Origin: Candidatus Fermentibacteraceae bacterium
GTDB lineage: Bacteria > Fermentibacterota > Fermentibacteria > Fermentibacterales > JCC-6
Length of the DNA stretch: 64,000 bases
Reading direction: 5' to 3'
Assembly (NCBI GenBank): GCA_041686025.1
Contig: JAWLEP010000003.1
Location: 17,744 to 81,743 of the forward strand
Of this stretch, positions 1 through 64,000 are shown one piece after another. The notes under the pieces are model-generated. The model had not been told where the DNA came from. It did no database searches and was given only the letters and a program-made list of their open reading frames with translations. Within the stretch, counting starts at the first letter, position 1. Every line of letters begins with the position of its first letter. The position numbers were made by a program, and so were the translations under genes.

Positions 1-393
1 CCTGTGGTGCTCGACGAAGTGGAACCCGATGTCCTCACGCAGACCCCTGAGGTGCTGACGCACGGTCTGCGGAATGCGCCTCATCTTCGCCGCCCCCGCC
101 AGCTGCCCCGCCAGGAAGCGCAGCCCTCCCGGCCTCAGGAGGTAGTGCCGGGAGTACGCCAGGTTCTCCCGGAAGACCAGTCCGGGAAGCATGTAGTAGG
201 CCACGTGGTCTATGTCCGACGCCGACAGGCCGGCCTGGCGCAGAGAGAACTCGATGGCCATCCGGGGATAGCCGGAGTAGTGCTTTACCCGAGCAAAGCG
301 CTCCTCCTCGGCGGCGGCGGCAACCCGGCCGTCGGCCAGCAGCGCGGCGGAGGAATCGTGCTTGTAGCAGTTGAGGCCGAGTACGACCGGCAT
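1..393 (-). CDS. Carbamoyltransferase (NodU/CmcH family), N-terminal part only; gene continues past the window start
   Basis: Reverse-complement translation from the ATG at 393 gives MPVVLGLNCYKHDSSAALLADGRVAAAAEEERFARVKHYSGYPRMAIEF, the characteristic carbamoyltransferase N-terminus (LGLNxxxHDSSAAL, EERFxRVKH). Absent from the ORF track because no stop codon falls inside the window. Sits 10 nt downstream of the GT2 gene on the same strand. Confidence 0.7.
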   Translation of the reverse strand, partial: MPVVLGLNCYKHDSSAALLADGRVAAAAEEERFARVKHYSGYPRMAIEFSLRQAGLSASDIDHVAYYMLPGLVFRENLAYSRHYLLRPGGLRFLAGQLAGAAKMRRIPQTVRQHLRGLREDIGFHFVEHHR

Positions 394-403
394 CCTGCTC
401 CTC

Positions 404-1327
404 TCAGTTATCGTGGTCCCCGGGGGCGCCGCCCCAGACGAGCCTCAGCGCCCGCCGGCAGTATGCTGGGGTGTACCGCACGTCCCGGCGGAGACGGGGG
501 GCGATACCGCCCAGAACCAGCCTCTCCAGCTGCAGGGCCGTCATGAGGAGCCTGAAGGCCGCCGTGCCCGCCCGGCCGCTGTGCTTGCGGAGGAAGCGGA
601 GCTTCGCGGGAATATAGCGAAGGTAGGTCATCCGTCCATACTTCTGGCGGGCCGAGCCGCCCTCCACGTGAACCACCTCCGCGCCGGGCTCGAACCACAC
701 CTCCCACCCCCTGCTCCGCATGCGGAGCTGGAGCTCGGTCTCCTCGTGGTAGAAGAAGAAGTCGGTGTCGAAGCCGCCGGCCTCCCGGAAGGCCTTCATC
801 CTTATGGCCATCACCGCTCCCACCAGCCAGTCCGCCTGCCGGGCGGCCCTGTGAGGCCTCCGTCTGGCGCTGAGCCTTCCCAGGAGGGGCAGATGCTCCA
901 GGACCAGGTTTCGGGCGAAGGGGAAGTCCCGCATGGAGGGCTGCAGCCCGCCCCCGGGCCAGAGGAGCCGGGGCCCTGCGAGGCCGGCGTCCGGACGACG
1001 GTCCAGCGCCTCCAGAAGTGCCGCCAGGCTTCCCGGCAGGAAGATCGTGTCCGTGTTGGCCAGCACGACCACATCCTCAGAAAGCCGGCCCATCATCAGG
1101 TTGGCGGCTCCGGCGAAGCCCAGGTTCTCCCCCCAGCGGACGACCTCCACCAGACCGGTGCTGCCGAAGCGCTCCTCCACCAGGTCCTCCGAACCGTCAT
1201 CGGAGGCGTTGTCGAAGAACACCAGCCCCGAGCCGGTCTCCCTCAACTGGGGAAGCAGGGACTCCACCATGTCCTCCACGAACTCCCGGCCGTTCCAGTT
1301 GATGGTGAGCACCACGGAGTCGGCCAA
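404..1327 (-). CDS. Glycosyltransferase family 2
   Basis: 307 aa. N-terminal GT-A fold with VVLTINWNG...DNASDDGS (DxD-type motif) and the typical GT2 organisation. Its start is 1 nt from the stop of the upstream M23 peptidase gene. Confidence 0.85.
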   Translation of the reverse strand: MADSVVLTINWNGREFVEDMVESLLPQLRETGSGLVFFDNASDDGSEDLVEERFGSTGLVEVVRWGENLGFAGAANLMMGRLSEDVVVLANTDTIFLPGSLAALLEALDRRPDAGLAGPRLLWPGGGLQPSMRDFPFARNLVLEHLPLLGRLSARRRPHRAARQADWLVGAVMAIRMKAFREAGGFDTDFFFYHEETELQLRMRSRGWEVWFEPGAEVVHVEGGSARQKYGRMTYLRYIPAKLRFLRKHSGRAGTAAFRLLMTALQLERLVLGGIAPRLRRDVRYTPAYCRRALRLVWGGAPGDHDN

Positions 1328-1328
1328 C

Positions 1329-2435
1329 TCAGCCCTCCCCGTCCATCATGCGGTCGCACCTGTCCCGTAGCTCCGCGAAGCCGTCCATGTCCCCTTCCGG
1401 CAGGCTGCGCCGGTGGCAGCCGTGGAATATGTACGGGTCCACGGGATAGCCCGAGCTGCGGTCGTTTATCTGGTAATGCAGGTGCGGGGCGTAGGAGCGT
1501 CCGGTGTTGCCCACGTATCCCACCAGGCCCCCGGGCTCCACGAAAGCGCCGGCCCTCACCCCTTCGGCCAGCCGGTCGAGGTGGATGAAGATCTGGGAGT
1601 AGCCCCCGCCCATGTCCACCTCCACGCAGCGTCCGTTGTAGTCGCTGTTCCAGTCGGTGCGGGAAACCGTCCCGCCGCTGCTGCTGCGCACCGGGGTTCC
1701 CACGGGGGCCTTGAAGTCAACGCCTGCGTGGCTGTGTCCCGACCGCGGCTCCCCGAACACGCCCGTGATCTCCTCGAAGGTCGACACGGGCATGGCGTCC
1801 AGAATGAGGGGCACCTCCGTACCGTCGGCGTACCAGTAGGAGGGGTGGTTGTCCCCCGTCCTCCGGTAGCGGTAGACCGAGAAGAGCCGGTTCTCCGATC
1901 CGGCGGCGGGAACGTATCTGAGGGCCACAACCCTGTTCTCGAAACCCTCCGGCAGGGAGTCGGTGTAGACTACGTACAGCGAGTCCCCCGCGACCAGGTC
2001 ATCCCAGGGCTCCATGTCCCACCACATGCAGCGGGAGCAGTGGGCCCCCAGCACCTCCGCGGTCACGCCGGAGGCCAGGCTGTCGGACTGCATCACGTGG
2101 GCCAGCGAGGTGTAGAGCGAGCTCCGCACCTCCACGGCAATGGTACTCCAGTCCTCCCCCGCCGCAGGCGGCGGCAGCGAATCAGGGGCTGTGCTGTCGG
2201 CCGGGGACGAGTCCGCCGCCGCGTCCGCTGCCTTCAATGTGTCGATTTCCGTCTGGGGAACGGATAATCCGGCAGTATCGGCAGCCGTTTGACGTTGGGT
2301 ATCCGGTTCGAACGTGCCTTCGAAGTCCTGGGCTCGAATGACTATTTCATCTTCCGATGGTTCCTTCTGGCAGGAGAGAATCACTGTCGCCCCCAGGATC
2401 AGGCTGAACGCAGCCACTGCCCGAAATGGCCTCAA
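1329..2435 (-). CDS. M23 family metallopeptidase (LytM/NlpD-like), lipoprotein
   Basis: Lipoprotein signal MRPFRAVAAFSLILGATVILSCQ. C-terminal M23 motifs HAGVDFKAPVGTPV ... GNTGRSYAPHLHYQI (HxxxD and HxH). Confidence 0.85.
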   Translation of the reverse strand: MRPFRAVAAFSLILGATVILSCQKEPSEDEIVIRAQDFEGTFEPDTQRQTAADTAGLSVPQTEIDTLKAADAAADSSPADSTAPDSLPPPAAGEDWSTIAVEVRSSLYTSLAHVMQSDSLASGVTAEVLGAHCSRCMWWDMEPWDDLVAGDSLYVVYTDSLPEGFENRVVALRYVPAAGSENRLFSVYRYRRTGDNHPSYWYADGTEVPLILDAMPVSTFEEITGVFGEPRSGHSHAGVDFKAPVGTPVRSSSGGTVSRTDWNSDYNGRCVEVDMGGGYSQIFIHLDRLAEGVRAGAFVEPGGLVGYVGNTGRSYAPHLHYQINDRSSGYPVDPYIFHGCHRRSLPEGDMDGFAELRDRCDRMMDGEG

Positions 2436-2491
2436 CCGAACCCCCTCGTCGAGATATTGACACCCGCTCTCACCCGATTAGCTTCTGGAAT

Positions 2492-3859
2492 ATGACCAAG
2501 CAGAGTGGAAGACGCTACAGGGTACTGGTAGTGGACGACGACCCGCAGATACGGCGCCTCCTGGCGGAGGTGCTGCAGACCGAGGGCTATTCCTGCGAGA
2601 CGGTCTGGGCAGCCAGGGAGGCCATGCGGGTGCTCCGCCGCCAGAGCTTCGACCTGCTGATAACCGACCTGAACCTTCCCGACAGGTCTGGCCTGGACCT
2701 GCTGGACATGATATCCAGCCGGCACCCGGGTCTGCCGGTGATAGTGATCACCGGATACGCCTCCATAGAGAGCACCAAGCAGGCAATCCGCAGGGGCGCC
2801 CTGGACTACATACCCAAGCCCTTCTCCGGCCGGGCCGTGGTCAGCGCCATAGAGAGGGCGCTGCAGTCGCCGGGCGGGCCCAGGGGGGGCAGGGGCGACA
2901 TCATATACCGCAGTGAGACCATGGAGGAGATCATGTCCATGGTCAGGCGGGTGAGCCGGTCGGACAGCACCGTGCTGGTGACCGGAGAGAGCGGCACGGG
3001 CAAGGAGCTCGTGGCCAGGGCACTCCACCGCATGAGCCGCAGGCAGTCGCAGCAGTTCGTCTCCGTCAACTCCGGCGCCCTTCCGGAGAACCTGCTGGAG
3101 AGCGAGCTGTTCGGGCACAGGAAGGGGGCCTTCACCGGAGCGGTGTCTACCACCCTGGGCAGATTCCAGGTGGCGGACGGAGGCACCCTCTTCCTCGACG
3201 AGGTGGGCAACATGAGCCCCGGAATGCAGGTGAAGCTGCTTCGGGCCCTGCAGGAGGGCGAGGTCTCGCCGGTGGGCAGCACGGAGACCCAGAAGGTGGA
3301 CGTGAGGCTGATCGCCGCCACCAACATGAACCTGGAGGTTGCCGTCAGGGAGGGCGCCTTTCGGGAGGACCTCTTCTACAGGCTGAACGTCATCGAGATA
3401 AACCTGCCGCCGCTGCGGCACAGGCGCGAGGACATAATGGTGCTGGCGGAGCACTTCCTGGGGATCTACAGCTCCCGACGCAGCAACGGCAGGAAGCTGG
3501 ACATAAGCGGGGAGGCCGCCGCCTCCCTCCTGGCCTACTCATGGCCCGGAAACGTCCGGGAGCTGGAGAACACAATCGAGAGGGCGTGCGTTCTGGCCAG
3601 GGGGAGCCCCATACAGATCAGCGACCTGCCGGGCAGAGTCGTCTCCGGAGTGGAAGGCCTGGAGGAGACCCGGATGCCCGAGGGAGGCGTGAATCTCCCG
3701 ATGGTAATGGAGAACCTGGAGCGGTATTATATTGTCAACGCACTTCGCAGGCACGGCGGCGTAAAGGCAAGGGCGGCCCGATGGCTGGGGCTGAAGAGGA
3801 CCACCTTCCTGGCCAAGATGAAAAAGCTGGGCATTCCCGAGGAGACGGGGAAGCGGTAA
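2492..3859 (+). CDS. Sigma-54-dependent response regulator (NtrC family): receiver + AAA+ sigma-54 activator + HTH
   Basis: Receiver domain (RVLVVDDDPQIRRLL...DLLITDLNLPDRSGLDLL), AAA+ core with Walker A GESGTGKELVARALH, and a C-terminal HTH. The internal start MTKQSGRRYRVLVVDD at 2492 is preferred over 2426 because 2426 overlaps the divergent peptidase start. Confidence 0.9.
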   Translation: MTKQSGRRYRVLVVDDDPQIRRLLAEVLQTEGYSCETVWAAREAMRVLRRQSFDLLITDLNLPDRSGLDLLDMISSRHPGLPVIVITGYASIESTKQAIRRGALDYIPKPFSGRAVVSAIERALQSPGGPRGGRGDIIYRSETMEEIMSMVRRVSRSDSTVLVTGESGTGKELVARALHRMSRRQSQQFVSVNSGALPENLLESELFGHRKGAFTGAVSTTLGRFQVADGGTLFLDEVGNMSPGMQVKLLRALQEGEVSPVGSTETQKVDVRLIAATNMNLEVAVREGAFREDLFYRLNVIEINLPPLRHRREDIMVLAEHFLGIYSSRRSNGRKLDISGEAAASLLAYSWPGNVRELENTIERACVLARGSPIQISDLPGRVVSGVEGLEETRMPEGGVNLPMVMENLERYYIVNALRRHGGVKARAARWLGLKRTTFLAKMKKLGIPEETGKR

Positions 3860-5832
3860 TGGTCGAGAGCAGTTGCAGCGTACTCGTGGTTGATGACGAC
3901 GACAACACCAGAAGGGTCTGCCGCGAGTTCCTGCGCAGCAGTGGATTCCAGGTCTACGAGGCATCCGACGGCCTGAAGGCGGAGGCTCTGCTGGAGAGTC
4001 ATGCCGTAGGCATCGTGCTGAGTGACATTATCATGCCCGGTACAGGCGGCATACAGCTCTTGAAGCGCATTCGAGAGAACCATCCGGACACCCAGGTCAT
4101 CCTGTTCACCGGCCATGGCTCCATAGACCTTGCGAAAGACGCCATTCGGCGCGGGGCGTTCGACTTCGTGACCAAGCCCTTCGGCATGGAGGAGCTTCTC
4201 CAGACTGTGGAGCGGGCAAGGGAGGCCAGAAACCGACTTACCTCCAAACTGCCCCATCCGGCCCTGGACGAGCTGAAGCGGATGACCGAAACGCTTGATA
4301 TCAGCGGCTTCTCCCCCTCTGAGTACCTGCTCTCCTTCACCGAGGCTGTGAAGCGGAGCTTCCGAGCAGATGTGGTTCGTATCTACATGCTGGATTCGAA
4401 CCGCGAGATGGAGCTGGAGGTCTCCTCGGGCAGGGAGGAACTCATAGGAGAGGACGACTGGCAGCAGTCCCTGGAGCTGTGTCTGGAGAGCGAGGACGGA
4501 GGCTACCTGAGCTCCGAGGAGCAGTCGGAACAGCTGCTTCCCACCCAGCGGCGGGCTCACATGATGGCCCATCAACTGGGGGGCGGACAGGGTCCACTGG
4601 GTGCCTGCGTTGTCGCGCGGGCCGAAGTTCCCGACGCATTCACCGGCAGAGACCTGAAGACTCTTTCCCTCTTCTGCGCCCAGGCGGGAAACCAGATTCA
4701 GAGCTACGAGCTGGCCGAAGGCCTGCGGCGAAGCACCAAGCAGCTGCAGACCATCAACCGAGTCGTCAGCCAGTTCTCGACCACACTGGATACCGGCAGC
4801 GTGCTGGCCTCCATCGCCAGGGGCTTCCACCAGGTGATCGACTACGATCTGCTGGGTGTTCTTGTCAGGGAGGAGGAGGCCAATCCCCTGGCCTATTTCC
4901 GGCTTCGAGCAGACATACCGGATTCGGTCTTCCTCTACGGGCCCCTTCGGGAGTCGCTGCTGGAGGACGTATCCGTGGAGCTCCTCGACCAGTCGCTGCA
5001 GGTTCGGGAGGTCGAGACCTTCGAACCCCGGGAGGGCAGGGTAGACCCGCAGGACCTGAAAGCGATCAGGAAGATCCAGCTGAGCGAGTTCAGCAACCTC
5101 AACGGGCTGCTGTTCTTCGCGTGCTGGCGGGAGGCCGCGATCGAGAGTTTCTCCTCCACGTACCTTCCCATACTGGCCAGGCAGGCCATAGGTGCTCTGA
5201 GCAATGCACGCTTTCACAAGAGAGACCAGCGCAACTACATCCAGACCATCGGTGCGCTGGCCCGCACGGTGGACGCCAAGGACCCCTATACCCACAACCA
5301 CTCCACCAATGTGACCGCCTACGCCCTGGCCCTGGCCGACTACATGGGGATGGGCGAGCTCGAGCAGTCTGTGGTGAGGAATGCGGCGCTTCTGCACGAC
5401 ATTGGCAAGATCGGCGTGCCGGACTCCATTCTGAACAAACCGGGATCCCTCACGGACGATGAGTTCGACGTGATGAAGTCGCACCCGGAGCTGGGCTACA
5501 AGATCCTCAAGCCGGTCCACGCCTTCAGCGACCTCCTGGAAGCGGTGCGCTATCACCACGAGCGCTACGACGGCAATGGCTACCCGGATGGACTGAAGGG
5601 CAAGGACATCCCCCTGAAGGCACGGATCCTGACGGTTGCCGATGCCTTCGACGCGATGTACTCCAACCGCGTCTACAGGCCCTCTCCCGGTCTTGACTAC
5701 GCAAAGGCGGAGCTCCGGGAGAACTCCGGGGACCAGTTCGACCCATATCTGGCATACGCCTTCCTGGAGGTCCTTGCGGAGAGACTTCCGGAGGACATCC
5801 TGACGGCTTACTCCGAGAGCAAGCCCAGATAG
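3859..5832 (+). CDS. Response regulator with receiver, GAF-like and HD-GYP domains (predicted c-di-GMP phosphodiesterase, RpfG-like)
   Basis: In-frame ATG at 3859 overlaps the TAA of the upstream regulator (taATGg). Receiver VLVVDDDDNTRRV...IVLSDIIMPG. C-terminal HD-GYP signature HDIGKIGVP...YHHERYDGNGYPDGLKG...TVADAFDAMYSNRVYR. The upstream part of ORF 3541..5832 lies inside the previous gene and is rejected. Confidence 0.85.
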   Translation: MVESSCSVLVVDDDDNTRRVCREFLRSSGFQVYEASDGLKAEALLESHAVGIVLSDIIMPGTGGIQLLKRIRENHPDTQVILFTGHGSIDLAKDAIRRGAFDFVTKPFGMEELLQTVERAREARNRLTSKLPHPALDELKRMTETLDISGFSPSEYLLSFTEAVKRSFRADVVRIYMLDSNREMELEVSSGREELIGEDDWQQSLELCLESEDGGYLSSEEQSEQLLPTQRRAHMMAHQLGGGQGPLGACVVARAEVPDAFTGRDLKTLSLFCAQAGNQIQSYELAEGLRRSTKQLQTINRVVSQFSTTLDTGSVLASIARGFHQVIDYDLLGVLVREEEANPLAYFRLRADIPDSVFLYGPLRESLLEDVSVELLDQSLQVREVETFEPREGRVDPQDLKAIRKIQLSEFSNLNGLLFFACWREAAIESFSSTYLPILARQAIGALSNARFHKRDQRNYIQTIGALARTVDAKDPYTHNHSTNVTAYALALADYMGMGELEQSVVRNAALLHDIGKIGVPDSILNKPGSLTDDEFDVMKSHPELGYKILKPVHAFSDLLEAVRYHHERYDGNGYPDGLKGKDIPLKARILTVADAFDAMYSNRVYRPSPGLDYAKAELRENSGDQFDPYLAYAFLEVLAERLPEDILTAYSESKPR

Positions 5833-5882
5833 CTCTGCTGCTGGGACCTCTCTGGCCGAGATGATCAAATGGACAACAGAAC

Positions 5883-7178
5883 GTGGATGATTGGGGGCCG
5901 CTATTGAACGCGATAGCCGAAATAACAGCGAGGCAGATACTGGACTCCAGAGGAAATCCAACGCTTGAGGCCGACGTTGTGCTCGAGTCCGGCGTATGGG
6001 GAAGGGCCGCAGTTCCCAGCGGAGCCTCCACCGGCGAGCACGAGGCCGTAGAGCTGCGGGACGGGGGAGAGGCCTTTCTGGGCAAGGGCGTCACCCGGGC
6101 GGTGGACAACGTGAACAGCAGGATCGGCCCGGAGCTCATGGGCATTCCGGCCGACGAGCAGCGGACCATCGACGACATCATGCGGGAGCTTGACGGAACC
6201 GACAACAAAGGCAGCCTCGGGGCCAACGCAGTGCTGGCGGTATCCATGGCCGCTGCCAGGGCTGCGGCGGCTTACCTGGGCCTACCCCTCTACAGGTACG
6301 TGGGGGGGCTGACCCCCGCCACCCTTCCGGTGCCCATGATCAACGTCCTCAACGGCGGCCGTCACGCCTCGAACCCCCTGGACCTGCAGGAGTTCATGAT
6401 AGTGCCTGCGGGGTTTCCCGCCTTCTCCGATGCCCTGCAGGCCGCCGCGGAGATATTCGGCACCATGAAGGCCAGGGCCTCCGAGATGGGCATGCCCACC
6501 ACCGTAGGGGACGAGGGTGGACTGGCCCCCGACCTGCCGGACAACGAGTCGGCTCTGGATTTCATCACCGAAGCGATCTCCGCCGCCGGCTACCGGCCGG
6601 GGGAGCAGGTCTTCCTGGCCCTGGACCCCGCCGCCAGCGAGTTCTGCGACCAGGGCCGCTACGAGATGCACGGCGCCGGCACCCTGGACTCCGGGGGAAT
6701 GGTGGACTACTGGGAGAAGCTGGTGAGGTCCTATCCCATAGTCAGCATCGAGGACGGCCTGGACGAGGACGACTGGGATGGATGGAAGCTCCTGAACCGG
6801 CGGCTGGGTGAGCGCATACACCTGGTGGGCGACGACCTCTTCGTTACCAATACCGCGCGACTGGCCCGGGGCATCCGGGAGGGGTCGGCAAATGCCATTC
6901 TGATAAAGCTCAACCAGATAGGGACCCTCACCGAGACGGTGGAGGCCGTGGGGATGGCCCACCGCAACGGCATGCGCGCCGTGATCAGCCACAGAAGCGG
7001 CGAGACCTGCGACACCTTCATCGCCGATCTGGCGGTGGGGCTCTCCACGGGCCTGATCAAGACCGGCTCCACCAGCAGGAGCGACCGGACCTCCAAGTAC
7101 AACCGCCTGCTGAGAATAGAGGAAGAGCTGGGGACCGGAGCTGACTACGCCGGCCTCAGCGCGCTCCTGGAGGGGTGA
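5883..7178 (+). CDS. eno: Enolase (phosphopyruvate hydratase)
   Basis: [27 protein letters not shown], and catalytic/Mg-binding motifs across the full 431-aa length. A TTG at about 5907 ([11 protein letters not shown]) is a possible alternative start. Confidence 0.95.
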
Positions 7179-7185
7179 CCTGGCC

Positions 7186-7506
7186 GTGGGGCGCGCCGAC
7201 GGCAGGCGGCGGAAGGTGGTGGTGCTGGGTGCGCTGATACTGATCAGCGCCCTGGCGGTCTTCGTCATCTTCAACCGCAACGGCGTGCTCAACTACCTCT
7301 CTCTCCGCCGGGAGACCGAGAGCCTCAGGAGAGAGGTGGACTCGCTGGAGGCGGTGAGGGACAGCCTGGCCGTGGAGGTGAAGAGCCTGAGGACCGACTC
7401 GGCCTACATTGAGCGCATGATCCGCGAGATCCTGGGTTGGGGGCGTCCCGGCGAGATGATCATCCGCTTCCAGGGCCTTCCGTCCGGCCGGGGTTCGTGT
7501 CCCTGA
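7186..7506 (+). CDS. ftsB: Septum formation initiator family protein (FtsB/DivIC-like)
   Basis: 106 aa with one N-terminal TM helix (VVVLGALILISALAVFVIF) followed by a coiled coil (LRRETESLRREVDSLEAVRDSLAVEVKSLR). Eno-ftsB synteny is common. Confidence 0.6.
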   Translation: MGRADGRRRKVVVLGALILISALAVFVIFNRNGVLNYLSLRRETESLRREVDSLEAVRDSLAVEVKSLRTDSAYIERMIREILGWGRPGEMIIRFQGLPSGRGSCP

Positions 7507-7544
7507 GACACCGTCGGACCTGCCTGGCCGCGGCCCTTGCGGGG

Positions 7545-8807
7545 ATGGTGCCCGTGCTTCTGCTTCTGGCTGCCGGCGGTGAGCATGCCGACAGCGATGC
7601 CCTGGCCCACCTGGTCTGGGCCAGGCAGGTGATCCGGCACGGATCCCCCCGAATAGCCGAGGACGGCGTATTCGACGACGTGTCACACTACTATCCCAAC
7701 ACGGTTCCCAAGCCCCTGCCCCTCCTGGTCTCGCTGCCCGCAGCGGCAGCCGGAGGAGCGGGGCTGCTGCAGGCCCTGTACCTTGTCTTCGCCTTCCTGG
7801 GGCTACTGGCCGCTGCCTCGCTCGCCCTGCGGGAGGGCGGCGGAACCCGGGCCGCCTGGTGGGCTTCCCTGGCGCTGGGGATGAACCCGGCGTGGGTCAT
7901 GCTCACCATACGCTGCCGGCCGGCGGTGATACTGATAGCCGCTGTCCTGGCCCTCCCCGCCCTCACCCGCTTCTCGGTGCTGGAGCCGCTGGCGGCCCTC
8001 ACCAGGCCCGAGGGGATCTTCCTCTCGGCCTGGCGGGCCCTGCGCGGGAGGCGCGGGGCCGGTCTGGCGGTACTGCTGGCCGCAGTGGCTGCGTGGCCGC
8101 TGCTGAACCTCTGGGCCGCCGGAGACCCGCTGTGGTCGCTGCGGGAGGTCAGGCTGGCGGTGGAGCAGATGGACTATCCCACACCGGGTCCCGCCGCCTA
8201 TCCCCTGCTGCTGCTGCGCCGGCTCTTCCTCGTTGCCGGGCCGGTGATGGTCCTGGCCCTCTTCTCGAAAATCCGGAGATGGCCCCTTGCCGTTCCCCTG
8301 GCCGCATGGGCGGCGGTGCTCTGGGTCTCGCTTTCGGGAGGGTCGCTGGTCCTCCCCCGCTATCTCGACCCCCTGGTGCTGCTGGCGGTGCCCTGGGCCG
8401 TGGTGATGCTGGTCCGGATGATGCCCAAAGGGGAGGTCCGGGTTTCCCGCGCAGTTCTGGCTCTGGCCGTGGCCGCCTCCCTGACGCTCTGGCCCTCCGC
8501 ACTTGCGGACTGGCAGCGGGAGCATGGTATCCAGATGGCGCTGGAGAGGCTGGGGAGGGATGGATGGTGCGGCAGACTGGCGGTGAACGAGCTGCTGGTT
8601 CCCAGGGTGGCCGAGGCGGCGGGAACCACCGATCTTTCCCGGGGCTTCGTGGCCCTGGACCGGGCGGCCTGGGAGGGAGTCGACCTGGACTCCCTGGGTG
8701 TGGGGACGGTGGCCGTGGTTGACCATCCGGTCTACCTTCCCGCGCACACGTTGGCATACCTTGAGAGCAGGGGAATTTGTCCCGACACCCTCTGGACGGA
8801 GGAATAG
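7545..8807 (+). CDS. Polytopic membrane protein, possible GT-C-fold glycosyltransferase (ArnT/PMT-like); function unknown
   Basis: Many predicted TM helices. Start placed at the internal MVPVLLLLAAG at 7545 because the first M at 7437 overlaps ftsB. Family assignment is weak. Confidence 0.4.
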   Translation: MVPVLLLLAAGGEHADSDALAHLVWARQVIRHGSPRIAEDGVFDDVSHYYPNTVPKPLPLLVSLPAAAAGGAGLLQALYLVFAFLGLLAAASLALREGGGTRAAWWASLALGMNPAWVMLTIRCRPAVILIAAVLALPALTRFSVLEPLAALTRPEGIFLSAWRALRGRRGAGLAVLLAAVAAWPLLNLWAAGDPLWSLREVRLAVEQMDYPTPGPAAYPLLLLRRLFLVAGPVMVLALFSKIRRWPLAVPLAAWAAVLWVSLSGGSLVLPRYLDPLVLLAVPWAVVMLVRMMPKGEVRVSRAVLALAVAASLTLWPSALADWQREHGIQMALERLGRDGWCGRLAVNELLVPRVAEAAGTTDLSRGFVALDRAAWEGVDLDSLGVGTVAVVDHPVYLPAHTLAYLESRGICPDTLWTEE

Positions 8808-9710
8808 ATGGATCGTCAGAAGCCGCTGCGGGTCTCTTCGGTGGGTAGAAGGGGCCTGGTCCTCAACGACGGCGGAGGCAGTGAGCTCCCGGCCCGGGCC
8901 GCAGGCAGAGTCTTCAGCACGAAGTCTCCGGTTCCCGGCGACCTGGTGCGGGCCAGGCGCGAAGGCGGCACCCTGCTGGTGGAGAGCGTCCTGCCCCGCC
9001 GGAACACTCTCACCAGGGCCGACCGCAAAGGAGATGCCAGGGTGGTTGCCGCCAACGTGGACCTGGTCATGGCGGTGATGTCCGTCGCCGAGCCGCCCTT
9101 TGCCGCCGGACTGCTGGACCGGATACTGGCCGCTGCCGAGTACGACCGGCTCAAGGCGCTTGTGGTTCTGAACAAGACGGACCTGTATGGGGAAGAGGAT
9201 GCGGAAGGCCCCGGCGGGGCGCTGCTGGCCGACTACCGGGCAGCCGGCTACCGGTGCAGGCCGGTCAGCTGCCGGTCGGGGGAGGGAGTCGAAGAGATAA
9301 TGGACCTGATGTCCGGGCGGGTGGTGATGATGGCGGGCCCGTCGGGCTCGGGGAAGACATCCATCGCCCGCCATCTGCGACCGGACCTGGACCTGCAGGT
9401 GGGAGAGGTGAGCCCCAGGACCGCGCGGGGAAGGCACACCACAACCTCCTCGCGACTCATCCCCCTCGGTCCGGATACGTTCCTGATGGATACCCCCGGC
9501 GTTGCCGGCTACGCCATAGACCACATTCCGCCGGAGGAACTGGGGGGATGCTTCCCCGAGATCGCCGCACTGCAGGACGACTGCCGCTTCCGTGATTGCT
9601 ACCATGACAGCGAGCCGGGCTGCGCCGTAAGGGAAGCGGTGGAATCGGAACAGCTGTCAGGGGCCAGATACGAGAGCTACCTGGAACTGCTTCGCAGAGT
9701 CAGGGAATAA
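8808..9710 (+). CDS. rsgA: Ribosome small-subunit biogenesis GTPase RsgA (YjeQ/EngC)
   Basis: Circularly permuted GTPase motif order: VVLNKTDL (G4) precedes MAGPSGSGKTSI (G1). C-terminal zinc-finger CRFRDCYHDSEPGCAV. Confidence 0.9.
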   Translation: MDRQKPLRVSSVGRRGLVLNDGGGSELPARAAGRVFSTKSPVPGDLVRARREGGTLLVESVLPRRNTLTRADRKGDARVVAANVDLVMAVMSVAEPPFAAGLLDRILAAAEYDRLKALVVLNKTDLYGEEDAEGPGGALLADYRAAGYRCRPVSCRSGEGVEEIMDLMSGRVVMMAGPSGSGKTSIARHLRPDLDLQVGEVSPRTARGRHTTTSSRLIPLGPDTFLMDTPGVAGYAIDHIPPEELGGCFPEIAALQDDCRFRDCYHDSEPGCAVREAVESEQLSGARYESYLELLRRVRE

Positions 9711-9751
9711 AGCGGAGCCGGCCCATCACGCCTTCGGGCTGCAGAGAAGCC

Positions 9752-11032
9752 TCAGCCCCTGCGGTCGTCCGAACGTTTCCAGAACTGCAGGTCCGACTTT
9801 ATCTCGCCGCCCAGCTCTGCCCATCTGGACCAGGTCTCGGGCCTCTCCTGCTGCAGCTGGCGTACCCGCTCGCGAATGAACAGGTAGGCAACCACCAGAA
9901 GCAGTGCGGCGGCGAATACCTCCAGCCAGATGTAGAGCTTCTTGGGCTTGCTCTTCCAGCCGGGGTGCCTGGGGGGGTCAAGCATGCGGACGTTGGACTC
10001 GGTGCGGTTCTCTTCCACCATTGCCTGCTGGTAGTTCAGCGTGAGCATGCTGTGCATCTGCTGGGACATCTCCAGGTCGCTCTTGAACTTGATGTAGTCG
10101 AACTGGATCTCGGGCACCTCCCGTATGGAGACACCGCTGTAGAACTCCTCGTACCCGGGAGGAATGCGCCCCTCCTCCAGCATGCGGATGACCTGCAGAA
10201 GGGCGTCCGCCCGCAGCCCCAGCTCTCGCGAGGCGGTGGTGGGTCCTCCCAGGGCGGTCTCCATGGTCTGCGCCTGCGCCTCGGCCCGGAGGTAGTCGCT
10301 CTTCAGCTGGGCCAGGTTCTCGACAAAGGCCTGCAGCTCGGTCTCCAGGTCCACCAGACCGTGCTGCATCTCGAAGACCCTGAGGCTCTCGGCCGCGGCC
10401 ATCCTGATGCTGTCGGTGCGGGCCAGCTGCATCCCCAGGAACCTCCTGTCCGCAGCCGCCCTGCTGGTGTAGACGTCATCCAGTGTGCTGTCCAGCACCG
10501 CTACAACCCTCTCGGATATCAGCACGGAGTACATGGGATCGCTGGTGGTCATCTCGACCTCCAGGAATCCAGCCGGGGTGATATTGGCGGAGTAGTTCTG
10601 GCGGAACATCTTGCGGGCCCAGTACATACGCAGAATATCGTCGTCGGGGTAGGCCTCGGTGAGCTCGTTGCTGTCAGCGTAGGCCGTGGTCCTGATGACG
10701 TTCTCCACCAGGCTTCTGCTCTCGAGAATCTCCAGGTAGACGTCGGACAGAGTGGTCATAAGCGGCAGCGAGAAGCCCATGCCCCCGCTGAAGTACCCGG
10801 CGAACTCCGAGATCCCCAGGCCACCTATGCTGAGGCTGGGGCTGCTCCTCTCCTCCGGTGGCATGATCACCGTGGTTACCGTGAACTGCTCCTGCAGGAG
10901 ATAGGTGATGATCACCGTGGGAACCATTACCGCAAGCAGGGTCAGTATCAGGAACCATCGGTTCTTCAGCAGCACGTAGAGGTACCACGATGGCTTCCGC
11001 TCGGGGCGGATGCCGTCTCTCTCTGCGTCGGT
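9752..11032 (-). CDS. Polysaccharide chain-length determinant protein (Wzz/GumC family, no kinase domain)
   Basis: N-terminal TM (YLYVLLKNRWFLILTLLAVMVPTVIITYLL), a long periplasmic coiled-coil region, and a C-terminal TM (YIWLEVFAAALLLVVAYLFI). Start chosen at ATG 11032, 2 nt after the Wza stop, rather than 11104. Confidence 0.7.
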   Translation of the reverse strand, partial: TDAERDGIRPERKPSWYLYVLLKNRWFLILTLLAVMVPTVIITYLLQEQFTVTTVIMPPEERSSPSLSIGGLGISEFAGYFSGGMGFSLPLMTTLSDVYLEILESRSLVENVIRTTAYADSNELTEAYPDDDILRMYWARKMFRQNYSANITPAGFLEVEMTTSDPMYSVLISERVVAVLDSTLDDVYTSRAAADRRFLGMQLARTDSIRMAAAESLRVFEMQHGLVDLETELQAFVENLAQLKSDYLRAEAQAQTMETALGGPTTASRELGLRADALLQVIRMLEEGRIPPGYEEFYSGVSIREVPEIQFDYIKFKSDLEMSQQMHSMLTLNYQQAMVEENRTESNVRMLDPPRHPGWKSKPKKLYIWLEVFAAALLLVVAYLFIRERVRQLQQERPETWSRWAELGGEIKSDLQFWKRSDDRRG

Positions 11033-11034
11033 CA

Positions 11035-12243
11035 TCAGAATATGCTCTTCCACGCTATGACGACGCTGGCCACACCGGTGAGCACCGTAAGGTAGTCCTG
11101 CCACCAGACCAGCCCCGCCCTGGGCACCCGTATCACGGAGCCGGAGGGCACGCTTTGCAGCTCGTCTATGGAATATACCTCGCCGTCAGGTGTGACTATC
11201 TCGGTATCGTCCAGGTCGGCTTCGTCATCTATGCCTCCGGCGCTGGCTATGTAGTATCCGGCGTCCATTCCCGGCACGTATCCCTGGGGGCCCGGCATGA
11301 ACACATGCCCCGACACCATGACCGTCACCGACGCTCCGGGGCATATCAGCATGTCCCCCGGCATCAGCACCGGGTCCATCGAGTCGTCGTCCATGGGGGC
11401 GGGCAGCCTCAGCTCCCGCCTGCTGCTGTCCCGCCTCATGACGTAACATCGGGAGGGATGGGCCCATGGAGAAAGGCCCCCCGCCCTCTTCACAAGCTCA
11501 CTGGCCGTCTCATCCTCCCGGTAGGACAGGAACCCCCGGGTGCTGCCCTCCCAGCTGGTGTCGGCCTGGGCCAGGGGGGCTCCCGTCTGATAGATGTAGC
11601 GCAGGGAGACAGCCCCCTCCACGCCCACCTTGGGACCGGCGTAGGGCACGTTGATCACGTCCCCGGCGCCCAGCATGGGGTTTGCGCTCCATTCGCCGGT
11701 TTCCAGGTAGGCGGCCACGTCCACGTCAAGCGAGTCGCCCCCCCGCAGCAGGTAGACGCTGTCCCATGCGCCTCCATGGGATATCCCGCCCGCCAGCTGC
11801 AGAAGGTCCGAGACCCTGTCCGCGGCGGTTGAGGGATACAGTCCGGGCTTCACCACGTTGCCCGTCACCGACACCCGGAAGGTCCGCATTCGGGCAAGCC
11901 CCACCATCGGGGTGCCGCTGCGGAACCTCGCTTCGAAAGATCGCTCCACGAGGTCCACGGCCTCCGCGAGGGTCAGCCCCTCCAGGTCCACGGCTCCCAC
12001 CAGGGGGATCACCACGTAGCCGTCCGGAGTGACGGGGAGCTCCAGCCCCCCCTGAGACATCGAGTCGGACAGCTGCGTGGGCAGGCCGCCCTCTGCGGAC
12101 AGCCACAGGACATCGCCCGGCCCCACCTCGTAGCGCTCGGGGTCCACCGGGAATGTGAGCTCAGAGTTGGGGTATTGGTCACCCGGAAACTGGCCCAGCA
12201 GTGCGCCGAGCAGAAGCGTGCCTATCAGAGCTGCATTGGCCAA
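11035..12243 (-). CDS. Polysaccharide export protein (Wza/GumB-like, SLBB domains)
   Basis: Signal peptide MANAALIGTLLLGALLG. Poly_export/SLBB-type sequence (YEVGPGDVLWLS ... GDVINVPY ... GDMLICPG ... GSVIRVP). Confidence 0.75.
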   Translation of the reverse strand: MANAALIGTLLLGALLGQFPGDQYPNSELTFPVDPERYEVGPGDVLWLSAEGGLPTQLSDSMSQGGLELPVTPDGYVVIPLVGAVDLEGLTLAEAVDLVERSFEARFRSGTPMVGLARMRTFRVSVTGNVVKPGLYPSTAADRVSDLLQLAGGISHGGAWDSVYLLRGGDSLDVDVAAYLETGEWSANPMLGAGDVINVPYAGPKVGVEGAVSLRYIYQTGAPLAQADTSWEGSTRGFLSYREDETASELVKRAGGLSPWAHPSRCYVMRRDSSRRELRLPAPMDDDSMDPVLMPGDMLICPGASVTVMVSGHVFMPGPQGYVPGMDAGYYIASAGGIDDEADLDDTEIVTPDGEVYSIDELQSVPSGSVIRVPRAGLVWWQDYLTVLTGVASVVIAWKSIF

Positions 12244-12329
12244 GCGCCGACACCTCCAGGACGGTATGTCTGGGAGAACCGATCAGGCGGGAAGCCCGGC
12301 CTCCCGCCTGCCCGGCTACCATAATCCAA

Positions 12330-13271
12330 CTAAATCAGTGATGCAACCATAAGGGCCTTGATGGTGTGCTTGCGGTTCTCCGCCTCGTCCCAGACCACCG
12401 AGCTGGGGCCCTCGATCACGTCGAAGGTCACCTCGTTGCCCTTCACCGCCGGCAGGCAATGCATGAAGAGGACATCCGGGTTGCCGGTCTGATCCAGCAT
12501 ATCGGCGTCCACCCTGTAGGGCTCCAGCAGGGCGATCCGCTCCTTCATCTGCTCCTCCTCGCCCATGGAGGCCCAGACGTCGGTGTAGATCACGTTGGCG
12601 CCCTCCACCGCGGCCTCCCTGTCTGAGGTGATGCGGATCTCGGCGCCGGAGCGGTCCGCCAGTCCCCGGACCGTCTCCACCAGCTTGCCCTCCGGGTGGA
12701 GCTCATCCGGAGCCAGCACGGTGCAGTTCATGCCCATCAGCGCCGAACCGATCATCAGGCTGTTGGCCATGTTGTTGCGGCCGTCGCCGGCGTAGACGAA
12801 GTCCAGCCCGGCCACGTCGCCCAGGTTCTCCTCGATGGTCATCAGGTCCGCCAGCACCTGGGTGGGATGGTAGAGGTCTGTGAGGCCGTTGAAGACCGGC
12901 ACACCCGAGTACTCGGCCAGCTTCTCCACCGTTGCCTGCTGGAAGCCCCGGAACATGATGCAGTCGAACATCCGGCCCAGCACCCGGGCGGTGTCCTCTA
13001 TGCTCTCCTTGGCCCCCAGCTGTATGTCGGAGCTGGACAGGAACACCGGACAGCCGCCCTCCTCGCCGAAGGCGGTCTCGAAGGCGCAGCGGGTCCGGGT
13101 GGACCGCTTCTCGAAAAGCATCGCCAGGGTCCGGCCCCGGAAGCGCTGCTGGAACTGCCCCGCCAGCCTCTCCGCCTTGAGCATGTGCGACAGGTCAAGC
13201 AGGTAGCGTACGTCCTCCGCCTTTAGGTCCAGAAGGGTGAGCAGGCTTCTTCCCCTGAAGTTCTTCGCCAT
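12330..13271 (-). CDS. argF: Ornithine carbamoyltransferase
   Basis: STRTRCAFE carbamoyl-phosphate-binding motif, HCLPA motif (FMHCLPAVKGNEVT), 313 aa. Confidence 0.9.
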   Translation of the reverse strand: MAKNFRGRSLLTLLDLKAEDVRYLLDLSHMLKAERLAGQFQQRFRGRTLAMLFEKRSTRTRCAFETAFGEEGGCPVFLSSSDIQLGAKESIEDTARVLGRMFDCIMFRGFQQATVEKLAEYSGVPVFNGLTDLYHPTQVLADLMTIEENLGDVAGLDFVYAGDGRNNMANSLMIGSALMGMNCTVLAPDELHPEGKLVETVRGLADRSGAEIRITSDREAAVEGANVIYTDVWASMGEEEQMKERIALLEPYRVDADMLDQTGNPDVLFMHCLPAVKGNEVTFDVIEGPSSVVWDEAENRKHTIKALMVASLI

Positions 13272-13405
13272 GGTGATCCTCCCTGTGCAGGATGCCGCGG
13301 AAAAGGTGGGTGCGTTTTCATCCCGGGCAAGATAGCAGGTAAGCTCGTCCTGTCAATGCAGAAGGGGCGCGGCGGATGCCGCGCCCCATTGGTTCACATT
13401 TGCGT

Positions 13406-13987
13406 CTAGAAGATGTAGTAGGCTCCGGCCAGTATGTTCTCCGGAGCATAGGTGCGGTAGCCGCTGTAGGTCTCGTCGATGTCCTGTTCGCCGCCCTCCG
13501 TGGTGGTGGTAGCGCTGTAGTAGTGGATGCCGAACTCCGTGAACAGGGCAAAGCGCTCGGCCCCCGGAATCGCGAAGTCGATCCTCATCAGCGGTGAGAT
13601 GGAGTAGGCGCTGGTCTCCGGACCGTCTACACCGTCCGTCTCGGAAGAGGTCTTGGCGTAGATGATCTGCCCGCCGAAGCTGAACTCCGTGTTGGCGGGG
13701 TCTGCAACCAGGTAGTAGCCGGAGCCGCCGATTGCCCAGGTGCTCATGTCGTACTCATCCGTGCCGGGATCTTCCTCGTACGACAGCTTGTCGTAAGCCA
13801 GAAGGCCCTCCATGCGGAATGCAGGACTGACCATGGCGCCGAAGCGGAGCATCGGCATGCCCTCTGTATAGAGCGTGGCATCGGAGACGTAGTAGGGCAC
13901 AGGGCTTTGCTTGAAGCCCAGGGAGTAGCCTCCGAAGGCGGCACCTGCCAGGGCGAGAAGCGCGACGGCTGCAAAGATCCTCATCAT
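13406..13987 (-). CDS. Outer-membrane beta-barrel protein (OmpA/OmpW-like), predicted
   Basis: Signal peptide MMRIFAAVALLALAGAAFG. Alternating amphipathic beta-strand pattern and a C-terminal aromatic (…GAYYIF). Start moved to 13987. Confidence 0.5.
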   Translation of the reverse strand: MMRIFAAVALLALAGAAFGGYSLGFKQSPVPYYVSDATLYTEGMPMLRFGAMVSPAFRMEGLLAYDKLSYEEDPGTDEYDMSTWAIGGSGYYLVADPANTEFSFGGQIIYAKTSSETDGVDGPETSAYSISPLMRIDFAIPGAERFALFTEFGIHYYSATTTTEGGEQDIDETYSGYRTYAPENILAGAYYIF

Positions 13988-14136
13988 TCCTTCCCTCCTC
14001 AAGGTTGTGAGAATGATCTCGGGGATAGAATTAACCAAAGCTCACCATGCGTCAATGGGGCTAATGGGCGATGCGTGAATAATCCGTCACAGGGAGCGGT
14101 GGCGCCTCCCGCCGATACGACGGGAGGCGATGGGGG

Positions 14137-15231
14137 CTATTCGGTAGCGGTGAAGAGCCGCAGCCCGTTGATCTCCTGGTACTCGTAGCTGAAGGTGACT
14201 CCGCTTACCGAGGGGGCCTCGGGGTTGGCCTCGACCCCCTCCACCAGGAGCTTCACGTAGTTGCCCTGGGGGGTCTGGCCGAAGATCAGGCCGTCGGTGA
14301 CGGCGGCGATGGAGTCGGAGTAGGCCGCCGGGTCTTCGGGGGCCACTGCGGAAGAGCCCGTGCCGTCGGCCATGGGGCAGGCCGTTCCCTGGCCCACCGG
14401 CGGAGCGCTTCCCGAGAACAGGGCCGCCGGCTCCAGCGCGGACGTGTGGCAGTAGACGTGGTAGTTGCCGTCGGCGTAGTCGTAGCTCAGGCTGGGCACG
14501 CAGGGGTTGAGGTACATGCCCACCGGGTAGCCGTCGGGGACGTCCTCCTCCCACAGGGTATAGGAACCCTCGCTGAGGGCGGGCATGGTGGAGGCTTCCT
14601 GCGAGCGGGCCGACTGGCCCTCGGCGTCGTTGGTCCTCACGGCGTAGAGGCCGGCGGACTGCGCCGTGTGCGTGTACTCCGTTCCCTCCACGGCCTCGGC
14701 CACCGTGTTCCAGCTGCCGGAGCTGTCGGCGTCGAACTCCACATCGTAGGACTCCGCGTCGGGGACCGCGGTCCAGCGGACCGTCACGGACGTCCCGGAG
14801 GAGGAGCCGGCGTCTACCCACACACTGTCTGGAGCGGCGGTGGATGTGTGGCTCACCGTGAGGACGCCGTCGCTGTAGTCGGACTCCTCGTAGCCGCCCT
14901 CGCGTATCACGCCGCGCACCCAGTAGTCGCCGGCGGGAAAGGTGGCGCAGTCCCAGTTGAACCCCGTCTGCTCCACACCCAGCGACTCGGCGATGAGCAC
15001 CAGGCCGCTGGTGGGATCGAGGTCGGTGTCCACGTAGATGTTGACCCACGCGTCGGCCCAGCCCTCGGTGTCCAGCGTCCACTCCACGATGTAGCTCTCG
15101 TCGGCGGTGGCCCCTCCGGCCGGGGGGGCGGTGATGGTGATGTCCAGGTCGCTGCCGGTGCCGCCGCAGGATGCAAGGAGAAGGGAGACAGCTGCAACCG
15201 CCGGGGTTGCTATGGCCGGCACGGCCCTCAC
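14137..15231 (-). CDS. Lipoprotein with fibronectin type III-like domain; paralogue of the 16117..16983 gene
   Basis: Lipobox LLLASCGG. Fn3-like block VTVRWTAVPDAESYDVEFDADSSGSWNTVAEAVEGTEYTHTAQSAGLYAVRTND aligns with IVLTWTAEEDAEEYEVYFKTTSGGNWSAVETTSNTTFTHTNATSAGYYSVRAKD in the paralogue. Shared C-terminal …YEYQEINGLRLFTATE. A GTG start at 15231 forms a GTGA overlap with the upstream stop; the alternative ATG is at 15261. Confidence 0.5.
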   Translation of the reverse strand: MRAVPAIATPAVAAVSLLLASCGGTGSDLDITITAPPAGGATADESYIVEWTLDTEGWADAWVNIYVDTDLDPTSGLVLIAESLGVEQTGFNWDCATFPAGDYWVRGVIREGGYEESDYSDGVLTVSHTSTAAPDSVWVDAGSSSGTSVTVRWTAVPDAESYDVEFDADSSGSWNTVAEAVEGTEYTHTAQSAGLYAVRTNDAEGQSARSQEASTMPALSEGSYTLWEEDVPDGYPVGMYLNPCVPSLSYDYADGNYHVYCHTSALEPAALFSGSAPPVGQGTACPMADGTGSSAVAPEDPAAYSDSIAAVTDGLIFGQTPQGNYVKLLVEGVEANPEAPSVSGVTFSYEYQEINGLRLFTATE

Positions 15232-16028
15232 AGGCCCTGCTGCCTCAGCAGCTCGTTCCACATCATGGAGAAGGCCAGCTCGGCCTTGCCCCTACAGCAG
15301 GGGTCCTCCGCCACGGCCACCAGCCCTACCCTGGACCCGTCGGGCATCATGCCTATGGCGGCGATGGACTCGCCGTCCTCCTCGTACGCGGGCACCCCGT
15401 AGGCCACCACGCCCTCCAGGTTGCGCAGCACCTCGGGGCCGCGGGGGAAGCCGGAGTGAAGAGCCCTTCTTATACCGGGGTAGTCCAGACCCTCACCCAG
15501 GATCTCCACCATGCTCAGCATGTCGTCGATGCTGGAGGTGCTGGCCTCCACCTCCGGGGCCCCCGGGAAGTGCATGCGGAAGTCCGTGTAGTCCGTGTCG
15601 TCGAGGCTTCTCTCCGTCAGCCAGCTCTCGAACCGTTCGGCCCCTATGAAGTAGTGGAGGATGATTCCCGGGTCCGCCCGGCCCTTCATGTTCTCGGCGA
15701 GCAGGTAGGAGATCGTCTGGCCGCCTCCGGGAACGTCATCCAGAGCGATCTCGCCGCGACGGAGCAGGTCCACCGCGCAGGCTGCCAGCACCAGCTGCGG
15801 GTTGCCGAACTTCACGGGCCCGGTCTCTCCTGCGGTAAGCCTCTCGCCCGTTGCCAGGTCCACCATCCCCACCGCCATCTCGGCGCCCCCGATGTTCGCC
15901 GCATCGTTGACGGTGGACTCCATGCCGGAGAGGATGTCCGAGGAAACCGCCGTATCGGGCCCCTCGTCGAATATGGACCCCTGGCCAATGAGAGCGGCCG
16001 CTGCGATTGCCAGCAAAGCGATACTCAT
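15228..16028 (-). CDS. Secreted class-A beta-lactamase-fold protein lacking the catalytic SxxK (predicted non-catalytic)
   Basis: Signal peptide MSIALLAIAAAALIG. The segment ETGPVKFGNPQLVLAACAVDLLRRGEIAL aligns with TEM [27 protein letters not shown] but has NPQL where STFK belongs. The SDN position reads AEN. C-terminal MPDGSRVGLVAV aligns with GPDGKPSRIVVIY. Confidence 0.5.
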   Translation of the reverse strand: MSIALLAIAAAALIGQGSIFDEGPDTAVSSDILSGMESTVNDAANIGGAEMAVGMVDLATGERLTAGETGPVKFGNPQLVLAACAVDLLRRGEIALDDVPGGGQTISYLLAENMKGRADPGIILHYFIGAERFESWLTERSLDDTDYTDFRMHFPGAPEVEASTSSIDDMLSMVEILGEGLDYPGIRRALHSGFPRGPEVLRNLEGVVAYGVPAYEEDGESIAAIGMMPDGSRVGLVAVAEDPCCRGKAELAFSMMWNELLRQQGL

Positions 16029-16048
16029 CGTTCTCCCCTGTTCGCATC

Positions 16049-16082
16049 GGGCCCCGCCGGCCGCTGGCGGCCGGCGGGGCCC
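16049..16082. repeat. Perfect 16-bp GC-only inverted repeat (hairpin) in the intergenic region between the lipoprotein paralogue and the beta-lactamase-fold gene
   Basis: GGGCCCCGCCGGCCGC-tg-GCGGCCGGCGGGGCCC, exact complementarity. Lies 34 nt downstream of the 16117 stop and 20 nt upstream of the 16028 start on the minus strand. No U-tract follows. Confidence 0.5.
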
Positions 16083-16116
16083 TCCTGTGCGGGGATGCTA
16101 TCCCCCCGGACTGACG

Positions 16117-16983
16117 CTAGTTGCTCTTGGTGGTGAAGAGCTGTATGCCCTCGCGGTCCTGGATCTCGTAGTGGAGGTCCACCTCGGTGCCGTTGTCGCT
16201 GCCCGTGTAGGGCGAGACATCGTCCACGAAGACCTTGGCGAAGTAGTCGCCTTCCAGCTGCAGTATGAAGATGTCGCCGCTGGCCAGGTTGGAGGTGTAG
16301 GAGCCGATGTTGCTCTCGGGGTAGCCGTAGGTGCTTCCCGGGCTCCAGAAGACCGTGGTGTTTCCACCCTGTGCCGGGCTCATGTCGCCGGAGCGGAAGA
16401 GGACCTCGGTGTCGCCCTTGCCCTCTTCGTAGGCGTAGATGTCCTGGTTGAAGTCGGCGCTGTAGGCGGATCCCGTCTCGGCGCCCTCGAATCCGAAGAA
16501 GATGCCGCTGGGCAGATCCTCGGCGGCGTAGTTGTCGTAGATGGTGTAGCCGGTGGAGATCTCGATGGGCATGGTGTTCACCGCGGAGGCGTACTCCTCG
16601 GAGTAGTTGTCGCCGTCCTTGGCGCGTACCGAGTAGTAGCCGGCGCTGGTGGCGTTGGTGTGGGTGAAGGTGGTGTTGGAAGTTGTCTCAACCGCGCTCC
16701 AGTTGCCGCCGGAGGTGGTCTTGAAGTAGACCTCGTACTCCTCGGCATCCTCCTCGGCGGTCCAGGTGAGGACGATGTCACGGCCGTCGGAGGCGTCCCA
16801 GTCGATGGACAGGCCCGTTATCTGGGGCAGCGTGCCTCCGCCGCCGCCGGGGTCGTCGCCCTCGCAGCCGACCATTAGCACGACAGCGAGTGCCGTAAGC
16901 AGAATTGCGTACTTCTTCATGAATGCTCCTCTCTTCGATGTTGGTGTCACTTCGGACACATAGCAAGATAGCTCCACCCCCAT
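16117..16983 (-). CDS. Lipoprotein with fibronectin type III-like domain; paralogue of the 14137..15231 gene
   Basis: Lipobox MKKYAILLTALAVVLMVGC. Fn3-like block and C-terminus (…HYEIQDREGIQLFTTKSN) shared with the paralogue. Confidence 0.55.
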   Translation of the reverse strand: MGVELSCYVSEVTPTSKRGAFMKKYAILLTALAVVLMVGCEGDDPGGGGGTLPQITGLSIDWDASDGRDIVLTWTAEEDAEEYEVYFKTTSGGNWSAVETTSNTTFTHTNATSAGYYSVRAKDGDNYSEEYASAVNTMPIEISTGYTIYDNYAAEDLPSGIFFGFEGAETGSAYSADFNQDIYAYEEGKGDTEVLFRSGDMSPAQGGNTTVFWSPGSTYGYPESNIGSYTSNLASGDIFILQLEGDYFAKVFVDDVSPYTGSDNGTEVDLHYEIQDREGIQLFTTKSN

Positions 16984-16995
16984 ACCCTGTCAAAC

Positions 16996-19386
16996 CTACC
17001 CGCCGGCGCCATCGGGGTTCCCCCCAAGTTCCTCCAGGGCGTGCTCGGCCGCCGAGCGGACATCCAGCTGCGGGTCCCCGGCCAGCTCCAGCAGCAGGGG
17101 AACCGCGGTGCTGTCCCCGATGGCTCCCAGGGCCGCCGCCACCCGGGTCCTCACCCGGGAGGAGGAATCCCGGGCCAGGGGCACGATGGCGGCAATGGAG
17201 GCCGGCTCACCTATCCGGCCCAGGGCCTCCACAACGGTGGCCCGCAGGCCCACCTGGAGGCTGTCGTCCAGGGCGTCCTCCAGGGCCGGCCGGCCCGAGG
17301 CCTCACCCATGCGGCCCAGCAGCCAGGCGCAGTTGCCCCGCACCCTGGCGGCCTCCGAGGCCAGCAGGCTCTCCGCCAGCGCCGGCAGGGCCAGCCGGGC
17401 ATTCTCCTTCAGCGCCGACTCCATGGCCCGCAGCTCCAGGCCGTCCCAGGCGTTCAGGCGCTCCCCGAGGATGTACGCCACCGCTTCCTCCCCCCTGCGG
17501 CCCAGCTCCCGGCGGTGGGCCAGAACCCTCTCGCGATTCTCGGCCACCGCCCACTCAGCGGCCACCTCGAACAGGGAGTCCAGCTCCAGGGAGCCGGGGT
17601 CCCCGATGGGGTCATCGGCCAGGCTGTCCGGGGGGCTGCTGCGGGGTAAGTCGGCCCCCACGCCGTAGCTGGGAAGCCTCCACAGCTCGCCGCCTCCGGG
17701 CCCCAGGAAGCGGTCGTCGTCGGCCAGGTCCAGGAAGACGGCGGCCCCTCCGAAGCCGCGGCGCCATGGTGCCTCCCCCTGCCCGCCCCCCGCTGCGGCG
17801 TAGACGTCGTCACCGCCCAGGTCTGCGAAGATGCAGGCGGAGTTGGTGAGGGCCAGGGCCTGGCCGCCGTCTGCGCAGTACCAGTCGTCGCCGCCTGCGT
17901 CCAGCAGGAAACCCGTGGAGAGGTCGTGGGCGCTGCCCTGCGCCGGTCCCCGGCGGGAGACGTAGACGTCGTCGCCGCCGCCCTCCCATAGGCAGCCGGC
18001 GGCCAGGTGTATCCCCGAACCCTGGCTGTACTGGGCGGCGGTGTAGCTGTCCTGGCCGTCCTGGTCGTAGAGCATTCCCAGGCCGTAGAAGTAGGCGGCG
18101 CCCTGTCCGAAGACCTCCGCCCGGTAGGTGTCGTTGCCGGAGCCCAGGTCGGCCAGGAGCCCCACGCCCCCGGCCACGAAGGGCCGCAGGCCCATGGCGA
18201 AGCCCTGGGACATGGCCCGGTGGTCCTCACGCAGCAGCGGCTCGTGGGGGTAGCGGAATCCCGCCAGGTAGGAGTCGTGGCCGGCCCGGTCACACAGTGT
18301 GCCCCGTCCGGCGGGGCCCCCGAAGCCCTGCCCGAAGGCCGCCACCCTGTAGGAGTCGTCACCCCCGGCGTCCAGCAGGTCGCCCCTGCCCATCATGGCC
18401 GCCCCCTGGGACATGTAGTCGGCGCGGTAGGTATCGTCGCCTTCGAGGTCGGCCAGCAGGCCCTGGCCCGCCAGGCCGCACCCCTGCGAGAGGGCTCCGG
18501 CGGTGTAGGTGTCGTCGCCGGCAAGGTCCACCAGCACTCCCAGGCCCCCGAAGCCCGAGCCCTGGGCACCGGGCAGCTCGGTCAGGTAGCGGTCGTCGCC
18601 GGCCAGGTCCACCACCACGGCCACGAACCTCCCCGCAGGTGCGGCCGCCGCGGCGCAGTGGCCGCGGTAGGTGTCGTCGCCCCCGATGTCGATGATCAGG
18701 TCGAAGCCTCCGGTGTAGGTGTTGGGTCCGGGTCCGCCGATCACCCAGCTCACGGGGCCGGCGGTGTCGAAGTCGGCCACCGCGCCCTCCACCCCGGGAG
18801 CGCGGAGCTCCGCCTCCGGCCAGCGCACCTCCCCCAGTTCAAGTGCCAGGCACGTGAACGTGTCGGGGTCCAGGGAAGGGGGGACCGGCCACCGGGACAG
18901 GAGGCCGGCCAGCGAATCGGGCTCCACCTCCGGGCCGACGGGCTCGGCCAGGCCCCAGGAGCGGTGCAGGGCCCCGGGGGAGCCCCACTCCCCAGGGGCG
19001 TCCCCGTCGGCGAAGACCACCGGCAGCAGGCAGGCCAGGGTGTCCCCGGCCCCGGCTGCGGAGTCGAAGGCGGCGGAGTAGGCCTCCGCCCGCTCCTCCA
19101 GCAGCAGCAGCAGGTCGGCCATGGGGTCGTCTCCCCCGTAGCTGGCGCTGCCGTCCGGAAGGGCCGACACCTCGCCTGAGAGGATGGCGGGAAGGGAGTG
19201 AATGTCCGTGAGGGCCTTCAGGACCGTGGAGTCCGGAAGGGCTACCCCCCGGGACCAGTGGCGGTCGAAGTTCATCTGCCCCCGGGTGATGTCCAGGGAG
19301 TCCAGGCAGACCGTCAGGGCGGAGTCCACCTCGGCCGGCAGCTGAGGGGCCGGGGCCAGGGCGGCGATCAGAAGGGCTGTGAGCAT
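16996..19386 (-). CDS. Large secreted protein: 12 tandem GDDxY beta-roll-like repeats followed by C-terminal HEAT (PBS-lyase-type) repeats
   Basis: Start set at the internal ATG at 19386 (MLTALLIAALAPAPQLPAEV, signal peptide), preceded by GGGAGGACAG. The 285 codons upstream in the track ORF run antisense to thiM and the riboswitch. Repeats of the form IIDIGGDDTYRGH, VVDLAGDDRYLTE, LVDLAGDDTYTAG, LADLEGDDTYRAD, LLDAGGDDSYRVA and so on, each followed by an xSQGxG segment. C-terminal HEAT repeats (…VRTRVAAALGAIGDSTAVPLLLELAGDPQLDVRSAAEHALEELG). Confidence 0.6.
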   Translation of the reverse strand: MLTALLIAALAPAPQLPAEVDSALTVCLDSLDITRGQMNFDRHWSRGVALPDSTVLKALTDIHSLPAILSGEVSALPDGSASYGGDDPMADLLLLLEERAEAYSAAFDSAAGAGDTLACLLPVVFADGDAPGEWGSPGALHRSWGLAEPVGPEVEPDSLAGLLSRWPVPPSLDPDTFTCLALELGEVRWPEAELRAPGVEGAVADFDTAGPVSWVIGGPGPNTYTGGFDLIIDIGGDDTYRGHCAAAAAPAGRFVAVVVDLAGDDRYLTELPGAQGSGFGGLGVLVDLAGDDTYTAGALSQGCGLAGQGLLADLEGDDTYRADYMSQGAAMMGRGDLLDAGGDDSYRVAAFGQGFGGPAGRGTLCDRAGHDSYLAGFRYPHEPLLREDHRAMSQGFAMGLRPFVAGGVGLLADLGSGNDTYRAEVFGQGAAYFYGLGMLYDQDGQDSYTAAQYSQGSGIHLAAGCLWEGGGDDVYVSRRGPAQGSAHDLSTGFLLDAGGDDWYCADGGQALALTNSACIFADLGGDDVYAAAGGGQGEAPWRRGFGGAAVFLDLADDDRFLGPGGGELWRLPSYGVGADLPRSSPPDSLADDPIGDPGSLELDSLFEVAAEWAVAENRERVLAHRRELGRRGEEAVAYILGERLNAWDGLELRAMESALKENARLALPALAESLLASEAARVRGNCAWLLGRMGEASGRPALEDALDDSLQVGLRATVVEALGRIGEPASIAAIVPLARDSSSRVRTRVAAALGAIGDSTAVPLLLELAGDPQLDVRSAAEHALEELGGNPDGAGG

Positions 19387-19495
19387 CTGTCCTCCCAAGC
19401 TGGTTGCCGGGGCTGCGCGGGCATTAGATAACGCCGGCAGATGCCGCGGGCCAGCCCGAGGTTGACCCGCCCGGGGGGGGCTGCATACCTTCGAT

Positions 19496-19584
19496 GCGGG
19501 ATTGGGGGTGGCCGGGCGGTGGCCCGACCTGAGAGCATACCCCGGGAACTTGAACCGAGTAATGTCGGCGGAAGGAAATCCCTC
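19496..19584 (+). ncRNA. TPP riboswitch (THI element) in the thiM 5' leader
   Basis: GGGGUG, GCCcgaCCUGAGA, ACCC, GAACuUGAaCCgaGUAAUgucGGCGgAAGG consensus blocks. P1 stem GGGAUU (19498-19503) pairs with AAUCCC (19577-19582). Downstream CCUCC segment can pair with the thiM SD GGGAGG. Located 47 nt upstream of the thiM ATG. Confidence 0.7.
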
Positions 19585-19630
19585 CGGGCCTCCCGGCCCG
19601 GGTTTCCTCCGCCTCTGACAGGGAGGCGAG

Positions 19631-20437
19631 ATGTCCGACCCCGTGATCGAGTACGCCGCAGACAACCTGCGCGAGCTGCGCGAGACCGGCCCCATGATCC
19701 ACCACATCACCAACAGCGTGGTGACCAACTTCACCGCCAACATCACCCTGTGCCTGGGAGCGGCCCCCGTGATGGCCCCCTGCGAGGAGGAATCGGCGGA
19801 GATGGCCGGATTCGCCTCCGCGCTGATTCTGAACATCGGGACCCTGGACCCGGCCCTGGTGCAGAGCATGCTGGCGGCCGGGCGGGCGGCCAACGACAGG
19901 GGCATTCCGGTGGTCCTGGACCCGGTGGGGGCCGGCGCCACCGCCCTGAGGACCGACTCCGCCCGCATGCTGGCCGACCAGCTGGAGATAGCCGTGGTCC
20001 GGGCCAACGCCGGCGAGGCCCTCACGCTGGCCGGGGAGTCGGGCCGGGTGCGGGGAGTGGACTCCCACGACAGTGTGGAGGGCCGCGGCGAGGCGCTCCG
20101 GGAGCTGGCCCGGGAGCTGGGCTGCGTGGTGGCGGTAACCGGCCGCGAGGACGTGGTAACCGACGGCAGCCGGGTGATCACCTGCCGCAACGGCCACTCG
20201 GTTATGGGCCGGGTGACCGGCACCGGGTGCGGCGCCACCACGGCGGTGGCCTGCTTCTGCGCCGCGGGTGAAGATGTGATGCTGTCCGCGGTGTCCGGCC
20301 TGGCCTGCTACGCGGTGGCCGGGGAGCTGGCGGGAAGGGATGCCGCCGGACCCGGCAGCTTCGTTCCCGCCTTCCTGGACCGCCTGGCCTCCCTGGACGC
20401 GAAGACGCTCCGGGAGAACGCCAGGATATCGGGATGA
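19631..20437 (+). CDS. thiM: Hydroxyethylthiazole kinase
   Basis: 268 aa with the ThiM signature IHHITNSVVTNFTANITLCLGAAPVMA. Overlaps thiE by 4 nt. Confidence 0.9.
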   Translation: MSDPVIEYAADNLRELRETGPMIHHITNSVVTNFTANITLCLGAAPVMAPCEEESAEMAGFASALILNIGTLDPALVQSMLAAGRAANDRGIPVVLDPVGAGATALRTDSARMLADQLEIAVVRANAGEALTLAGESGRVRGVDSHDSVEGRGEALRELARELGCVVAVTGREDVVTDGSRVITCRNGHSVMGRVTGTGCGATTAVACFCAAGEDVMLSAVSGLACYAVAGELAGRDAAGPGSFVPAFLDRLASLDAKTLRENARISG

Positions 20438-21081
20438 GGACCGCCGACCTGGCCGTATACCTGGTCACCGACCCCGGGATGGGCCTGAAGCGGGGACTTG
20501 CCGAGACGGTGCGCCTGTCCCTGGAGGCCGGGGTCCGCACGGTGCAGCTGCGGGACAAGGAAGCCTCCACCCGAAAGCTGCTGGACGACGCATCGACGCT
20601 TCTGGCGCTGTGCCGGAAGCACGGGGCCACGTTTCTGGTGAACGACCGGGTGGATGTGGCCATGGCGGCGGGGGCCGACGGCGTGCACCTGGGCCAGGAC
20701 GACATGCCGGCGGACGCCGCCAGGAGGCTCCTGGGCCGCGATGCAGTGATCGGGGTATCGGTGCGGACGGAGGAGGAGGCCCGGCGGGCGGCGGAGGACG
20801 GGGCCGACTACATGGCCGCCAACCTGGTCTACCCCACCGCCACCAAGACCGACCTCCCCGACCCTCTGGGCCCCGAGGGGATCCGGGAGCTGCGGTCCGC
20901 CTGCGGCCTGCCCCTGGTGGCCATAGGCGGCATAGACGCCGGCAACGCAGCGGAGGTGATAGGGGCCGGGGCCGACGGCCTGGCGGTGGTCTCGGCCATC
21001 ATGGCGGCGGAGGAGCCGGCATCCGCTGCGGCCCGCCTGCTGGCTGCCGCCCGAAAAGCCTTGGCCGGCAGGGATTCTTGA
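20434..21081 (+). CDS. thiE: Thiamine-phosphate synthase
   Basis: 215-aa TIM barrel with YLVTD, GADGVHLGQDD and IGGI motifs. Confidence 0.9.
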   Translation: MRTADLAVYLVTDPGMGLKRGLAETVRLSLEAGVRTVQLRDKEASTRKLLDDASTLLALCRKHGATFLVNDRVDVAMAAGADGVHLGQDDMPADAARRLLGRDAVIGVSVRTEEEARRAAEDGADYMAANLVYPTATKTDLPDPLGPEGIRELRSACGLPLVAIGGIDAGNAAEVIGAGADGLAVVSAIMAAEEPASAAARLLAAARKALAGRDS

Positions 21082-21156
21082 CAGGGCCCGCACAGGGAAT
21101 ACCTTTCAGGGAACAGGCCGGCGAGCTGGTCGCCCGGCCGCCAACCATGAGGAGGG

Positions 21157-21597
21157 ATGGTTACGATGAGAGAGATGATGATCTGTATGGTGCTGGCGGC
21201 GTCCGCCATGGCCTTCGGCGGGCTGGACACCCCCGACGTCCCCGAGACCCCCGAGGCCGACCTTTCCCAGATAGAGATCCCGGGAATGGAGATACTGGAC
21301 GGGATCCAGGTGGAGCTGGACGAGCTGATCGCCTCCACCGACTCACTGCGGACCCTGATACCCCAGCTCTCCGTGCTGGACGAGGCCTCCGCCGAGCTTG
21401 CGGAGCTGCGCGACACCGACCCCGAGCTGGCCGAGCTGCAGGCGGAGATCGACGCCCTCCGCGACGAGCTGGAGGTGGCCAGGACCGACCTGGAGACCAG
21501 GACTGAGGCCATTACCTCCAGGCTCGACGCCATAAACGAGTCGGTCACCACCTTCACCGAGGGACTTCCCGGACAGGGAAGCAGCGAGACCCGCTAA
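21157..21597 (+). CDS. Hypothetical small secreted acidic coiled-coil protein
   Basis: Signal peptide MREMMICMVLAASAMAFG followed by an acidic heptad-like sequence (AELAELRDTDPELAELQAEIDALRDELEVARTDLE). No recognisable family. Confidence 0.4.
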   Translation: MVTMREMMICMVLAASAMAFGGLDTPDVPETPEADLSQIEIPGMEILDGIQVELDELIASTDSLRTLIPQLSVLDEASAELAELRDTDPELAELQAEIDALRDELEVARTDLETRTEAITSRLDAINESVTTFTEGLPGQGSSETR

Positions 21598-21601
21598 ACC
21601 C

Positions 21602-22546
21602 CTATTCGAAGGGGCTCCGGCGGCGGAAGTCCGGCAGGCAGGACTCCGGGGAGTCCATGCCCTGGACCCAGCCCACCCGGAGCCCCTCCTCCTCCAGAAC
21701 CTCCCGCGCCCTTGCATACTCCGAGGGCCGGATCCTCCTGGACAGAAGCGGAAACTCCCCCGCCCTGTGCAGGGGGTTGTACTGCGACATCAGGCTGACC
21801 CCCACCCCGGGCGAGAGCTCCCGGGCTATGAACCGAAGCCACTGCTCCGTCCCCGACAGGCCTCCCGGCAGGACCAGCAGCCTCACCAGCAGGCCGGACT
21901 CCGCTACGCCGTCGGGCCCGACCCGCAGGGGCCCCGCCTGCCTGAACATCTCCCGCAGGGCTTTGCGGGCGGCCCCCGGGTAGCCGGGGGCGCCGGAGTA
22001 GCGGACGGCGTGCTCCTCCTCCCAGTACCGCGCGTCGGGCAGGTATATCTCGAAGATCCCCTCCAGCAGCTCCAGCACCTCCACCCTGTCGTAGCCGGAG
22101 GAGTTGTAGATCAGGGGGAGGCCGAATCCCTCCTCCGCCGCCAGGGCCAGGGAGTCCAGTATCCAGGGGAGGTAGTGGGTGGGGGTTACGAAGCCCGCAG
22201 TGGGGCATCCGGCGTCCCGGAAGCGCAGCAGCGTCCGGGCCAGCTCCCGGGCCTCGGTGGGGAACCGCCTGGGGGTCTGGCTGATGTCGTGGTTCTGGCA
22301 GTAGACGCAGGAGAGGCTGCAGTGGGCCAGGAAGACGTTGCCCACGCCCCGGCGGCCGCCCAGCACCGGCTCCTCCCCGTGGTGGACGCAGGTGGAGGCC
22401 ACCTCCAGCTCCCCCCCGGCGCCGCAGCGGCCCCGCTGGCCCCGGTCCCTGCGGGCCCCGCACCGGTGGGGGCAGAGCCGGCAGGGGGAGGCCAGCTCCC
22501 TCAGCCGGCCCGCCCGCTCCCGCAGCAGAGCCGGGTCCGCCATCAT
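21602..22546 (-). CDS. Radical SAM protein, PflX/YjjW-like (pyruvate formate-lyase activating enzyme homologue)
   Basis: N-terminal CRLCPHRCGARRDRGQRGRCG cysteine cluster followed by radical SAM CSLSCVYCQN (CxxxCxxC). The start overlaps the stop of the ABC gene at 22543. Confidence 0.8.
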   Translation of the reverse strand: MMADPALLRERAGRLRELASPCRLCPHRCGARRDRGQRGRCGAGGELEVASTCVHHGEEPVLGGRRGVGNVFLAHCSLSCVYCQNHDISQTPRRFPTEARELARTLLRFRDAGCPTAGFVTPTHYLPWILDSLALAAEEGFGLPLIYNSSGYDRVEVLELLEGIFEIYLPDARYWEEEHAVRYSGAPGYPGAARKALREMFRQAGPLRVGPDGVAESGLLVRLLVLPGGLSGTEQWLRFIARELSPGVGVSLMSQYNPLHRAGEFPLLSRRIRPSEYARAREVLEEEGLRVGWVQGMDSPESCLPDFRRRSPFE

Positions 22547-24276
22547 GCCCGCTCCGTGCCGGCGTCGGACATCTCCGTGGAGATCACCCAGCGGTAGAGC
22601 CTGCTCTCCCGCCGCAGCCGGTCATGGGTGCCGGCGGCCGCCAGCCGGCCCCGGTGCAGAAGCACCACCCGGTCGGCGTGCTTCACGGTGGCCTCCCGGT
22701 GGGTGACCACGAAGGTGATGGCGCCCGAGGCCGCCGGGCCGAGACGCTTCCAGAGAGCCTCCTCCCGCTCGGCGTCCAGGGCGGCGGTGCAGTCGTCCAG
22801 AAGCAGCAGCGACGGCCCCCCGGCCAGGGCCCGGGCGATAGCCACGCGCTGCCGCTGGCCGCCGCTCACCCCGGTGCCGCCCTGGCCCAGCAGACGGCGG
22901 GCGCCCATGTGCAGCTCCCCCGCGGGGAGGCCGGCGGCCTCCAGGGCCGCCGCCACCCGCTCCTGGCCGATGGGCCTTCCCAGGCGGACGTTCTCCGCCA
23001 CCGTCTCGCTGAACAGCACCGACTCCTGGGGCACGTACCCCACCCTGGCGGAGAGGGCGTCCTCGGGGATGCTCTGAAGCGGGACGCCGTTGAGCAGCAC
23101 CTCCCCCTCCCCGGCCGGCAGAAGGCCGGCCAGCATCTTCAGCAGGGTGGTCTTTCCGCTCCCCACCTCCCCCACCACTGCCACCACCGCCGGGGCCTCC
23201 ACCCGCAGGTCGATGCCCTCCAGCCCGGGGCCCTCGGGGTAGCGGAATCCGGCTCCCCGGAGCTCCACGGTGCGCAGGGGGCCGGGATCCTCCCCCGAGA
23301 GCCTTCGCACCCTGCCGGGGAACTCCAGTATCTCGTTCTCCCTGTCTATGGAGGCGAAGGCCTGCCGGGAGGTGACGAAGAGGTTGGGGATGTCCATCAT
23401 CGGCGCCAGGAGCAGGTCCAGGTAGACGTAGAAGGCGTAGAAGTCGCCCAGGCCTATACGCTGCCGGATCACCAGTATTCCCCCCACCAGGACCACCAGG
23501 ACCTTCCCGAAGTGGCCGATGAAGTTGTAGAGGCTGTGCACCAGCATCATCAGCCGGGCGATGTCCATCTCTATGTCAACCCGGCGGTCCAGCAGGCGGC
23601 GCAGCCGGGACTTCTGGCCATCCTCGGCCCCGTAGGCCTTCACGATGGAGATGCCGGCGAAGGTGCTGTCCAGCAGGTCGTTGGTGTGGCTGGTGGCCCG
23701 GCGGCTCTCCTCCACCTTCTTGCCCAGCCGGTGCTCCACGCGGTAGAAGATGTAGATCATCAGGGGCAGGGGGGCCACCGCCAGCAGCGTCAGCTCCCAG
23801 CTTATCAGCACCATCACCACCAGGCAGAACAGCAGCCGGGCGGAGGACTCCAGGGCCCGGAAAACGGCCGAGCAGCTGAACCAGCCGATCCGGGGGTACT
23901 CCACGATGTCGTCGGTGAGCCTGGTGGTGAGATCGCCGGGACGGAACCTCCCCCAGAAGCGGTAGTCCTTCTCCTTGAGGCTGTCGAAGACGTCGTCGCG
24001 GACGTCCAGGCCGATCTTGCTGTTCAGCCAGGCCCTGGCCCCGGGGTAGAGGCCGGCCACGAAGCGTCCCAGGGCCAGGGCCCCCAGTATCAGCATCACC
24101 TGTCGCAGCCTGTCGCCTCCCTCCATGACCTGCTCCAGGTTGTCCAGGACGTAGCGGAAGACCAGGGGAAAGCCCAGGGCCACCCCGCTGGAGACCACGG
24201 TGAGCACCAGGAGGACGGAGATGTGGGCCCGGTGTCCGCGCCAGTAGGAGGCTATCCAGCGCATGTGCCTAAGCAT
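22543..24276 (-). CDS. ABC transporter permease/ATP-binding protein (type I exporter half-transporter)
   Basis: Six-TM domain followed by an NBD with Walker A GEVGSGKTTL, ABC signature VSGGQRQRVAIARAL and Walker B LLLDDCTAALD. Confidence 0.9.
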   Translation of the reverse strand: MLRHMRWIASYWRGHRAHISVLLVLTVVSSGVALGFPLVFRYVLDNLEQVMEGGDRLRQVMLILGALALGRFVAGLYPGARAWLNSKIGLDVRDDVFDSLKEKDYRFWGRFRPGDLTTRLTDDIVEYPRIGWFSCSAVFRALESSARLLFCLVVMVLISWELTLLAVAPLPLMIYIFYRVEHRLGKKVEESRRATSHTNDLLDSTFAGISIVKAYGAEDGQKSRLRRLLDRRVDIEMDIARLMMLVHSLYNFIGHFGKVLVVLVGGILVIRQRIGLGDFYAFYVYLDLLLAPMMDIPNLFVTSRQAFASIDRENEILEFPGRVRRLSGEDPGPLRTVELRGAGFRYPEGPGLEGIDLRVEAPAVVAVVGEVGSGKTTLLKMLAGLLPAGEGEVLLNGVPLQSIPEDALSARVGYVPQESVLFSETVAENVRLGRPIGQERVAAALEAAGLPAGELHMGARRLLGQGGTGVSGGQRQRVAIARALAGGPSLLLLDDCTAALDAEREEALWKRLGPAASGAITFVVTHREATVKHADRVVLLHRGRLAAAGTHDRLRRESRLYRWVISTEMSDAGTERA

Positions 24277-26080
24277 CGATCCTGTCCTCCTCCCCGTCGC
24301 CCCGCCCCAGCTGAAGCCGGTACAGGCCCGAGTAGACGCCTCCCCGGGCCAGGAGCTCGGCGTGGGGGCCCTCCTCGATCACCCGGCCGCCCTGGATCAC
24401 CAGTATCCGGCTGGCGTGCAGGACGGTGCCCAGACGGTGGGCCACCACCAGAGCGGTCCTGTCCTCCACCATCAGGTCGGTGGCCCTCTGAATTCGCTTC
24501 TCCGTGCCGGGGTCCACGCTGGAGGTTGCCTCGTCCAGGACCAGTATGTCCGGCTGCCGCAGTACGGCCCTGGCGAAGCTCACCAGCTGCCTCTCGCCCA
24601 TGGAGAGGTTGGTGCCCCCCTCGGCTATCTCGGTGTCCAGGCCGCCGGGCAGCCTCTCCACCAGATCCTCTGCGTCGATGGCCCGCATGGCCGCCATCTG
24701 GTCCTCCCGGGGCACCTCCGGGTCGAAGACCGTGAGGTTCTCCGACAGGCTGCCGGAGAACAGGTTCACGTCCTGCAGCACCATGCCCAGCCGGCTGCGC
24801 CAGACCTCCATCCTGAGGTCGGCGATGTCCATGCCGTCCACCGTTATCCGGCCCCTCTGCGGGGTGTAGAAACGCATCAGCAGCCCCACCACGGTGGACT
24901 TGCCGCCGCCGCTGGCCCCCACCAGGGCCACCATCTCCCCCCGGCGGAGGGTCATGCTCATGCCCCGCAGGGCCCAGTCGTCGTCCTCGGCATAGCGAAA
25001 CCAGACGTCCTCGAACCGGATCTCGCTCCAGTCCGGGGTAAAGGCCTCCCGGCCCAGTACGCCGTCCGGGGTGAGGGTCTCGGTGTCCAGTATGCCGAAA
25101 AGCCGGTCGGCGGAGGCCAGGCCCCGCTGGACCTGGTTCAGCGTGGAGCTGAACATCAGGATGGGCTGGAACAGCCGCCGGGTGTACTCCACGAACAGCA
25201 CCACCGTGCCCGCCGTGAGGACCCCGGAGGCCAGCCCCCCCCGCCCGGCGAAGAGTATCACCGCCACGGCCACTATCTCGCAGCTGCCCAGGAAGCTCCA
25301 GAAGGTGTACTCCCAGCCCATGGCCCGCACCTCCCGGCGCACGTACTCCTCCCCGGCGCGGTGGAGCTTCTCCGCCGCCGTCCCGGTGGCCCCGAAGACC
25401 TGGAGGACGGGTATGGAGCGGACGTACTCCGCCACCACCGAGGAGACCCGGGCGAAGGCACTCCGCAGCCTGCCGTACAGGGTCCGCATGTAGCGCAGCA
25501 CCGGGACGGTGAGCAGGGCCACGGGGACGATGAGCACCAGCACGGCTCCGGTGATGCGCAGGTCCGTGGCCGCCATCACCGCCAGGGTGCCCACCACCAG
25601 GGCCAGGCTGCGCAGCAGGGCCATGGACACGTCGCTGAACAGCATGCGGATCTTCTCGCCGTCGCTCTCCACCCTGGCCATGAGCCGGCCCGTAGGGTGC
25701 CGGTCGAAGAAGGACCGGGAGAGGGTGAGCATGTGCGAGAAGACCCCGCCCTTCACGTCCCTCACCACGGCAAGGCCGATCCTGGTGGCCATCACCACCT
25801 GCAGGTAGGAGAGGGCCATCACCAGGCCGAAGAGCCCGGCGAATAGGCCGGAGAGAAGCACTATCTCCCCGATGCTGCCGCTGGGTATGGAGACGTCTAT
25901 GACCCGCCGGAGCACCAGGGGGGCGGCCAGCTCCCCCGCCACCGAGAGCAGCAGGAGCGCGCCGGCTCCCAGGAAGGTCCCCAGCCTGGGCCGCACGTAG
26001 GGCCAGAGCCGGGCCATAAGGCGCAACGACGACGTACGCCTGGTCTCCCGCCCTTCCTCCTCGAGCTCACCCCACATCAC
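24269..26080 (-). CDS. ABC transporter permease/ATP-binding protein (partner half-transporter)
   Basis: TM domain followed by an NBD with GASGGGKSTV, LSMGERQLVSFARAV, ILVLDEATSSVD. Overlaps the downstream ABC gene by 8 nt, implying a heterodimeric exporter. Confidence 0.9.
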   Translation of the reverse strand: MMWGELEEEGRETRRTSSLRLMARLWPYVRPRLGTFLGAGALLLLSVAGELAAPLVLRRVIDVSIPSGSIGEIVLLSGLFAGLFGLVMALSYLQVVMATRIGLAVVRDVKGGVFSHMLTLSRSFFDRHPTGRLMARVESDGEKIRMLFSDVSMALLRSLALVVGTLAVMAATDLRITGAVLVLIVPVALLTVPVLRYMRTLYGRLRSAFARVSSVVAEYVRSIPVLQVFGATGTAAEKLHRAGEEYVRREVRAMGWEYTFWSFLGSCEIVAVAVILFAGRGGLASGVLTAGTVVLFVEYTRRLFQPILMFSSTLNQVQRGLASADRLFGILDTETLTPDGVLGREAFTPDWSEIRFEDVWFRYAEDDDWALRGMSMTLRRGEMVALVGASGGGKSTVVGLLMRFYTPQRGRITVDGMDIADLRMEVWRSRLGMVLQDVNLFSGSLSENLTVFDPEVPREDQMAAMRAIDAEDLVERLPGGLDTEIAEGGTNLSMGERQLVSFARAVLRQPDILVLDEATSSVDPGTEKRIQRATDLMVEDRTALVVAHRLGTVLHASRILVIQGGRVIEEGPHAELLARGGVYSGLYRLQLGRGDGEEDRIDA

Positions 26081-26341
26081 GCACCGATCCTCTCCGTCTG
26101 CTGCGCGGCGGACGCCGGGGAAGGGCGGACGCGGCAGCGCCCGGAAGGCCTGTCACCTGCGATGATGTGGTATGGGTCCGGGCAGGATGAAGGCGCACTC
26201 CCCCGGAACGGCCGCCGCCTGGACTAGGCCTTGCTGCCGCTCCTCAGCTGGGCTGGATCACTGTAAGGGACATGCGCTGCCTCCCGGCTGTTTTGTGCGG
26301 TCTAACCTAGCATGAGAGGCCGAATCGTCAAGCCGGGGGCT

Positions 26342-27301
26342 CTAGTGGACAAGCAGCCGGTCCGCCTCCCGGCGGTCCATGGGGGCCACGTCCTGCAGGG
26401 AGGTCCCCCGCGAGCCTATTACCGAGGTCCTTTTCCCCGGAGGCACCTTGGCGTACAGGGCCATCGCCGAGGCCATGACCCGAAGGTCCGGTTCCGACCC
26501 CAGGGCCACGGCCAGGGGACCGGGCCTGTCGGCCATCCGGAAGGTCTCCATCTCCCCGGCGGCGGACTCCAGGGCCAGGTTGTCGCCGTGCGACCGGCCC
26601 ACCAGGCAGAGGCCTCCGGGGATCAGCATCATCCTCCCGCTGCGGATCAGCCCCGCCGTCGAGGCGTCCAGCAGACCCATCTCCAGAAGCAGCCGCAGGC
26701 GGCGGGAGTACCCCGGGTCGGTGAGGAGGCAGCCTCCCGCCGGAGGGCGGTACAGGAGCCCCTCCCTCCCGGCGATGGCCAGCTGCCGCTTTCTGCCCCG
26801 ACCGCTTATGTCCAGCAGACCCTCCCGGTCCACCAGGCCCCGTCTCTCGGCCTCCGTCTCCGGCAGCAGCTTCGCCGAGAGAGGTCTGAGAATCCTCCCC
26901 GGAAGCCCCGCCAGCCGCTCCACCCGCCTCAGGGACCCGGAGTTCTGGGACATGGGCCGCTGCCCCAGGACCTCCCCGGTGAACACCAGGTCGAGGCCTT
27001 CCTTCGAGGCCGTCTCCCCCAGCAGCATGAACATCCTGGCGTGGCAGTCTATGCAGGGGTTCATGTTGCCTCCGAAGCCGCTGGCCGGGCAGCGGATTAT
27101 CTCCATGATGTGCGGGGTGAAGTCCACCACCCGCCACCGCGCTCGGGTAAACTGCTTTGCCATGCCCGCAGCCTCCGTGGCCGGGAAGAAGGGGCTGTGG
27201 AAGGTGACCAGCTCCAGTTCGAGCCCCTGTCGGGAGAGGAGCCAGGCCGCCAGCACGCTGTCCAGACCCCCCGAGAACGCTCCCACGGCCCCTACGCCCA
27301 T
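26342..27301 (-). CDS. PP-loop superfamily ATPase, TtcA/MnmA-like (predicted tRNA/sulfur-transfer enzyme); subfamily uncertain
   Basis: Start placed at the internal MGVGAVGAFSGGLDSVLAAWLL (SGGxDS PP-loop). The 143 upstream codons of the track ORF are low-complexity and overlap the HAD gene out of frame. CIDCHARMF (CxxC) at about residue 90 and a third Cys at about 197 (PAGGCLLTD) resemble TtcA/TtuA Fe-S-ligand spacing. Confidence 0.55.
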   Translation of the reverse strand: MGVGAVGAFSGGLDSVLAAWLLSRQGLELELVTFHSPFFPATEAAGMAKQFTRARWRVVDFTPHIMEIIRCPASGFGGNMNPCIDCHARMFMLLGETASKEGLDLVFTGEVLGQRPMSQNSGSLRRVERLAGLPGRILRPLSAKLLPETEAERRGLVDREGLLDISGRGRKRQLAIAGREGLLYRPPAGGCLLTDPGYSRRLRLLLEMGLLDASTAGLIRSGRMMLIPGGLCLVGRSHGDNLALESAAGEMETFRMADRPGPLAVALGSEPDLRVMASAMALYAKVPPGKRTSVIGSRGTSLQDVAPMDRREADRLLVH

Positions 27302-27936
27302 CCGGCGCGCCTCCCTTCCATTACCCTCCAGCCTTCCGCCTCCGCCAGGCGGCGCAGCCTGCGGCCGGGGGATACGGCCACCGGCCGCCCGCACAGCCGC
27401 AGCACGTGCCGGTCGGACCAGGAGTCGCCCAGCGCCGCGGCCTCCGAGGCGGGCACTGCCAGCTCCCCGAGCACCGCGCGGGCCAGCTCGGCCTTGCGCC
27501 GGCCCCAGGGACGGGGGCCGCTGAGGGCTCCGGTGAGCCTTCCGCCGGACACCTCCGGAACGCTGGCCACCACCCGGGAGGCGCCGCAGAGGGACGCCAG
27601 CTGCGAGGCCAGCGGCTGCAGGCTCGCCGAGATCAGCACCACCCGGGTGCCCCCCTCGCTCCAGGAACCCACCAGCTCCGCCACCTCCGGCCTCACCCGC
27701 CTGCGCAGCTCCTCCGCCAGCAGGCTGCACTGACCTTCCAGAAGGTCGGGGTCCATCCCCCGCAGGTAGCTGCGGTTCCAGCCCTTTCCCCGGGACAGGG
27801 TCCGGAGGGGATGGAGGGCGTAGGCGGCCAGGAAGCGCAGAAGCCCCCTCGCGGAGATGTGCCCCCCGCGCGCAAGGGAGACCAGCAGCTCCTTCTCGGA
27901 GGAGGCCGAGATCAGCGTGCCGTCCAGGTCGACCAG
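27292..27936 (-). CDS. HAD-superfamily hydrolase (phosphatase-like); start codon uncertain
   Basis: HAD motif I ALVDLDGTLI lies 7 codons downstream of the in-frame stop at 27988-27990, with no ATG/GTG/TTG between; the nearest candidate is CTG at 27936. HAD motif IV GDSWSDRH near the C-terminus. The track ORF 27292..27756 covers only the C-terminal 154 aa. Confidence 0.5.
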   Translation of the reverse strand: MVDLDGTLISASSEKELLVSLARGGHISARGLLRFLAAYALHPLRTLSRGKGWNRSYLRGMDPDLLEGQCSLLAEELRRRVRPEVAELVGSWSEGGTRVVLISASLQPLASQLASLCGASRVVASVPEVSGGRLTGALSGPRPWGRRKAELARAVLGELAVPASEAAALGDSWSDRHVLRLCGRPVAVSPGRRLRRLAEAEGWRVMEGRRAGWA

Positions 27937-27961
27937 GGCCGCCTTCGGAGGGGCCGATTCG

Positions 27962-28870
27962 CTATAGCTGGGGATCGGGAGCGATCCTCACCCCCCGGCC
28001 GGTGCCGGGGGTGTTGTCGAACACGGCGGTGACATGGACCAGTATGCCGGGGAAGAGCCGCGGGAAGTCGCCGTGGAAGTAGCTGTGTGCAAGGTTTGTG
28101 TACTCCACCACATCCCGCGCGTAGCGGCCGGCCTCGCCGTCATCGGGGCTGACCAGCTCCCCTATGCCCCTGACCTCGTAAGACTTCCTGTCCAGGAACA
28201 CCAGCGAGGCGGCGGGGCAGGCCATCAGGTTCAGAAAGGTGTGGGTCTCGAACTCCGGCGTGGAGTAGAGCTCAAGGGATATGAGCTTGGTCCGGTCGAA
28301 GTTGTCCCTGCTGGAGTACACCTCGCGCAGCAGTGCGAGCTTCTCCGGCATGGGGGAGTCGCCGGTCTCCCTCATCCTTTCCATGTAGCCGCCTATCAGG
28401 TCCCGGCGCGGGCAGAGCCCCATGCCCTTGAAGGCGTTGTTCACCGAGAGCCTGCTGTCGCGGCGCTTTCCCCCCCAGGTGGCCATGGCGGCGTTGTGGG
28501 GGCCGGCCAGCGAAGGCGGCCCTCCCTGGCCCGACATCATGGCCTCTATGGTATCCAGGACCTCCCGCCGGGCGGTGATGTTCCAGTCCATGAAGGCGTC
28601 GGGAAGCTCCACGGTCTCCATGTCGGCCCAGCCGTCCTCCAGCCTGGCCCGGACCACTCCTTCGGCCTCCCGGGAGGCGTCCACGGTCTCCTGGCGGAAG
28701 CTCCCGGCGGTCCAGTGCTCCACCTCGCCCTGCTCCATCTCCCCGGCCAGGGCCCCGGCGCCCAGCCCGGAGACCAGGGCCGCACCGCCCAGCCTTCCCA
28801 TCTTCCCCAGAAACTCCCTTCTGTCCATGCCTCCGGCCCTCTTCGCGCTTTCCGAGCCGCTATCGCCCAT
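27962..28870 (-). CDS. Hypothetical Tat-exported protein
   Basis: Twin-arginine signal DRREFLGKMGRLGGAALVSGLGAGALA. 302 aa with no recognisable catalytic motifs. Confidence 0.45.
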   Translation of the reverse strand: MGDSGSESAKRAGGMDRREFLGKMGRLGGAALVSGLGAGALAGEMEQGEVEHWTAGSFRQETVDASREAEGVVRARLEDGWADMETVELPDAFMDWNITARREVLDTIEAMMSGQGGPPSLAGPHNAAMATWGGKRRDSRLSVNNAFKGMGLCPRRDLIGGYMERMRETGDSPMPEKLALLREVYSSRDNFDRTKLISLELYSTPEFETHTFLNLMACPAASLVFLDRKSYEVRGIGELVSPDDGEAGRYARDVVEYTNLAHSYFHGDFPRLFPGILVHVTAVFDNTPGTGRGVRIAPDPQL

Positions 28871-28882
28871 GCATCACTCCAT

Positions 28883-31800
28883 TCATCGTTTGGCGTCAAC
28901 CGCTTCTTCCAGCCAGACGACTGCCGACTCCGGCTCGCTCGTCATGCCGGGGAAGCCCTCGGCCAGCGATCTCATCTCGTCGGCCACCTTCCCGGCTCTC
29001 TCCGCGTCCCCTCCGCCCAGCAGCACCCAGCCCTCCAGGGACATCCTCAGGAGCCTGGTGCGCAGGTAGACCTCCGGCGTCAGCTCGTCGGCCCTTTCCA
29101 GCAGCTGGGCCGCCCGGTCGGTCTCCCCGGCGCAGGCCAGCAGCCTGCCGTACCGTACCGCCTGCTCCAGCCTGGAGAGGGGGGCGCCGGTGGTCTCCCT
29201 GAGATAGGACGCCCTGCGCATCAGGTCCAGGGCCTCATCCATACGCCCTGCGCTCCTGGTAACCTCCGCCAGGCCCTGCAGCGCCATGCAGCGGACGTCT
29301 CCCGGAAGCTGGCCCTGGCCGCCCTCCATTATCTCCCGGTAATGGCCCTCCGCCCGTTCCAGGTCCCCCAGCGCGTGGCTGATCCTGCCCATCTCACCGC
29401 TGGTCCGGAAGCGCTGCTGGTCGTTGCCCAGCCGCACGAAGACCTCCATGGCCCGGGAGCAGGCGTCCATGGCCATGTCGAAGCGGCCTATCATGAACAG
29501 GTTCCTGGCCTCCTCCCGGTCAGCCCGGGCCTCCATGAGGGGGCTGTCGTCCTCCCGGGCGATGTACCTGGCAATCCTTATGTCGCTGCGGGCGCTCTCG
29601 TAGCTGCCGTCCGCCGCCATGAGGGCGGCCCTGTTGAGACGGAGCTTCCCCTCCAGGCCTTTCAGCGAAACCCGGCCGCAGATGTCAAGGGCGTCCTCGT
29701 ACTCGCTCAGGGCCCTCTCCTTCTCCATGTTCACCGCCGAAAGGTAGGCCAGGTTGGCCAGTATGCCGGCCTCCGCCGTGTAGTTCTCGGACTTCCTGGC
29801 CAGCTCCCGGGCCTCCCCGAACCTGTCCCTGGCACCCTCCAGGTTGCCCCGCTCCACCTCCAGGCCCCCGATGTTGCACAGCAGGGGCGCCTCCATCAGC
29901 GCCGCTCCCTGGGCCCTGGCAATCTCCAGCGCGCTCTCGGTGACCCGCACGGCCTCGTCCACCCTGCCCCTGGCCCTCATCAGCGGCCCCATGGATCCCA
30001 GAATGGGGGCCTCGATGCCGGTGAGCCTCTTCTGCCTGGCCGTGAAGAGGGCCTGCTCCAGGGTCTTCTGGGCCCTGTCGTAATCCCCGCGGCGGAAGTA
30101 GAGCTGGCCGATCATCCTCTGGAACTCGCACTCCCGGTAGGACTCGCCTATGGCCCTGCATATGGCCAGACCCTTGGACGCCTTCTCCAGGGCCATCTCA
30201 TGATTGCCCGTCAGCCTTGAGAACTCGGCCATCCGGTAGAGCACCTTGGCCTCCATCTGCTTCAGGCCGGATTCGCGGCTGAGGGCCAGCGCCTGCCGGT
30301 AGAGGTCCATGGTTGCCTCGGAGCCCAGCAGCTTCTGGCTCATCCCCGCAAGGGCGGTGGTGGCCCTGGCCAGGTCCACCTCCCGGCCGAGGTCCTCCCA
30401 GATCTCCGCCGCCCTCTTCATCAGGTCGGCGGCCAGGGCGGCGTCACCCGCCAGCCGCTCCAGGGAGGACAGAGCCTCCAGGGACCTGGCCCTCAGCTCC
30501 GGCAGCCCTCCCCGGCGGGCGGTGTCCAGGGCCGTTCCGATCCTGCTCCTGGCCCGGGCCAGCTCTCCCTTCCTGCGCAGATGGACCCCCCACTGCAGCT
30601 CCACCTCGGTCAGCCATGCCGGGTTCATGCTCTCCTCGGCCAGAACCGACATCTTCTCCAGCTCCTCGGCCTCCCGCACCAGGTCGGAACGGACCCCGTA
30701 GATCCTCCGGCGGCACCGGAGCACCTCCCAGTCCACCAGGAAGCGGGCGCTGCCGGAGATCTCCCGCAGCCAGCGCTCCACCCGGGAGAGCCACTCCTCG
30801 GCCTGCTCCAGCTCGCCCCGCTCCACGAAGCCGTTCATCGCCCTGACGGCCAGGGGAATGGCCTTGTCCATCTCCCCGGCCATGGCCCAGTGATGGGCGA
30901 TGCTGGCCGCCTGGTCCTCCAGGTTCTCGGAGTAGATGTCCTCCATGATCTCGGCAACCCTGCCGTGGAGTCTCTGACGTCCGCTCTGCAGGATGGTGTC
31001 GTAGGCGGCCTCGCGAACCATGCTGTGGCTGAACTCGTAGGTCTCGTCGGTCCTGCGGCGGATCAGCCCGGCGCGTCCCAGGGCCTCGAGAGCCGGGAAG
31101 ACGGGCGCGGGTATCTCCATGTCCCTGGCCATCCTGGCCAGCAGCCGGGCGGAGAACCGCTCGTCCACCACGGACGCCAGCTGCAGCAGCTGCCTCATAT
31201 GCTCCCCCTGCCGCCCGATCCTGTCCACCAGAATGCCCTGGACGCCGGGCGATGGATCGGCGAAGAAGTCGCTGTCCTGGACACGGCAGCCGCCGGAGGT
31301 CCGGGGCACGATCACTGCGGTCTCCACCAGCGAGTAGACCAGCTCCTGCAGATGGAAGGGGTTTCCGCCGCAGGAGGATACCAGATAGCGGGCCAGCTTC
31401 TCGGGAAGGCTGTCGTCTCCCAGCATCCCCCTGGCCATCTCCAGGACCATCTCGTCGGAGAGGGGGCCCAGGTCCACACCCACCCTCCGGTCCACCGTGC
31501 CCTCGCCCTCCGGTCCCAGGGGCTCCCTGGAGGTCACCACCAACATCATCCGGCCCAGCTCCGGCGGGCGGTCCAGCAGAGCGCCAAGGATGTCCATGGA
31601 GGTGCGGTCTATCCAGTGGAGGTTGTCGATGAAGAGCACCAGCCCCCCCGGCATCGAGGCCAGAGCCTCCAGAAGGCACCGGACCGCAAGGCCGGTTCCC
31701 GTCTTGCGGGAGGTCTCGTCCGGCATGGCGGCTCGGGTCTCTCCCATCAGCGCCTTCAGGTAGGGGGCGCCATCTCGCAGGAAGGGCACCTCCACCCTCT

Positions 31801-32779
31801 CCTCCAGGCGGGATAGCAGCTTGGACACGGAGGCGCGCGCCGGGGCCAGGCCCTCCCGGCGCAGCACGTCCCGAAGGACCGAGGCCCAGGTCCCGTAGGG
31901 GATGTTGCCGAGATGGACGGCCCGTCCACGGATGAAGGCCGGCGGCGTCTCCCTGCGCTGGAGGTCCTCCTCCAGCTCCTCCACCAGGCGGGTCTTTCCT
32001 ATGCCCATCTCCCCGCACACCCAGACAAGCGTGCTCAGCCCGCTTTCGGGGCCCTTGACGGACTCCCCGTAGGCGTTCAGAAGCAGGTCCAGCTCCTCCC
32101 GGCGGTTCACCATGCCGGGCCACCGAAGCTCCAGGAGCCTGTCCAGGGCCGATACGCTGCCGGTTCCGGACTCCAGAGGGCTGTACAGCGGGGACGGGGA
32201 GCCGGGCCCCGGCTCGACCTGCCTCCAGGAGAAGAAGTCCCTGCACTGGCTCCGGCATGCGGCCGTCAGCATCACCTCGCCGACACCACAGGCCGCCAGC
32301 ACCTCCAGGGCACCCTTCACGGCCGTATCGGCTCCTGCGGAGCCCGAGCCCGCCGGCGAGCTGTCCAGACCCGCCGTGAGGAACAGCTCCCCCCCCTCCA
32401 GGTAGTCACTCACATTGGCGATGGCCCGGGACATGCGAAGGACTGAGGAGAGGGCTACTGCGGCATGCGTCTCCGCTCCGCGGTGACCGCTGAAAAGCAG
32501 GGCCACCGTGGCGTCGCCGCAGCCGGCCTCGTACTCCACGGCCCCCCGGGACTGGCCCAGGGTGACCAGCATGCTGGAGGCCGCTTCCTGCAGAGAGGCC
32601 AGCTGGGCGGGATCGAGAAGCTCCTCCAGCTCCTCCAGGCCGTCGAGTCGGACCAGCGCGGCCGTGGCCCCGGAATCCGCCGCGGAGAGCCTGGCCTGGG
32701 GGCCCTGCTCCGAGAGCGCGTAGAGGCTGGAGAGCCGCTCCAGATCCTGCAGTATCAAATCGTGGACGTTCTCTTCCAA
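28883..32779 (-). CDS. STAND-type signal-transduction ATPase: N-terminal degenerate nucleotide-cyclase-homology domain + AAA/NB-ARC-like ATPase + C-terminal TPR array
   Basis: 1298 aa. P-loop GEMGIGKTRLVEELEE at about residue 245. N-terminal about 200 aa retain only traces of a class-III cyclase fold (RLDGLEE, CGDATVALLFSG). The C-terminal two-thirds are TPR-like helical repeats. Confidence 0.65.
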   Translation of the reverse strand: MEENVHDLILQDLERLSSLYALSEQGPQARLSAADSGATAALVRLDGLEELEELLDPAQLASLQEAASSMLVTLGQSRGAVEYEAGCGDATVALLFSGHRGAETHAAVALSSVLRMSRAIANVSDYLEGGELFLTAGLDSSPAGSGSAGADTAVKGALEVLAACGVGEVMLTAACRSQCRDFFSWRQVEPGPGSPSPLYSPLESGTGSVSALDRLLELRWPGMVNRREELDLLLNAYGESVKGPESGLSTLVWVCGEMGIGKTRLVEELEEDLQRRETPPAFIRGRAVHLGNIPYGTWASVLRDVLRREGLAPARASVSKLLSRLEERVEVPFLRDGAPYLKALMGETRAAMPDETSRKTGTGLAVRCLLEALASMPGGLVLFIDNLHWIDRTSMDILGALLDRPPELGRMMLVVTSREPLGPEGEGTVDRRVGVDLGPLSDEMVLEMARGMLGDDSLPEKLARYLVSSCGGNPFHLQELVYSLVETAVIVPRTSGGCRVQDSDFFADPSPGVQGILVDRIGRQGEHMRQLLQLASVVDERFSARLLARMARDMEIPAPVFPALEALGRAGLIRRRTDETYEFSHSMVREAAYDTILQSGRQRLHGRVAEIMEDIYSENLEDQAASIAHHWAMAGEMDKAIPLAVRAMNGFVERGELEQAEEWLSRVERWLREISGSARFLVDWEVLRCRRRIYGVRSDLVREAEELEKMSVLAEESMNPAWLTEVELQWGVHLRRKGELARARSRIGTALDTARRGGLPELRARSLEALSSLERLAGDAALAADLMKRAAEIWEDLGREVDLARATTALAGMSQKLLGSEATMDLYRQALALSRESGLKQMEAKVLYRMAEFSRLTGNHEMALEKASKGLAICRAIGESYRECEFQRMIGQLYFRRGDYDRAQKTLEQALFTARQKRLTGIEAPILGSMGPLMRARGRVDEAVRVTESALEIARAQGAALMEAPLLCNIGGLEVERGNLEGARDRFGEARELARKSENYTAEAGILANLAYLSAVNMEKERALSEYEDALDICGRVSLKGLEGKLRLNRAALMAADGSYESARSDIRIARYIAREDDSPLMEARADREEARNLFMIGRFDMAMDACSRAMEVFVRLGNDQQRFRTSGEMGRISHALGDLERAEGHYREIMEGGQGQLPGDVRCMALQGLAEVTRSAGRMDEALDLMRRASYLRETTGAPLSRLEQAVRYGRLLACAGETDRAAQLLERADELTPEVYLRTRLLRMSLEGWVLLGGGDAERAGKVADEMRSLAEGFPGMTSEPESAVVWLEEAVDAKR

Positions 32780-32807
32780 TTCGTCACCCGTCTGCGCTGT
32801 GATAAAT

Positions 32808-32835
32808 TTGAGGCAACACCGACATTTGTTATACT
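32808..32835 (+). promoter_or_regulatory. Candidate sigma-70-type promoter for the greA-like gene (TTGAGG-16 nt-TATACT)
   Basis: The only AT-rich stretch in the 99-nt divergent intergenic region. TTGAGG at 32808-32813 and TATACT at 32830-32835 with a 16-nt spacer. A GGAGG SD sits 7 nt before the TTG start at 32879. Confidence 0.35.
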
Positions 32836-32878
32836 ATTAAAGCAAGCCAATCCTATTATGTACACATGAGGAGGCATA

Positions 32879-34963
32879 TTGTCCAGTCTCAGTCAACTGG
32901 CCGAAAGGCGAAGACACCGGCAGCTCGAGGATGAATGGCTCGAAGGGCTGGAGGGCCGGCCGGACACCGAGGACATGGCGGGGGCCCTGGAGGTCCTTTT
33001 GCGGGAAGGCGGCAAGGCGGCGGAGCTGGCCGGGAACCTCCTGACGCTGACCCTGGAGGAGCTGGAGAACCGGGGAAGCCCGGCCCTGGAGCCCTTCCTG
33101 AAGGAAGCGGCAGGGCTGTTCGACGCATCCGACCGCCTGCGGGCCATGCTGCTGGACCATCTGCGGGACGAGTACCTGACCTACGAGCCGTTGGAACGGA
33201 TGATAGACCGCAGCGGCCTTGCCCGCGGCGGCAGCATCCGAAGGGGCTGGGAGGCCCTCCGGCAGCTTCTGCGGTACAGAAAGGGAGCCTTTGTTCTCCA
33301 CGACAGGTTCGGGCCCGGGGAGATAGTCCGCATAAGGCGGGCTTCCGCTACCGTCGACTTCCAGAAGGCGGCCGACCACGACATGGCCCTGGAAGCCCTG
33401 CTGGACACCACCAGACCGATTGGCGCGGACTCCCTGATGGTCCTCCGCTGGAAGCGGCCCCGCCAGCTGGCGGAGCTGGTGGCGGGGGAGCCGCAAGTAC
33501 TGCTTTCGAGGCTTCTGGAAGAGCATGGCGGGGAGGTGGACGAGAACCTGATCACGCCGCTTCTGGAGGGTATCGACGTAAGACCGGGCCATCTCTGGAA
33601 AAGGCTGCGCAAAGCGGCCGCCGACAGCCCGGAGACGATGGACCTGGGGGCCAGCATAGCCCGCATCTCCCCGGGTGACCTGCTGGTCAGCGCCGGAAGG
33701 GCCCTCCGCAATCCCGCAGAGCCCCTGGCGGACAGGGTGACCCGCCTGCGGGCGATACTGGCCTCCCGGGAGGGCGACGGTCTGGACGAGGAGAAGGCGG
33801 CATCCCTGGCGAGGGAGGCGGCGGAGCTGGAGACCCCCGAGACGGGGGCCCGCTGGGAGGCGGCATGGCTTCTCTCCCGGGCATCGGGGGGACGGGCCGA
33901 GCTTCCTGCTGTGGAGACCACCGCCGCCAGGGCGCTGAGGGCGCTGGGCGAGATATCGAACAGCCGCTGCGCCAGGGACTACGTAAGCGCCCTGGCCCGG
34001 GCCATTCCGGCGGAGGAGGTGGCGGACCTCCTGCGGCAGATGAAGTCCAGGAGGAGGGAGTGGCTGCTGGATGAGCTCCTTTCCGAGAGGTCGGAACTGG
34101 CCGCCGCCGCCCTGCGGGAACTGGCCGCCGACATCCGCCAGCCGGGCCTGTACATCTGGTCGGTGACCCAGGCCCTGGGGCGCGGAATGGCCGGCAGTGC
34201 CGGCCTGCAGGTGGACGAAGGCCTGGCCGCCGGCCTGCTGGAGGCCATCGAATACGCCAGGGCCTCCGAGCAGAGAAGGGCCTGCCGCCTGCTGGAGGGA
34301 GAGCTGCAGGAATCTCTTCAGCGGCACCTGTCGGACCTGGACACCCGCAGGCTGTCCTCCCTGGCCCAGAAGCTGGAGAAGAGCAGCGCGGCCCACGAGA
34401 CGGGCCTGCTGCTCCGGGTGCGACGGGAGCTCTCCAACAGAAGAAGGTCGTCGGTCTCCTCCAGCCGCCGCTTCTGGGAGAGCGAGGCCGTCTTCGCCTC
34501 CACGGAAGCCATCGCCCGCAGGCGGGCGAGGGCCCGGCGGCTGGAGAAGGTGGAGATCCCGGCGGCCGCCGAGGCGGTGGGCGAGGCCGCCTCTCACGGT
34601 GACCTGTCGGAGAACGCGGAGTACGAGGCCGCCATCGAGAGGAGGGACATGCTTCTCTCCAGGCTGCGGGACTACAAGGAGGAGCTGCGGAAGGTCCGGC
34701 CCTATCCCGTTTCAGACGTGTCGGCGCGCATCTGCTGCCCGGGCACGGAGGTCACACTGGCTGCGGAGGACGGCAGACGACTGTCGTACAGTCTGGTGGG
34801 CCCCCTGGACGCCGCCCCGGAGGAGGGCAGGATCAACTACCGCTCCCCGCTGGGCGCCGCCCTGCTGGGCCGCCGTAAGGGAGACGAGGTGAGCCTTCCG
34901 GGGGGAGAGGGGGCCTGCGTGGTGGAGAGCATCGAGGTGCTTCCGGAGGTGCGGGGGGAATGA
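32879..34963 (+). CDS. greA: GreA/GreB-family transcript cleavage factor with ~530-aa N-terminal extension (long GreA)
   Basis: The C-terminal ~160 aa carry GreA hallmarks: coiled-coil tip GDLSENAEYEAAIERRDML and FKBP-like domain RINYRSPLGAALLGRRKGDEV. TTG start with GGAGG SD. The long N-terminal region is helical and unrecognised. Confidence 0.7.
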   Translation: MSSLSQLAERRRHRQLEDEWLEGLEGRPDTEDMAGALEVLLREGGKAAELAGNLLTLTLEELENRGSPALEPFLKEAAGLFDASDRLRAMLLDHLRDEYLTYEPLERMIDRSGLARGGSIRRGWEALRQLLRYRKGAFVLHDRFGPGEIVRIRRASATVDFQKAADHDMALEALLDTTRPIGADSLMVLRWKRPRQLAELVAGEPQVLLSRLLEEHGGEVDENLITPLLEGIDVRPGHLWKRLRKAAADSPETMDLGASIARISPGDLLVSAGRALRNPAEPLADRVTRLRAILASREGDGLDEEKAASLAREAAELETPETGARWEAAWLLSRASGGRAELPAVETTAARALRALGEISNSRCARDYVSALARAIPAEEVADLLRQMKSRRREWLLDELLSERSELAAAALRELAADIRQPGLYIWSVTQALGRGMAGSAGLQVDEGLAAGLLEAIEYARASEQRRACRLLEGELQESLQRHLSDLDTRRLSSLAQKLEKSSAAHETGLLLRVRRELSNRRRSSVSSSRRFWESEAVFASTEAIARRRARARRLEKVEIPAAAEAVGEAASHGDLSENAEYEAAIERRDMLLSRLRDYKEELRKVRPYPVSDVSARICCPGTEVTLAAEDGRRLSYSLVGPLDAAPEEGRINYRSPLGAALLGRRKGDEVSLPGGEGACVVESIEVLPEVRGE

Positions 34964-35238
34964 TCTGCAGGAAGTGCGGGACCGAGCACGAGGGCCGCGT
35001 GGGATTCAAGACGGTGTGCGAGAACTGCGGCGCCCGGCTGCACTGCTGCCTGCAGTGCAGGCTCTACAATCCCCGGGCCCACCGCTGCCGGTCCTCCACC
35101 ACCGATCCGGTGCGCGACCGCGACTGCATGAACTACTGCGAGGAGTTTCAGCCATCCCGGGGTCCCGTCCGCGAAGAGGCGGCAGGCGACGACGCCCGGG
35201 ACAGGTTCAGGGAGCTGTTCGGCTCGGGCGGCGACTGA
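34960..35238 (+). CDS. Small Cys-rich zinc-ribbon protein (hypothetical)
   Basis: 92 aa with CxxC pairs (CRKCG ... CENCG ... CCLQC ... C). The ATG overlaps the greA-like stop (ATGA). Confidence 0.45.
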   Translation: MICRKCGTEHEGRVGFKTVCENCGARLHCCLQCRLYNPRAHRCRSSTTDPVRDRDCMNYCEEFQPSRGPVREEAAGDDARDRFRELFGSGGD

Positions 35239-35253
35239 TCCGCGGGACCCGGA

Positions 35254-36891
35254 TCACCCGGACAGGCCGGACCTGACCTTGTCCAGAAGCGACCGCACCT
35301 GGATGGAGCCCAGGGCGTGGGAGACCCCCAGGAAGCCGGCGTAGCCCAGGGCCGCCGCCGCCCCCACCCGGGCGCCTATGAGCAGAAGGCTGGCGTCCAG
35401 GTCGAAGGGCCACAGCCTCTCCATGCCCAGGAGTATTCCCACCATCACCGCTCCCCCCGCCAGGAGCCGCAGGTGCTCCATGATCGTCCTCCGCGCCCCC
35501 AGGGGCCCCACCTTGCGGCGGAAGCTCCAGTAGAGGAAGGCCGTCTTCCCCGAGGAGGAGAGGGTGGTTGCCAGCGCCAGGCCGCCGATTCCCAGAGGAC
35601 CCACCAGAATGAAGTTGAGGAGCACGTTGCTCACCATGGCCGATACCCCGAAGATCATGGGAGTGAGAGTGTCCTTGAGGGCGTAGAAGCCCTTGAAGGC
35701 CACCGCACCCGCTCCGAACTGGGCCAGCCAGGGGGCGTAAAAGGCCAGTGCGTAGCCCACCAGCCTGGCGTCGCTCACCGTGAAGCTGCCGCGGCGGAAG
35801 AGGGTGGCGACTATGGGAGTGGCCAGGGTGGTCATCAGTATGGCCACGGGCAGGGTGATGAACGTGGACCAGCGCACCTGCGACATCATGGCCCTCTTCA
35901 GCTCGCCGATGGCCCTCTTCGCCGCCTTCTTCGACAGCTGCACGTCCGCCAGCGCGATCAGCGGACCGATCAGTATTGAGTGGGCCACCATCTTTATGCG
36001 GTCGGCGTACTCCAGGGCTGTCACCGAGCTGGATTCCAGGTAGGAGGCCAGCATCTTGTCGAAGATGGGGCCCATGAAACCCACCAGCGACCCGAAGGTA
36101 ACCGGGGCCGCCATCCTCAGGAGGGTGGCGAAGCTGCGCTCCCTGGGGTCCACCACAGGTTTCGGCCAGTGGCCGCCCCCGCAGGCCAGGGCCAGGGAGA
36201 CGGGGAAGACGAGGATGGGCCCCATCACCCCGGCCACGGGCAGGGCGTATATGCCGAGGGGCCCATGAGCGGCAGCAACGGTGAGCAGCGTCAGCGCCGC
36301 CGAGCAGATCCGGAGCCCGGAGACCAGGGCGTACCTGTTCCTGTACATCAGCAGGGCGCCCAGGGTGCCGTTCACCGCCGCCAGGAGTATCACGGGCACC
36401 AGGATCCACAGCATCTCGGAGGCCAGGGCGGAGGCGTCCGGGTCCAGTCCCGGCCCGGCTATGCCTACCAGACGCCTGCTCAGCACGACCAGCAGAACCG
36501 AGATCAGCGCCCCTGTGATGCCTACCCAGGTCAGCACCCGGCTCACCAGCCTGTCGGCCGCCTCCCGGCCCCTGTTCTCCAGGACGTCCGAGTACACCGG
36601 CAGGAAGGTGGAGTTGAAGCTGTGGGCCACTATCTGCCGCATCAGGGTGGGGAAGACCATGGCCACGGCGTAGGCGTCGGTCTTCCAGCTCATGCCGAAG
36701 ATGTCGGCCACCAGGGCCTGCCTGGCGTAGGTGAGCACGGCGATGACGATGTTCCCCGAGGAGAGCAGGGAGTAGCCGCTGCCGTAGCCCCCTCCGGTGA
36801 GGCGGCGCCCCAGCCCCCCCAGCAGACTCAGCGGCGAGCGGGCCCTACCCAACGGCCAACGGGGCTCTGTGCATCCCTTCTCCACCTCCAA
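35254..36891 (-). CDS. murJ: Lipid II flippase MurJ (MviN family, MOP superfamily)
   Basis: 14-TM MOP-family layout. Conserved N-terminal region SGNIVIAVLTYARQALVADIFGMSWKTDAYAVAMVFPTLMRQ typical of MurJ. The true start may be internal. Confidence 0.8.
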   Translation of the reverse strand: MEVEKGCTEPRWPLGRARSPLSLLGGLGRRLTGGGYGSGYSLLSSGNIVIAVLTYARQALVADIFGMSWKTDAYAVAMVFPTLMRQIVAHSFNSTFLPVYSDVLENRGREAADRLVSRVLTWVGITGALISVLLVVLSRRLVGIAGPGLDPDASALASEMLWILVPVILLAAVNGTLGALLMYRNRYALVSGLRICSAALTLLTVAAAHGPLGIYALPVAGVMGPILVFPVSLALACGGGHWPKPVVDPRERSFATLLRMAAPVTFGSLVGFMGPIFDKMLASYLESSSVTALEYADRIKMVAHSILIGPLIALADVQLSKKAAKRAIGELKRAMMSQVRWSTFITLPVAILMTTLATPIVATLFRRGSFTVSDARLVGYALAFYAPWLAQFGAGAVAFKGFYALKDTLTPMIFGVSAMVSNVLLNFILVGPLGIGGLALATTLSSSGKTAFLYWSFRRKVGPLGARRTIMEHLRLLAGGAVMVGILLGMERLWPFDLDASLLLIGARVGAAAALGYAGFLGVSHALGSIQVRSLLDKVRSGLSG

Positions 36892-37067
36892 ACAGGGGAA
36901 GCAGGACTATGCCAACCTTCGTTTTGGCGAGTCAACCTCGTCTCCCCCTCCAGAAGGCCGGCCTCTCATTGCACCCCCACAGCGCCTCATCTATATTTTT
37001 TGCGTATCAGTGACCTTCCCTCCGCAGGAACCCGTAGGCTTCTAACCGGAAGTGGAGTGAAGCAGGC

Positions 37068-38168
37068 ATGAGAATCGCCCTTCACGTGGACTGCCCGCCG
37101 TGGAGACCCACGGGCATCGGCAGGTACATGCTGGAGCTCACCCGGGCCCTGGTCCCACTGGCCGAGCGAATGGAGGCCTGGTCCCGTCCCAGCTGGCTGC
37201 GGGCAGCCCGACGGACATTCTCCGGTATGGACGTGCCGGTCTACCCCACCCTCAGCTGGCGGGGCTACAGGGACGCACTGCTTCCGAAGCTGCACACGCG
37301 GCTGAGGGATATCGCTCTGGTCCACTCTCCCAACGGCAGGCTGCTGCCTTCCAGCCTGGGCCTGCCGCAAACGGTCATGGTGCACGACTTGGCCCTATTC
37401 CTCTACGATGACATCAAGCCCCCGGGGGAGACCGAGGCCTGGCGACGGCGAATATCCCGCTGCGCAGGAGAGGCCGACGCCATCCTCGTCAACTCACTGG
37501 CCACCGGAAGGGACCTTGTGGACCTCTTTCCGGAGACCGAGGGAAGGGTCTTTCATACCCCTCTCGGCGTGGACCATATCCGCAACGCAGGCAACCGGCG
37601 CTCCGCCAGCCCCAGGCACATCCTTGCCGTTGGCAGGGTGGAGCCGAGGAAGAACTACACGGGGCTGCTTCGGGGGTACAGGGAGCTGGTCTCAAACCAG
37701 GGTTCTACACCACCCCTGGTGATCGCCGGAGGGGCCGGCTACCGGGCCGACAGGGTACTCGGCCTCATCGATGAGCTCGACCTGGCCAACCGGGTCAGGA
37801 TGGAGGGTTACGTTACCGATGAGCGTCTGCACCGGCTCTATGCGGATGCACACTGCCTGGTCCATCCCGCCCTGCACGAGGGCTTCGGCTTCACCGTTCC
37901 GGAGGCGCTCGGCTTTGGCGTCCCGGTGGTCTGCTCCGGGGCAGGCGCTCTTGGCGAGCTCTTCTCGGACGCGGCCTACATCGTCGACCCCGGGGACCCC
38001 ACCTCCATAGCCTGCGGCATTGCCAGGGCCCTGGCGGAGGGGCTCTCCGCGGACCAGGCCGGGGCGGTGGAAGACCTGTTCTCCAGGCTGACCTGGGCCG
38101 GCTGCGCGGCCCGAAGCATGGAGGCCTTCAGGTGCGTGCTCGGGGCCCGGCGGCCAGGACGTCCGTAA
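37068..38168 (+). CDS. Glycosyltransferase family 4
   Basis: GT-B fold with C-terminal EGFGFTVPEALGFGVPVVCS (EX7E-type motif). Confidence 0.85.
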   Translation: MRIALHVDCPPWRPTGIGRYMLELTRALVPLAERMEAWSRPSWLRAARRTFSGMDVPVYPTLSWRGYRDALLPKLHTRLRDIALVHSPNGRLLPSSLGLPQTVMVHDLALFLYDDIKPPGETEAWRRRISRCAGEADAILVNSLATGRDLVDLFPETEGRVFHTPLGVDHIRNAGNRRSASPRHILAVGRVEPRKNYTGLLRGYRELVSNQGSTPPLVIAGGAGYRADRVLGLIDELDLANRVRMEGYVTDERLHRLYADAHCLVHPALHEGFGFTVPEALGFGVPVVCSGAGALGELFSDAAYIVDPGDPTSIACGIARALAEGLSADQAGAVEDLFSRLTWAGCAARSMEAFRCVLGARRPGRP

Positions 38169-39285
38169 CCAGCGACCAGAAGGCGGTGCCCATGGCGCGC
38201 CAGCTGAACCGCTGCTCGGCCACCCTGCGTCCCTCGGAGGCCACTCTCCCGGCCAGGCCCCGGTCCCGTGTCAGGTCCAGCACGCGGCCTGCCACATCCT
38301 CCGCGGTCTCCGCCTCCTGCAGAACGCCACTTCCTGCAAGACCCAGGCTTCGGGCTATCCTGGGATTGGTGACAACCGGCAGCCCCGAGGCCATTGCGGT
38401 GATGACCTTCAGCGGGGTTCCGCTGCCGATGCGCATCGGCGCAAGCATTACCTGTGCCCGGGCGTAGTACTCACGCATGTCCTCCACCGTGCCCGTGACG
38501 ACAACGTCCTCACCGGCAAGCGCGCGTACGCTCCGAACCGGATCGCGGCCGGCCAGAACCAGCCTGCCGGACCATCCCCTGCGCCGCAGCATGGGGATGA
38601 CTTTCCGGACCATATAGAGGGCGGCATCCACGTTCGGGTAGTAGCTGAGGTCCCCCGAGAAGAGGAGCAGTCCCTCCTCGGGCCTCCTCTCCATGGACCA
38701 GTATTCCATCTCTGCGCCGTTGTAAACCACCGGCACGGGCTCCCCCCGCAGCTCCGAGAAGTACTCGGCATCCGTATTCGAACAGGCCACGAGGAACGCG
38801 TTGTCGAGAACCCTCGCATTCTCCCATCTCCGCAGCTTCCACATCGTGACCCTCCTGTGCAGCGAGACGGGGAGCGAGTCGCTGGAGTACCGGATCAGAC
38901 CCCTGCAGGAGTGCCACTCGACGTTGTGCGAGTCGTAGAGGACCGGATACTCCGGAGGTGCCATCGGGAACACATGCAGTCCGGAGAGAACCACCAGATC
39001 GGGGTCGAACTCCCTGATCCTCCGCCATACCTCCGACCTGTCGGGGGAGCTGCGGTAGGGCAGAACTATCTGAGGGGTAAGGCTGAGGAGCTCCCGCACC
39101 CTGGAGACTTTCCTGGGTTGGAACGTGGCGTCCGCAGGATACCTCTCGGAGGGCCCGGGGGGGTAGACCCTGAGTACCTCCAGATGGGCCGGAACGTGCT
39201 TCATGAGGCCTTGGATCCTCATAGAGAACCCGCTCATCAGGGGCTCCGGCGGCAGTGTCGATACGAACGCTATCCTATTCCCCAA
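38128..39285 (-). CDS. Glycosyltransferase family 4
   Basis: GT4 C-terminal motif GSGTPLKVITAMASGLPVVTN. Its 3' end overlaps the convergent GT4 gene by 41 nt. Confidence 0.85.
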   Translation of the reverse strand: MGNRIAFVSTLPPEPLMSGFSMRIQGLMKHVPAHLEVLRVYPPGPSERYPADATFQPRKVSRVRELLSLTPQIVLPYRSSPDRSEVWRRIREFDPDLVVLSGLHVFPMAPPEYPVLYDSHNVEWHSCRGLIRYSSDSLPVSLHRRVTMWKLRRWENARVLDNAFLVACSNTDAEYFSELRGEPVPVVYNGAEMEYWSMERRPEEGLLLFSGDLSYYPNVDAALYMVRKVIPMLRRRGWSGRLVLAGRDPVRSVRALAGEDVVVTGTVEDMREYYARAQVMLAPMRIGSGTPLKVITAMASGLPVVTNPRIARSLGLAGSGVLQEAETAEDVAGRVLDLTRDRGLAGRVASEGRRVAEQRFSWRAMGTAFWSLVTDVLAAGPRART

Positions 39286-40240
39286 AGGACCTCCCAGATT
39301 TCCTCTCCCGCCTTCGTCCCTGTGTCACTCTACCGCCCCGCCGCAATCCTGCGGGAACGCCACCCTCAATGCCCCTGATGCCATCCAGGGCGGCCCGCCA
39401 CATCCATCTGACGGAGCGCCAGTGGCCCCTCAGGGGAAAGGTGAGCGTCTTCAGGCAGGTGACCGCAAGGTAGTATACGGCAAACAGACCCATCTCGGCG
39501 GGTGAGAGCTCCTCGGCGGCGGCCAGAAACCGGTTGCGGTGGGTGAAGTAGATGGAGAACGGGGACATCACGCCTCCAGTGGTGACGGAGACGTGGTGCA
39601 GGACCTCCGCCCGGGGCTCCAGGACTATCTTCATCCCCGACCGCAGGCACCGGAGGCACATCAGCGTGTCTTCGTGGTAGATGAAGAAGCCCTCCCGGAA
39701 ACCGCCCAGCCTGCCGTAGGTGTCCGAGGCCATCATCATGGCGCATCCGCTGGCGAAGCCCGTCTCCACCGGCCGCTCCGGAAGGCTCTGCCGGTCCGGG
39801 TAGGTCCTGTGGTGGAAGACCATCCGCAGGCGCCGCAGTGTACCGCCTGCGCTCCATACGAGATCGGGCCTCTCGGCGTAAAAGACGGCCGGCGTGGATA
39901 TTCCCGCGTCCGGCCATTCCCGGACAGCATCCACCAGCAGCATCAGCGTGTCGGGCTCCACGGTGGTGTCGTTGTTGAGGACGAAGGTCCAGGGGATCTC
40001 GTCGTTGTCGAACAGTCCGAAGGCCCGGTTGTTCCCTCCGGTGAATCCCAGGTTCTCCTGGGACCGCATCAGGCGCAGGTTCGGATACTCCTGCACCCAA
40101 TCGGGCACCGGAGTCGAGGATCCGTTGTCCACCAGCATGGGATGAACGGAAACCCCCCGGGAGGCCATAAGGGAATCCAGACACTGCCTGGTCAGCTCCC
40201 ACTGGTCCAGGTTGACCAGCAGGACCGCTATCCTGTCCAA
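39275..40240 (-). CDS. Glycosyltransferase family 2
   Basis: GT-A N-terminus IAVLLVNLDQWELTRQCLDSL…VDNGSSTP with the GT2 arrangement. Confidence 0.85.
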   Translation of the reverse strand: MDRIAVLLVNLDQWELTRQCLDSLMASRGVSVHPMLVDNGSSTPVPDWVQEYPNLRLMRSQENLGFTGGNNRAFGLFDNDEIPWTFVLNNDTTVEPDTLMLLVDAVREWPDAGISTPAVFYAERPDLVWSAGGTLRRLRMVFHHRTYPDRQSLPERPVETGFASGCAMMMASDTYGRLGGFREGFFIYHEDTLMCLRCLRSGMKIVLEPRAEVLHHVSVTTGGVMSPFSIYFTHRNRFLAAAEELSPAEMGLFAVYYLAVTCLKTLTFPLRGHWRSVRWMWRAALDGIRGIEGGVPAGLRRGGRVTQGRRRERKSGRSFGE

Positions 40241-40270
40241 TCGATCACCTCCGGGAATCCCTTGGCGGGC

Positions 40271-41461
40271 TCACGGGAGATCCGAGTACACCTGGTCCAC
40301 GAGCCTGACGAACCGATCCATCGAGTAGCGGGATTCCATCCGCCTCCTCGCATTCCGTCCCAGCCGCCTTCTGCCCTCTTCGTCGTCCAGCAGATCCAGT
40401 ATCGCCCTCGACAGCGCATCCGCATCCCGGGGTCTCACCAGGATGCCGGTCTCGCCGTCCACCACGGTCTCCGATACGCCCCCCTCCGCGAAGGCTACCA
40501 CCGGCACGTCCAGGGAGCCGGCCTCGATGACCGTCCTTCCGAAGGGCTCGGGCCGCAGTGAGCAACTGACTACAATATCCATGTCGGACATTGCCGGGAA
40601 GGGGTTCTGCCGGAAGCCCAGGTAGCTGATGCTGTCAGATATGTCCCAGGTCCGACAGAGCTCCTTCAGCTCCTTCTGCAGTGAGTCGCTCCCCCGTCCG
40701 AGAACGGCGAATCGGACGTCTTCACGCCGCTGGAGAACCTTTCGGGCGGCCTCCAGAAAGAGCCTGTGCCCCTTCCAGCCGACGATCTGTGCGAACAGAC
40801 CCACCCATCGCACATCTTCGTCGAGGCCGGAGCAGCCGGCCGAAGCCAGCTTCTGCAGCAGCCGCGGGTCCACGCCGTTGGGCACCACAGTCACCCGCCC
40901 GGGAGCGGCCCGGTAGCTGTCCAGGATGAACCGGCGCAGGAAATCGGAGTTGGCCAGGATCATATCGGTCCGCGGCACCAGAAGCCGCATGAGCCACACC
41001 GGAGCGAAATGGTCGTGAATGGACCAGACCAGCCTGGCGGGACTGAGCCCGGTCACCAGGCGCCCCACCAGCTGGGCAGGGATGGAGTTGGTGTGCACGA
41101 TGTCCACTCCCTCTGCGGCCGAGAACCTGGCTATGCGGAGCGCCGAGCCGGCCAGCTCCAGAAGGCTGGAGAGGCTTCCCTCGTCCTTTACGTCGGGGAT
41201 CCGGAAGGGAAGAACCTGCGCTCTGCCTTCCATCCGGTCCAGGAAGGACTCCATCAGAGGTCTGTTGATGAACAGATCGTACCGGGAGGGGTCGAGATTC
41301 CTTACGATGTCCGCCAGGTAGAGCTGGGAGCCGCTTACCCTGTCCAGATGGTCCAGAAAGAGGATCCTGCGACTGGCCACTTCCCTGAGCGCACCCTTCA
41401 GCTGTCCAGAGCCATCCGAACGCGCCGACCCGACGCACCAGTAGAGTGTCCCATCCGGCAC
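40271..41461 (-). CDS. Glycosyltransferase family 4
   Basis: EPFGRTVIEAGSLDVPVVAFAEGGVSETVVDGETGILV. Confidence 0.85.
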   Translation of the reverse strand: MPDGTLYWCVGSARSDGSGQLKGALREVASRRILFLDHLDRVSGSQLYLADIVRNLDPSRYDLFINRPLMESFLDRMEGRAQVLPFRIPDVKDEGSLSSLLELAGSALRIARFSAAEGVDIVHTNSIPAQLVGRLVTGLSPARLVWSIHDHFAPVWLMRLLVPRTDMILANSDFLRRFILDSYRAAPGRVTVVPNGVDPRLLQKLASAGCSGLDEDVRWVGLFAQIVGWKGHRLFLEAARKVLQRREDVRFAVLGRGSDSLQKELKELCRTWDISDSISYLGFRQNPFPAMSDMDIVVSCSLRPEPFGRTVIEAGSLDVPVVAFAEGGVSETVVDGETGILVRPRDADALSRAILDLLDDEEGRRRLGRNARRRMESRYSMDRFVRLVDQVYSDLP

Positions 41462-41499
41462 TTCCCGTCAAGTGAGTCGCGGATCATCGGCCTTGGAGC

Positions 41500-42714
41500 T
41501 TGCCGCGACTGCCGTCCGCCTTATCTTCTGCTGCAGAACCGGAAGGGAGAAGGTTGGAGACCGCGTCGATCTTCCATCATCTGCCCAGCGGGGGCGGGAT
41601 ACGCGTTGCATCCCAGATGCTGGGGGCAATGGCGCAGGACTATCGCTGGAGCGTTCACTGTCCCCAGGGATCGCCGGACCCCGGCCTCGGTCTTCCCGGG
41701 GGACTGGTGGAGTACCCCTTCCCCCAGTCCGAACGGATCTCGGGGATGAGAAGGCTGGCGGCTCCGCTGTCCCTGATCCGCAGGCTGCTGGCCTTCCGCC
41801 GGGTCTGCCGCGAGGCCGCCGGGAGGATGTCGGAATCATCCCGGCGGGCCCTGGTCCACAACTCCATGGTGGTGGCAGCCCCTCCGGTGCTGGAGTACCT
41901 CTCCATTCCTTCTCTCTACTACTGCTTCGAATACCCGCGGCACATCTACGAGCCCGGGCTGATCCGCAGGACGGCAAACCCCGCTGCCAGGGCCCTTCTG
42001 CTTCCGCTGCGGCTTCTGGAGAGGAGGGTGGACAGGAGGTCGACCCTCTCCGCATCGGGGGTTGCCACCCTGTCGCGCTACATGGCGGGCAGGCTGCGGG
42101 AGATATACGGCCTGGAGGCGGCGGTGGTGCGCCCCGGGGTGGACGCAGACAGGCTCACCCCCGGCGATGGCTCCGCCGGTGACTACGTGCTCTCGGTGGG
42201 CGCCCTGTGGCCGTTCAAGGGACACGAGCTGGCCATGGAGGCGGTGGCCCGGCTTCCCCGCCGGATTCGCCCCTCCCTCCGGATAGTTGCGGACAGGGAG
42301 CTTCCCGGATACTCCAGGCGGCTGCGGCAAGAAGCCGCCCGCCTGGGGGTAGACCTCCGGGTACACCGCGGCATCCCCGAGGAGGGTCTGCTCGAGGCCT
42401 ACCGGCGGGCCCGGGCCGTCCTGTGCTGCCAGGCGCGGGAGCCCTACGGACTGGTGCCCCTGGAGGCCATGGCGTGCGCCCGGCCCGTTGTGGCGGTGGC
42501 GGAGGGGGGCTTCCTGGACAACGTGGAACACGGACGCACGGGATTGCTGTCGGATCGGTGCCCGGCGGAGGTGGCCCGCCGCCTGGAATCGGTTTTGGCC
42601 GACCCGGCGCTGGCCCGAAGGCTGGGGGAGACGGGGCGGAGCTTCGTCCTGGAGGACCGTACCGTGGAGGGAGGGGCGGAGAGCCTCTCCTCGCTGCTGG
42701 CCGCAATCGGCTGA
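41500..42714 (+). CDS. Glycosyltransferase family 4
   Basis: EPYGLVPLEAMACARPVVAVAEGGFLDNVEHGRTGLL. The start may be internal (MLGAMAQ…). Confidence 0.8.
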   Translation: MPRLPSALSSAAEPEGRRLETASIFHHLPSGGGIRVASQMLGAMAQDYRWSVHCPQGSPDPGLGLPGGLVEYPFPQSERISGMRRLAAPLSLIRRLLAFRRVCREAAGRMSESSRRALVHNSMVVAAPPVLEYLSIPSLYYCFEYPRHIYEPGLIRRTANPAARALLLPLRLLERRVDRRSTLSASGVATLSRYMAGRLREIYGLEAAVVRPGVDADRLTPGDGSAGDYVLSVGALWPFKGHELAMEAVARLPRRIRPSLRIVADRELPGYSRRLRQEAARLGVDLRVHRGIPEEGLLEAYRRARAVLCCQAREPYGLVPLEAMACARPVVAVAEGGFLDNVEHGRTGLLSDRCPAEVARRLESVLADPALARRLGETGRSFVLEDRTVEGGAESLSSLLAAIG

Positions 42715-42823
42715 GGATATCGACTGTACAGCTGCCGCGGCCGGGGCTATCTTCCCCGACTGTACAAGCTCGGCAGAGACTATAGCCGCGGCCATTCGGC
42801 TGCGGCACGGAAGGGACGTACAC

Positions 42824-43951
42824 TTGACCAGGAGAGCTCTGATAACCGGGGGAGCAGGATTCATAGGCTCGCATCTCGCCGACCTACTGCTGGAGAACGG
42901 CTTCGAGGTGAGGGCCCTGGACAGCCTGGACCCGCAGGTGCACGGCGAGGGAGCGAACCGCCCGGCATACCTGGACGAACGCGTGGAGCTGGTGCGGGGA
43001 GATGTCAGGGACGGCGATGCGGTGGACTCGGCCCTGGAGGGCTGCTCCATACTGGTGCATTTCGCGGCAGCGGTGGGCGTGGGCCAGTCCATGTACGAGA
43101 TCGAGAGGTACACGTCGGTCAACGCCCTGGGGGCGGCGGTGGTGCTTCAGCGGGCCCTGGACCACCGAGACCACCTGGACCGGATGCTGGTGGCCAGCTC
43201 CATGTCCATATACGGCGAGGGGCTGTACAGCTGTCCGCGGTGCGGTACGGTGGCCCCCAGGCTGCGCAGCGCCGACCAGCTGGCCAGGCGGGAGTGGGAG
43301 GTCCGCTGCCCGGAGTGCGACAGCCCCTGCACGCCGCTTCCCACCCCGGAGAGCAAGCCCCTGTTTCCCACCTCCATCTACGCGGTGAACAAGCGCGACC
43401 ACGAGGAGATGTTCCTCAGCGTGGGGGAGGCCTACGGCATTCCGGCCACCGCCATGAGGTTCTTCAACGTCTACGGCGAGCGGCAGGCCCTCTCCAACCC
43501 CTACACGGGGGTGGGGGCCATATTCGCCTCCCGGCTGCTGAACGGCAATCCCCCAGTGATCTTCGAGGACGGGGGCCAGAGCCGGGACTTCATACACGTC
43601 CGTGACGTGGCCAGGGCCTGCGTGATGGCCCTGGAGAGCCCCGACTCCGCCGGGCAGGTGTTCAACGTGGGAACCGGCCGCAGCACCAGCGTAAGGGACA
43701 TCGCCAGGGCCATAGCCCGCCATCTCGGCCATCCCGAGGACGACGTGATCGTGCGCAACCAGTACCGCGCCGGCGACATCCGCCACTGCTTCGCCGACGT
43801 CTCCCGGGCCAGGGACGTACTGGGATTCGAGGCCCGCACGGCCTTCGAGGACGGCGTGGAGGAGCTCTGCGACTGGGTGGAGTCCCAGACCGCCGCCGAC
43901 ATGGTGGACAGGGCCACCGAGGAGCTTCAGCAGCGGGGGCTGACCCGGTAG
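42824..43951 (+). CDS. NAD-dependent sugar epimerase/dehydratase (SDR family) with an inserted CxxC…CxxC zinc-ribbon
   Basis: Probable TTG start (LTRRALITGGAGFIGSH, Rossmann GxxGxxG); the upstream part of ORF 42488..43951 belongs to the preceding GT4 gene. YxxxK region present. The insertion CPRCGTVAPRLRSADQLARREWEVRCPECDSPC is atypical for SDR epimerases. Confidence 0.75.
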   Translation: MTRRALITGGAGFIGSHLADLLLENGFEVRALDSLDPQVHGEGANRPAYLDERVELVRGDVRDGDAVDSALEGCSILVHFAAAVGVGQSMYEIERYTSVNALGAAVVLQRALDHRDHLDRMLVASSMSIYGEGLYSCPRCGTVAPRLRSADQLARREWEVRCPECDSPCTPLPTPESKPLFPTSIYAVNKRDHEEMFLSVGEAYGIPATAMRFFNVYGERQALSNPYTGVGAIFASRLLNGNPPVIFEDGGQSRDFIHVRDVARACVMALESPDSAGQVFNVGTGRSTSVRDIARAIARHLGHPEDDVIVRNQYRAGDIRHCFADVSRARDVLGFEARTAFEDGVEELCDWVESQTAADMVDRATEELQQRGLTR

Positions 43952-43995
43952 CCCATGCAACGCGAACCTCTGACGACGGACGGGGCGGAGGCAGG

Positions 43996-45450
43996 ATGAG
44001 CTTCGGCGTTGCGGTGGTGAATCCCCCCTTCATGGGCGGCAGGTTCTCGCGGACCTCCCGCTCCCCGGCCATCAACAAGAGCGGCACCCTCTACTGGCCC
44101 TTCTGGCTGGCCTACGCCACCGGGGCGCTGGAGGAGGCCGGATTCGACGCCGAGCTGCTGGACTGCCCCGCCGCCGGCACCGGCGAGGGGGAGCTGCTGG
44201 ACCGGCTCTCCGAGAGCAGACCCCGCCTGGTGGTGATGGACACCTCCACCCCTTCGATCTACAGCGACCTCCGCGTCGCCTCCGCGGTGAAGGCCCGGCT
44301 GCCGGAATCCATGGTGGTGATGGTGGGCACCCACGTCAGCGCCCTGCCGGAGGAGTCGCTCCGTCTGGCCCCGGCGGTGGACGCGGTGGCGGTGGCCGAG
44401 TACGACCGCACCGTGGTGGAGCTGGCCCGGGCCCTGGAGGGGGGCGGGGCCCCTGCGGAGGTGCCGGGCCTGGTCCTCTCCCGGAACGGACGGCTGGTCC
44501 GGACCGGCCGGCGCGAGCCCGTCGAGGACCTGGACTCCCTTCCCCTGCTGGCCGAGGTCTACAGCCGCCACCTGGCCGCGGAGGACTACTTCTTCGCAGC
44601 CGCCCGCTACCCCAGCGTGATGCTCATCACCAGCCGGGGCTGCCCCTACCGCTGCTCGTTCTGCGTCTGGCCGCAGGTGATGCACCGCGGGGGATACCGG
44701 GCGATGTCCGCAGGCCGGGTGGCCGAGGAGTTCACCCGGGTGGCCCGGCTCTTCCCGCAGGCCCAGGAGGTGGTGGTGGAGGACGACACCTTCGCCGTGG
44801 ACAGCCGACGGGTGGAGGAGGTCTCCGAGGCCCTGATAGCAGCCGGCAACCGCCTGCCCTGGACCGCCAACGTCAGGGCCAACCTGAGCCTCGAGGCCAT
44901 GCGGAAGATGAGGGCCGCACGCTGCCGGCTGATAATCGTGGGCTACGAGTCCGGGGACCAGGGGATACTCAACGGCGTCCGCAAGGGCACCACCGTGGAG
45001 CAGAACATGGAGTTCGCCGACAGGGCCCGGAAGGCGGGCCTGCTGGTGCACGGCTGCTTCATGGCCGGCAACCCCGGGGAGACCCGACAGACCCTGGACC
45101 GCACACTGGAGATGGCCAAGCGCCTCTCCCCGGACACGGCGCAGTTCTTCCCCATCATGGCCTACCCGGGCACGGCCCTCTTCGAGCAGATGCGGAAGGA
45201 GGGCCGGCTGAGGACCACGCGCTACGACCGCTGGGTCACGGAGGAGGGCCTGCACAACTGCGTGGTGGACCTGCCCGGGCTCCCCGCCGAGGAGCTGGTG
45301 AGCTGGTGCGACCTGGCCCGCAGGAGGTTCTACCTCCGGCCCTCCTACCTGCTCTACAAGGCTCTCCAGACGCTGCGCCATCCCCTCACCGAGGGCCGCA
45401 GGACCCTCAGGGCATTCGGCACCTTCCGGAAGTACCTCTTCCGGAGGTAG
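43996..45450 (+). CDS. B12-binding radical SAM protein (class B rSAM)
   Basis: N-terminal cobalamin-binding Rossmann-like domain followed by the radical SAM core ITSRGCPYRCSFCVW (CxxxCxxC). Confidence 0.85.
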   Translation: MSFGVAVVNPPFMGGRFSRTSRSPAINKSGTLYWPFWLAYATGALEEAGFDAELLDCPAAGTGEGELLDRLSESRPRLVVMDTSTPSIYSDLRVASAVKARLPESMVVMVGTHVSALPEESLRLAPAVDAVAVAEYDRTVVELARALEGGGAPAEVPGLVLSRNGRLVRTGRREPVEDLDSLPLLAEVYSRHLAAEDYFFAAARYPSVMLITSRGCPYRCSFCVWPQVMHRGGYRAMSAGRVAEEFTRVARLFPQAQEVVVEDDTFAVDSRRVEEVSEALIAAGNRLPWTANVRANLSLEAMRKMRAARCRLIIVGYESGDQGILNGVRKGTTVEQNMEFADRARKAGLLVHGCFMAGNPGETRQTLDRTLEMAKRLSPDTAQFFPIMAYPGTALFEQMRKEGRLRTTRYDRWVTEEGLHNCVVDLPGLPAEELVSWCDLARRRFYLRPSYLLYKALQTLRHPLTEGRRTLRAFGTFRKYLFRR

Positions 45451-45494
45451 GCATTCTGTACGCCGGGCCCGTCATCTATTAGCGTAACCGCGTT

Positions 45495-46652
45495 ATGCTG
45501 GAGACACTCTTCTGGCTGTTCGCCGTGCTGGGAGCCACCCCCTACGTACTCTACCCGTTGGGGATGGCCCTGGCCTCGCTGTTCCTTCGCGGCCGGGAGA
45601 CGGTCCGCGACCTCCCCGAGGACTACGCTCCCGACGTGAGCGTTCTGGTAGCCGCCAGGAACGAGGAGGAGGTCCTGGCCCGGCGGCTGGACAACCTCCT
45701 GCAGCAGGACTACCCCGGCTCCCTGCGGGTGCTGGTGGGCTCGGACTGCTCCGACGACGGCACCGAGGAGATAGCCGCCTCCTACGCGGAGCGGGGAGTA
45801 ACCCTCTACCGCAGCCACCGCAGGCTGGGAAAGCCTGGGATACTGCAGAGGCTGGCGGCCATTGCCGAGGGGGAGATACTGGTCTTCACCGACGCCGACA
45901 CCCTATTCGCACGGGATACGGTGGCCCGTCTGGCCGCCCCCTTCGCAGACCCGCAGGTGGGGTGCGTGGACGGCTCCCGCCGCAACAGCCTGGACCGGCA
46001 GAGCTGCGAGAGCACCTACTGGAGGTACGAGCGGGCGGTGAAGAGGGTCTGCTCCCGCTTCGGGTCGGTGCTGGGGGCCACCGGGGCGGTGTTCGCCGTC
46101 CGCCGGGACCTCTTCGAGCCCCTCTCCCCCGGCAGGGCGGACGACTTCGAGCTGGCGGTGATGCCCAGGATAAGGGGCTACCGCTGCGTCTTCAACGACC
46201 TGGCCGTAGCGGCGGAGCCCACGCCCGACGACAGCAGCCAGTTCCGCCGGATGGTGAGGATCGTCAGCTGGATGTCCGTAAGCGGGGCCATGATGGCCTG
46301 GCGGGCCCTGAAGGCCGGAAGGGTGGGGCTGGCGCTGCAGCTGCTTCTGCACAAGATGCTGCGCTGGGCCTCCGGCTTCTTCCTGCTGGCGGTGACGGTG
46401 ATCTCCGGCCTGCTCTGGAGCCATCCCTTCTACCGTATTATCTTTCTGCTCCTGCTGGCCTTCCATGCGCTGGCGGTGCTGGGAGGCGTCCTGAGGGCCA
46501 GGATGCCGTCCAGGCTCAGCTTCCCCTATTACTTCTGGCTGATGAACCTGGCATCCATGACCGGGCTCCTCAGGCTGGCGGTGGGCAACCCCATAGAGAC
46601 ATGGGACCGGCGCCGGCGGGGCGCGGCAGGCGGCGACCAGGCGGACAACTGA
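45495..46652 (+). CDS. Membrane glycosyltransferase family 2
   Basis: N-terminal TM helix, then a GT-A domain (VLVAARNEEEVLARRL…GSDCSDDGT…FTDADT DxD motif), then C-terminal TM helices. Confidence 0.8.
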   Translation: MLETLFWLFAVLGATPYVLYPLGMALASLFLRGRETVRDLPEDYAPDVSVLVAARNEEEVLARRLDNLLQQDYPGSLRVLVGSDCSDDGTEEIAASYAERGVTLYRSHRRLGKPGILQRLAAIAEGEILVFTDADTLFARDTVARLAAPFADPQVGCVDGSRRNSLDRQSCESTYWRYERAVKRVCSRFGSVLGATGAVFAVRRDLFEPLSPGRADDFELAVMPRIRGYRCVFNDLAVAAEPTPDDSSQFRRMVRIVSWMSVSGAMMAWRALKAGRVGLALQLLLHKMLRWASGFFLLAVTVISGLLWSHPFYRIIFLLLLAFHALAVLGGVLRARMPSRLSFPYYFWLMNLASMTGLLRLAVGNPIETWDRRRRGAAGGDQADN

Positions 46653-46716
46653 CCGGAGGAGCGCTCTGAAGCGAACAGCCATCGTTCTGTCCCTGGCCCT
46701 GGACGGCGCGGCCGCC

Positions 46717-48060
46717 ATGGCCGCCCTGGTCCTGGCCAGCTGGCTGAAGTTCCACTCCGGGCTGTTCCCCGAGGGGGTCAGCGTATCCTGGAGGGTCATA
46801 CTGGCCGGCGCCACCGTCTCCATACCCTGGTGGTGGGCCCTCTTCGGTCTCACCGGCTGCTACCGGCCCCACTGGGACCGCAGCTGGACCGACGAGCTGG
46901 CCCTGGTCTTCAAGCCGGTGACCACCGGCTTCCTGGCCCTGGGGGTACTGGCCTTCCTGGTGAACCCCGGCCCATCGGTGGGCCGCTGGATCATCGTCAT
47001 CTACTACGGGCTCATGCTGACCCTGGTCTTCCTGGCCAGGACCGCGTCCAGGCTGGTGCAGAGGGCCCTCTCCGAGAAGGGGCTGCTGGTCCGCAGGGCC
47101 ATGATCGTGGGGGTGGGCTCCAAGGCGCGCTCGCTGCAGGAGTACCTGGACGTCAATCCCGCCCTGGGCTACCGGACCGTGGGCTTCATAGTGCCCCCCC
47201 ACCACGACGTGCCCGCGGTGCCGGAGGAGATGGTGCTGGGAGAGGTGGACGACCTGGACGGGATCCTGGCCGGAGAGAAGGTGGACGAGCTGCTGGTGAC
47301 CATAGCGTCCAACTTCCACCAGGACATACTCTCACTGATGCTCCCGGCGGCCCGGCGGAACATCCGCGTCAAGGTGCTCCCCGACCTCTTCGACGTGGTT
47401 GCCGGCCACGTGCACAACACGCAGATACTGGGCCAGCCCCTCATGGAGCTGCTGCCGGAGCGGCTGAGCTTCCTGGGCAAGACCATGAAGACGCTGTTCG
47501 ACGTGGTCATCAGCGTGCTGGTGGTGGTGCTGGGCCTTCCGGTCTGGCTGGCGCTGGCGGTGGCCATCAGGATCGACTCCCGGGGGCCGGTGTTCTACCG
47601 CCAGGAGCGGGTGGGCAGGGGCGGCCACACCTTCCGGATATTCAAGTTCCGCAGCATGGTCCGGGACGCCGAGAAGATCAGCGGGCCGGTCTGGGCCGAC
47701 AGGGACGACCCCCGGGTCACCCGGGTTGGACGGTTCATGCGCCGCACCCGGCTGGACGAGATCCCCCAGTTCCTGAACGTTCTCAAGGGCGACATGTCCG
47801 TGGTGGGGCCCAGGCCGGAGAGGCCGGAGTTCGTGGCCGAGCTGGTGCAGACCTACCCCTTCTACCCCAAGAGGCTGACGGTGAAGCCGGGAATAACGGG
47901 CTGGGCCCAGGTGAAGCTGGAGTACGACACATCCATCGAGGACGTGGGCGAGAAGCTGAAGTTCGACTTCTTCTACATCGAGAACCAGTCGCTCTTCCTC
48001 GACGTGGAGATACTGATACGCACGGTGCTGGTGGTGCTCACCGGGGCCGGCGCCCATTAG
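46717..48060 (+). CDS. Polyprenyl-phosphate sugar-1-phosphate transferase (bacterial sugar transferase, WbaP/EpsL-like)
   Basis: N-terminal TM helices and a C-terminal bacterial sugar transferase domain (…VGPRPERPEF…GITGWAQV…). Confidence 0.9.
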   Translation: MAALVLASWLKFHSGLFPEGVSVSWRVILAGATVSIPWWWALFGLTGCYRPHWDRSWTDELALVFKPVTTGFLALGVLAFLVNPGPSVGRWIIVIYYGLMLTLVFLARTASRLVQRALSEKGLLVRRAMIVGVGSKARSLQEYLDVNPALGYRTVGFIVPPHHDVPAVPEEMVLGEVDDLDGILAGEKVDELLVTIASNFHQDILSLMLPAARRNIRVKVLPDLFDVVAGHVHNTQILGQPLMELLPERLSFLGKTMKTLFDVVISVLVVVLGLPVWLALAVAIRIDSRGPVFYRQERVGRGGHTFRIFKFRSMVRDAEKISGPVWADRDDPRVTRVGRFMRRTRLDEIPQFLNVLKGDMSVVGPRPERPEFVAELVQTYPFYPKRLTVKPGITGWAQVKLEYDTSIEDVGEKLKFDFFYIENQSLFLDVEILIRTVLVVLTGAGAH

Positions 48061-48071
48061 AAAGGACCCCT

Positions 48072-49226
48072 ATGGCAGTCCCCCTGCTGGACATCGGCAG
48101 ACAGCACGAACCGGTGAAGAAGGAGCTGATGGAGGTGTTCGAGGACGCCCTGCGGACCTCGCGCTTCATCAAGGGCCCGCAGCTGGAGGCCTTCGAAAGC
48201 GAGCTGGCCGAGTACTGCGGCGCAGGGGCCGCGGTAGGCTGCGCCTCCGGCACCGATGCCCTGATACTCTCTCTGCAGGCGGTGGGAGTGAGCCCCGGGG
48301 ACACGGTCCTCACCACCCCCTTCACCTTCTTCGCCACCGCGGGTGCGGTGTCCCGCTGCGGGGCCAGGCCCGCCTTCGTGGACATACTGCCCGACACCTT
48401 CAACATGGACCCCGACCAGCTGGCCGGCTACCTGTCCTCGCGGTGCGCCCTCACCGACCGGGGCCCGGTGGACCGGGTCACCCGCAGCCGCCTGGCGGCG
48501 GTGATCCCGGTCCATCTCTTCGGCCAGCCCGCCGACATGGACGCCATCATGGAGACCTGCCGCGAGTGGGACCTCCCCGTGGTGGAGGACGCGTGCCAGT
48601 CGGTGGGCGGGAGCTGGAACGGCCGCAGGGCGGGCTCCTTCGGCGACGCCTCAGCCTTCAGCTTCTTCCCCTCCAAGAACCTGGGGGCCCTGGGGGACGG
48701 GGGCGCGGTTACCACCCCCGACCCGGAGGTGGCGCGCGCCGTGGCCAGCCTGCGCGAGCACGGGGGAAGCGGCTACGTGCACTCCATGGTGGGGAAGAAC
48801 AGCCGGCTGGACGCGCTGCAGGCGGGCTTCCTGAGGGTCAAGCTGCGCCGTCTCGAAGGCTGGCACCAGGGCCGCAGGGCCAACGCTGCATGGTACGGCG
48901 AGCGTCTCGGCTCCCTGGAGGAGGTGGTCACACCGGTGATCGATGACCGGGCCCGTTCGGTCTACAACCAGTACACCCTCCGGGCCGCCCGCCGCGACGG
49001 CCTGCTGGAGCATCTGCGGGCGGCGGACATCGGCTGCTCGGTCTACTACCCGGTGCCCCTGCACCTGCAGGAGTGCTTCGCGCCCCTGGGCTACGGGGAG
49101 GGCGACTTCCCGGTGACCGAGAAGGCCTGCCGGGAGGTGATCTCCATACCCGTCTTCGGGGAGCTCACCGAAGGGGAGCTGGAGGAGGTTGCGGGCGCCA
49201 TCGAGGCCTTCTACGGAAAGGACTAG
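48072..49226 (+). CDS. DegT/DnrJ/EryC1/StrS family PLP-dependent sugar aminotransferase
   Basis: Start at the ATG at 48072 (MAVPLLDIGRQHEPVKKEL), preceded by AAGGA; the longer track ORF 46830..49226 is an out-of-frame overlap with the sugar transferase. Fold type I aminotransferase hallmarks (GTDALILSL, SFFPSKNLGALGDGG). Confidence 0.85.
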   Translation: MAVPLLDIGRQHEPVKKELMEVFEDALRTSRFIKGPQLEAFESELAEYCGAGAAVGCASGTDALILSLQAVGVSPGDTVLTTPFTFFATAGAVSRCGARPAFVDILPDTFNMDPDQLAGYLSSRCALTDRGPVDRVTRSRLAAVIPVHLFGQPADMDAIMETCREWDLPVVEDACQSVGGSWNGRRAGSFGDASAFSFFPSKNLGALGDGGAVTTPDPEVARAVASLREHGGSGYVHSMVGKNSRLDALQAGFLRVKLRRLEGWHQGRRANAAWYGERLGSLEEVVTPVIDDRARSVYNQYTLRAARRDGLLEHLRAADIGCSVYYPVPLHLQECFAPLGYGEGDFPVTEKACREVISIPVFGELTEGELEEVAGAIEAFYGKD

Positions 49227-49227
49227 C

Positions 49228-49572
49228 ATGGGCGGCCTGGCCGGGGGATTCCGGCACGCCTTCCGGGGGCTTCTGGACGTGCTGGCCCGCCAGCGCAACG
49301 CCCGCTTCCACCTGCTGGCCACGGCCGCGGTGACAGCGGTGTTCGCCCTGCTGGGCGTATCCCTTCTGGAGTGGGCGGTGCTGGCCCTGTGCGTGACGGC
49401 CGTCTGGGCGGCCGAGGCGGTGAACACCGCCCTGGAGCACCTGGCGGACAGGGTCTCTCCCCAGCCGCATCCCCTGGTGGGCAGGTGCAAGGACGCCGCG
49501 GCGGCGGCGGTCCTGCTGGCCTCTCTGGGTGCGGCTGCGGCGGGAACGCTTATATTCCTCTCCCACGTTTGA
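49228..49572 (+). CDS. dgkA: Diacylglycerol kinase / undecaprenol kinase family (DgkA)
   Basis: About 115-aa three-TM protein with N-terminal GFRHAFRGL and EAVNTALE motifs. Start at the ATG at 49228, immediately after the DegT stop. Confidence 0.75.
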   Translation: MGGLAGGFRHAFRGLLDVLARQRNARFHLLATAAVTAVFALLGVSLLEWAVLALCVTAVWAAEAVNTALEHLADRVSPQPHPLVGRCKDAAAAAVLLASLGAAAAGTLIFLSHV

Positions 49573-49629
49573 CCGGGATGGAGCAGCGGGCCGCAGCGGG
49601 CCCTCAATACTCAGGGAGCTGATGCGCAG

Positions 49630-50865
49630 ATGCTGGACAGAAACCTTCTCAGGAAGGACCCCGACAGGGTCCGCGAGGCTGCCTCGGCCAAGGGAGAGCC
49701 CTGCCCCATAGAGGAGTGGGCCGAGGCCGACGGCCGCCGCCGGGATATACTGGCCGAGAGCGAGGAGCTCCGCCGCAGGCGGAACGAGCTGAGCTCCGAA
49801 GTGGCCGGCCGAAAGAGGGCGGGGGAGGACGCCGACGCCCAGATAGCCGAGAGCCGGGAGGTGGGGGGGGAGATCTCCAGGCTGGAGAAGGAGCTCCGGA
49901 AGGTGGACGCCGCCATGGCCGAGCTGGAGCTGGCCTTCCCCAACATCCCCGACGAGGACGTCCCCCGGGGCGAGGACGAGTCCGACAACATCCTGCTGGA
50001 CTCATGGGGGGAGCCTGCGGAGCCGGGCTTCGAGCCGCGGCCGCACTGGGAGCTGCTGGGCGGCATGCTGGACGTGGAGGCCTCCGGGAGGGTGGCGGGG
50101 GCCAACTTCGCCCTGATGCGCGGAAGACTGGCCCGTCTGCAGAGGCGGCTGATCCAGTGGATGTGCGAGAGGCATGCGGGGGCCGGCATGGAAGAGGTCT
50201 GGACCCCCTTCGTGGCCACCGGCGACAGCATGCGGGCCACCGGCCAGATACCCAAGCTGGAGGCGGACATGTACAGGGTGGAGGGGGACGACCTCTACCT
50301 GATACCCACCGGCGAGGTGCCCCTCACCAACATCTACCGGGGCCAGCTTCTGGACGAGGACCAGCTGCCCCTGCAGCTGTTTGGCTACACCCCCTGCTTC
50401 CGCCGGGAGGCGGGGAGCTACGGCAAGGAGACGCGGGGGCTGAACAGGGTCCACCAGTTCGAGAAGGTGGAGCTGGTCTGGATCACCCATCCGGACCGCT
50501 CCGACGAGGCCCACGGCGCCATGACCGAGTACGTGTGCGAGATGCTGCAGGAGCTGGGCATCCCCTACAGGGTGCAGCTGCTGTGCACCGGAGACCTGAG
50601 CTTCGCCGCCGCGCGCTGCCACGACCTGGAGATATGGGCCGCCGGACAGAAGCGGTGGCTGGAGGTCTCCTCGGTGTCCAACTTCCGCGACTTCCAGGCC
50701 CGGCGGGGGGGGATCAGGTTCCGTCCGGAGGGCGGCGGAAAGCCCGTGCACGTGCATACGCTGAACGGATCGGCCCTGGCCCTTCCCAGGCTGATGGCGG
50801 CGCTGGTGGAGAACCACCAGACACCCGAGGGGGAGATCAGGCTGCCGGACTTCCTCGAGCAGTAG
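49630..50865 (+). CDS. serS: Seryl-tRNA synthetase
   Basis: N-terminal coiled-coil arm plus class II core (motif 2 FRREAGSYGKETRGL, motif 3 region). Confidence 0.95.
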   Translation: MLDRNLLRKDPDRVREAASAKGEPCPIEEWAEADGRRRDILAESEELRRRRNELSSEVAGRKRAGEDADAQIAESREVGGEISRLEKELRKVDAAMAELELAFPNIPDEDVPRGEDESDNILLDSWGEPAEPGFEPRPHWELLGGMLDVEASGRVAGANFALMRGRLARLQRRLIQWMCERHAGAGMEEVWTPFVATGDSMRATGQIPKLEADMYRVEGDDLYLIPTGEVPLTNIYRGQLLDEDQLPLQLFGYTPCFRREAGSYGKETRGLNRVHQFEKVELVWITHPDRSDEAHGAMTEYVCEMLQELGIPYRVQLLCTGDLSFAAARCHDLEIWAAGQKRWLEVSSVSNFRDFQARRGGIRFRPEGGGKPVHVHTLNGSALALPRLMAALVENHQTPEGEIRLPDFLEQ

Positions 50866-50868
50866 GGT

Positions 50869-51690
50869 CTACAGGCGGTAGAGGCGCGGGGTCCGGCCGG
50901 AGAAGTAGCAGGCCTCCCGGAAGCCCAGCTCCAGAAGCAGGTCCCTGCCCCTGGCTATTCCGAAGAAGGCGTTCTCCCTGCGGTGGGTGTCCGAACCCAG
51001 TGTCACCAGCTCCCCGCCCAGCTGGCGGTAGCGCTCCAGGACGCTGCGGGTGGGGTAGGTGGTCTCCTCGCTGCGGCGAAGGCCGGCTGTGTTCAGCTCC
51101 AGGGCCACTCCCTGCTCTATCATGGTCCCCAGGACCTCGTCGATGAGGCCGGGCCACTCCTCCACCTCGTCGAAGCCGGTGCCGTAGCCGGCAAGGGCCA
51201 GGCCCCGGCGGAATATGCCCATGTGGGCCAGCACGTCGATGTCGCACTGCCGCAGCACCCGCAGGGTCTCCTCGTAGTAGCCCTCCACCACCTGCATGGG
51301 GTCGATCCCCCGGTAGCCGGTCTCGTCCAGCACCAGGCGGGAACCAATCCAGTGCAGGGCGCCGGTGAGGAAGTCCCACTCCTCGGCGGCGGCCACCGGC
51401 TCCCAGCTGGAGGCGAAGCGGTGGGGCTCACCCACCTCCAGGCCGGTGGCGACCCGGATGCCCTCCGCCCCGGCCAGCTCTGCTATCCGTCGCGAGTCGG
51501 CCACGTAGGCCGCCACGTCCGGCCCTCCGGTGCAGTAGTCGTCGGGGTGAAAGTCCACGTGCACCACCAGGCCCAGTCCCCAGAGGCCCAGCAGCTCCGC
51601 GGCGGTCACCAGCTCCTGGGGGGATACGGCGGCGTCGGGCGAGGCGGGGGTGTGCACGTGCAGGTCGAATATCCGGCCCGTTTCGGTCAA
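50869..51690 (-). CDS. PHP-domain phosphoesterase (histidinol-phosphatase HisJ-like family)
   Basis: N-terminal FDLHVHTPASPD metal-binding motif and further His/Asp ligands (…VHVDFHPDDY…). Confidence 0.7.
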   Translation of the reverse strand: MTETGRIFDLHVHTPASPDAAVSPQELVTAAELLGLWGLGLVVHVDFHPDDYCTGGPDVAAYVADSRRIAELAGAEGIRVATGLEVGEPHRFASSWEPVAAAEEWDFLTGALHWIGSRLVLDETGYRGIDPMQVVEGYYEETLRVLRQCDIDVLAHMGIFRRGLALAGYGTGFDEVEEWPGLIDEVLGTMIEQGVALELNTAGLRRSEETTYPTRSVLERYRQLGGELVTLGSDTHRRENAFFGIARGRDLLLELGFREACYFSGRTPRLYRL

Positions 51691-51790
51691 GGGGTCCCCT
51701 TCTCCGACAGGTCATCTTCCGCAGGCTCGGGGCCGCGGAGGTGGACAATATCAAACACCGGGCGCAACTGCTACCCCGCCGGCGGGCGGA

Positions 51791-52456
51791 TCAGTAGGTG
51801 ACGCCCAGCCCCGCTATCACCATGTCCCGGGAGAGGTCCAGGGGCACTGTGAGCTCGAAGGCCACGGACTCCGGAACATAGGTGGACACATCCTGGCCCA
51901 GCCGCAGCTCGTAGCCCACCCCCAGCCTCAGGGCCTGGCTTGTGGTGTTGTCTATGGCGTCCCAGTCGTCCTCCCCGTCTCCGTCCTCGGGTACGTTGGC
52001 GAGGTCGGGGCCGTACCCCACGTCCCAGGCTCCGTACAGCTGCAGCCTGCGGCCCAGCCTGTGGCCCGCCGCCAGCGATCCCCGCACGGAGATGACCCTG
52101 GCCGGCAGCACGTAGCCCACGCCCGCCAGCGCAGATACCGCCGCCGGCGAGGAGGACTCCATGGGGGAGTACTTCAGGAAGGGGCCCAGGCCGTACCCGT
52201 AGGCCGAGATGCCTATGTCCACGTTCTCTGTGGCCCCGCTGGCCAGGGAGAGGGAGGGATAGGGCTCCAGGTAGTCCACGCCGGACTGCTCCGCCTCCGC
52301 CCTCTCCTCAGCTTCGAGGAAGGCGGGAAGCATGATGCTGCCGGTGGCCGTTATGTGGTTCTCACCCAGGGTGTGAGCTGGCTGCATGGTGCCGTAGTAG
52401 CATCCCACGCAGAGAAGAGAAGCTGCCGCCGCCACAACCGTCTTCGATGACAACAC
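51791..52456 (-). CDS. Hypothetical outer-membrane-type lipoprotein
   Basis: Lipobox LLCVGC. Alternating beta-strand pattern with a C-terminal aromatic (…GLGVTY). Confidence 0.4.
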   Translation of the reverse strand: MLSSKTVVAAAASLLCVGCYYGTMQPAHTLGENHITATGSIMLPAFLEAEERAEAEQSGVDYLEPYPSLSLASGATENVDIGISAYGYGLGPFLKYSPMESSSPAAVSALAGVGYVLPARVISVRGSLAAGHRLGRRLQLYGAWDVGYGPDLANVPEDGDGEDDWDAIDNTTSQALRLGVGYELRLGQDVSTYVPESVAFELTVPLDLSRDMVIAGLGVTY

Positions 52457-52593
52457 CGAACCCCCTCCCGGGCTGCAGGCGCATTCGGCCGGACCGGCCC
52501 CGCCGGCGCAGGGTTGCCCGGACCGTGGCTTTTGCTATTCTAACCAACCGGAAGCCCGAGTCGAAGGCCGGGCATGTGAGCGAAGGGGGGGCC

Positions 52594-54192
52594 ATGACTT
52601 CCGCAGGGGTTCTGCTGGCCGTCATGCTGGCTCTGGGGCCGGTCCGTCTGGCGGTGCTGGGCGACCGCACCGGCGGAGCAGACGACCAGCAGTGGACCCG
52701 CACCATACGGGCCATAGCCCTGATGGAACCCGATCTGGTGGTCTCCGTGGGCGACCTGATCGAGGGTTACTGCGACAGCGCTGCCGCCGCCGGGCAGTGG
52801 CAGGCGGTGATGGAGTCCCTGGAGCCACTGCAGCCCTTCGGCATGGTGGCCGCCCCGGGCAACCACGACGTATGGGACGGAACCTCCGAGGCGCTCTGGA
52901 CCGGGGTCACCGGCTGGCCGGTGGAGGGCGTTGTCCGGCGTCTGGGCGTGGACTTCGTCATCTGGGACACGTCCCGGGAGGGACACCTTACCCGGGAGCT
53001 CCTCTCCCGGCTGGATTCCCTTCTGGCCCTGACGGATGCAGGGGGCTGCACCGTGGTGGTCACTCACAAGCCCCTGTGGTCCATGGCCGAAGCCGATTCC
53101 GCCCTTGCGCGGCGGTTCTACGACATGCTCGGGCAGCGGGGGGCGGATGCCGTTCTCTCCGGCCACGTCCACGCCGCCGCCTGCCAGAGAAGGGACGGGG
53201 TCCTGCTGGCCACCATGGGGCCCTCCGGCGTCCGGATCGGCGAGCCCTCCCGGGAGGCCGGGATCTTCACCCAGTTCGGCTGGCTCACGCTGTCCGAAGA
53301 GCGGCAGGCCTTTGCGTTGATCGAATCGCAGGCCGTCCATCCGGAGAGCCTGAACACCAGCCTGGAGCAGAGGCTCCACTACCTGTACGGCAACCGCATG
53401 CTGGAGGCCCGCCCGCTGTCCCCGGCGGGCGGCGGGGTCACCGTGGTGCTGCATCCCTTCGAGGAGAGGCGGCGCCGGGTGACCGTGGAGGTGCGGGAGG
53501 AGGGATGGCGGGTAACTCCCGGCAGTGCCGAGGTGGAGCTGGAGGGCTCCCCCGACACGCTGACGCTGCAGGCGGGGGTCCGGGACGGTCTGCTTCCCCT
53601 GCCCTCCCTCCGGGTAGGTCTGTGCTACGGTCCCCGGGACAAGGAGCTGGAGCTGACGGAGACCCTTCCCCTGGCCAGACCCGTGCCCGCGGCCCTCTGC
53701 CGGGCCGTGACGGACGGGAACATCGGGGAGGGGGAATACCCGGCCGAGCCCATGGAGGTCTTCGTGGGCCGGGACGGCGGCCCCTCCGACATGCCCCCCA
53801 CCGAGGTCATGGTGGCCGTGGGGACCGACAGCATCCGGGTGGCCTTCGACTGCTCCGAGCATCTCGAAGACGACGAGGCCGGCCTCTTCCTCTGCGGCGG
53901 CGGCCGGTCCCTTCTGCTCTACGCCGGGCCCGAAGGCGAGGCCAGGGGCTACGCCCGGACGGGCGGGGGCCCCAGGTCCTCCTGGGACGGGGGATGGAGC
54001 CTGGCGGTCACCGCCTCCGACGACGGATGGGTCATGGAGGCGGCGGTGGCCCTGGAGGAGGTCGGAGATCCGGATTCGGTTCGAATGAACGTCTTCAGGT
54101 CGGCGGGATGGAGGCTCGGCTGCTGGTGCTGGCCCCTGGCGTGGGACGGGAGTCTGATGGGGCCGCTTGCGTTCGACCCCTCCGGCCGCTGA
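52594..54192 (+). CDS. Calcineurin-like metallophosphoesterase with C-terminal extension
   Basis: Start moved to the internal MTSAGVLLAVMLALG (signal-like). MPP motifs LAVLGDRTGG, VSVGDLIEG, AAPGNHDVW, VVVTHKPLW, SGHVHA. Confidence 0.7.
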   Translation: MTSAGVLLAVMLALGPVRLAVLGDRTGGADDQQWTRTIRAIALMEPDLVVSVGDLIEGYCDSAAAAGQWQAVMESLEPLQPFGMVAAPGNHDVWDGTSEALWTGVTGWPVEGVVRRLGVDFVIWDTSREGHLTRELLSRLDSLLALTDAGGCTVVVTHKPLWSMAEADSALARRFYDMLGQRGADAVLSGHVHAAACQRRDGVLLATMGPSGVRIGEPSREAGIFTQFGWLTLSEERQAFALIESQAVHPESLNTSLEQRLHYLYGNRMLEARPLSPAGGGVTVVLHPFEERRRRVTVEVREEGWRVTPGSAEVELEGSPDTLTLQAGVRDGLLPLPSLRVGLCYGPRDKELELTETLPLARPVPAALCRAVTDGNIGEGEYPAEPMEVFVGRDGGPSDMPPTEVMVAVGTDSIRVAFDCSEHLEDDEAGLFLCGGGRSLLLYAGPEGEARGYARTGGGPRSSWDGGWSLAVTASDDGWVMEAAVALEEVGDPDSVRMNVFRSAGWRLGCWCWPLAWDGSLMGPLAFDPSGR

Positions 54193-54213
54193 CCCAAAGT
54201 GAAAGGAGAGGAG

Positions 54214-54867
54214 ATGGCCCGAAGAGCTGCCTTCGTGCTCAGCGGATGCGGAAACATGGACGGAACGGAGATACACGAGGCGGTGAGCGCGCTGATAGCC
54301 CTGGACCGGGCGGGGTTCGAGGTTGTCTACGCCGCCCCCGACATCCCCCAGAGCGTTACCAGGGACTACGTCTCCGGCGAAGACGCCGACGAGACCAGGA
54401 ACGTCCTGCGGGAGGGGGCCAGGATTGCCAGGGGAGACGCCGTCGCCCTGGCGGACCTCGAAGACGACGACTACGACCTGGTGGTGCTGCCCGGAGGATT
54501 CGGCGCCGCCCTCAACATCTCCACCTTCGGCACCGAGGGCGAGTCGTGCTCGGTCAACCCGGAGGTGGAGGGACTGCTGAAGAGGGCCCACAAGGCGGGC
54601 AAGCCCATAGGCGCCATGTGCATAGCGCCCGTCATACCCGCCAGGCTGTTCCCCGGGGTGAAGGTAACCGTGGGCAACGACCCGGAGGTGGCGCAGAAGA
54701 TAGAGGCCATGGGAGCGCAGCACGTGGAGTGCCCGGTGGACGACGCGGTGACGGACGGGGAAATGCGGGTGGTGACCACACCGGCCTACATGCTGGCCGG
54801 CGGCCCCGCCGAGGTCTACGCCGGAGCCGTGCGCATGGTGGAGGAGCTGGAAGGGCTGCTGGGCTAG
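54214..54867 (+). CDS. elbB: Glutamine amidotransferase-like (DJ-1/PfpI class) protein ElbB
   Basis: AAFVLSGCGNMDGTEIHEAV…VVLPGGFGAA…GAMCIAP aligns closely with E. coli ElbB (GVILSGCGVYDGSEIHEAV). ATG at 54214 preceded by GGAGAGGAG. Confidence 0.85.
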   Translation: MARRAAFVLSGCGNMDGTEIHEAVSALIALDRAGFEVVYAAPDIPQSVTRDYVSGEDADETRNVLREGARIARGDAVALADLEDDDYDLVVLPGGFGAALNISTFGTEGESCSVNPEVEGLLKRAHKAGKPIGAMCIAPVIPARLFPGVKVTVGNDPEVAQKIEAMGAQHVECPVDDAVTDGEMRVVTTPAYMLAGGPAEVYAGAVRMVEELEGLLG

Positions 54868-54870
54868 ACG

Positions 54871-56340
54871 GTGATGCTCCTGCGCTCCCGGCCGGCGGCA
54901 GTGGCGGCACTCTGCCTGGCGTGGTTCCTCGCGGCCTGGCTGGGAACCGGCTACGCCATCGACGACACCTACATACACCTGACCTACGCCCGCAGCCTGG
55001 CCGGGGGGCACGGGCTGAGCTTCCACCCCGCCGGGGGCCCGCTCTACTCCTGCACCAGCCCCGTCTGGGTGGTCCTGCTGGCCGCCGCAGAAGCCGCGGG
55101 AGCCGGGGGCCTCCCCGCGGCCAGGCTCCTCTCCTGCCTGGCCGGGGCCCTCACCCTTCTGCTGCTCTACCGGCTCTCCCGGCGGCTTCTGGGCCCGGGG
55201 GCCGCCCCCTACCCCGCGCTGCTGCTGGCCCTCAACCCCTGGTGGGTCCGCTGGAGCTGCTCGGGGATGGAGACCGCCGCCGCCGGCCTCCTGGTGACTG
55301 CCTGTCTGCTGCTGGCTGTGGAGCGAAGACCCGGATGGGCCCTTCTCCTATCCGGCCTGGGCATAGCGGTCCGGCCCGAGCTGGCCGTGCTGGGGCCGCT
55401 TCTCGCCGTGGGTTTCGTGGGCCGCAGCAGGCCCGGCCGCCCGGCGCATCTGCTGCTCTGGATGCTCCCCACCGCCGGCTGGGCCGCCTTTGCCTGGGCC
55501 TACTTCGGCTCCCCCCTCCCCCTGTCGGCCGCATCCAAGGTCTCCGCCGCCCCCCTGCCCGCCTACCTGTTCGCATCCCTGTCCAGGCTGGCCGGAATGC
55601 TCCTGGCCGGCGACGCGCTGGCCTCGGCGGCTCTGGCCCTGCTGGCGGCGGGGTGGCTTCTGGGCCGGTGGCGAATTCCGCGGCCCCCAAGGCGGTGGAT
55701 GCCGCTTCTGCTGCTGCCGCCGGCGGTCTTCGCCGTGGTGCTGGCGGGCCGGGGCCCCATGATCTCGCGGTACCTGCTGCCGGCCTGGCCCGCCCTGGCG
55801 GCGGTGGAGGTGGCCGGGATGCGGCTGCTGACCCGGAACGTCGGGGGGCGGCTTTGCCGCTCGTGGCAGGTGGTCCCGCTCCTGGCCGCCGGCCTGCAGC
55901 TGGTGGTGCTGGTGACGGTGTTCGTACCCCACATGCGGACCATGGAGAGGAACCTGGCCACCCACCGGGAGGCGGCGGCGTTCATGCGCGACAGCCTGCC
56001 GGAGGACGCGGTGGTGGCTGTCCGCGAGGTGGGGGTGTTCGGCTACATGGCCCACCGCAGGCTGGTGGACCTTGAGGGCCTGGTGACGCCGGCGGCAGCC
56101 GGCTATCCCGGGCTGCACCGGGACCTGGCGGCCTCGGTCCGCATACTGAGGGAGCTGGGAGCGACCCACATGATGGACCCCGTAGACCGGGCCCGCCTGC
56201 TGGACGGGCCGGCCTCCCGAAGGCTGGGGCTGAGACTGGTTCCCCTGCGCTCCTGGAGCTTCCCGGGAGGCACCTCCCTGAGGGGCAGGGACTACAGTCG
56301 GGTTCTGTACAGGATGCAGTGGGGGCGGCCGGAAAGGTAG
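54871..56340 (+). CDS. Polytopic membrane protein, possible GT-C-fold glycosyltransferase
   Basis: About 12 TM helices. DDTYIHLTYARSLAGGHGLSF in the first periplasmic loop resembles the ArnT/PMT DD/DE motif. Family call is weak. Confidence 0.45.
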   Translation: MMLLRSRPAAVAALCLAWFLAAWLGTGYAIDDTYIHLTYARSLAGGHGLSFHPAGGPLYSCTSPVWVVLLAAAEAAGAGGLPAARLLSCLAGALTLLLLYRLSRRLLGPGAAPYPALLLALNPWWVRWSCSGMETAAAGLLVTACLLLAVERRPGWALLLSGLGIAVRPELAVLGPLLAVGFVGRSRPGRPAHLLLWMLPTAGWAAFAWAYFGSPLPLSAASKVSAAPLPAYLFASLSRLAGMLLAGDALASAALALLAAGWLLGRWRIPRPPRRWMPLLLLPPAVFAVVLAGRGPMISRYLLPAWPALAAVEVAGMRLLTRNVGGRLCRSWQVVPLLAAGLQLVVLVTVFVPHMRTMERNLATHREAAAFMRDSLPEDAVVAVREVGVFGYMAHRRLVDLEGLVTPAAAGYPGLHRDLAASVRILRELGATHMMDPVDRARLLDGPASRRLGLRLVPLRSWSFPGGTSLRGRDYSRVLYRMQWGRPER

Positions 56341-56350
56341 CCCTCCCTGC

Positions 56351-57121
56351 TCAGGACCGGGCCGGCCTTCCCACGGGAGCCATGTAGACCACCATCTCCT
56401 CCCGGCCGTCAAGGCCCAGAAGCTGGTCGCAGGCGTCCTGGTTGTAGGCCCCCACGGCGCAGGTTCCGGCCTCTATCTCCTGGCAGGCCAGGTAGAGGTT
56501 CTGGCAGATGTGCCCGGCGTCGAGGGCGATGATCTTGGCGGAGACGGGACCGTACCGCCACTCCATCCGGTAGGGAATCGCCGCCCAGACGAAGGTTACG
56601 GCGGCCTCCTCCAGAAAGCCCTGCCCCACCGCCGCGTCGGCCAGCCTTCCGGGGGCGGGCAGCCGGCCGTGAAGGCATACGGCGTGATCCAGCGGCAGAT
56701 ACCTGTAAACCCCCGGGGAGAGGTCCGAGACCCTCCGGCAGAACAGGTAGGTCTCGAAGGGGTGCCGCGCCCCCCCTGAGGGAACGGTTCTCAGGCTGGC
56801 CCTTCCCTCGCCTATGACCCTCCGCACGCCCTGGGTGGCCCAGAGCAGGAAGGACAGCTCCCGCAGGGAGATGGGCTCATCGGTGAAGGACCTGACGCTG
56901 TGACGCTCGAACACCGCCTGGGCCACGGTGAGCCGGCTGTGCTGGTCGGGCTTCACCCCCGGCAGCCTCCTGACCGGCTTGTCTTCCGCCGGTTTCTGCA
57001 GCGCAGGCGGCGGCTTGCCGGTCCTCTCGTCGCTGGTGTAGTCCCTCAGCAGGTCCCAGTTGGAGCGGAGCAGGTGCCTTTCCCGCTCCCCGTACGACTC
57101 GTCGCCTTCGTCATTCGTCAT
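56351..57121 (-). CDS. SagB-type dehydrogenase (nitroreductase superfamily, SagB/ThcOx family)
   Basis: RTVPSGGARHPFETYL and the overall SagB-type dehydrogenase pattern. Overlaps the upstream SBBP gene by 11 nt. Confidence 0.8.
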   Translation of the reverse strand: MTNDEGDESYGERERHLLRSNWDLLRDYTSDERTGKPPPALQKPAEDKPVRRLPGVKPDQHSRLTVAQAVFERHSVRSFTDEPISLRELSFLLWATQGVRRVIGEGRASLRTVPSGGARHPFETYLFCRRVSDLSPGVYRYLPLDHAVCLHGRLPAPGRLADAAVGQGFLEEAAVTFVWAAIPYRMEWRYGPVSAKIIALDAGHICQNLYLACQEIEAGTCAVGAYNQDACDQLLGLDGREEMVVYMAPVGRPARS

Positions 57122-58301
57122 GGCCCGACCCCCTCCAGGACATTATCTCCATCCCCACCAGCCAGATGTCGCTGTCACCCCTTCCGGTGGAGGTGGTGGT
57201 AGCCGCCAGAACCGGTCTTCCTTCGGAGGTGACGGCAATACCGGTGAGCTCCTCGTCGCCGGTACCTCCCACCCCGGCCTCCCACATCCGCTCGCCGCTG
57301 GAGTCCAGCTTCCAGAGGAACAGGTCCATGCCGCCGGACCCGGGAGTCTCCCGGGTGCCCGCCACCAGCATGCACCCGTCGGGCGCATACAGAACGGCCT
57401 CACCCCGCACGCTGTAGCCGGTGGGAATCACCACCTCCCTCTCCAGCGAACCATCGGCATCCGCGAAGAGAAGGGCCAGGTTGCAGACCGACCGCTTGGA
57501 CCAGCAGCACACCACCGCCCCTCCGTCCTCCCGGGGCATGACGGCCCTTCCGAAGTCGTAGCCGGGGCCGCCCCAGACCATCCTGGACTCCTCCATCCCA
57601 GCGGGGCCGGTCCAGACGGTGAGAGCCTCCCCGTTCTCGCCCTGGGAATAGGTGGTGCCGGTGGCGAGGTATCCGCCTTCGGTGCCGGCCACGTCGAAGA
57701 ACCTGTCCATGCCCGCCCCGCCGAAGGTGCGGAACCATTCGACTTCCCCTTCTTCGTCGAGGCGCAGCAGGCAGCCGTCACAGCCTCCCGAGCCCTGCGA
57801 CCAGGTCATTCCCGCCACCACTACGCCGCTGTCGGATACGGCGGCCTCGGCCCTCTCATCCATCTCCCCTCCGTAGCGGCGCTGCCATATCGGGTTACCA
57901 TCGGCATCGCATCTGATCACCCAGATGTCCTCTCCGCCGTGGGAGTCCGAGCCCGAGCTTCCCACCGCGTAGAAGCCCCCGTCGGGAGCCGGCGCCAGAT
58001 CTGTGAGGAAGTCGTCACCGATGCCGCCGTAGGGCCTCTCCCAGGATATGTCGCCGTCTTCGGGGTCCAGAAGGACCACCAGTCCGTCGGAGTCTCCGGT
58101 GCTGTAGGAGCGGGTGCTGCCGCAGACCAGAAGCATGCCGTCATCGCGCAGCAGGCATCGGCCTGCATCCTCTTCCTTTATGCCTCCCACCGATATGCTC
58201 CAGGCGGTACCCGGCGCCCTCTCACCGGAGGATGCAGGACAGGGCCCGGCCAGCAGCAGCCAGCAGGCCAGGACAACGGCATTTCGCAGCACTCCGTTCA
58301 T
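57111..58301 (-). CDS. Secreted SBBP-repeat beta-propeller protein
   Basis: Start moved to the internal MNGVLRNAVVLACWLLLAGPCPASS (signal peptide); the ATG overlaps the upstream stop (ATGA). Repeated xGxxxWxxxxGGxxxDxxxxV…DGGxxxxGxTxS blades (DGNPIWQRRYGG…, EGEVEWFRTFGG…, GERMWEAGVGG…). Confidence 0.65.
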   Translation of the reverse strand: MNGVLRNAVVLACWLLLAGPCPASSGERAPGTAWSISVGGIKEEDAGRCLLRDDGMLLVCGSTRSYSTGDSDGLVVLLDPEDGDISWERPYGGIGDDFLTDLAPAPDGGFYAVGSSGSDSHGGEDIWVIRCDADGNPIWQRRYGGEMDERAEAAVSDSGVVVAGMTWSQGSGGCDGCLLRLDEEGEVEWFRTFGGAGMDRFFDVAGTEGGYLATGTTYSQGENGEALTVWTGPAGMEESRMVWGGPGYDFGRAVMPREDGGAVVCCWSKRSVCNLALLFADADGSLEREVVIPTGYSVRGEAVLYAPDGCMLVAGTRETPGSGGMDLFLWKLDSSGERMWEAGVGGTGDEELTGIAVTSEGRPVLAATTTSTGRGDSDIWLVGMEIMSWRGSGHDE

Positions 58302-59485
58302 CTGGCGATACCACCCTTCGGATATTCGGCCTCGGGAACCTCCGCCGAGTCGGCCCCCACCCACATCATGACGGCCCAACCGTACCGCATCTCGGAGTCC
58401 CGTCCTCCCGTGCACCCCACCATGAATGCCCTTCCGTCCGTTCCCACCTCCAGGTCGTTGACGCGGTCCCATCCTTTGCCACCCATGATAACCTTCTCCA
58501 TTCGCTCTCCGGAGGAGGAGTGGATCTCCAGAACCGCGTCGTAGCTTCCTGCGCCCTCGGACATGGTGTTGTAAACCAGCAGCAGGCTGTCCCCGAGGTA
58601 GGCGAGGCTTCCGGCGCAGTCGTTCCCCTCGCCTCCGAGAAGCTGGCGCCAGAGCTCGTCGCCTCCATCATCGACGGCCAGCAAGAAGACGTCCAGCAGG
58701 TACCTGTCCGGACTGCGGGAAGACCCCATCATGCAGAGATCCCCCGATGCCGATGCCGCTATGGCCCTCCCGTACTCCCTGCCGCCAGCGTTGTCGAAGA
58801 CACGATGCAGACGTCTGTTTCCGTCGAGATCCACCAAGGTCAGCGTCATGTCGTCGAGGCTGCCCCCGCAGACGGCGATCAGGCTGTCGGGCGTCATGCA
58901 GCCCCCCCATCCGGTCACCGACCGGCCGCCGCCCATCTCCCTGGACCACACTGTCTCCCCCTCGGCATCCAGCCTCAGGAGCCACAGCCGGCTGCCATCC
59001 TCTCCGGCGGCGTTGTCGCCGATCAGGTAGCAGCCCCCGCCGGCCGCCGGGATAATGTCCCTCAGCCGCTGCCGCCCCGGCCCGCCCAGCTGCCTCCTCC
59101 ACAGCTCCCGGCCGAAGGCGTCGAAGCGCATCACGAACCCGTCTACGTCACCCTCCCTGGTGGCAAGCTCCCCGCAGACGGTGAAGCCCGCCCCGGTCTG
59201 TATGACATCCCATGCGAAACAGGAGGCCTCCCAACCCACTCTCCTCTCCCATCGAACCTCTCCCTGGGGGCCGATCCTCACCAGGTAGAGCATGGACAGG
59301 TCCGGCTCCAGGTCTGCGATGCGGCCTGCAGCCGCCATACCGCCGTCGTCGGTTGCGCAGCAGCCGTAAAGGCTGCAGCCGTTACGCCCCAACAGGAAGG
59401 TCTCCCAGCCTGTCCGGGGAGAAGCCGAGGCTGGCAGGACCATGGCCGCTGCGAGAAGCAGAGCGGGCTTGATATCGGGGATCAT
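58298..59485 (-). CDS. Secreted SBBP-repeat beta-propeller protein (paralogue)
   Basis: Signal peptide MIPDIKPALLLAAAMVLPASA. Repeated GEVRWERRVGW…, GRELWRRQLGG…, GETVWSREMGG… blades. Confidence 0.65.
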   Translation of the reverse strand: MIPDIKPALLLAAAMVLPASASPRTGWETFLLGRNGCSLYGCCATDDGGMAAAGRIADLEPDLSMLYLVRIGPQGEVRWERRVGWEASCFAWDVIQTGAGFTVCGELATREGDVDGFVMRFDAFGRELWRRQLGGPGRQRLRDIIPAAGGGCYLIGDNAAGEDGSRLWLLRLDAEGETVWSREMGGGRSVTGWGGCMTPDSLIAVCGGSLDDMTLTLVDLDGNRRLHRVFDNAGGREYGRAIAASASGDLCMMGSSRSPDRYLLDVFLLAVDDGGDELWRQLLGGEGNDCAGSLAYLGDSLLLVYNTMSEGAGSYDAVLEIHSSSGERMEKVIMGGKGWDRVNDLEVGTDGRAFMVGCTGGRDSEMRYGWAVMMWVGADSAEVPEAEYPKGGIAR

Positions 59486-59594
59486 AGAACGTATACCCCT
59501 TTCGTGTTCGGTGTGCTCATTCTCGGGCCATAAAGGCCTTTCGTCAAGTCATGTGCTTCTCAGACGGTTAAAAAAGCGACGGAGAGGCGGCCGT

Positions 59595-60794
59595 ATGGAC
59601 TGCTGTAGCGGTGGACGCGGCGGAGAGCCGGACTTCGACCTCCCTGTGGACCGGAGGGGTACCTCCAGCTACAAATGGGACTTCAGAGACCGGGTCTTCG
59701 GCCGGGAGGACGTGATTCCCCTTTGGGTGGCCGACATGGATTTCCGGGCCCCTCCCCCTGTCCTCGACAGCATTATGGAGAGGGCTCGTCATGGGGTCTT
59801 TGGCTACACGGCAAAGCCGGAGAGCCTGTACTCCGCCGTCATCGAGTGGTTCTCGCGGAGGTACGGCTGGCCCGTGGAGAGGGAGTGGATACTGTCCACC
59901 CCCGGGGTGGTGCCGGCGCTGGACCTGGCCATCGAGGCCTTCACGGAGCCCGGCGACGGCGTGATAATCCAGCCGCCCGTCTACTACCCCTTCCGCGACT
60001 CCGTCCACCGCAGCGGCCGGAGGCTGGTCAACAACAGGCTGCTGGAGAGCTCCGGCCGGTGGCGGCCGGACCTGGAGGGCCTGCAGAGGGACTGCCGGGA
60101 CTCCTCGCTCCTGGTGCTCTGCTCCCCGCACAACCCCGTGGGGCGTGTCTGGAGCCGGGAGGAGCTGGAGGCCATGGTGGATATATGCGCCGAAAGCGGG
60201 GTCACCGTGTTCTCCGACGAGATCCACGCCGACATCGTCTTCCCCGGAGCCGCGCACGTTCCCACGGCATCCCTGGGGCCCCGGGCGGAGGCTCTTGCCG
60301 TTGCCGCCTACGCTCCCAGCAAGACCTTCAACCTGGCCGGCCTGCAGATGTCGCTGAACGTGATACCGGACCCGGAGCTGAGGGAGGCCTTCTCCCGGGT
60401 GGTGGACCGCTTCCACATGGGCATGTCCAACGTCTTCGCAGTAGTGGCCACCGAGGCCGCCTACGCGCGGGGAGGGGAGTGGCTGGATGCCCTTCTGTCC
60501 TACCTGGAGGGGAGCTTCCGCCTGCTGTCGCAGCGGCTGGAGTCGGTGCCGGGCGTCACCATGACCCGCCCCGAGGGCACCTTCCTGGCCTGGCTGGACT
60601 GCCGGGGCCTGGGGATGGACGACGACGCCCTGGAGCGGTTCTTCATCGAAGAGGCCCGCCTGGGCCTGAACAGGGGAAGCACCTTCGGCCCCGGCGGAGA
60701 GGGCCACATGAGGATGAACCTGGCCTGTCCGCGGGACACGCTGAGCGAGGCTCTGGACAGGCTGGAGGAAGCTGTGAGGGGGCGGCGAGTGTAA
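59595..60794 (+). CDS. MalY/PatB-family PLP-dependent C-S lyase (cystathionine beta-lyase-like aminotransferase)
   Basis: Start at the internal MDCCSGG. N-terminal SSYKWDF…IPLWVADMDF motif typical of the MalY/PatB family. Class I aminotransferase fold with a predicted PLP-lysine in the conserved segment AYAPSKTFNLAG. Confidence 0.8.
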   Translation: MDCCSGGRGGEPDFDLPVDRRGTSSYKWDFRDRVFGREDVIPLWVADMDFRAPPPVLDSIMERARHGVFGYTAKPESLYSAVIEWFSRRYGWPVEREWILSTPGVVPALDLAIEAFTEPGDGVIIQPPVYYPFRDSVHRSGRRLVNNRLLESSGRWRPDLEGLQRDCRDSSLLVLCSPHNPVGRVWSREELEAMVDICAESGVTVFSDEIHADIVFPGAAHVPTASLGPRAEALAVAAYAPSKTFNLAGLQMSLNVIPDPELREAFSRVVDRFHMGMSNVFAVVATEAAYARGGEWLDALLSYLEGSFRLLSQRLESVPGVTMTRPEGTFLAWLDCRGLGMDDDALERFFIEEARLGLNRGSTFGPGGEGHMRMNLACPRDTLSEALDRLEEAVRGRRV

Positions 60795-60799
60795 AGAGA

Positions 60800-60875
60800 T
60801 GGCGCTCCCACGGGGACTCGAACCCCGGTTTCCGGCGTGAGAGGCCAGCGTCCTAGACCACTAGACGATGGGAGC
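60800..60875 (-). tRNA. tRNA-Glu (anticodon CUC)
   Basis: Reverse complement GCTCCCATCGTCTAGTGGTCTAGGACGCTGGCCTCTCACGCCGGAAACCGGGGTTCGAGTCCCCGTGGGAGCGCCA folds as a cloverleaf: acceptor GCTCCCA/TGGGAGC, anticodon loop CTCTCAC, T-arm CGGGG-TTCGAGT-CCCCG, encoded CCA. Close in sequence to E. coli tRNA-Glu. Confidence 0.85.
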
Positions 60876-60948
60876 GCTTCTCTTTTGCAGGCCGGGAATA
60901 TTCGCCGCCGCTTCCCGCCTTGTCAACCCCCGCGGGCGGCGGAGACGC

Positions 60949-62442
60949 CTACCGGCGGCCGAAGAGCTTCCTGTACCTCTTGTCCAGCTTCTTTGCCTTC
61001 TTGTTGGACATGCCGCCCAGGGCCATTATGGCCCTCCGTATCCGCATCCTGGACACGTCCGGGCCCAGCACCTCCATGGAGCCGAACAACGGCGTGGAGG
61101 AGGTGGAGCCGCTGATGGCCACGTACAGCGGGGCGGTGAGGTCCCTCAGCTTCACGTCCAGGGTCTCCGCGGTGTCCCGCAGGCACCGACCAACGGATTC
61201 GGCGGTGAACTCCCGCAGCCGCTCCAGCTCCCACACCACCATCTGCAGCACCTCCCGGGAGTCGTCGCCGTCCATTCCCTTCAGCAGCAGCAGCTCCGGG
61301 TCGGGGTCCACCTCGTCGGCGAAGAAGAAGGAGGTCAGAGGCCCCCAGTCCCCCAGCGTCCGCAGCCGCCCCTGGGCCATGCCGGCTATGGCCTCCAGGG
61401 TGGGCCGGTTGATCCTCCAGTCCTGCAGGAGGTCCACCAGCTCCCCGGGGCCGTAGTCCTCGCGGATGTACTTGGCGTTCAGCCACCGCAGCTTGTCCAC
61501 GTCGAACACCGGCCCGCCCAGGTTGATGTCCTCCAGGCGGAAGCTGTCCACCATCTGCTGCGGGGTGAACTTCTCGCCGCCCCCGGCCATGCTCCAGCCC
61601 ATCATCCCCAGGTAGTTCAGAAGGGCCTCCGGCAGGAAGCCCGAGTCGCGGTAGAAGCCTATCGAGGTGGGGTTCTTGCGCTTGGAGAGCTTGCTCTTGT
61701 CCGGGTTGCGCAGCAGCGGCAGATGACAGAAGACGGGAGGCTCCCAGCCCAGGTAGTCATAGAGCAGCACGTGCTTGGGGACCGAGTTGATCCACTCCTC
61801 GCCGCGGATGATGTGGCTGATCCCCATCAGGTGGTCGTCCACCACAACCGCCAGGTGATAGGTGGGATATCCATCGGCCTTCTGTATAACCTGGTCGTCC
61901 ACGGTGGACCACTCCTTGCGGATCTCCCCCCGCAGCAGGTCGGTGAAGACGCACTCCCCCTCCGGGGGCACCTTCATCCTGACCACGTGCTCCTCGCCGG
62001 CCTCCACCCTTCGCCGGGCCTCCTCCGGCGGTATCCCCCGGCAGTGCCCGTCGTAGCCGGTGACGGCGCCCTTCCGGCCCCGGCGCAGCTCGGCCAGCCT
62101 CTCCCGGGAGCAGAAGCAGGGGTAGGCGTCGCCCTGGTCCACCAGCCTCTGAACGTGCTCGCGGTAGACCTCCAGCCTCTCGCTCTGCCTGTAGGGCCCA
62201 TACGGGCCGCCCACGTCCGGCCCCTCGTCCCAGGAAAGGCCCAGCCAGCGCAGCGAGTCGAGTATGGCCCTCTCGCTGGCCTGGCTGGAGCGCTCCCTGT
62301 CGGTGTCCTCTATCCGCAGCACGAAGCTGCCGCCGTTCTTTCTGGCCCACACCCATCCGAAGAGGGCCTGGTAGGCGGTTCCCACGTGCGGGTCCCCGGT
62401 GGGTGACGGGGCAAGTCTCGTCCTTATCTGTGACTGTGACAT
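60949..62442 (-). CDS. gltX: Glutamyl-tRNA synthetase
   Basis: Start at the internal MSQSQIRTRLAPSPTGDPHVGTAY (HIGH-class motif HVGT); the 61 upstream codons of the track ORF are rejected. KMSKS-like KLSKR present. Confidence 0.9.
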   Translation of the reverse strand: MSQSQIRTRLAPSPTGDPHVGTAYQALFGWVWARKNGGSFVLRIEDTDRERSSQASERAILDSLRWLGLSWDEGPDVGGPYGPYRQSERLEVYREHVQRLVDQGDAYPCFCSRERLAELRRGRKGAVTGYDGHCRGIPPEEARRRVEAGEEHVVRMKVPPEGECVFTDLLRGEIRKEWSTVDDQVIQKADGYPTYHLAVVVDDHLMGISHIIRGEEWINSVPKHVLLYDYLGWEPPVFCHLPLLRNPDKSKLSKRKNPTSIGFYRDSGFLPEALLNYLGMMGWSMAGGGEKFTPQQMVDSFRLEDINLGGPVFDVDKLRWLNAKYIREDYGPGELVDLLQDWRINRPTLEAIAGMAQGRLRTLGDWGPLTSFFFADEVDPDPELLLLKGMDGDDSREVLQMVVWELERLREFTAESVGRCLRDTAETLDVKLRDLTAPLYVAISGSTSSTPLFGSMEVLGPDVSRMRIRRAIMALGGMSNKKAKKLDKRYRKLFGRR

Positions 62443-62501
62443 CTCGCCTTCCGTGTGTGTCGGGTCAGTCAATCCGGTGGATCGGCGCGCCCCGGGCGGC
62501 G

Positions 62502-62885
62502 CTACCTGCTTACATGCACCGTGTACACCAGCACGGAGTCCTGGGTGGAGAATTCCACTCCGGGCGGCACCACGTAGCCCAGCCTGACGGTGGTCTCGCC
62601 GGGACCCGCCGCCCGGAACCTCCACACCTCGCAGCCGGTCTTTCCCGGCCCGGAGAGGGAGAGGCCCCCGTCCTCGTAGTGCCTCTCCACGAACCTGAGG
62701 ATGGTCTGTTCCAGTGACTCCAGCAGCTCCCAGCGGTATCCGGTGTCTCCGTCGGCGCTCACCACCAGCTCCATCTCCTCCCCCGGACCCAGCCGGAAGG
62801 GAACCCCGGGGTCGGTGACCTGGCGGCCGCAGCCGGCGGCAATGAACACCGCGGCCATGGCGGCGAATGCTGGCATTTGCCTCAT
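62502..62885 (-). CDS. Chagasin-family (I42) cysteine-protease inhibitor-like lipoprotein (tentative)
   Basis: Lipobox FIAAGC. About 110-aa mature beta-sandwich-sized protein carrying DTGYRW in the position of the chagasin NPTTGYxW motif. Confidence 0.45.
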   Translation of the reverse strand: MRQMPAFAAMAAVFIAAGCGRQVTDPGVPFRLGPGEEMELVVSADGDTGYRWELLESLEQTILRFVERHYEDGGLSLSGPGKTGCEVWRFRAAGPGETTVRLGYVVPPGVEFSTQDSVLVYTVHVSR

Positions 62886-62936
62886 GCAGGACCTCCTGGC
62901 AAGGGTCGCGGCTCGGGAGGTGACGGCGGGCCGACG

Positions 62937-63029
<93 letters not shown>

Positions 63030-63147
63030 GCGCCGGGCTTGGAGTATCTAAAACCGCCCTTCCCCGGTCAAGGTTCCGGCCGCTTCGCGGGTTGCGGCCT
63101 TCCGGGCCTTGGGGCATAGTCCCCGCTGGCGCCGGGAAGGGGGCCGC

Positions 63148-64000
63148 ATGGCCAGGGTGGATCGCACCGTAATCGGGATATTCGGCAGGATCAACGCCGG
63201 CAAGAGCACACTGATGAACCTGCTCACCCGGCAGGAGACCTCCATCGTCGACGCGGCTCCGGGAACCACCGCCGACGTCAAGCCCGCCCTGATGGAGATA
63301 CACGCGGTGGGGCCGGTTCGCATACTGGACACCGCCGGCCTGGACGAGGGGTCCGGCCTGGGGGAGAAGAAGCGGCGCAAGACCCTGGCCGCCCTGGAGG
63401 AGGCCGACCTGGCGCTGCTGGTGGTGGACCCGGTGGGGGCCTTCCTCTCCGGCGGGCTGCAGGTGGAGCGGAGGGTGGCCTCCATGTGCCGCGCCCGCGG
63501 AGTCCGCCTGGCCGTGGTCTACAACCTGTTCGGGAGCAACCCCCGCCGTCTGGCCGGAAGCTCGGCCACCGGGGAGGAGGCCCTGGAGTACTGCCGGACG
63601 GCCATCCCCGACCGGGCGGCGGTGCCCGAGATCGCCCTGGACCTCTCCGACCCGGCCTCGGCGGAGCCCCTCACCGAGTTCGTGGCCGGCTGCAGGCCGG
63701 AGGGACCCGCTCCCGTGGACCTGCTTCCCTTCCTGGAGACCTCGGGGGCCGTGCTGCTGCACATCCCCCTGGACGAGGAGTCGCCATCCGGCAGGCTGCT
63801 GCGCCCCCAGGAGATGGCCATGGAGTACCTCCTGCGTCTGGGGGTGCCGGTGGGCCTGCACCGGGTGGACCTCAGGCTGGCCAGGAGCCGCTCGGAGCGG
63901 CTCAGCCACCCGCAGAGGAAGAGGTTCCTGTCCATGCTGTCGGCCCTGGAGGAGGCGGAGGGGCTGCAGCTGGTGCTCACCGACTCCCAGGCCATTGACG
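63148..64000 (+). CDS. hydF: [FeFe]-hydrogenase maturation GTPase HydF (N-terminal part; continues past the window end)
   Basis: MARVDRTVIGIFGRINAGKSTLMNLLT (G1), DTAGLDE (G3), then HydF-like downstream segments LLHIPLDEESPSGRLLRPQEM and LVLTDSQAI. Open reading frame to the window end. Absent from the ORF track because there is no stop. Confidence 0.55.
   Translation, partial: MARVDRTVIGIFGRINAGKSTLMNLLTRQETSIVDAAPGTTADVKPALMEIHAVGPVRILDTAGLDEGSGLGEKKRRKTLAALEEADLALLVVDPVGAFLSGGLQVERRVASMCRARGVRLAVVYNLFGSNPRRLAGSSATGEEALEYCRTAIPDRAAVPEIALDLSDPASAEPLTEFVAGCRPEGPAPVDLLPFLETSGAVLLHIPLDEESPSGRLLRPQEMAMEYLLRLGVPVGLHRVDLRLARSRSERLSHPQRKRFLSMLSALEEAEGLQLVLTDSQAID

Follow-up and report, generated by a model that had tools for sequence, protein, structure and literature searches.

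Do five neighboring genes on the minus strand of a Candidatus Fermentibacteraceae MAG form a single envelope operon of a kind not described before, and what might their products do together? Within the 64,000-nt stretch that we analyzed (the window), these co-directional genes span positions 13406-19386 and are real, as an independent gene caller run on the same contig returned the identical set. For g4, ATG 16920 is the most likely start (the protein begins MKKY, with GAGAGGAG upstream, and orthologues start alike), not 16983. Translation of g2 begins at GTG 15231, which creates a 4-nt overlap with the g3 stop, and that of g1 at ATG 13987; the g5 open reading frame has GGGAGG 6 nt upstream of its start. 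The corrected starts give spacings of 75, 88, -4 and 149 nt, replacing the gaps of 12-98 nt given in the original prediction. All five products appear to be exported, as had been proposed, judging by a signal peptide, a lipobox or a hydrophobic N-terminus, which we assigned by visual inspection of sequence patterns. The genes and their main domains are:

16996..19386, minus strand: g5, predicted exported protein of 796 aa, in which some 13 repeats, each of 27 aa, lie between an N-terminal region and the HEAT repeats of the C-terminal part
17677..18714, minus strand: repeat region of g5 (residues ~225-570), unit roughly hhhDhxGDDxY…QGxG with a period of 26-27 aa
17017..17439, minus strand: HEAT region of g5 (residues ~650-790), matched by Pfam HEAT families and PDB profiles
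16117..16920, minus strand: g4 ('lipoB'), 267-aa lipoprotein, Fn3-like at ~30-118 with a novel C-terminal domain at ~119-267
15228..16028, minus strand: g3, predicted exported protein of 266 aa with a putatively non-catalytic class A beta-lactamase/PBP-A fold
14137..15231, minus strand: g2 ('lipoA'), 364-aa lipoprotein, N-terminal Ig-like domain at ~22-135, then an Fn3-like block and a C-terminal domain
13406..13987, minus strand: g1, 193 aa with a signal peptide, ending in an invariant YYxF

Searches of Pfam, NCBIfam, PADLOC and the PDB returned only generic domain-level or sub-threshold matches, among them generic HEAT matches of PADLOC defence models to g5 and none to g1-g4, in agreement with the view that the combination lies outside described systems. 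A literature search that included a genome paper found nothing on this cluster. The genes are genuine and undescribed; their function is what we infer below.

The largest protein, g5, had been read as tandem GDDxY repeats folded into a beta-roll and followed by HEAT repeats. Its repeats are indeed present: GDDxY-type motifs occur at residues 235, 262, 289, 341, 368, 470, 498, 524 and 555, the region is rich in invariant Gly, Asp, Gln and His in an alignment of homologues, and the C-terminal region scores above the cut-offs of HEAT_2 (PF13646; 71.6 bits vs 27.7), HEAT_PBS (PF03130; 44.5 vs 20.9), HEAT (PF02985; 41.4 vs 23.5) and HEAT_EZ, with alphaRep and other HEAT proteins matched in a PDB profile search. 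The beta-roll assignment did not hold up. The repeat region has no sequence match in Pfam or the PDB, and its unit of 26-27 aa with GDDxY is not the RTX nonapeptide GGxGxDxUx; nor does any RTX family in Pfam match. Both g5 and g3 begin with a short, hydrophobic N-terminus that lacks a basic n-region, and the signal peptides of their orthologues are more typical. Homologues of g5 (n=2709) extend to WOR-3, Cloacimonadota, Gemmatimonadota and others, several of them FCB-related candidate phyla, with about 50% identity in Fermentibacteria and about 40% in WOR-3 and Latescibacteria.

The two lipoproteins are paralogues that share a duplicated module of Fn3-like block and C-terminal domain, as originally proposed (BLASTP, 31% identity over 232 aa, E 4e-18). 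Inspected against the lipobox pattern [LVI][ASTG][GA]-Cys at the end of the signal peptide, g4 has LMVG-C and g2 LLLAS-C, and nearly all listed family members have a lipobox too. The Fn3-like assignment likewise stands, since the family profile matches the Fn3-like protein 3mpc_A (E 2.8e-6), PF00041 is weakly matched by three of 15 family members, and a 475-aa paralogue reaches 28.2 bits against the Pfam fn3 gathering cut-off of 25; g2 and g4 of the window themselves score below it. Apart from a single Lys and a single Gln, every invariant residue of the C-terminal-domain family is either aromatic or Gly. We detected no relationship of this domain to known carbohydrate-binding modules. The N-terminal domain of g2, which carries a weak Kre9_KNH Ig-like signal, occurs in other genomes as a stand-alone lipoprotein of 124-155 aa. 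A lipoB paralogue is also present at an unrelated locus that has neither g3 nor g5. At the other end of the cluster, g1 begins with a classic signal peptide (…ALAGAAFG/G) and is a probable small outer-membrane beta-barrel: it scores 23.2 bits against PF13505 (OMP_b-brl), under the 28.7 cut-off, four of ten relatives match that family, and the best PDB match is NspA (E 0.048).

The original prediction also took g3 for a catalytically dead protein of beta-lactamase fold, and a profile match together with the loss of all four motifs in alignments argues that it is. By itself g3 matched nothing in Pfam, NCBIfam or the PDB, and lies below the PF13354 gathering threshold of class A beta-lactamases; its family profile matches these enzymes (6v4w_A, E 3e-8), 15 of 22 relatives match PF13354 weakly (best E 4.9e-7), and 12 of 29 carry a precomputed match to it. 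The structural model, of high confidence, predicts the penicillin-recognising fold with its two domains (alpha/beta and all-alpha), and the closest folds are beta-lactamases, PBP-A, DD-carboxypeptidases and DD-endopeptidases. Identity to class A beta-lactamases and PBP-A (PF13354; 6v4w, LRA-5 8eo5, 4hes, PBP-A 2j7v) is 10-18%, and unlike in the former, Ser70-x-x-Lys73, Ser130-Asp-Asn, Glu166 and Lys234-Thr/Ser-Gly are all replaced. Ser70 and Lys73 correspond to Asn76/Gln78 in the HMMER alignment with 6v4w or to Asn76/Leu79 in the hhalign alignment with TEM-1. In the latter, which is of modest confidence (E 4.8e-4, probability 32%), S130 faces a gap, D131 becomes Arg, N132 Ala, E166 Arg151, and K234-S-G Val-Pro-Ala. 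The column at the Ser70-x-x-Lys73 position is not conserved in the family, in which invariance or near-invariance is limited to W136, G61, T145, D169, L174, Y210, G211 and G235, and no nucleophile conserved across the family was found. BlaB of Streptomyces cacaoi (2wuq), a beta-lactamase-fold regulatory protein, resembles g3 by fold only; organism and sequence differ, and the BlaB context is cytoplasmic and regulatory, with no known lipoprotein partner. Relatives of g3 form only 17 representative clusters among 1.84 billion proteins, and the family always adjoins lipoprotein genes, within one candidate phylum.

Whether the genes are read as one unit, as first claimed, depends on signals between them:

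16964..16993, minus strand: promoter-like TTGACA-N17-TATCTTG in the g5-g4 intergenic gap
16049..16082, minus strand: perfectly paired GC hairpin of 16 bp between g4 and g3, where orthologous loci have a hairpin and T-run
14103..14129, minus strand: 12-bp hairpin just 3' of the g2 stop (MFE -24.1 kcal/mol, z -4.6)
13364..13387, minus strand: 10-bp GC hairpin, then UUCUGCAUU, 3' of the g1 stop
13328..13356, minus strand: second promoter-like site of the type before g4, upstream of argF at the cluster's downstream boundary

The pattern TTGAC-N15-19-TAnnTTG has two matches in the 64 kb (0.05 expected), one of them upstream of g4. At the orthologous g5-g4 position the strict pattern recurs in 19 of 34 loci, and most of the remaining 15 have a looser match, TTGA-N16-20-TAnn[TA]T, upstream of lipoB. 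The g4-g3 gap folds with an MFE of -53.7 kcal/mol (z -5.1); no T-run follows the hairpin 3' of g4 in the window, which makes termination at this point uncertain, and the hairpin 3' of g1 probably marks the end of the unit. Terminator-like hairpins follow lipoB in 49 of 62 loci and bb, the orthologues of g1, in 15 of 20; elsewhere they are found after g5 (7/85), g3-type bla genes (12/55), the N-domain gene (1/12) and lipoA (1/11). In the minimal clade there is no room for a pseudo-lactamase promoter, because only about 30 nt separate the hairpin 3' of lipoB from the ribosome-binding site of the pseudo-lactamase gene. Co-directionality and the g3/g2 overlap speak for a single unit, and the conserved promoter-like site before g4 and the terminator-like hairpin after lipoB against it. 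The region would thus be a complex unit around one probably abundant lipoprotein, g4, whose high expression we infer from these sequence signals only. In fimbrial and pilin operons (fimA, papA), the gene for the major subunit is followed by an attenuating hairpin. Similarly, g4 lies between its own promoter-like site and a stem-loop, and the downstream genes would depend on read-through; the products of the locus, by contrast, are unrelated to pilins, ushers and chaperones.

Families g1-g4 occur in no phylum other than the uncultured Fermentibacteria and are absent from neighboring phyla with the same envelope type, and at 43 loci outside Fermentibacteria the g5 homologue stands without any of the other four families alongside. 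In every Fermentibacteria locus that reaches past g5, a g4-type lipoprotein gene lies directly 3' of it, and every locus with enough downstream DNA has g5, then the g4-type gene and at least one g3-type gene. The expected co-occurrence of these families is thus present but confounded by synteny. A neighborhood of about 12 genes, including thiE/thiM and argF, is syntenic phylum-wide, and the order ABC-ABC-radical SAM-thiE-thiM, cluster, argF(-wza-wzz) is kept in nearly all loci; since these neighbors include unrelated housekeeping genes, conserved adjacency is weak evidence. The paralogues bracket the pseudo-lactamase, as had been claimed for the window, in its close relatives L006 and L123 only. 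Across about 60 loci the general arrangement, much shuffled, has a pseudo-lactamase gene coming after a lipoprotein gene, and gene content from lipoB to argF varies highly between loci.

Upon comparison of the window with the closest other genome (L006), one stretch stands out:

15170..16554, minus strand: variable cassette of 1.4 kb, running from the C-terminal domain of g4 through the entire g3 gene into the first ~20 codons of g2

In blastn the cassette shows no detectable DNA similarity to L006, and the flanks on either side match at about 82% identity; per domain, protein identity is 34% and 27% in the cassette against 81-92% in the flanks. Its break points are sharp: one coincides with the boundary between the Fn3-like block and the C-terminal domain of g4, the variable domain being preceded by a conserved TMP motif, and the other with the start of g2. 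L123 compared with L006 has identical break points, and it aligns colinearly with the window at 88%. The evidence amounts to one clean replacement event, plus a comparable break inside lipoB between L011 and L052, and in half of the phylum the pair of lipoprotein and pseudo-lactamase is as conserved as the neighboring genes. Joint exchange is consistent with two components that have to fit one another, or with common outside selection; a contiguous recombination tract would span both genes whether or not their products interact. Among the 17 loci that carry a single lipoprotein gene and a single pseudo-lactamase gene, distances of the lipoprotein C-terminal domain and of the pseudo-lactamase showed no co-variation once phylogeny was taken into account (partial Mantel r 0.12, p ~0.10).

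Together, these observations lead us to favor, tentatively and at somewhat less than an even chance for the whole with its inferred steps, a cell-envelope locus specific to Fermentibacteria, not a plain five-gene operon. Its product g4 would be an abundant protein anchored in the outer membrane, with the Fn3 stalk holding out a fast-evolving C-terminal domain, and g3, g2 and g1 would be made in lower amounts via read-through. As our best guess at function, the outer-membrane lipoprotein would have a non-catalytic binding partner: g3 may be a binding subunit that is no longer an enzyme, its target either the lipoprotein C-terminal domain or a small ligand in the old active-site groove. The g1 barrel may help to fix the assembly to the outer membrane, and the g4 C-terminal domain and g3 would be exchanged between strains as a single cassette. 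If g4 sits on the surface and g3 in the periplasm, the two could not touch.

The fold neighbors of g3 raise an alternative that we consider unlikely but worth weighing, namely that dead g3 still binds the D-Ala-D-Ala end of stem peptides, with the outer-membrane lipoproteins tethering outer membrane to wall or regulating a wall enzyme. In E. coli, PBPs or hydrolases are under the control of outer-membrane lipoproteins, which partner PBP-fold proteins (LpoA/LpoB with PBP1A/1B, NlpI with PBP4/PBP7), and EnvC and NlpD are dead enzymes acting as regulators. By analogy, the locus may encode an outer-membrane lipoprotein together with an envelope partner of penicillin-binding-protein fold, and the fold resemblance of g3 to PBP-A, DD-carboxypeptidases and DD-endopeptidases and a product set of exported protein, lipoproteins and small barrel suit such a role. 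LpoA/LpoB and NlpI have no sequence or domain relationship to the locus, and their partners are active enzymes encoded by non-adjacent genes. The residues that hold the substrate (SxxK, SDN and KTG) are all lost from g3, its 73% divergence beside flanks of 81-92% identity is unexpected of a housekeeping protein that binds the wall, and neighboring phyla that share the envelope type lack the families.

Frozen gene order could also bring together unrelated exported proteins that have no joint function, the interval from g5 to argF being a hot spot where lineage-specific envelope genes are duplicated, split and replaced. We think this improbable, yet realistic. It would account for an order conserved in nearly all loci, for g5 standing alone at the 43 loci of other phyla, for the very variable content from lipoB to argF, for a lipoB paralogue elsewhere without g3 or g5, and for the missing co-variation signal in the minimal clade. 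It leaves unexplained why lipoB and the pseudo-lactamase, both limited to one phylum, occur in every sufficiently long locus, and it sits poorly with the g3/g2 overlap and with a minimal-clade pseudo-lactamase gene that lacks the space for a promoter of its own.

A Sus-like system for surface nutrient capture, in which Fn3 lipoproteins and a dead enzyme bind a substrate and pass it to an outer-membrane channel, seems very unlikely to us. Like the SusE/SusF lipoproteins of Bacteroidota, to which the phylum is related, the lipoproteins here have an N-terminal lipid anchor, an Ig/Fn3-like stalk and a distal beta-rich domain, and SusE and DUF4992 gave weak sub-threshold matches. An acidic motif also follows the lipid-anchor Cys: lipobox Cys19 of g4 precedes EGDDP, and lipoB orthologues have C-[AET]-G-D-[DN]-P. 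The Bacteroidota lipoprotein export signal is C-X-K-(D/E)2-X directly after this Cys (PMC5080379), which the acidic +4/+5 positions fit and the missing +3 Lys/Gln does not. Against this stand the cluster and its conserved flanks, which have no SusC/SusD neighbor, TonB-dependent transporter, SusD-like protein, glycoside hydrolase or regulator, and a barrel of ~175 aa, too small for a SusC-type pore.

In polymorphic toxin-immunity systems, a conserved N-terminal part typically gives way abruptly to a variable C-terminal domain, and the gene downstream is replaced along with it. The g4/g3 cassette resembles this layout, with the g4 C-terminal domain as effector and g3 as the cognate protecting protein; we regard the idea as highly improbable, as the C-terminal domains are all homologous and have no recognizable catalytic motif, searches detected no toxin family and matched no defence or toxin model, no secretion system adjoins the genes, and half of the phylum conserves the pair like its neighbors. 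That g3 is still an enzyme through non-canonical residues is extremely unlikely, for despite the intact fold of its high-confidence model and a Cys-Cys then Lys (DPCCRGK) conserved in part of the family, many members lack the Cys-Cys motif and no family-wide conserved polar residue is fit to be nucleophile or base.

Within the reading we favor, of a phylum-specific envelope locus with a lipoprotein and its non-catalytic partner, a bolder version can be formulated. The g4 C-terminal domain and g3 might be a cognate, strain-specific envelope pair on an abundant Fn3-stalk lipoprotein, swapped as a cassette, with the conserved solenoid-HEAT protein g5 as periplasmic assembly or docking partner, a proposal that we hold to be distinctly doubtful. 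If it is true, the beta-lactamase fold would be reused purely for protein-protein or ligand binding, comparable to the way in which BLIP-type proteins bind beta-lactamases, and the pair would represent a novel type of variable module for surface recognition or decoy.

The interval 13406-19386 is filled by five minus-strand genes, whose models rest on orthologue N-termini, on ribosome-binding sites and on a gene call made independently:

16996-19386, minus strand: g5, solenoid-repeat and HEAT protein, 796 aa
16117-16920, minus strand: g4, lipoprotein of the lipoB family, 267 aa
15228-16028, minus strand: g3, pseudo-lactamase, 266 aa
14137-15231, minus strand: g2, lipoprotein of the lipoA family with an extra N-terminal domain (N-domain), 364 aa
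13406-13987, minus strand: g1, likely small barrel protein, 193 aa

These models replace the intergenic gaps of 12-98 nt given in the original prediction with gaps of 75, 88, -4 and 149 nt. The G+C content of the window is ~68%, and the g5 frame stays open for 285 codons beyond its real start at 19386, antisense across thiM, which could mislead gene callers; we rejected the 1081-aa ORF at 16996-20241 (minus strand) as a high-GC artefact whose upstream part is antisense to thiM. The g3 product is 100% identical to an NCBI "hypothetical protein" of a Candidatus Fermentibacteraceae MAG, and two Logan assemblies hold contigs identical to the window's.

As a single sequence, g3 matched nothing in Pfam, NCBIfam or PDB, and a three-sequence profile did not match TEM-1. 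An exhaustive profile search among 1.84 billion representative proteins found 17 relatives and no more. A profile built from g3 relatives matches class A beta-lactamases in the PDB (6v4w_A at E 3e-8 and dozens more below 1e-3), and PF13354 is matched weakly by 15 of 22 relatives and appears as a precomputed match in 12 of 29. AlphaFold2 modeling, which reached a pLDDT of 36 with a 3-sequence alignment and was usable only with 42 sequences, then gave a model with pLDDT 88.3 and pTM 0.85. Foldseek matches this model to more than 1000 PDB chains at E <= 1e-3, and the top matches, all class A beta-lactamases, cover its full length at TM 0.61-0.70. In sequence alignments all four class A motifs are lost: Ser70 becomes Asn76, Lys73 becomes Gln78 or Leu79, Ser130-Asp-Asn is missing, Glu166 becomes Arg151 and Lys234-Ser-Gly becomes Val-Pro-Ala, the alignment to TEM-1 being of modest confidence. 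No candidate nucleophile conserved across the family was found. Because profile and structural matches agree on the fold, the motifs are gone and no nucleophile is conserved, the earlier call of a catalytically dead beta-lactamase fold is well supported. The pseudo-lactamase is a new, Fermentibacteria-restricted, non-catalytic branch of a well-known fold; it adds to the few known cases of the class A beta-lactamase fold without its chemistry, and resistance-gene screens that work by fold or weak profile matches should leave such proteins uncounted as beta-lactamases.

Just ahead of the C-terminal helix, g3 residues 243-249 (DPCCRGK) place a vicinal Cys-Cys before a Lys, a motif (consensus LCCxxKADLA) conserved in many, not all, pseudo-lactamases that could be a vicinal disulfide or a metal/ligand site near the former active-site groove. 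In one 315-aa protein (P0136, on a 1-kb JGI contig) a HAMP_2 domain (PF18947) is joined to the last two-thirds of a pseudo-lactamase, which may be an assembly chimera or a genuine sensor fusion.

Both g2 and g4 carry a lipobox, and their proposed paralogy is borne out by 31% identity over 232 aa (E 4e-18), which spans an Fn3-like domain and a C-terminal domain of ~150 aa common to the two. The Fn3-like assignment holds for both, given a family profile that matches 3mpc_A at E 2.8e-6 and one paralogue above the Pfam fn3 cut-off. The C-terminal domain has no PDB match and gives stray sub-threshold matches in Pfam (for example FimA, E 0.022, in one member). The N-domain of g2, found in other genomes as a free-standing lipoprotein of 124-155 aa, also has no PDB match and shows a faint Ig-like signal in Pfam (Kre9_KNH, E at least 0.038, in 4 of 9). 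Surface exposure of g4 is a possibility: compared with the Bacteroidota lipoprotein export signal C-X-K-(D/E)2-X, its conserved C-x-G-D-D-P agrees in the acidic pair alone (PMC5080379). No viral relatives of lipoB or g5 were found. Five Sabulitectum-like contigs (L112-L114, L119 and L120) encode a further lipoB paralogue of 475-507 aa with three Fn3-like domains and the same C-terminal domain; it sits at an unrelated locus beside ABC-2 transporter genes, with no pseudo-lactamase or g5 nearby, and its flanking genes, considered as pseudo-lactamase relatives, proved unrelated.

For g1, the proposed outer-membrane beta-barrel keeps its signal peptide and an invariant C-terminal YYxF, while the family match falls short (23.2 bits against the OMP beta-barrel family, under the 28.7 threshold, with 4 of 10 relatives also matching). 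In the PDB the top match is NspA, a barrel of eight strands (E 0.048), and g1 is likely a small outer-membrane barrel.

The HEAT repeats ascribed to g5 are clear at residues ~650-790. The "beta-roll" is not: residues ~225-570 carry ~13 units of GDDxY-type motifs with a period of 26-27 aa rather than the nonapeptide of an RTX beta-roll, and this repeat part has no Pfam or PDB sequence match. Like the lipoprotein C-terminal domain, the repeat domain is unclassified. The g5 family (2709 matches) shows strong conservation, and its invariant residues include many Gly, Asp, Gln, His and Arg. Outside Fermentibacteria, homologues of 890-1090 aa occupy 43 loci in WOR-3, Cloacimonadota, Gemmatimonadota, Edwardsbacteria, Stahlbacteria and others. 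None of these 43 loci has g1-g4 neighbours or any constant neighbour; an M6 peptidase, a metallophosphoesterase with CBM9 and a VIT1 protein recur upstream, no other family lies up- or downstream in more than 7 of the 43, and we rejected the idea of a conserved g5 partner in these phyla. A large family so conserved over several candidate phyla, with an uncharacterised repeat domain, merits a structure. Three loci, L066, L099 and L103, on Ca. Sabulitectum silens contigs and one related contig from a metagenome, have g5 broken up into several ORFs, and L066 and L103 have thiM split too. With two neighbouring genes hit, frameshift errors in assembly are likelier than real pseudogenes.

We drew on 80 loci with g5 relatives, from a scan of one genome per species, and on 37 more from a metagenome scan with the g4 family, and classified neighbouring genes by iterative profile searches over all six-frame ORFs. 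Wherever a Fermentibacteria locus runs on far enough, the gene next to g5 on its downstream side is a g4-type lipoprotein gene, and one or more g3-type genes come after it; the expected co-occurrence of lipoprotein and pseudo-lactamase is found in these loci. The interval between g4 and argF is variable. Its minimal form is g5-lipoB-bla (bla being the pseudo-lactamase); larger forms also contain a g2-type lipoprotein, another g4-type lipoprotein, the N-domain as a lipoprotein of its own and another pseudo-lactamase that is often shorter, and they usually have the barrel as well. The order lipoB-bla-lipoA-barrel is common only to the window and its closest relatives, L006 and L123. Thus the picture of paralogues bracketing the pseudo-lactamase applies to these three loci and fails as a general layout, in which a lipoprotein gene with a pseudo-lactamase gene after it is what recurs. 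Nearly all Fermentibacteria loci are flanked by ABC-ABC-radical SAM-thiE-thiM upstream and argF(-wza-wzz) downstream. This order of ~12 genes (~9750-24300 in the window; L003-L039 and L086-L121) is held even where g5 is ~50% identical, an unusually rigid synteny for a whole phylum. The barrel gene largely tracks wza-wzz downstream of argF, both being missing from the minimal clade (the loci with only g5-lipoB-bla), with L008 and L074 as exceptions; this co-presence probably reflects clade structure, a link to polysaccharide export being a possible alternative.

Among putative transcription signals, the pattern TTGAC-N15-19-TAnnTTG has two matches in the 64-kb window, against 0.05 expected:

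16964-16993, minus strand: promoter-like site between g5 and g4
13328-13356, minus strand: promoter-like site upstream of argF

The motif combines a sigma-70-type -35 element (TTGACA) with a -10 region, TAnnTTG, that resembles the Bacteroidota consensus, and it may be the strong-promoter form in Fermentibacteria. Between g5 and lipoB it is present in 19 of 34 orthologous loci, and a looser TTGA-N16-20-TAnn[TA]T occurs in most of the remaining 15. Terminator-like elements, defined as a GC-rich hairpin plus T-run no more than 90 nt past the stop codon, are unevenly distributed.

Loci with a hairpin and T-run, by preceding gene
lipoB: 49 of 62
barrel: 15 of 20
pseudo-lactamase: 12 of 55
g5: 7 of 85
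N-domain gene: 1 of 12
lipoA: 1 of 11

In the minimal clade, ~30 nt separate the lipoB hairpin from the pseudo-lactamase ribosome-binding site, so the downstream genes must depend on read-through. In the window, g4 is followed by a perfect 16-bp GC stem without a T-run (MFE of the gap -53.7 kcal/mol, z -5.1), and more hairpins lie past g2 (-24.1 kcal/mol) and past g1. The five genes had been read as one unit. With a promoter-like site before g4 and a hairpin after it, the best reading is instead a predicted complex unit: g5, no terminator, promoter, g4, attenuating hairpin, the overlapping g3-g2, g1, terminator. Such a layout would be characteristic of one highly abundant subunit with partners of lower abundance behind it. 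A TPP riboswitch upstream of thiM (19494-19593, plus strand; 52.8 bits, just below the Rfam gathering score of 54.3; E 1.9e-8) lies in the divergent gap shared with g5 and thereby leaves only ~107 nt (19387-19493) for a g5 promoter. Within the predicted lipoB 5' leader, which separates the promoter-like site from the lipoB start, the minimal clade (L005, L021, L029, L032-L034, L037, L100 and L109) has a conserved hairpin, GGAAGCGTGCGCTTCC; a different one (…CGAAGGGCAAGACTCTTCG…) takes its position in other clades. Such a leader structure could affect mRNA stability or translation.

Between the window and 18 other loci, median protein identity is 76% for ArgF, 60% for ThiM and ThiE, 49% for g5, 48% for the barrel, 42% for lipoB, 29% for lipoA and 28% for the pseudo-lactamase. 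Against L006, the closest other genome, the DNA is ~82% identical over 21499-16555 and 15169-12001, and 16554-15170 is unalignable save for one 60-nt patch. This replaced block takes in the g4 C-terminal domain, g3 as a whole and the signal peptide of g2, and begins directly past a conserved TMP motif at the g4 Fn3 boundary.

Protein identity, window versus L006
g5: 84%
g4 N-terminal part: 69%
g4 C-terminal domain: 34%
g3: 27%
g2: 81%
g1: 83%
ArgF: 92%

A third contig, L123, carries the window allele (colinear at 88%), and its alignment with L006 breaks off at the positions already given; L011 compared with L052 shows a break of this kind within lipoB. In the minimal clade the lipoB/pseudo-lactamase pair is as conserved as g5, and a mirror-tree test there was negative: the lipoB C-terminal domain and the pseudo-lactamase do not vary together beyond what phylogeny explains (partial Mantel r 0.12, p ~0.10). 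A cruder correlation over all close pairs was discarded as confounded by clade and paralogy. The cassette is real, but it is documented by few events and may be no more than an ordinary recombination tract.

The anatomy of the locus is solid; its function is a more tentative matter. The reading we lean towards, with some reserve, is that an outer-membrane lipoprotein would show a variable C-terminal domain on an Fn3 stalk, with the dead beta-lactamase-fold protein as its non-catalytic binding partner and the barrel as anchor. Of its two main rivals, we think it unlikely that g3 is instead a dead PBP-like protein with a periplasmic, peptidoglycan-linked role. A similarly low standing goes to the other, that the five genes have no joint function at all. 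Adjacency alone is no proof of a functional link, least of all for g5, because the flanks are equally fixed. The module may or may not include g5: a terminator is usually missing between g5 and g4, but g5 stands alone in other phyla. Little weight goes to Sus-like capture, to a toxin-immunity-like pair or to a cryptic enzyme.

Nothing we searched describes such a system, as the original prediction had supposed. Among curated models (Pfam, NCBIfam) none passes threshold for g1-g4, and HEAT models alone pass for g5; PADLOC gave no defence-system match, with generic HEAT matches for g5 only. In searches of the literature on Fermentibacteria/Hyd24-12 and on class A beta-lactamase pseudoenzymes we found no paper on the cluster, nor did a term search of the Sabulitectum genome paper find it. 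The cluster is thus undescribed as a system, and to call it a new kind of system would overstate the evidence.

Fermentibacteria, formerly Hyd24-12, are uncultured and common in anaerobic digesters and sediments, and to our knowledge almost nothing is known of their cell surface. With a lipoprotein whose promoter-like and terminator-like elements are conserved phylum-wide, the locus may encode a major component of their envelope. The replaced cassette points to strain-level variation of that envelope, which may have consequences for how these cells interact with phages or with other cells in their communities.

Follow-up and report, generated by a model that had tools for sequence, protein, structure and literature searches.

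A probably exported protein of Candidatus Fermentibacteraceae that joins an Asp-rich beta-solenoid with turns of about 27 residues to HEAT repeats

Introduction

A stretch of 64,000 nucleotides from a Candidatus Fermentibacteraceae bacterium (contig JAWLEP010000003.1; hereafter the window) encodes on its minus strand a protein in which a long series of Asp-rich motifs precedes a HEAT array. The locus raises the question of what fold these motifs build, where the protein is located, and what it may do. A first-pass annotation had read it as a secreted protein with 12 tandem GDDxY-type repeats, resembling an RTX-like beta-roll or parallel beta-helix and capped by PBS-lyase-type HEAT repeats. Among known Ca2+-dependent solenoids, region IV (RIV) of MpIBP is an atypical RTX beta-roll with a 19-residue repeat, XGTGND-XUXU-GGXUXG-XUX, whose XGTGND turns bind Ca2+ along a single edge, and RTX repeats need high Ca2+ outside the cytoplasm (PMC6891781). 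Here we describe the gene, its predicted modules and its relatives, and weigh what the protein may do.

Results

Gene and start codon

The complete coding sequence (796 amino acids plus the stop codon) occupies positions 16996–19386 of the minus strand, the reading frame running from the ATG at 19386 down to 16996. The mechanically defined open reading frame extends to a GTG at 20241 and thereby adds 285 codons ahead of this ATG; these codons are antisense to thiM (19631–20437, plus strand; NCBIfam equivalog, 314.8 bits) and to a TPP riboswitch (19494–19593, plus strand), the latter scoring 52.8 bits, just below the gathering score of 54.3. The same Met is the first residue of a 796-amino-acid homologue with 98% identity and of more than 100 full-length homologues; therefore, the gene is real, and translation starts at the ATG at 19386 rather than at the GTG at 20241. 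A Shine-Dalgarno sequence, GGGAGG, was read directly from the sequence at 19391–19396 of the minus strand, 4 nt 5' of the ATG. Both the downstream start and its strong ribosome-binding site had been proposed in the first-pass annotation. Genes for lipoprotein, OMP-like, Wza-like and Wzz-like products lie downstream on the same strand, an envelope-related setting, and there was no paralogue of the solenoid-HEAT protein within the window.

Three predicted modules

An AF2 model built with a 52-sequence alignment (pLDDT 86.2, pTM 0.81) consisted of three parts, a helical N-terminal domain, a solenoid at residues ~200–580 and a HEAT array. A protein made up of an N-domain, a solenoid with a repeat of ~27 residues and a HEAT module is thus a description in which we have high confidence, and it agrees with the beta-roll or beta-helix capped by HEAT repeats suggested earlier.

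The first 20 residues (19327–19386, minus strand), MLTALLIAALAPAPQLP, form a hydrophobic segment that AF2 modelled with low confidence at residues 1–8. Because this segment has a hydrophobic h-region without a basic n-region, we regard it as a probable, atypical Sec signal peptide. More distant homologues from WOR-3 and Latescibacteria carry classical signal peptides, such as MKKVILLTVLIAG and MRKNYLVVCCLLFVVSISYA. The signal peptide claimed previously is thus only probable, favored by the hydrophobic N-terminus and the distant homologues but lacking the basic n-region. These sequence features suggest that the protein is probably exported, to either the periplasm or the surface.

Residues 21–195 (18802–19326, minus strand) were all-helical in the full-length AF2 model, where the mean pLDDT was 70–97 in 15 of the 17 ten-residue blocks and 69 in the other two; modelled alone, the domain gave a poor pLDDT of 63.5. 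It contains the conserved motifs F-D-R-H-W and L-W-A-D-E-D. There was neither a Pfam match at E≤10 nor a significant PDB profile match (alignment A3) for this domain.

The beta-solenoid and its repeats

In the AF2 model, residues 200–580 (17647–18789, minus strand) formed a right-handed, single-stranded beta-solenoid of ~13 turns. Each long strand ends with an acidic residue (D233, D260, D287, D313, D339, D366, D413, D441, E468, D496, D522, D553 and D579), followed in twelve turns by x-x-G-[DN]-D-x-[YF]; a degenerate motif, G-P-N-T-Y, is found at residues 220–224. Between residues 236 and 560 there were 12 [GDSA]-x-D-x-[YF] motifs, as compared with a mean of 0.58 and a maximum of 4 in 2000 shuffles, which bears out the 12 tandem repeats of the first-pass annotation. 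The predicted spacing of 22–24 residues did not hold, as the motifs are 26–28 residues apart, with two exceptions of 31 residues and of 48 residues, the latter at a 20-residue loop insertion. Autocorrelation of the residues gave peaks at lags of 26–27 and then 53–55, and Tandem Repeats Finder detected a repeat at the DNA level (18419–18623, minus strand) with a 78-nt (26-residue) period, 2.6 copies and 73% matches. The periodicity was seen with both of these methods, and the Q-G ("SQG") segments reported earlier to interleave with the motifs were found between them.

When the 12 repeats of 52 sequences were pooled, the most constant positions of the profile were D(+2) at 100%, G(0) at 93%, D(-3) at 89%, Y(+4) at 83% and [DN](+1) at 72%, and positions -1 and -2 were variable. 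The solenoid contains 43 Asp and no Lys and has a net charge of -33. Judged from the sequence, a ladder of Ca2+ ions along one edge of the solenoid is somewhat favored.

A 20-residue loop is inserted in turn 7 (residues 375–405; 18172–18264, minus strand; alignments A1 and A2). Its sequence, A-G-F-R-Y-P-H-E-P-L-L-...-M-S-Q-G-F-A-M-G-L-R-P, is kept among close relatives and includes R401; the pLDDT was below 50 at residues 379–388.

Relation to known solenoids

The closest structural match, with similarity of fold, was RIV of MpIBP (MpAFP), the ice-binding RTX adhesin of Marinomonas primoryensis (PDB ID: 3p4g), followed by tail fibres, Vag8, SRRP, TibA, Hap and EtpA. The present solenoid shares with MpIBP RIV ~12–13 stacked turns, a very acidic composition and a G-[ND]-D-x-hydrophobic corner in each turn, in which G-[DN]-D-x-U corresponds to positions 4–8 of the MpIBP motif. 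However, its turns comprise 26–28 residues as compared with 19, the ~8 extra residues per turn include the Q-G motif and make up an additional side, and neither the second Gly nor the Thr of X-G-T-G-N-D is conserved. At 14% identity, no relationship is detectable at the sequence level. Moreover, whereas MpIBP is a 1.5-MDa T1SS adhesin, this protein has an N-terminal signal peptide, of the probable kind described above, and a HEAT array.

With canonical RTX proteins (HemolysinCabind, PF00353) the solenoid has in common the G-x-D-x-U half of the repeat and an expected Ca2+-dependent folding outside the cytoplasm, but there was neither a 9- or 18-residue periodicity, nor the GG at positions 1–2, nor a C-terminal T1SS signal. 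HemolysinCabind was not matched by the whole protein at E≤1 or by the solenoid alone at E≤10, in line with the earlier statement that the canonical GGxGxDxUx nonapeptide does not fit. The multi-turn, right-handed fold is shared with the parallel beta-helix superfamily, which includes pectate-lyase-like lyases, AlgG/AlgE4 C5-epimerases, PL6 lyases, phage tailspikes and autotransporter passengers. There was, however, no sequence match to Beta_helix (PF13229), NosD or pectate-lyase families, and the regular Asp-rich turn motif and conserved residues are unlike those of any of these groups. The solenoid had no Pfam match at E≤10, no NCBIfam match and no PDB profile match at E≤10. The check proposed in the first-pass annotation, a comparison with PDB and enzyme families, thus assigned the solenoid profile (alignment A2) to no known enzyme family or PDB entry. 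For the N-domain and solenoid together (~580 well-conserved residues), no relative was found in Pfam, NCBIfam or PDB.

A conserved strip in turns 7–12

Conservation was examined by hmmalign in 148 cluster representatives sharing ≤50% identity, with the register set by hand from the sequence. Outside the scaffold positions, the conserved residues were R401, Y432, W/F433, Y453, Q455, H460, H487, D488, N515 and R543; all of these except Q455 were conserved at ≥90% (position 433 as W433). They lie within residues 401–543 (17758–18186, minus strand), that is, in turns 7–12, and each follows a Q-G motif except Y453 and Q455. Such polar and aromatic residues, kept throughout the family, suggest a ligand site, and we consider the strip a candidate ligand or active site. 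Given the in/out alternation of the strands, H487 and N515 may face the core, where their role would be structural and not functional. A site for a ligand or glycan in turns 7–12 is proposed only tentatively.

The HEAT module and its linkage to the solenoid

Residues 600–790 (17017–17589, minus strand) are HEAT-like helical repeats of the PBS-lyase/alphaRep type, with ~6 helix pairs. Scores exceeded the Pfam gathering thresholds for HEAT_2 (71.6 against 27.7 bits), HEAT_PBS (44.5 against 20.9), HEAT (41.4 against 23.5) and HEAT_EZ (33.2 against 27), as expected from the C-terminal HEAT array annotated before. E-values for the C-terminal 190 residues ranged from 6.7e-20 (Pfam) down to 4.7e-33 (alphaRep chains), and a Foldseek comparison with PDB gave HEAT matches only. 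CpcE/F, NblB, alphaRep designs, E. coli YibA and MTH187 are of the same HEAT_2/PBS-lyase type, but here the HEAT module is attached to a beta-solenoid and is probably exported.

The HEAT module is fused C-terminally in most family members and N-terminally in P0207. Four distinct HEAT-less loci were examined in which the downstream flank was on the contig; in three of them (L088, L094 and L095) HEAT_2 repeats are encoded by a gene of their own, which overlaps the solenoid gene at its stop codon. One HEAT-less homologue has no adjacent HEAT gene. Since the two modules occur either in one polypeptide or as products of neighbouring genes that overlap, they probably work together. The fusion had been thought unusual for an exported protein; it is instead the usual arrangement in a large family.

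Distribution and genomic context

The homologue search recommended in the first-pass annotation revealed a family of at least 3,466 clusters at 50% identity. A scan of 185,579 species, each represented by one genome, confirmed relatives at no fewer than 343 genomic sites. They occur in Fermentibacterota, WOR-3, Zixibacteria, Cloacimonadota, Latescibacterota, Gemmatimonadota and others, mostly uncultured lineages. Members are named only as "hypothetical" or "HEAT repeat" proteins, and ten diverse representatives were "hypothetical protein" or nameless. In the literature on Fermentibacteria HEAT-repeat proteins and on periplasmic beta-helix plus HEAT proteins, we found no description of the family.

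Throughout Fermentibacterota (39 loci) the gene is divergent from riboswitch-thiM-thiE, and in three loci (L004, L005 and L063), which share a distant homologue and its neighbouring genes, the homologue overlaps a thiamine pyrophosphokinase gene. A functional link to thiamine was considered and rejected in favor of lineage synteny, since no thiamine gene was found near homologues in other phyla. Clustering of the open reading frames at 45–53 loci outside Fermentibacterota gave no generally conserved neighbour; the recurrent ones were Metallophos plus CBM9 genes (7 loci), sigma54 activators (7), an M42 peptidase (4) and KdtA (2). Therefore, the context gives no functional anchor. At locus L001, two ABC-exporter-type genes (ABC_membrane plus ABC_tran) are located ~3–7 kb upstream of a close homologue, in a part that corresponds to the window beyond thiE.

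Discussion

We propose that the protein is exported to the periplasm or surface and is built of three modules, an N-domain, a right-handed solenoid and a HEAT array. One corner of each turn would be a D-x-x-G-[DN]-D-x-Y turn like those of RTX proteins and MpIBP, and the stacked Asp/Asn residues of successive turns would coordinate Ca2+ ions in one row on one edge, with about one ion for each turn. Without Ca2+ to neutralise it, the Asp ladder would be untenable, so that folding would depend on Ca2+ outside the cytoplasm. The strip in turns 7–12, by the inserted loop, would be a binding site, possibly a catalytic one, for an extended ligand, most likely a glycan of the envelope or of the extracellular space, by analogy with other beta-helix lyases and epimerases, and the HEAT module may dock to other proteins and tie the solenoid to a partner. 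As a whole, this combination of an exported Ca2+ solenoid, a ligand site and HEAT docking is the best explanation we have, with an even chance of being correct.

The reading that competes most directly with it is a structural or adhesive rod, stiffened by Ca2+ and without catalysis, that would serve as a rigid spacer or adhesin, comparable to MpIBP RIV or autotransporter passengers, with the strip as a patch that binds proteins or surfaces and the HEAT module as an envelope anchor. The closest structural match is indeed a non-enzymatic adhesin domain (3p4g), and sequence searches detected no enzyme family, including carbohydrate-active ones. However, the His, Asp, Asn and Arg of the strip are ≥90% conserved in the 148 very diverse representatives, with a conserved loop nearby, a pattern that fits a catalytic or specific small-ligand site better than an adhesin surface, since such surfaces usually vary; in addition, no surface-anchor or secretion domain (autotransporter barrel, T9SS C-terminal domain or T1SS signal) was found. 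We regard such a rod as a possible but doubtful explanation. A canonical RTX protein exported by type I secretion would account for the Gly/Asp-rich repeats with G-[DN]-D-x-U and for an RTX-adhesin domain being the closest fold, but the solenoid matched neither HemolysinCabind nor any other Pfam family at E≤10, the period is 26–28 rather than 9 or 18, the N-terminus is signal-like, and the C-terminus is HEAT, not a T1SS signal. There was also no membrane-fusion or TolC-type gene among the downstream window genes scanned or among the genes called around the homologue in L001, which does carry the two ABC-exporter-type genes. This explanation is very improbable.

An ice-binding or antifreeze function is scarcely credible despite the likeness to MpIBP. 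The ice-binding face of MpIBP is made of the Thr and Asx of X-G-T-G-N-D; here the equivalent Thr position is not conserved, positions -1 and -2 vary, the repeat has 27 rather than 19 residues, and no source gives any family member an ice-binding name. It is also highly unlikely that the protein is a cytoplasmic HEAT protein akin to E/F-type bilin lyases or NblB, with the hydrophobic N-terminus as a buried helix. The presence of HEAT_PBS, weak NCBIfam matches to NblB and CpcE, and the missing basic n-region would suit such a protein, but NblB reached 38 bits and CpcE 17.2, far below their respective cut-offs of 300 and 330, the organism is a non-phototrophic member of Fermentibacteraceae, and distant homologues have classical signal peptides of the cleavable type. 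Furthermore, 12 Asp-rich RTX-like turns stacked into a ladder should require the high Ca2+ of an extracytoplasmic location, as is established for RTX repeats (PMC6891781).

Going beyond the proposal of an exported Ca2+ solenoid with a ligand site, we suggest, with considerable reserve, that the solenoid founds an undescribed family, defined by a 27-residue D-x-x-G-[DN]-D-x-Y / Q-G repeat with a one-sided Ca2+ ladder and conserved across FCB-group candidate phyla. With its obligate HEAT partner it might act in the periplasm as an enzyme or receptor of a new type, whether a new class of polysaccharide lyase or epimerase or a pilus or secretion factor, to name examples, with a His-His-Asp-Asn-Arg active site. 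Nothing known is overturned by these results: beta-solenoids are common, and so are HEAT repeats. If the proposal is true, 27-residue repeats would be a third geometry beside the 18- and 19-residue Ca2+-dependent solenoids of the RTX type. The conserved strip and the linkage between solenoid and HEAT module provide two hypotheses open to experiment, and a definition of the family would improve the annotation of uncultured lineages.

Gene model and repeats of the solenoid-HEAT protein

The solenoid-HEAT ORF was located on the minus strand, from an ATG at window position 19386 to a stop codon at 16996–16998, and encoded 796 residues, with a Shine-Dalgarno-type GGGAGG on the same strand 4 nt 5' of the ATG. 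The mechanical ORF was 285 codons longer, up to a GTG at 20241, and this extension was antisense to thiM (19631–20437, plus strand; NCBIfam hydroxyethylthiazole kinase, 314.8 bits) and to a TPP riboswitch (19494–19593, plus strand) upstream of thiM-thiE. The same Met start was found in a 98%-identical 796-aa Candidatus Fermentibacteraceae protein and in more than 100 other full-length homologues. Because of the antisense thiM and riboswitch and the homologues with the same Met, the start, Shine-Dalgarno sequence and antisense extension proposed in the first-pass annotation proved right. The riboswitch was absent from the default scan because its score, 52.8 bits, was just under the Rfam gathering score of 54.3; it covered the full model (1–105) without the variable P3 extension, and lay in the same 244-nt intergenic region from which the solenoid-HEAT gene is read in the opposite direction. 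The sole Rfam matches in the window reaching the gathering threshold were tRNA genes at 60803–60875 and 62940–63029 on the minus strand.

Residues 236–560 contained 12 [GDSA]-x-D-x-[YF] motifs, against a mean of 0.58 and a maximum of 4 in 2000 shuffles, spaced in order by 27, 27, 26, 26, 27, 48, 27, 27, 28, 26, and 31 residues. Residue autocorrelation peaked at lags of 26–27 and then 53–55, and Tandem Repeats Finder independently detected a 78-nt (26-codon) array at 18419–18623. The 12 tandem repeats seen at the first reading were thus real and their periodicity was detectable by software, with a period of approximately 27 residues instead of the 22–24 aa originally given. When the 12 repeats were pooled over 52 homologues and numbered from the central Gly (position 0), the profile consisted of G(-7), a hydrophobic residue, L, a hydrophobic residue, D(-3) (89%), and two variable positions, followed by G(0) (93%), [DN](+1) (72%), D(+2) (100%), a variable position, and Y(+4) (83%), and then by a variable position, [AS], about five residues, and a Q-G motif. 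There was a degenerate first copy, G-P-N-T-Y, at residues 220–224, and a 20-residue loop (residues ~376–402), strongly conserved in closer relatives, was inserted in turn 7.

Predicted structure and comparison with known folds

The AlphaFold2 model, built from the 52-sequence homologue alignment, was confident (mean pLDDT 86.2, pTM 0.81) and predicted a short hydrophobic N-terminal helix (residues 1–10, low confidence), an all-helical domain (~18–185), a beta-solenoid (~200–580), a disordered linker (581–593), and six helix pairs (600–788). The solenoid had 13 long strands, each with an acidic last residue: D233, D260, D287, D313, D339, D366, D413, D441, E468, D496, D522, D553, and D579. It contained 43 Asp, 9 Glu, 19 Arg, and no Lys residues, giving a net charge of -33. 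The C-terminal HEAT array was borne out by matches above the Pfam thresholds to HEAT_2 (71.6 vs 27.7), HEAT_PBS, HEAT, and HEAT_EZ, and by matches to alphaRep chains with E-values down to 4.7e-33.

Residues 1–640 matched no Pfam or NCBIfam model. Neither the N-domain alone nor the solenoid alone had a Pfam match even at E ≤ 10, the solenoid profile had no match in the PDB at E ≤ 10, and the N-domain profile gave nothing significant there. At the sequence level, the solenoid is like nothing described. Membership of a described beta-helix family was rejected, as there was no Pfam, NCBIfam, or PDB sequence match to the solenoid, and a canonical RTX protein was rejected on the lack of a Pfam match at E ≤ 10 and the period of ~27. 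In a review on RTX domains (PMC6891781), region IV of the Marinomonas primoryensis RTX adhesin (MpIBP; PDB ID: 3p4g) is treated as an atypical beta-roll whose 19-residue repeat reads XGTGND-XUXU-GGXUXG-XUX; the turn that binds Ca2+ is made up of the first six residues, like that of canonical RTX, and the ions are found on one edge only. Compared with this motif and the RTX nonapeptide GGxGxDxU, the solenoid G(0)-[DN]-D-x-Y corresponded to positions 4–8, whereas the leading GG (or G-T) was replaced by D-x-x, and each turn was ~8 residues longer than in 3p4g; the initial description as RTX-like without the canonical nonapeptide was therefore accurate. From the fully conserved Asp, the extreme negative charge, and a stack over 12 turns to which each turn contributes two or three side chains of acidic or amide type, we infer that the solenoid binds Ca2+. 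Overall, the gene and repeats of the original observation were confirmed and its repeat period was not, and its structural interpretation was supported by the predicted solenoid and HEAT domain and by the likeness to RTX-type turns.

Distribution of homologues and linkage with HEAT

A word-indexed search retrieved more than 2,700 relatives, all named 'HEAT repeat domain-containing protein' or 'hypothetical protein'; full-length relatives with 47–98% identity were from Fermentibacteria and Aegiribacteria, and longer ones (920–960 aa, 34–43% identity) from WOR-3 and Latescibacteria. An exhaustive HMMER search with residues 1–610, leaving out the HEAT domain, against 1.84 billion 50%-identity cluster representatives found 3,466 representatives at E ≤ 1e-3 and 1,595 at E ≤ 1e-30; the core that they shared was the solenoid (residues ~200–580, 40–48% identity). 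When a single genome of each species was scanned, 343 genomic sites were confirmed to carry relatives, and Cloacimonadota, Gemmatimonadota, Edwardsbacteria, Sabulitectum, and Hydrothermus were also represented among the 80 best. Another search, started from a member lacking HEAT, gave many 570–690-aa forms from Zixibacteria, Eisenbacteria, Calditrichaeota, Gemmatimonadetes, GN15, and WOR-3; no Pfam domain was present in any of them, and every named one was 'hypothetical'.

The HEAT domain was usually C-terminal, and N-terminal in homologue P0207. Four distinct HEAT-less loci had the downstream flank on the contig (the contig of L091 ended right after the gene). At three of these (L088, L094, and L095), a separate 312–346-aa HEAT_2 gene was directly 3' of the solenoid gene, its start codon overlapping the solenoid stop codon; the fourth, seen on two contigs (L092/L093), had no adjacent HEAT gene. 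Two modules that are fused in some genomes and translationally coupled in others provide classic evidence of functional partnership, and this pattern in the sequences indicates that the solenoid and HEAT belong together. A PDZ domain was fused in P0266, and one cluster of three members (P0245/P0269/P0270, 1265–1267 aa) carried a complete RibD (deaminase and reductase) at the N-terminus of the solenoid-HEAT protein, which may be gene-calling read-through or a true fusion.

Genomic context

Downstream on the minus strand were genes for a lipoprotein with a weak GH85_C/Fn3-like match (16117–16920), a 266-aa protein (15228–16028), a ~374-aa protein (~14137–15261), and an OMP-like protein with a weak OMP beta-barrel match (13406–14038), none of which had a Pfam match above the family cut-off or an NCBIfam match, followed by an aspartate/ornithine-family carbamoyltransferase gene (12330–13271). 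A Wza-like gene (Poly_export and SLBB; 11035–12243) and a Wzz-like gene (Wzz/GNVR chain-length determinant; 9752–11104) lay on the same strand ~5–7 kb downstream of the solenoid-HEAT gene; a Latescibacteria homologue (L006/L007) also had a Wzz/GNVR gene ~7 kb downstream. Across Fermentibacterota, the order thiE-thiM, divergent solenoid-HEAT gene, lipoprotein gene, 266-aa gene was kept in 33–39 loci, the lipoprotein, 266-aa, and ~374-aa genes were syntenic with the solenoid-HEAT gene in 33–38, and 17 loci had the OMP-like gene. There was no terminator-like site between the solenoid-HEAT and lipoprotein genes. The only sigma-70-like promoter match in 15000–19700 was TTGACA-17-TATCTT (16965–16993, minus strand); as it lies immediately after the solenoid-HEAT stop codon and upstream of the lipoprotein gene, the latter may have its own promoter.

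Outside Fermentibacterota no neighbour was general; Metallophos+CBM9 was upstream in seven loci, and sigma54 activators occurred in seven and KdtA in two. In five independent loci of other phyla (L003/L058, L048, L049, L056, and L095), the 6 kb upstream of the homologue contained between one and three prepilin-type genes with G-F-T-L-I-E N-termini, accompanied in L003 and L095 by a sigma54 activator; a connection with pili or type II secretion may be hinted at here. A thiamine pyrophosphokinase gene adjoined the homologue in three loci (L004/L005, 7327–8004; L063), with its stop codon overlapping the homologue start codon by 4 nt. This lineage, binned as 'Alphaproteobacteria', is probably another phylum, and the overlap brings the family next to thiamine genes for a second time, independently of the Fermentibacterota thiM-thiE; it was not seen in other phyla. 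The context is compatible with an envelope role, without defining one.

Conserved residues, probable export, and proposed function

When 148 diverse cluster representatives were aligned to the solenoid profile, positions conserved in at least 90% were mostly repeat Gly, Asp, and Tyr. The non-scaffold exceptions were R401, Y432, W433 (Phe in the window protein), Y453, Q455, H460, H487, D488, N515, and R543, all of which except Y453 and Q455 were among the eight residues following the Q-G motif in turns 7–12, beside the conserved inserted loop, and therefore had a similar register on six consecutive turns. From the in/out alternation of this register, worked out by hand from the sequence, W433, H460, and D488 should face outward, and H487 and N515 may point toward the core.

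The N-terminus of the window protein, MLTALLIAALAPAPQLPAEVDS, had a 10-residue hydrophobic core without basic residues and acidic residues after the core, and homologues of other phyla began with classical signal peptides (MKKVILLTVLIAGIGSG, MRKNYLVVCCLLFVVSISYA-FE, and MKILFTYAVLLSTLIASQRAVA-SE), suggesting that the solenoid-HEAT protein is probably exported. The known folding of RTX-type turns at the Ca2+ concentrations outside the cytoplasm (PMC6891781) likewise points to export.

The solenoid-HEAT protein, whose HEAT part is of the HEAT_PBS type, is not a bilin lyase. The conserved strip appears to resemble the grooves in which beta-helix enzymes bind their ligands or carry out catalysis. 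In the reading we propose, the solenoid would be stabilised by Ca2+, the strip would form a ligand groove, probably for a glycan, and HEAT would serve as a docking module; the main alternative is that the protein is a non-catalytic adhesin or scaffold. The solenoid-HEAT protein belongs to a large family that is unannotated and whose members are probably exported, each with a helical N-domain, a 27-residue-repeat, acidic solenoid with an RTX/MpIBP-like turn, and a fused or adjacent HEAT partner.
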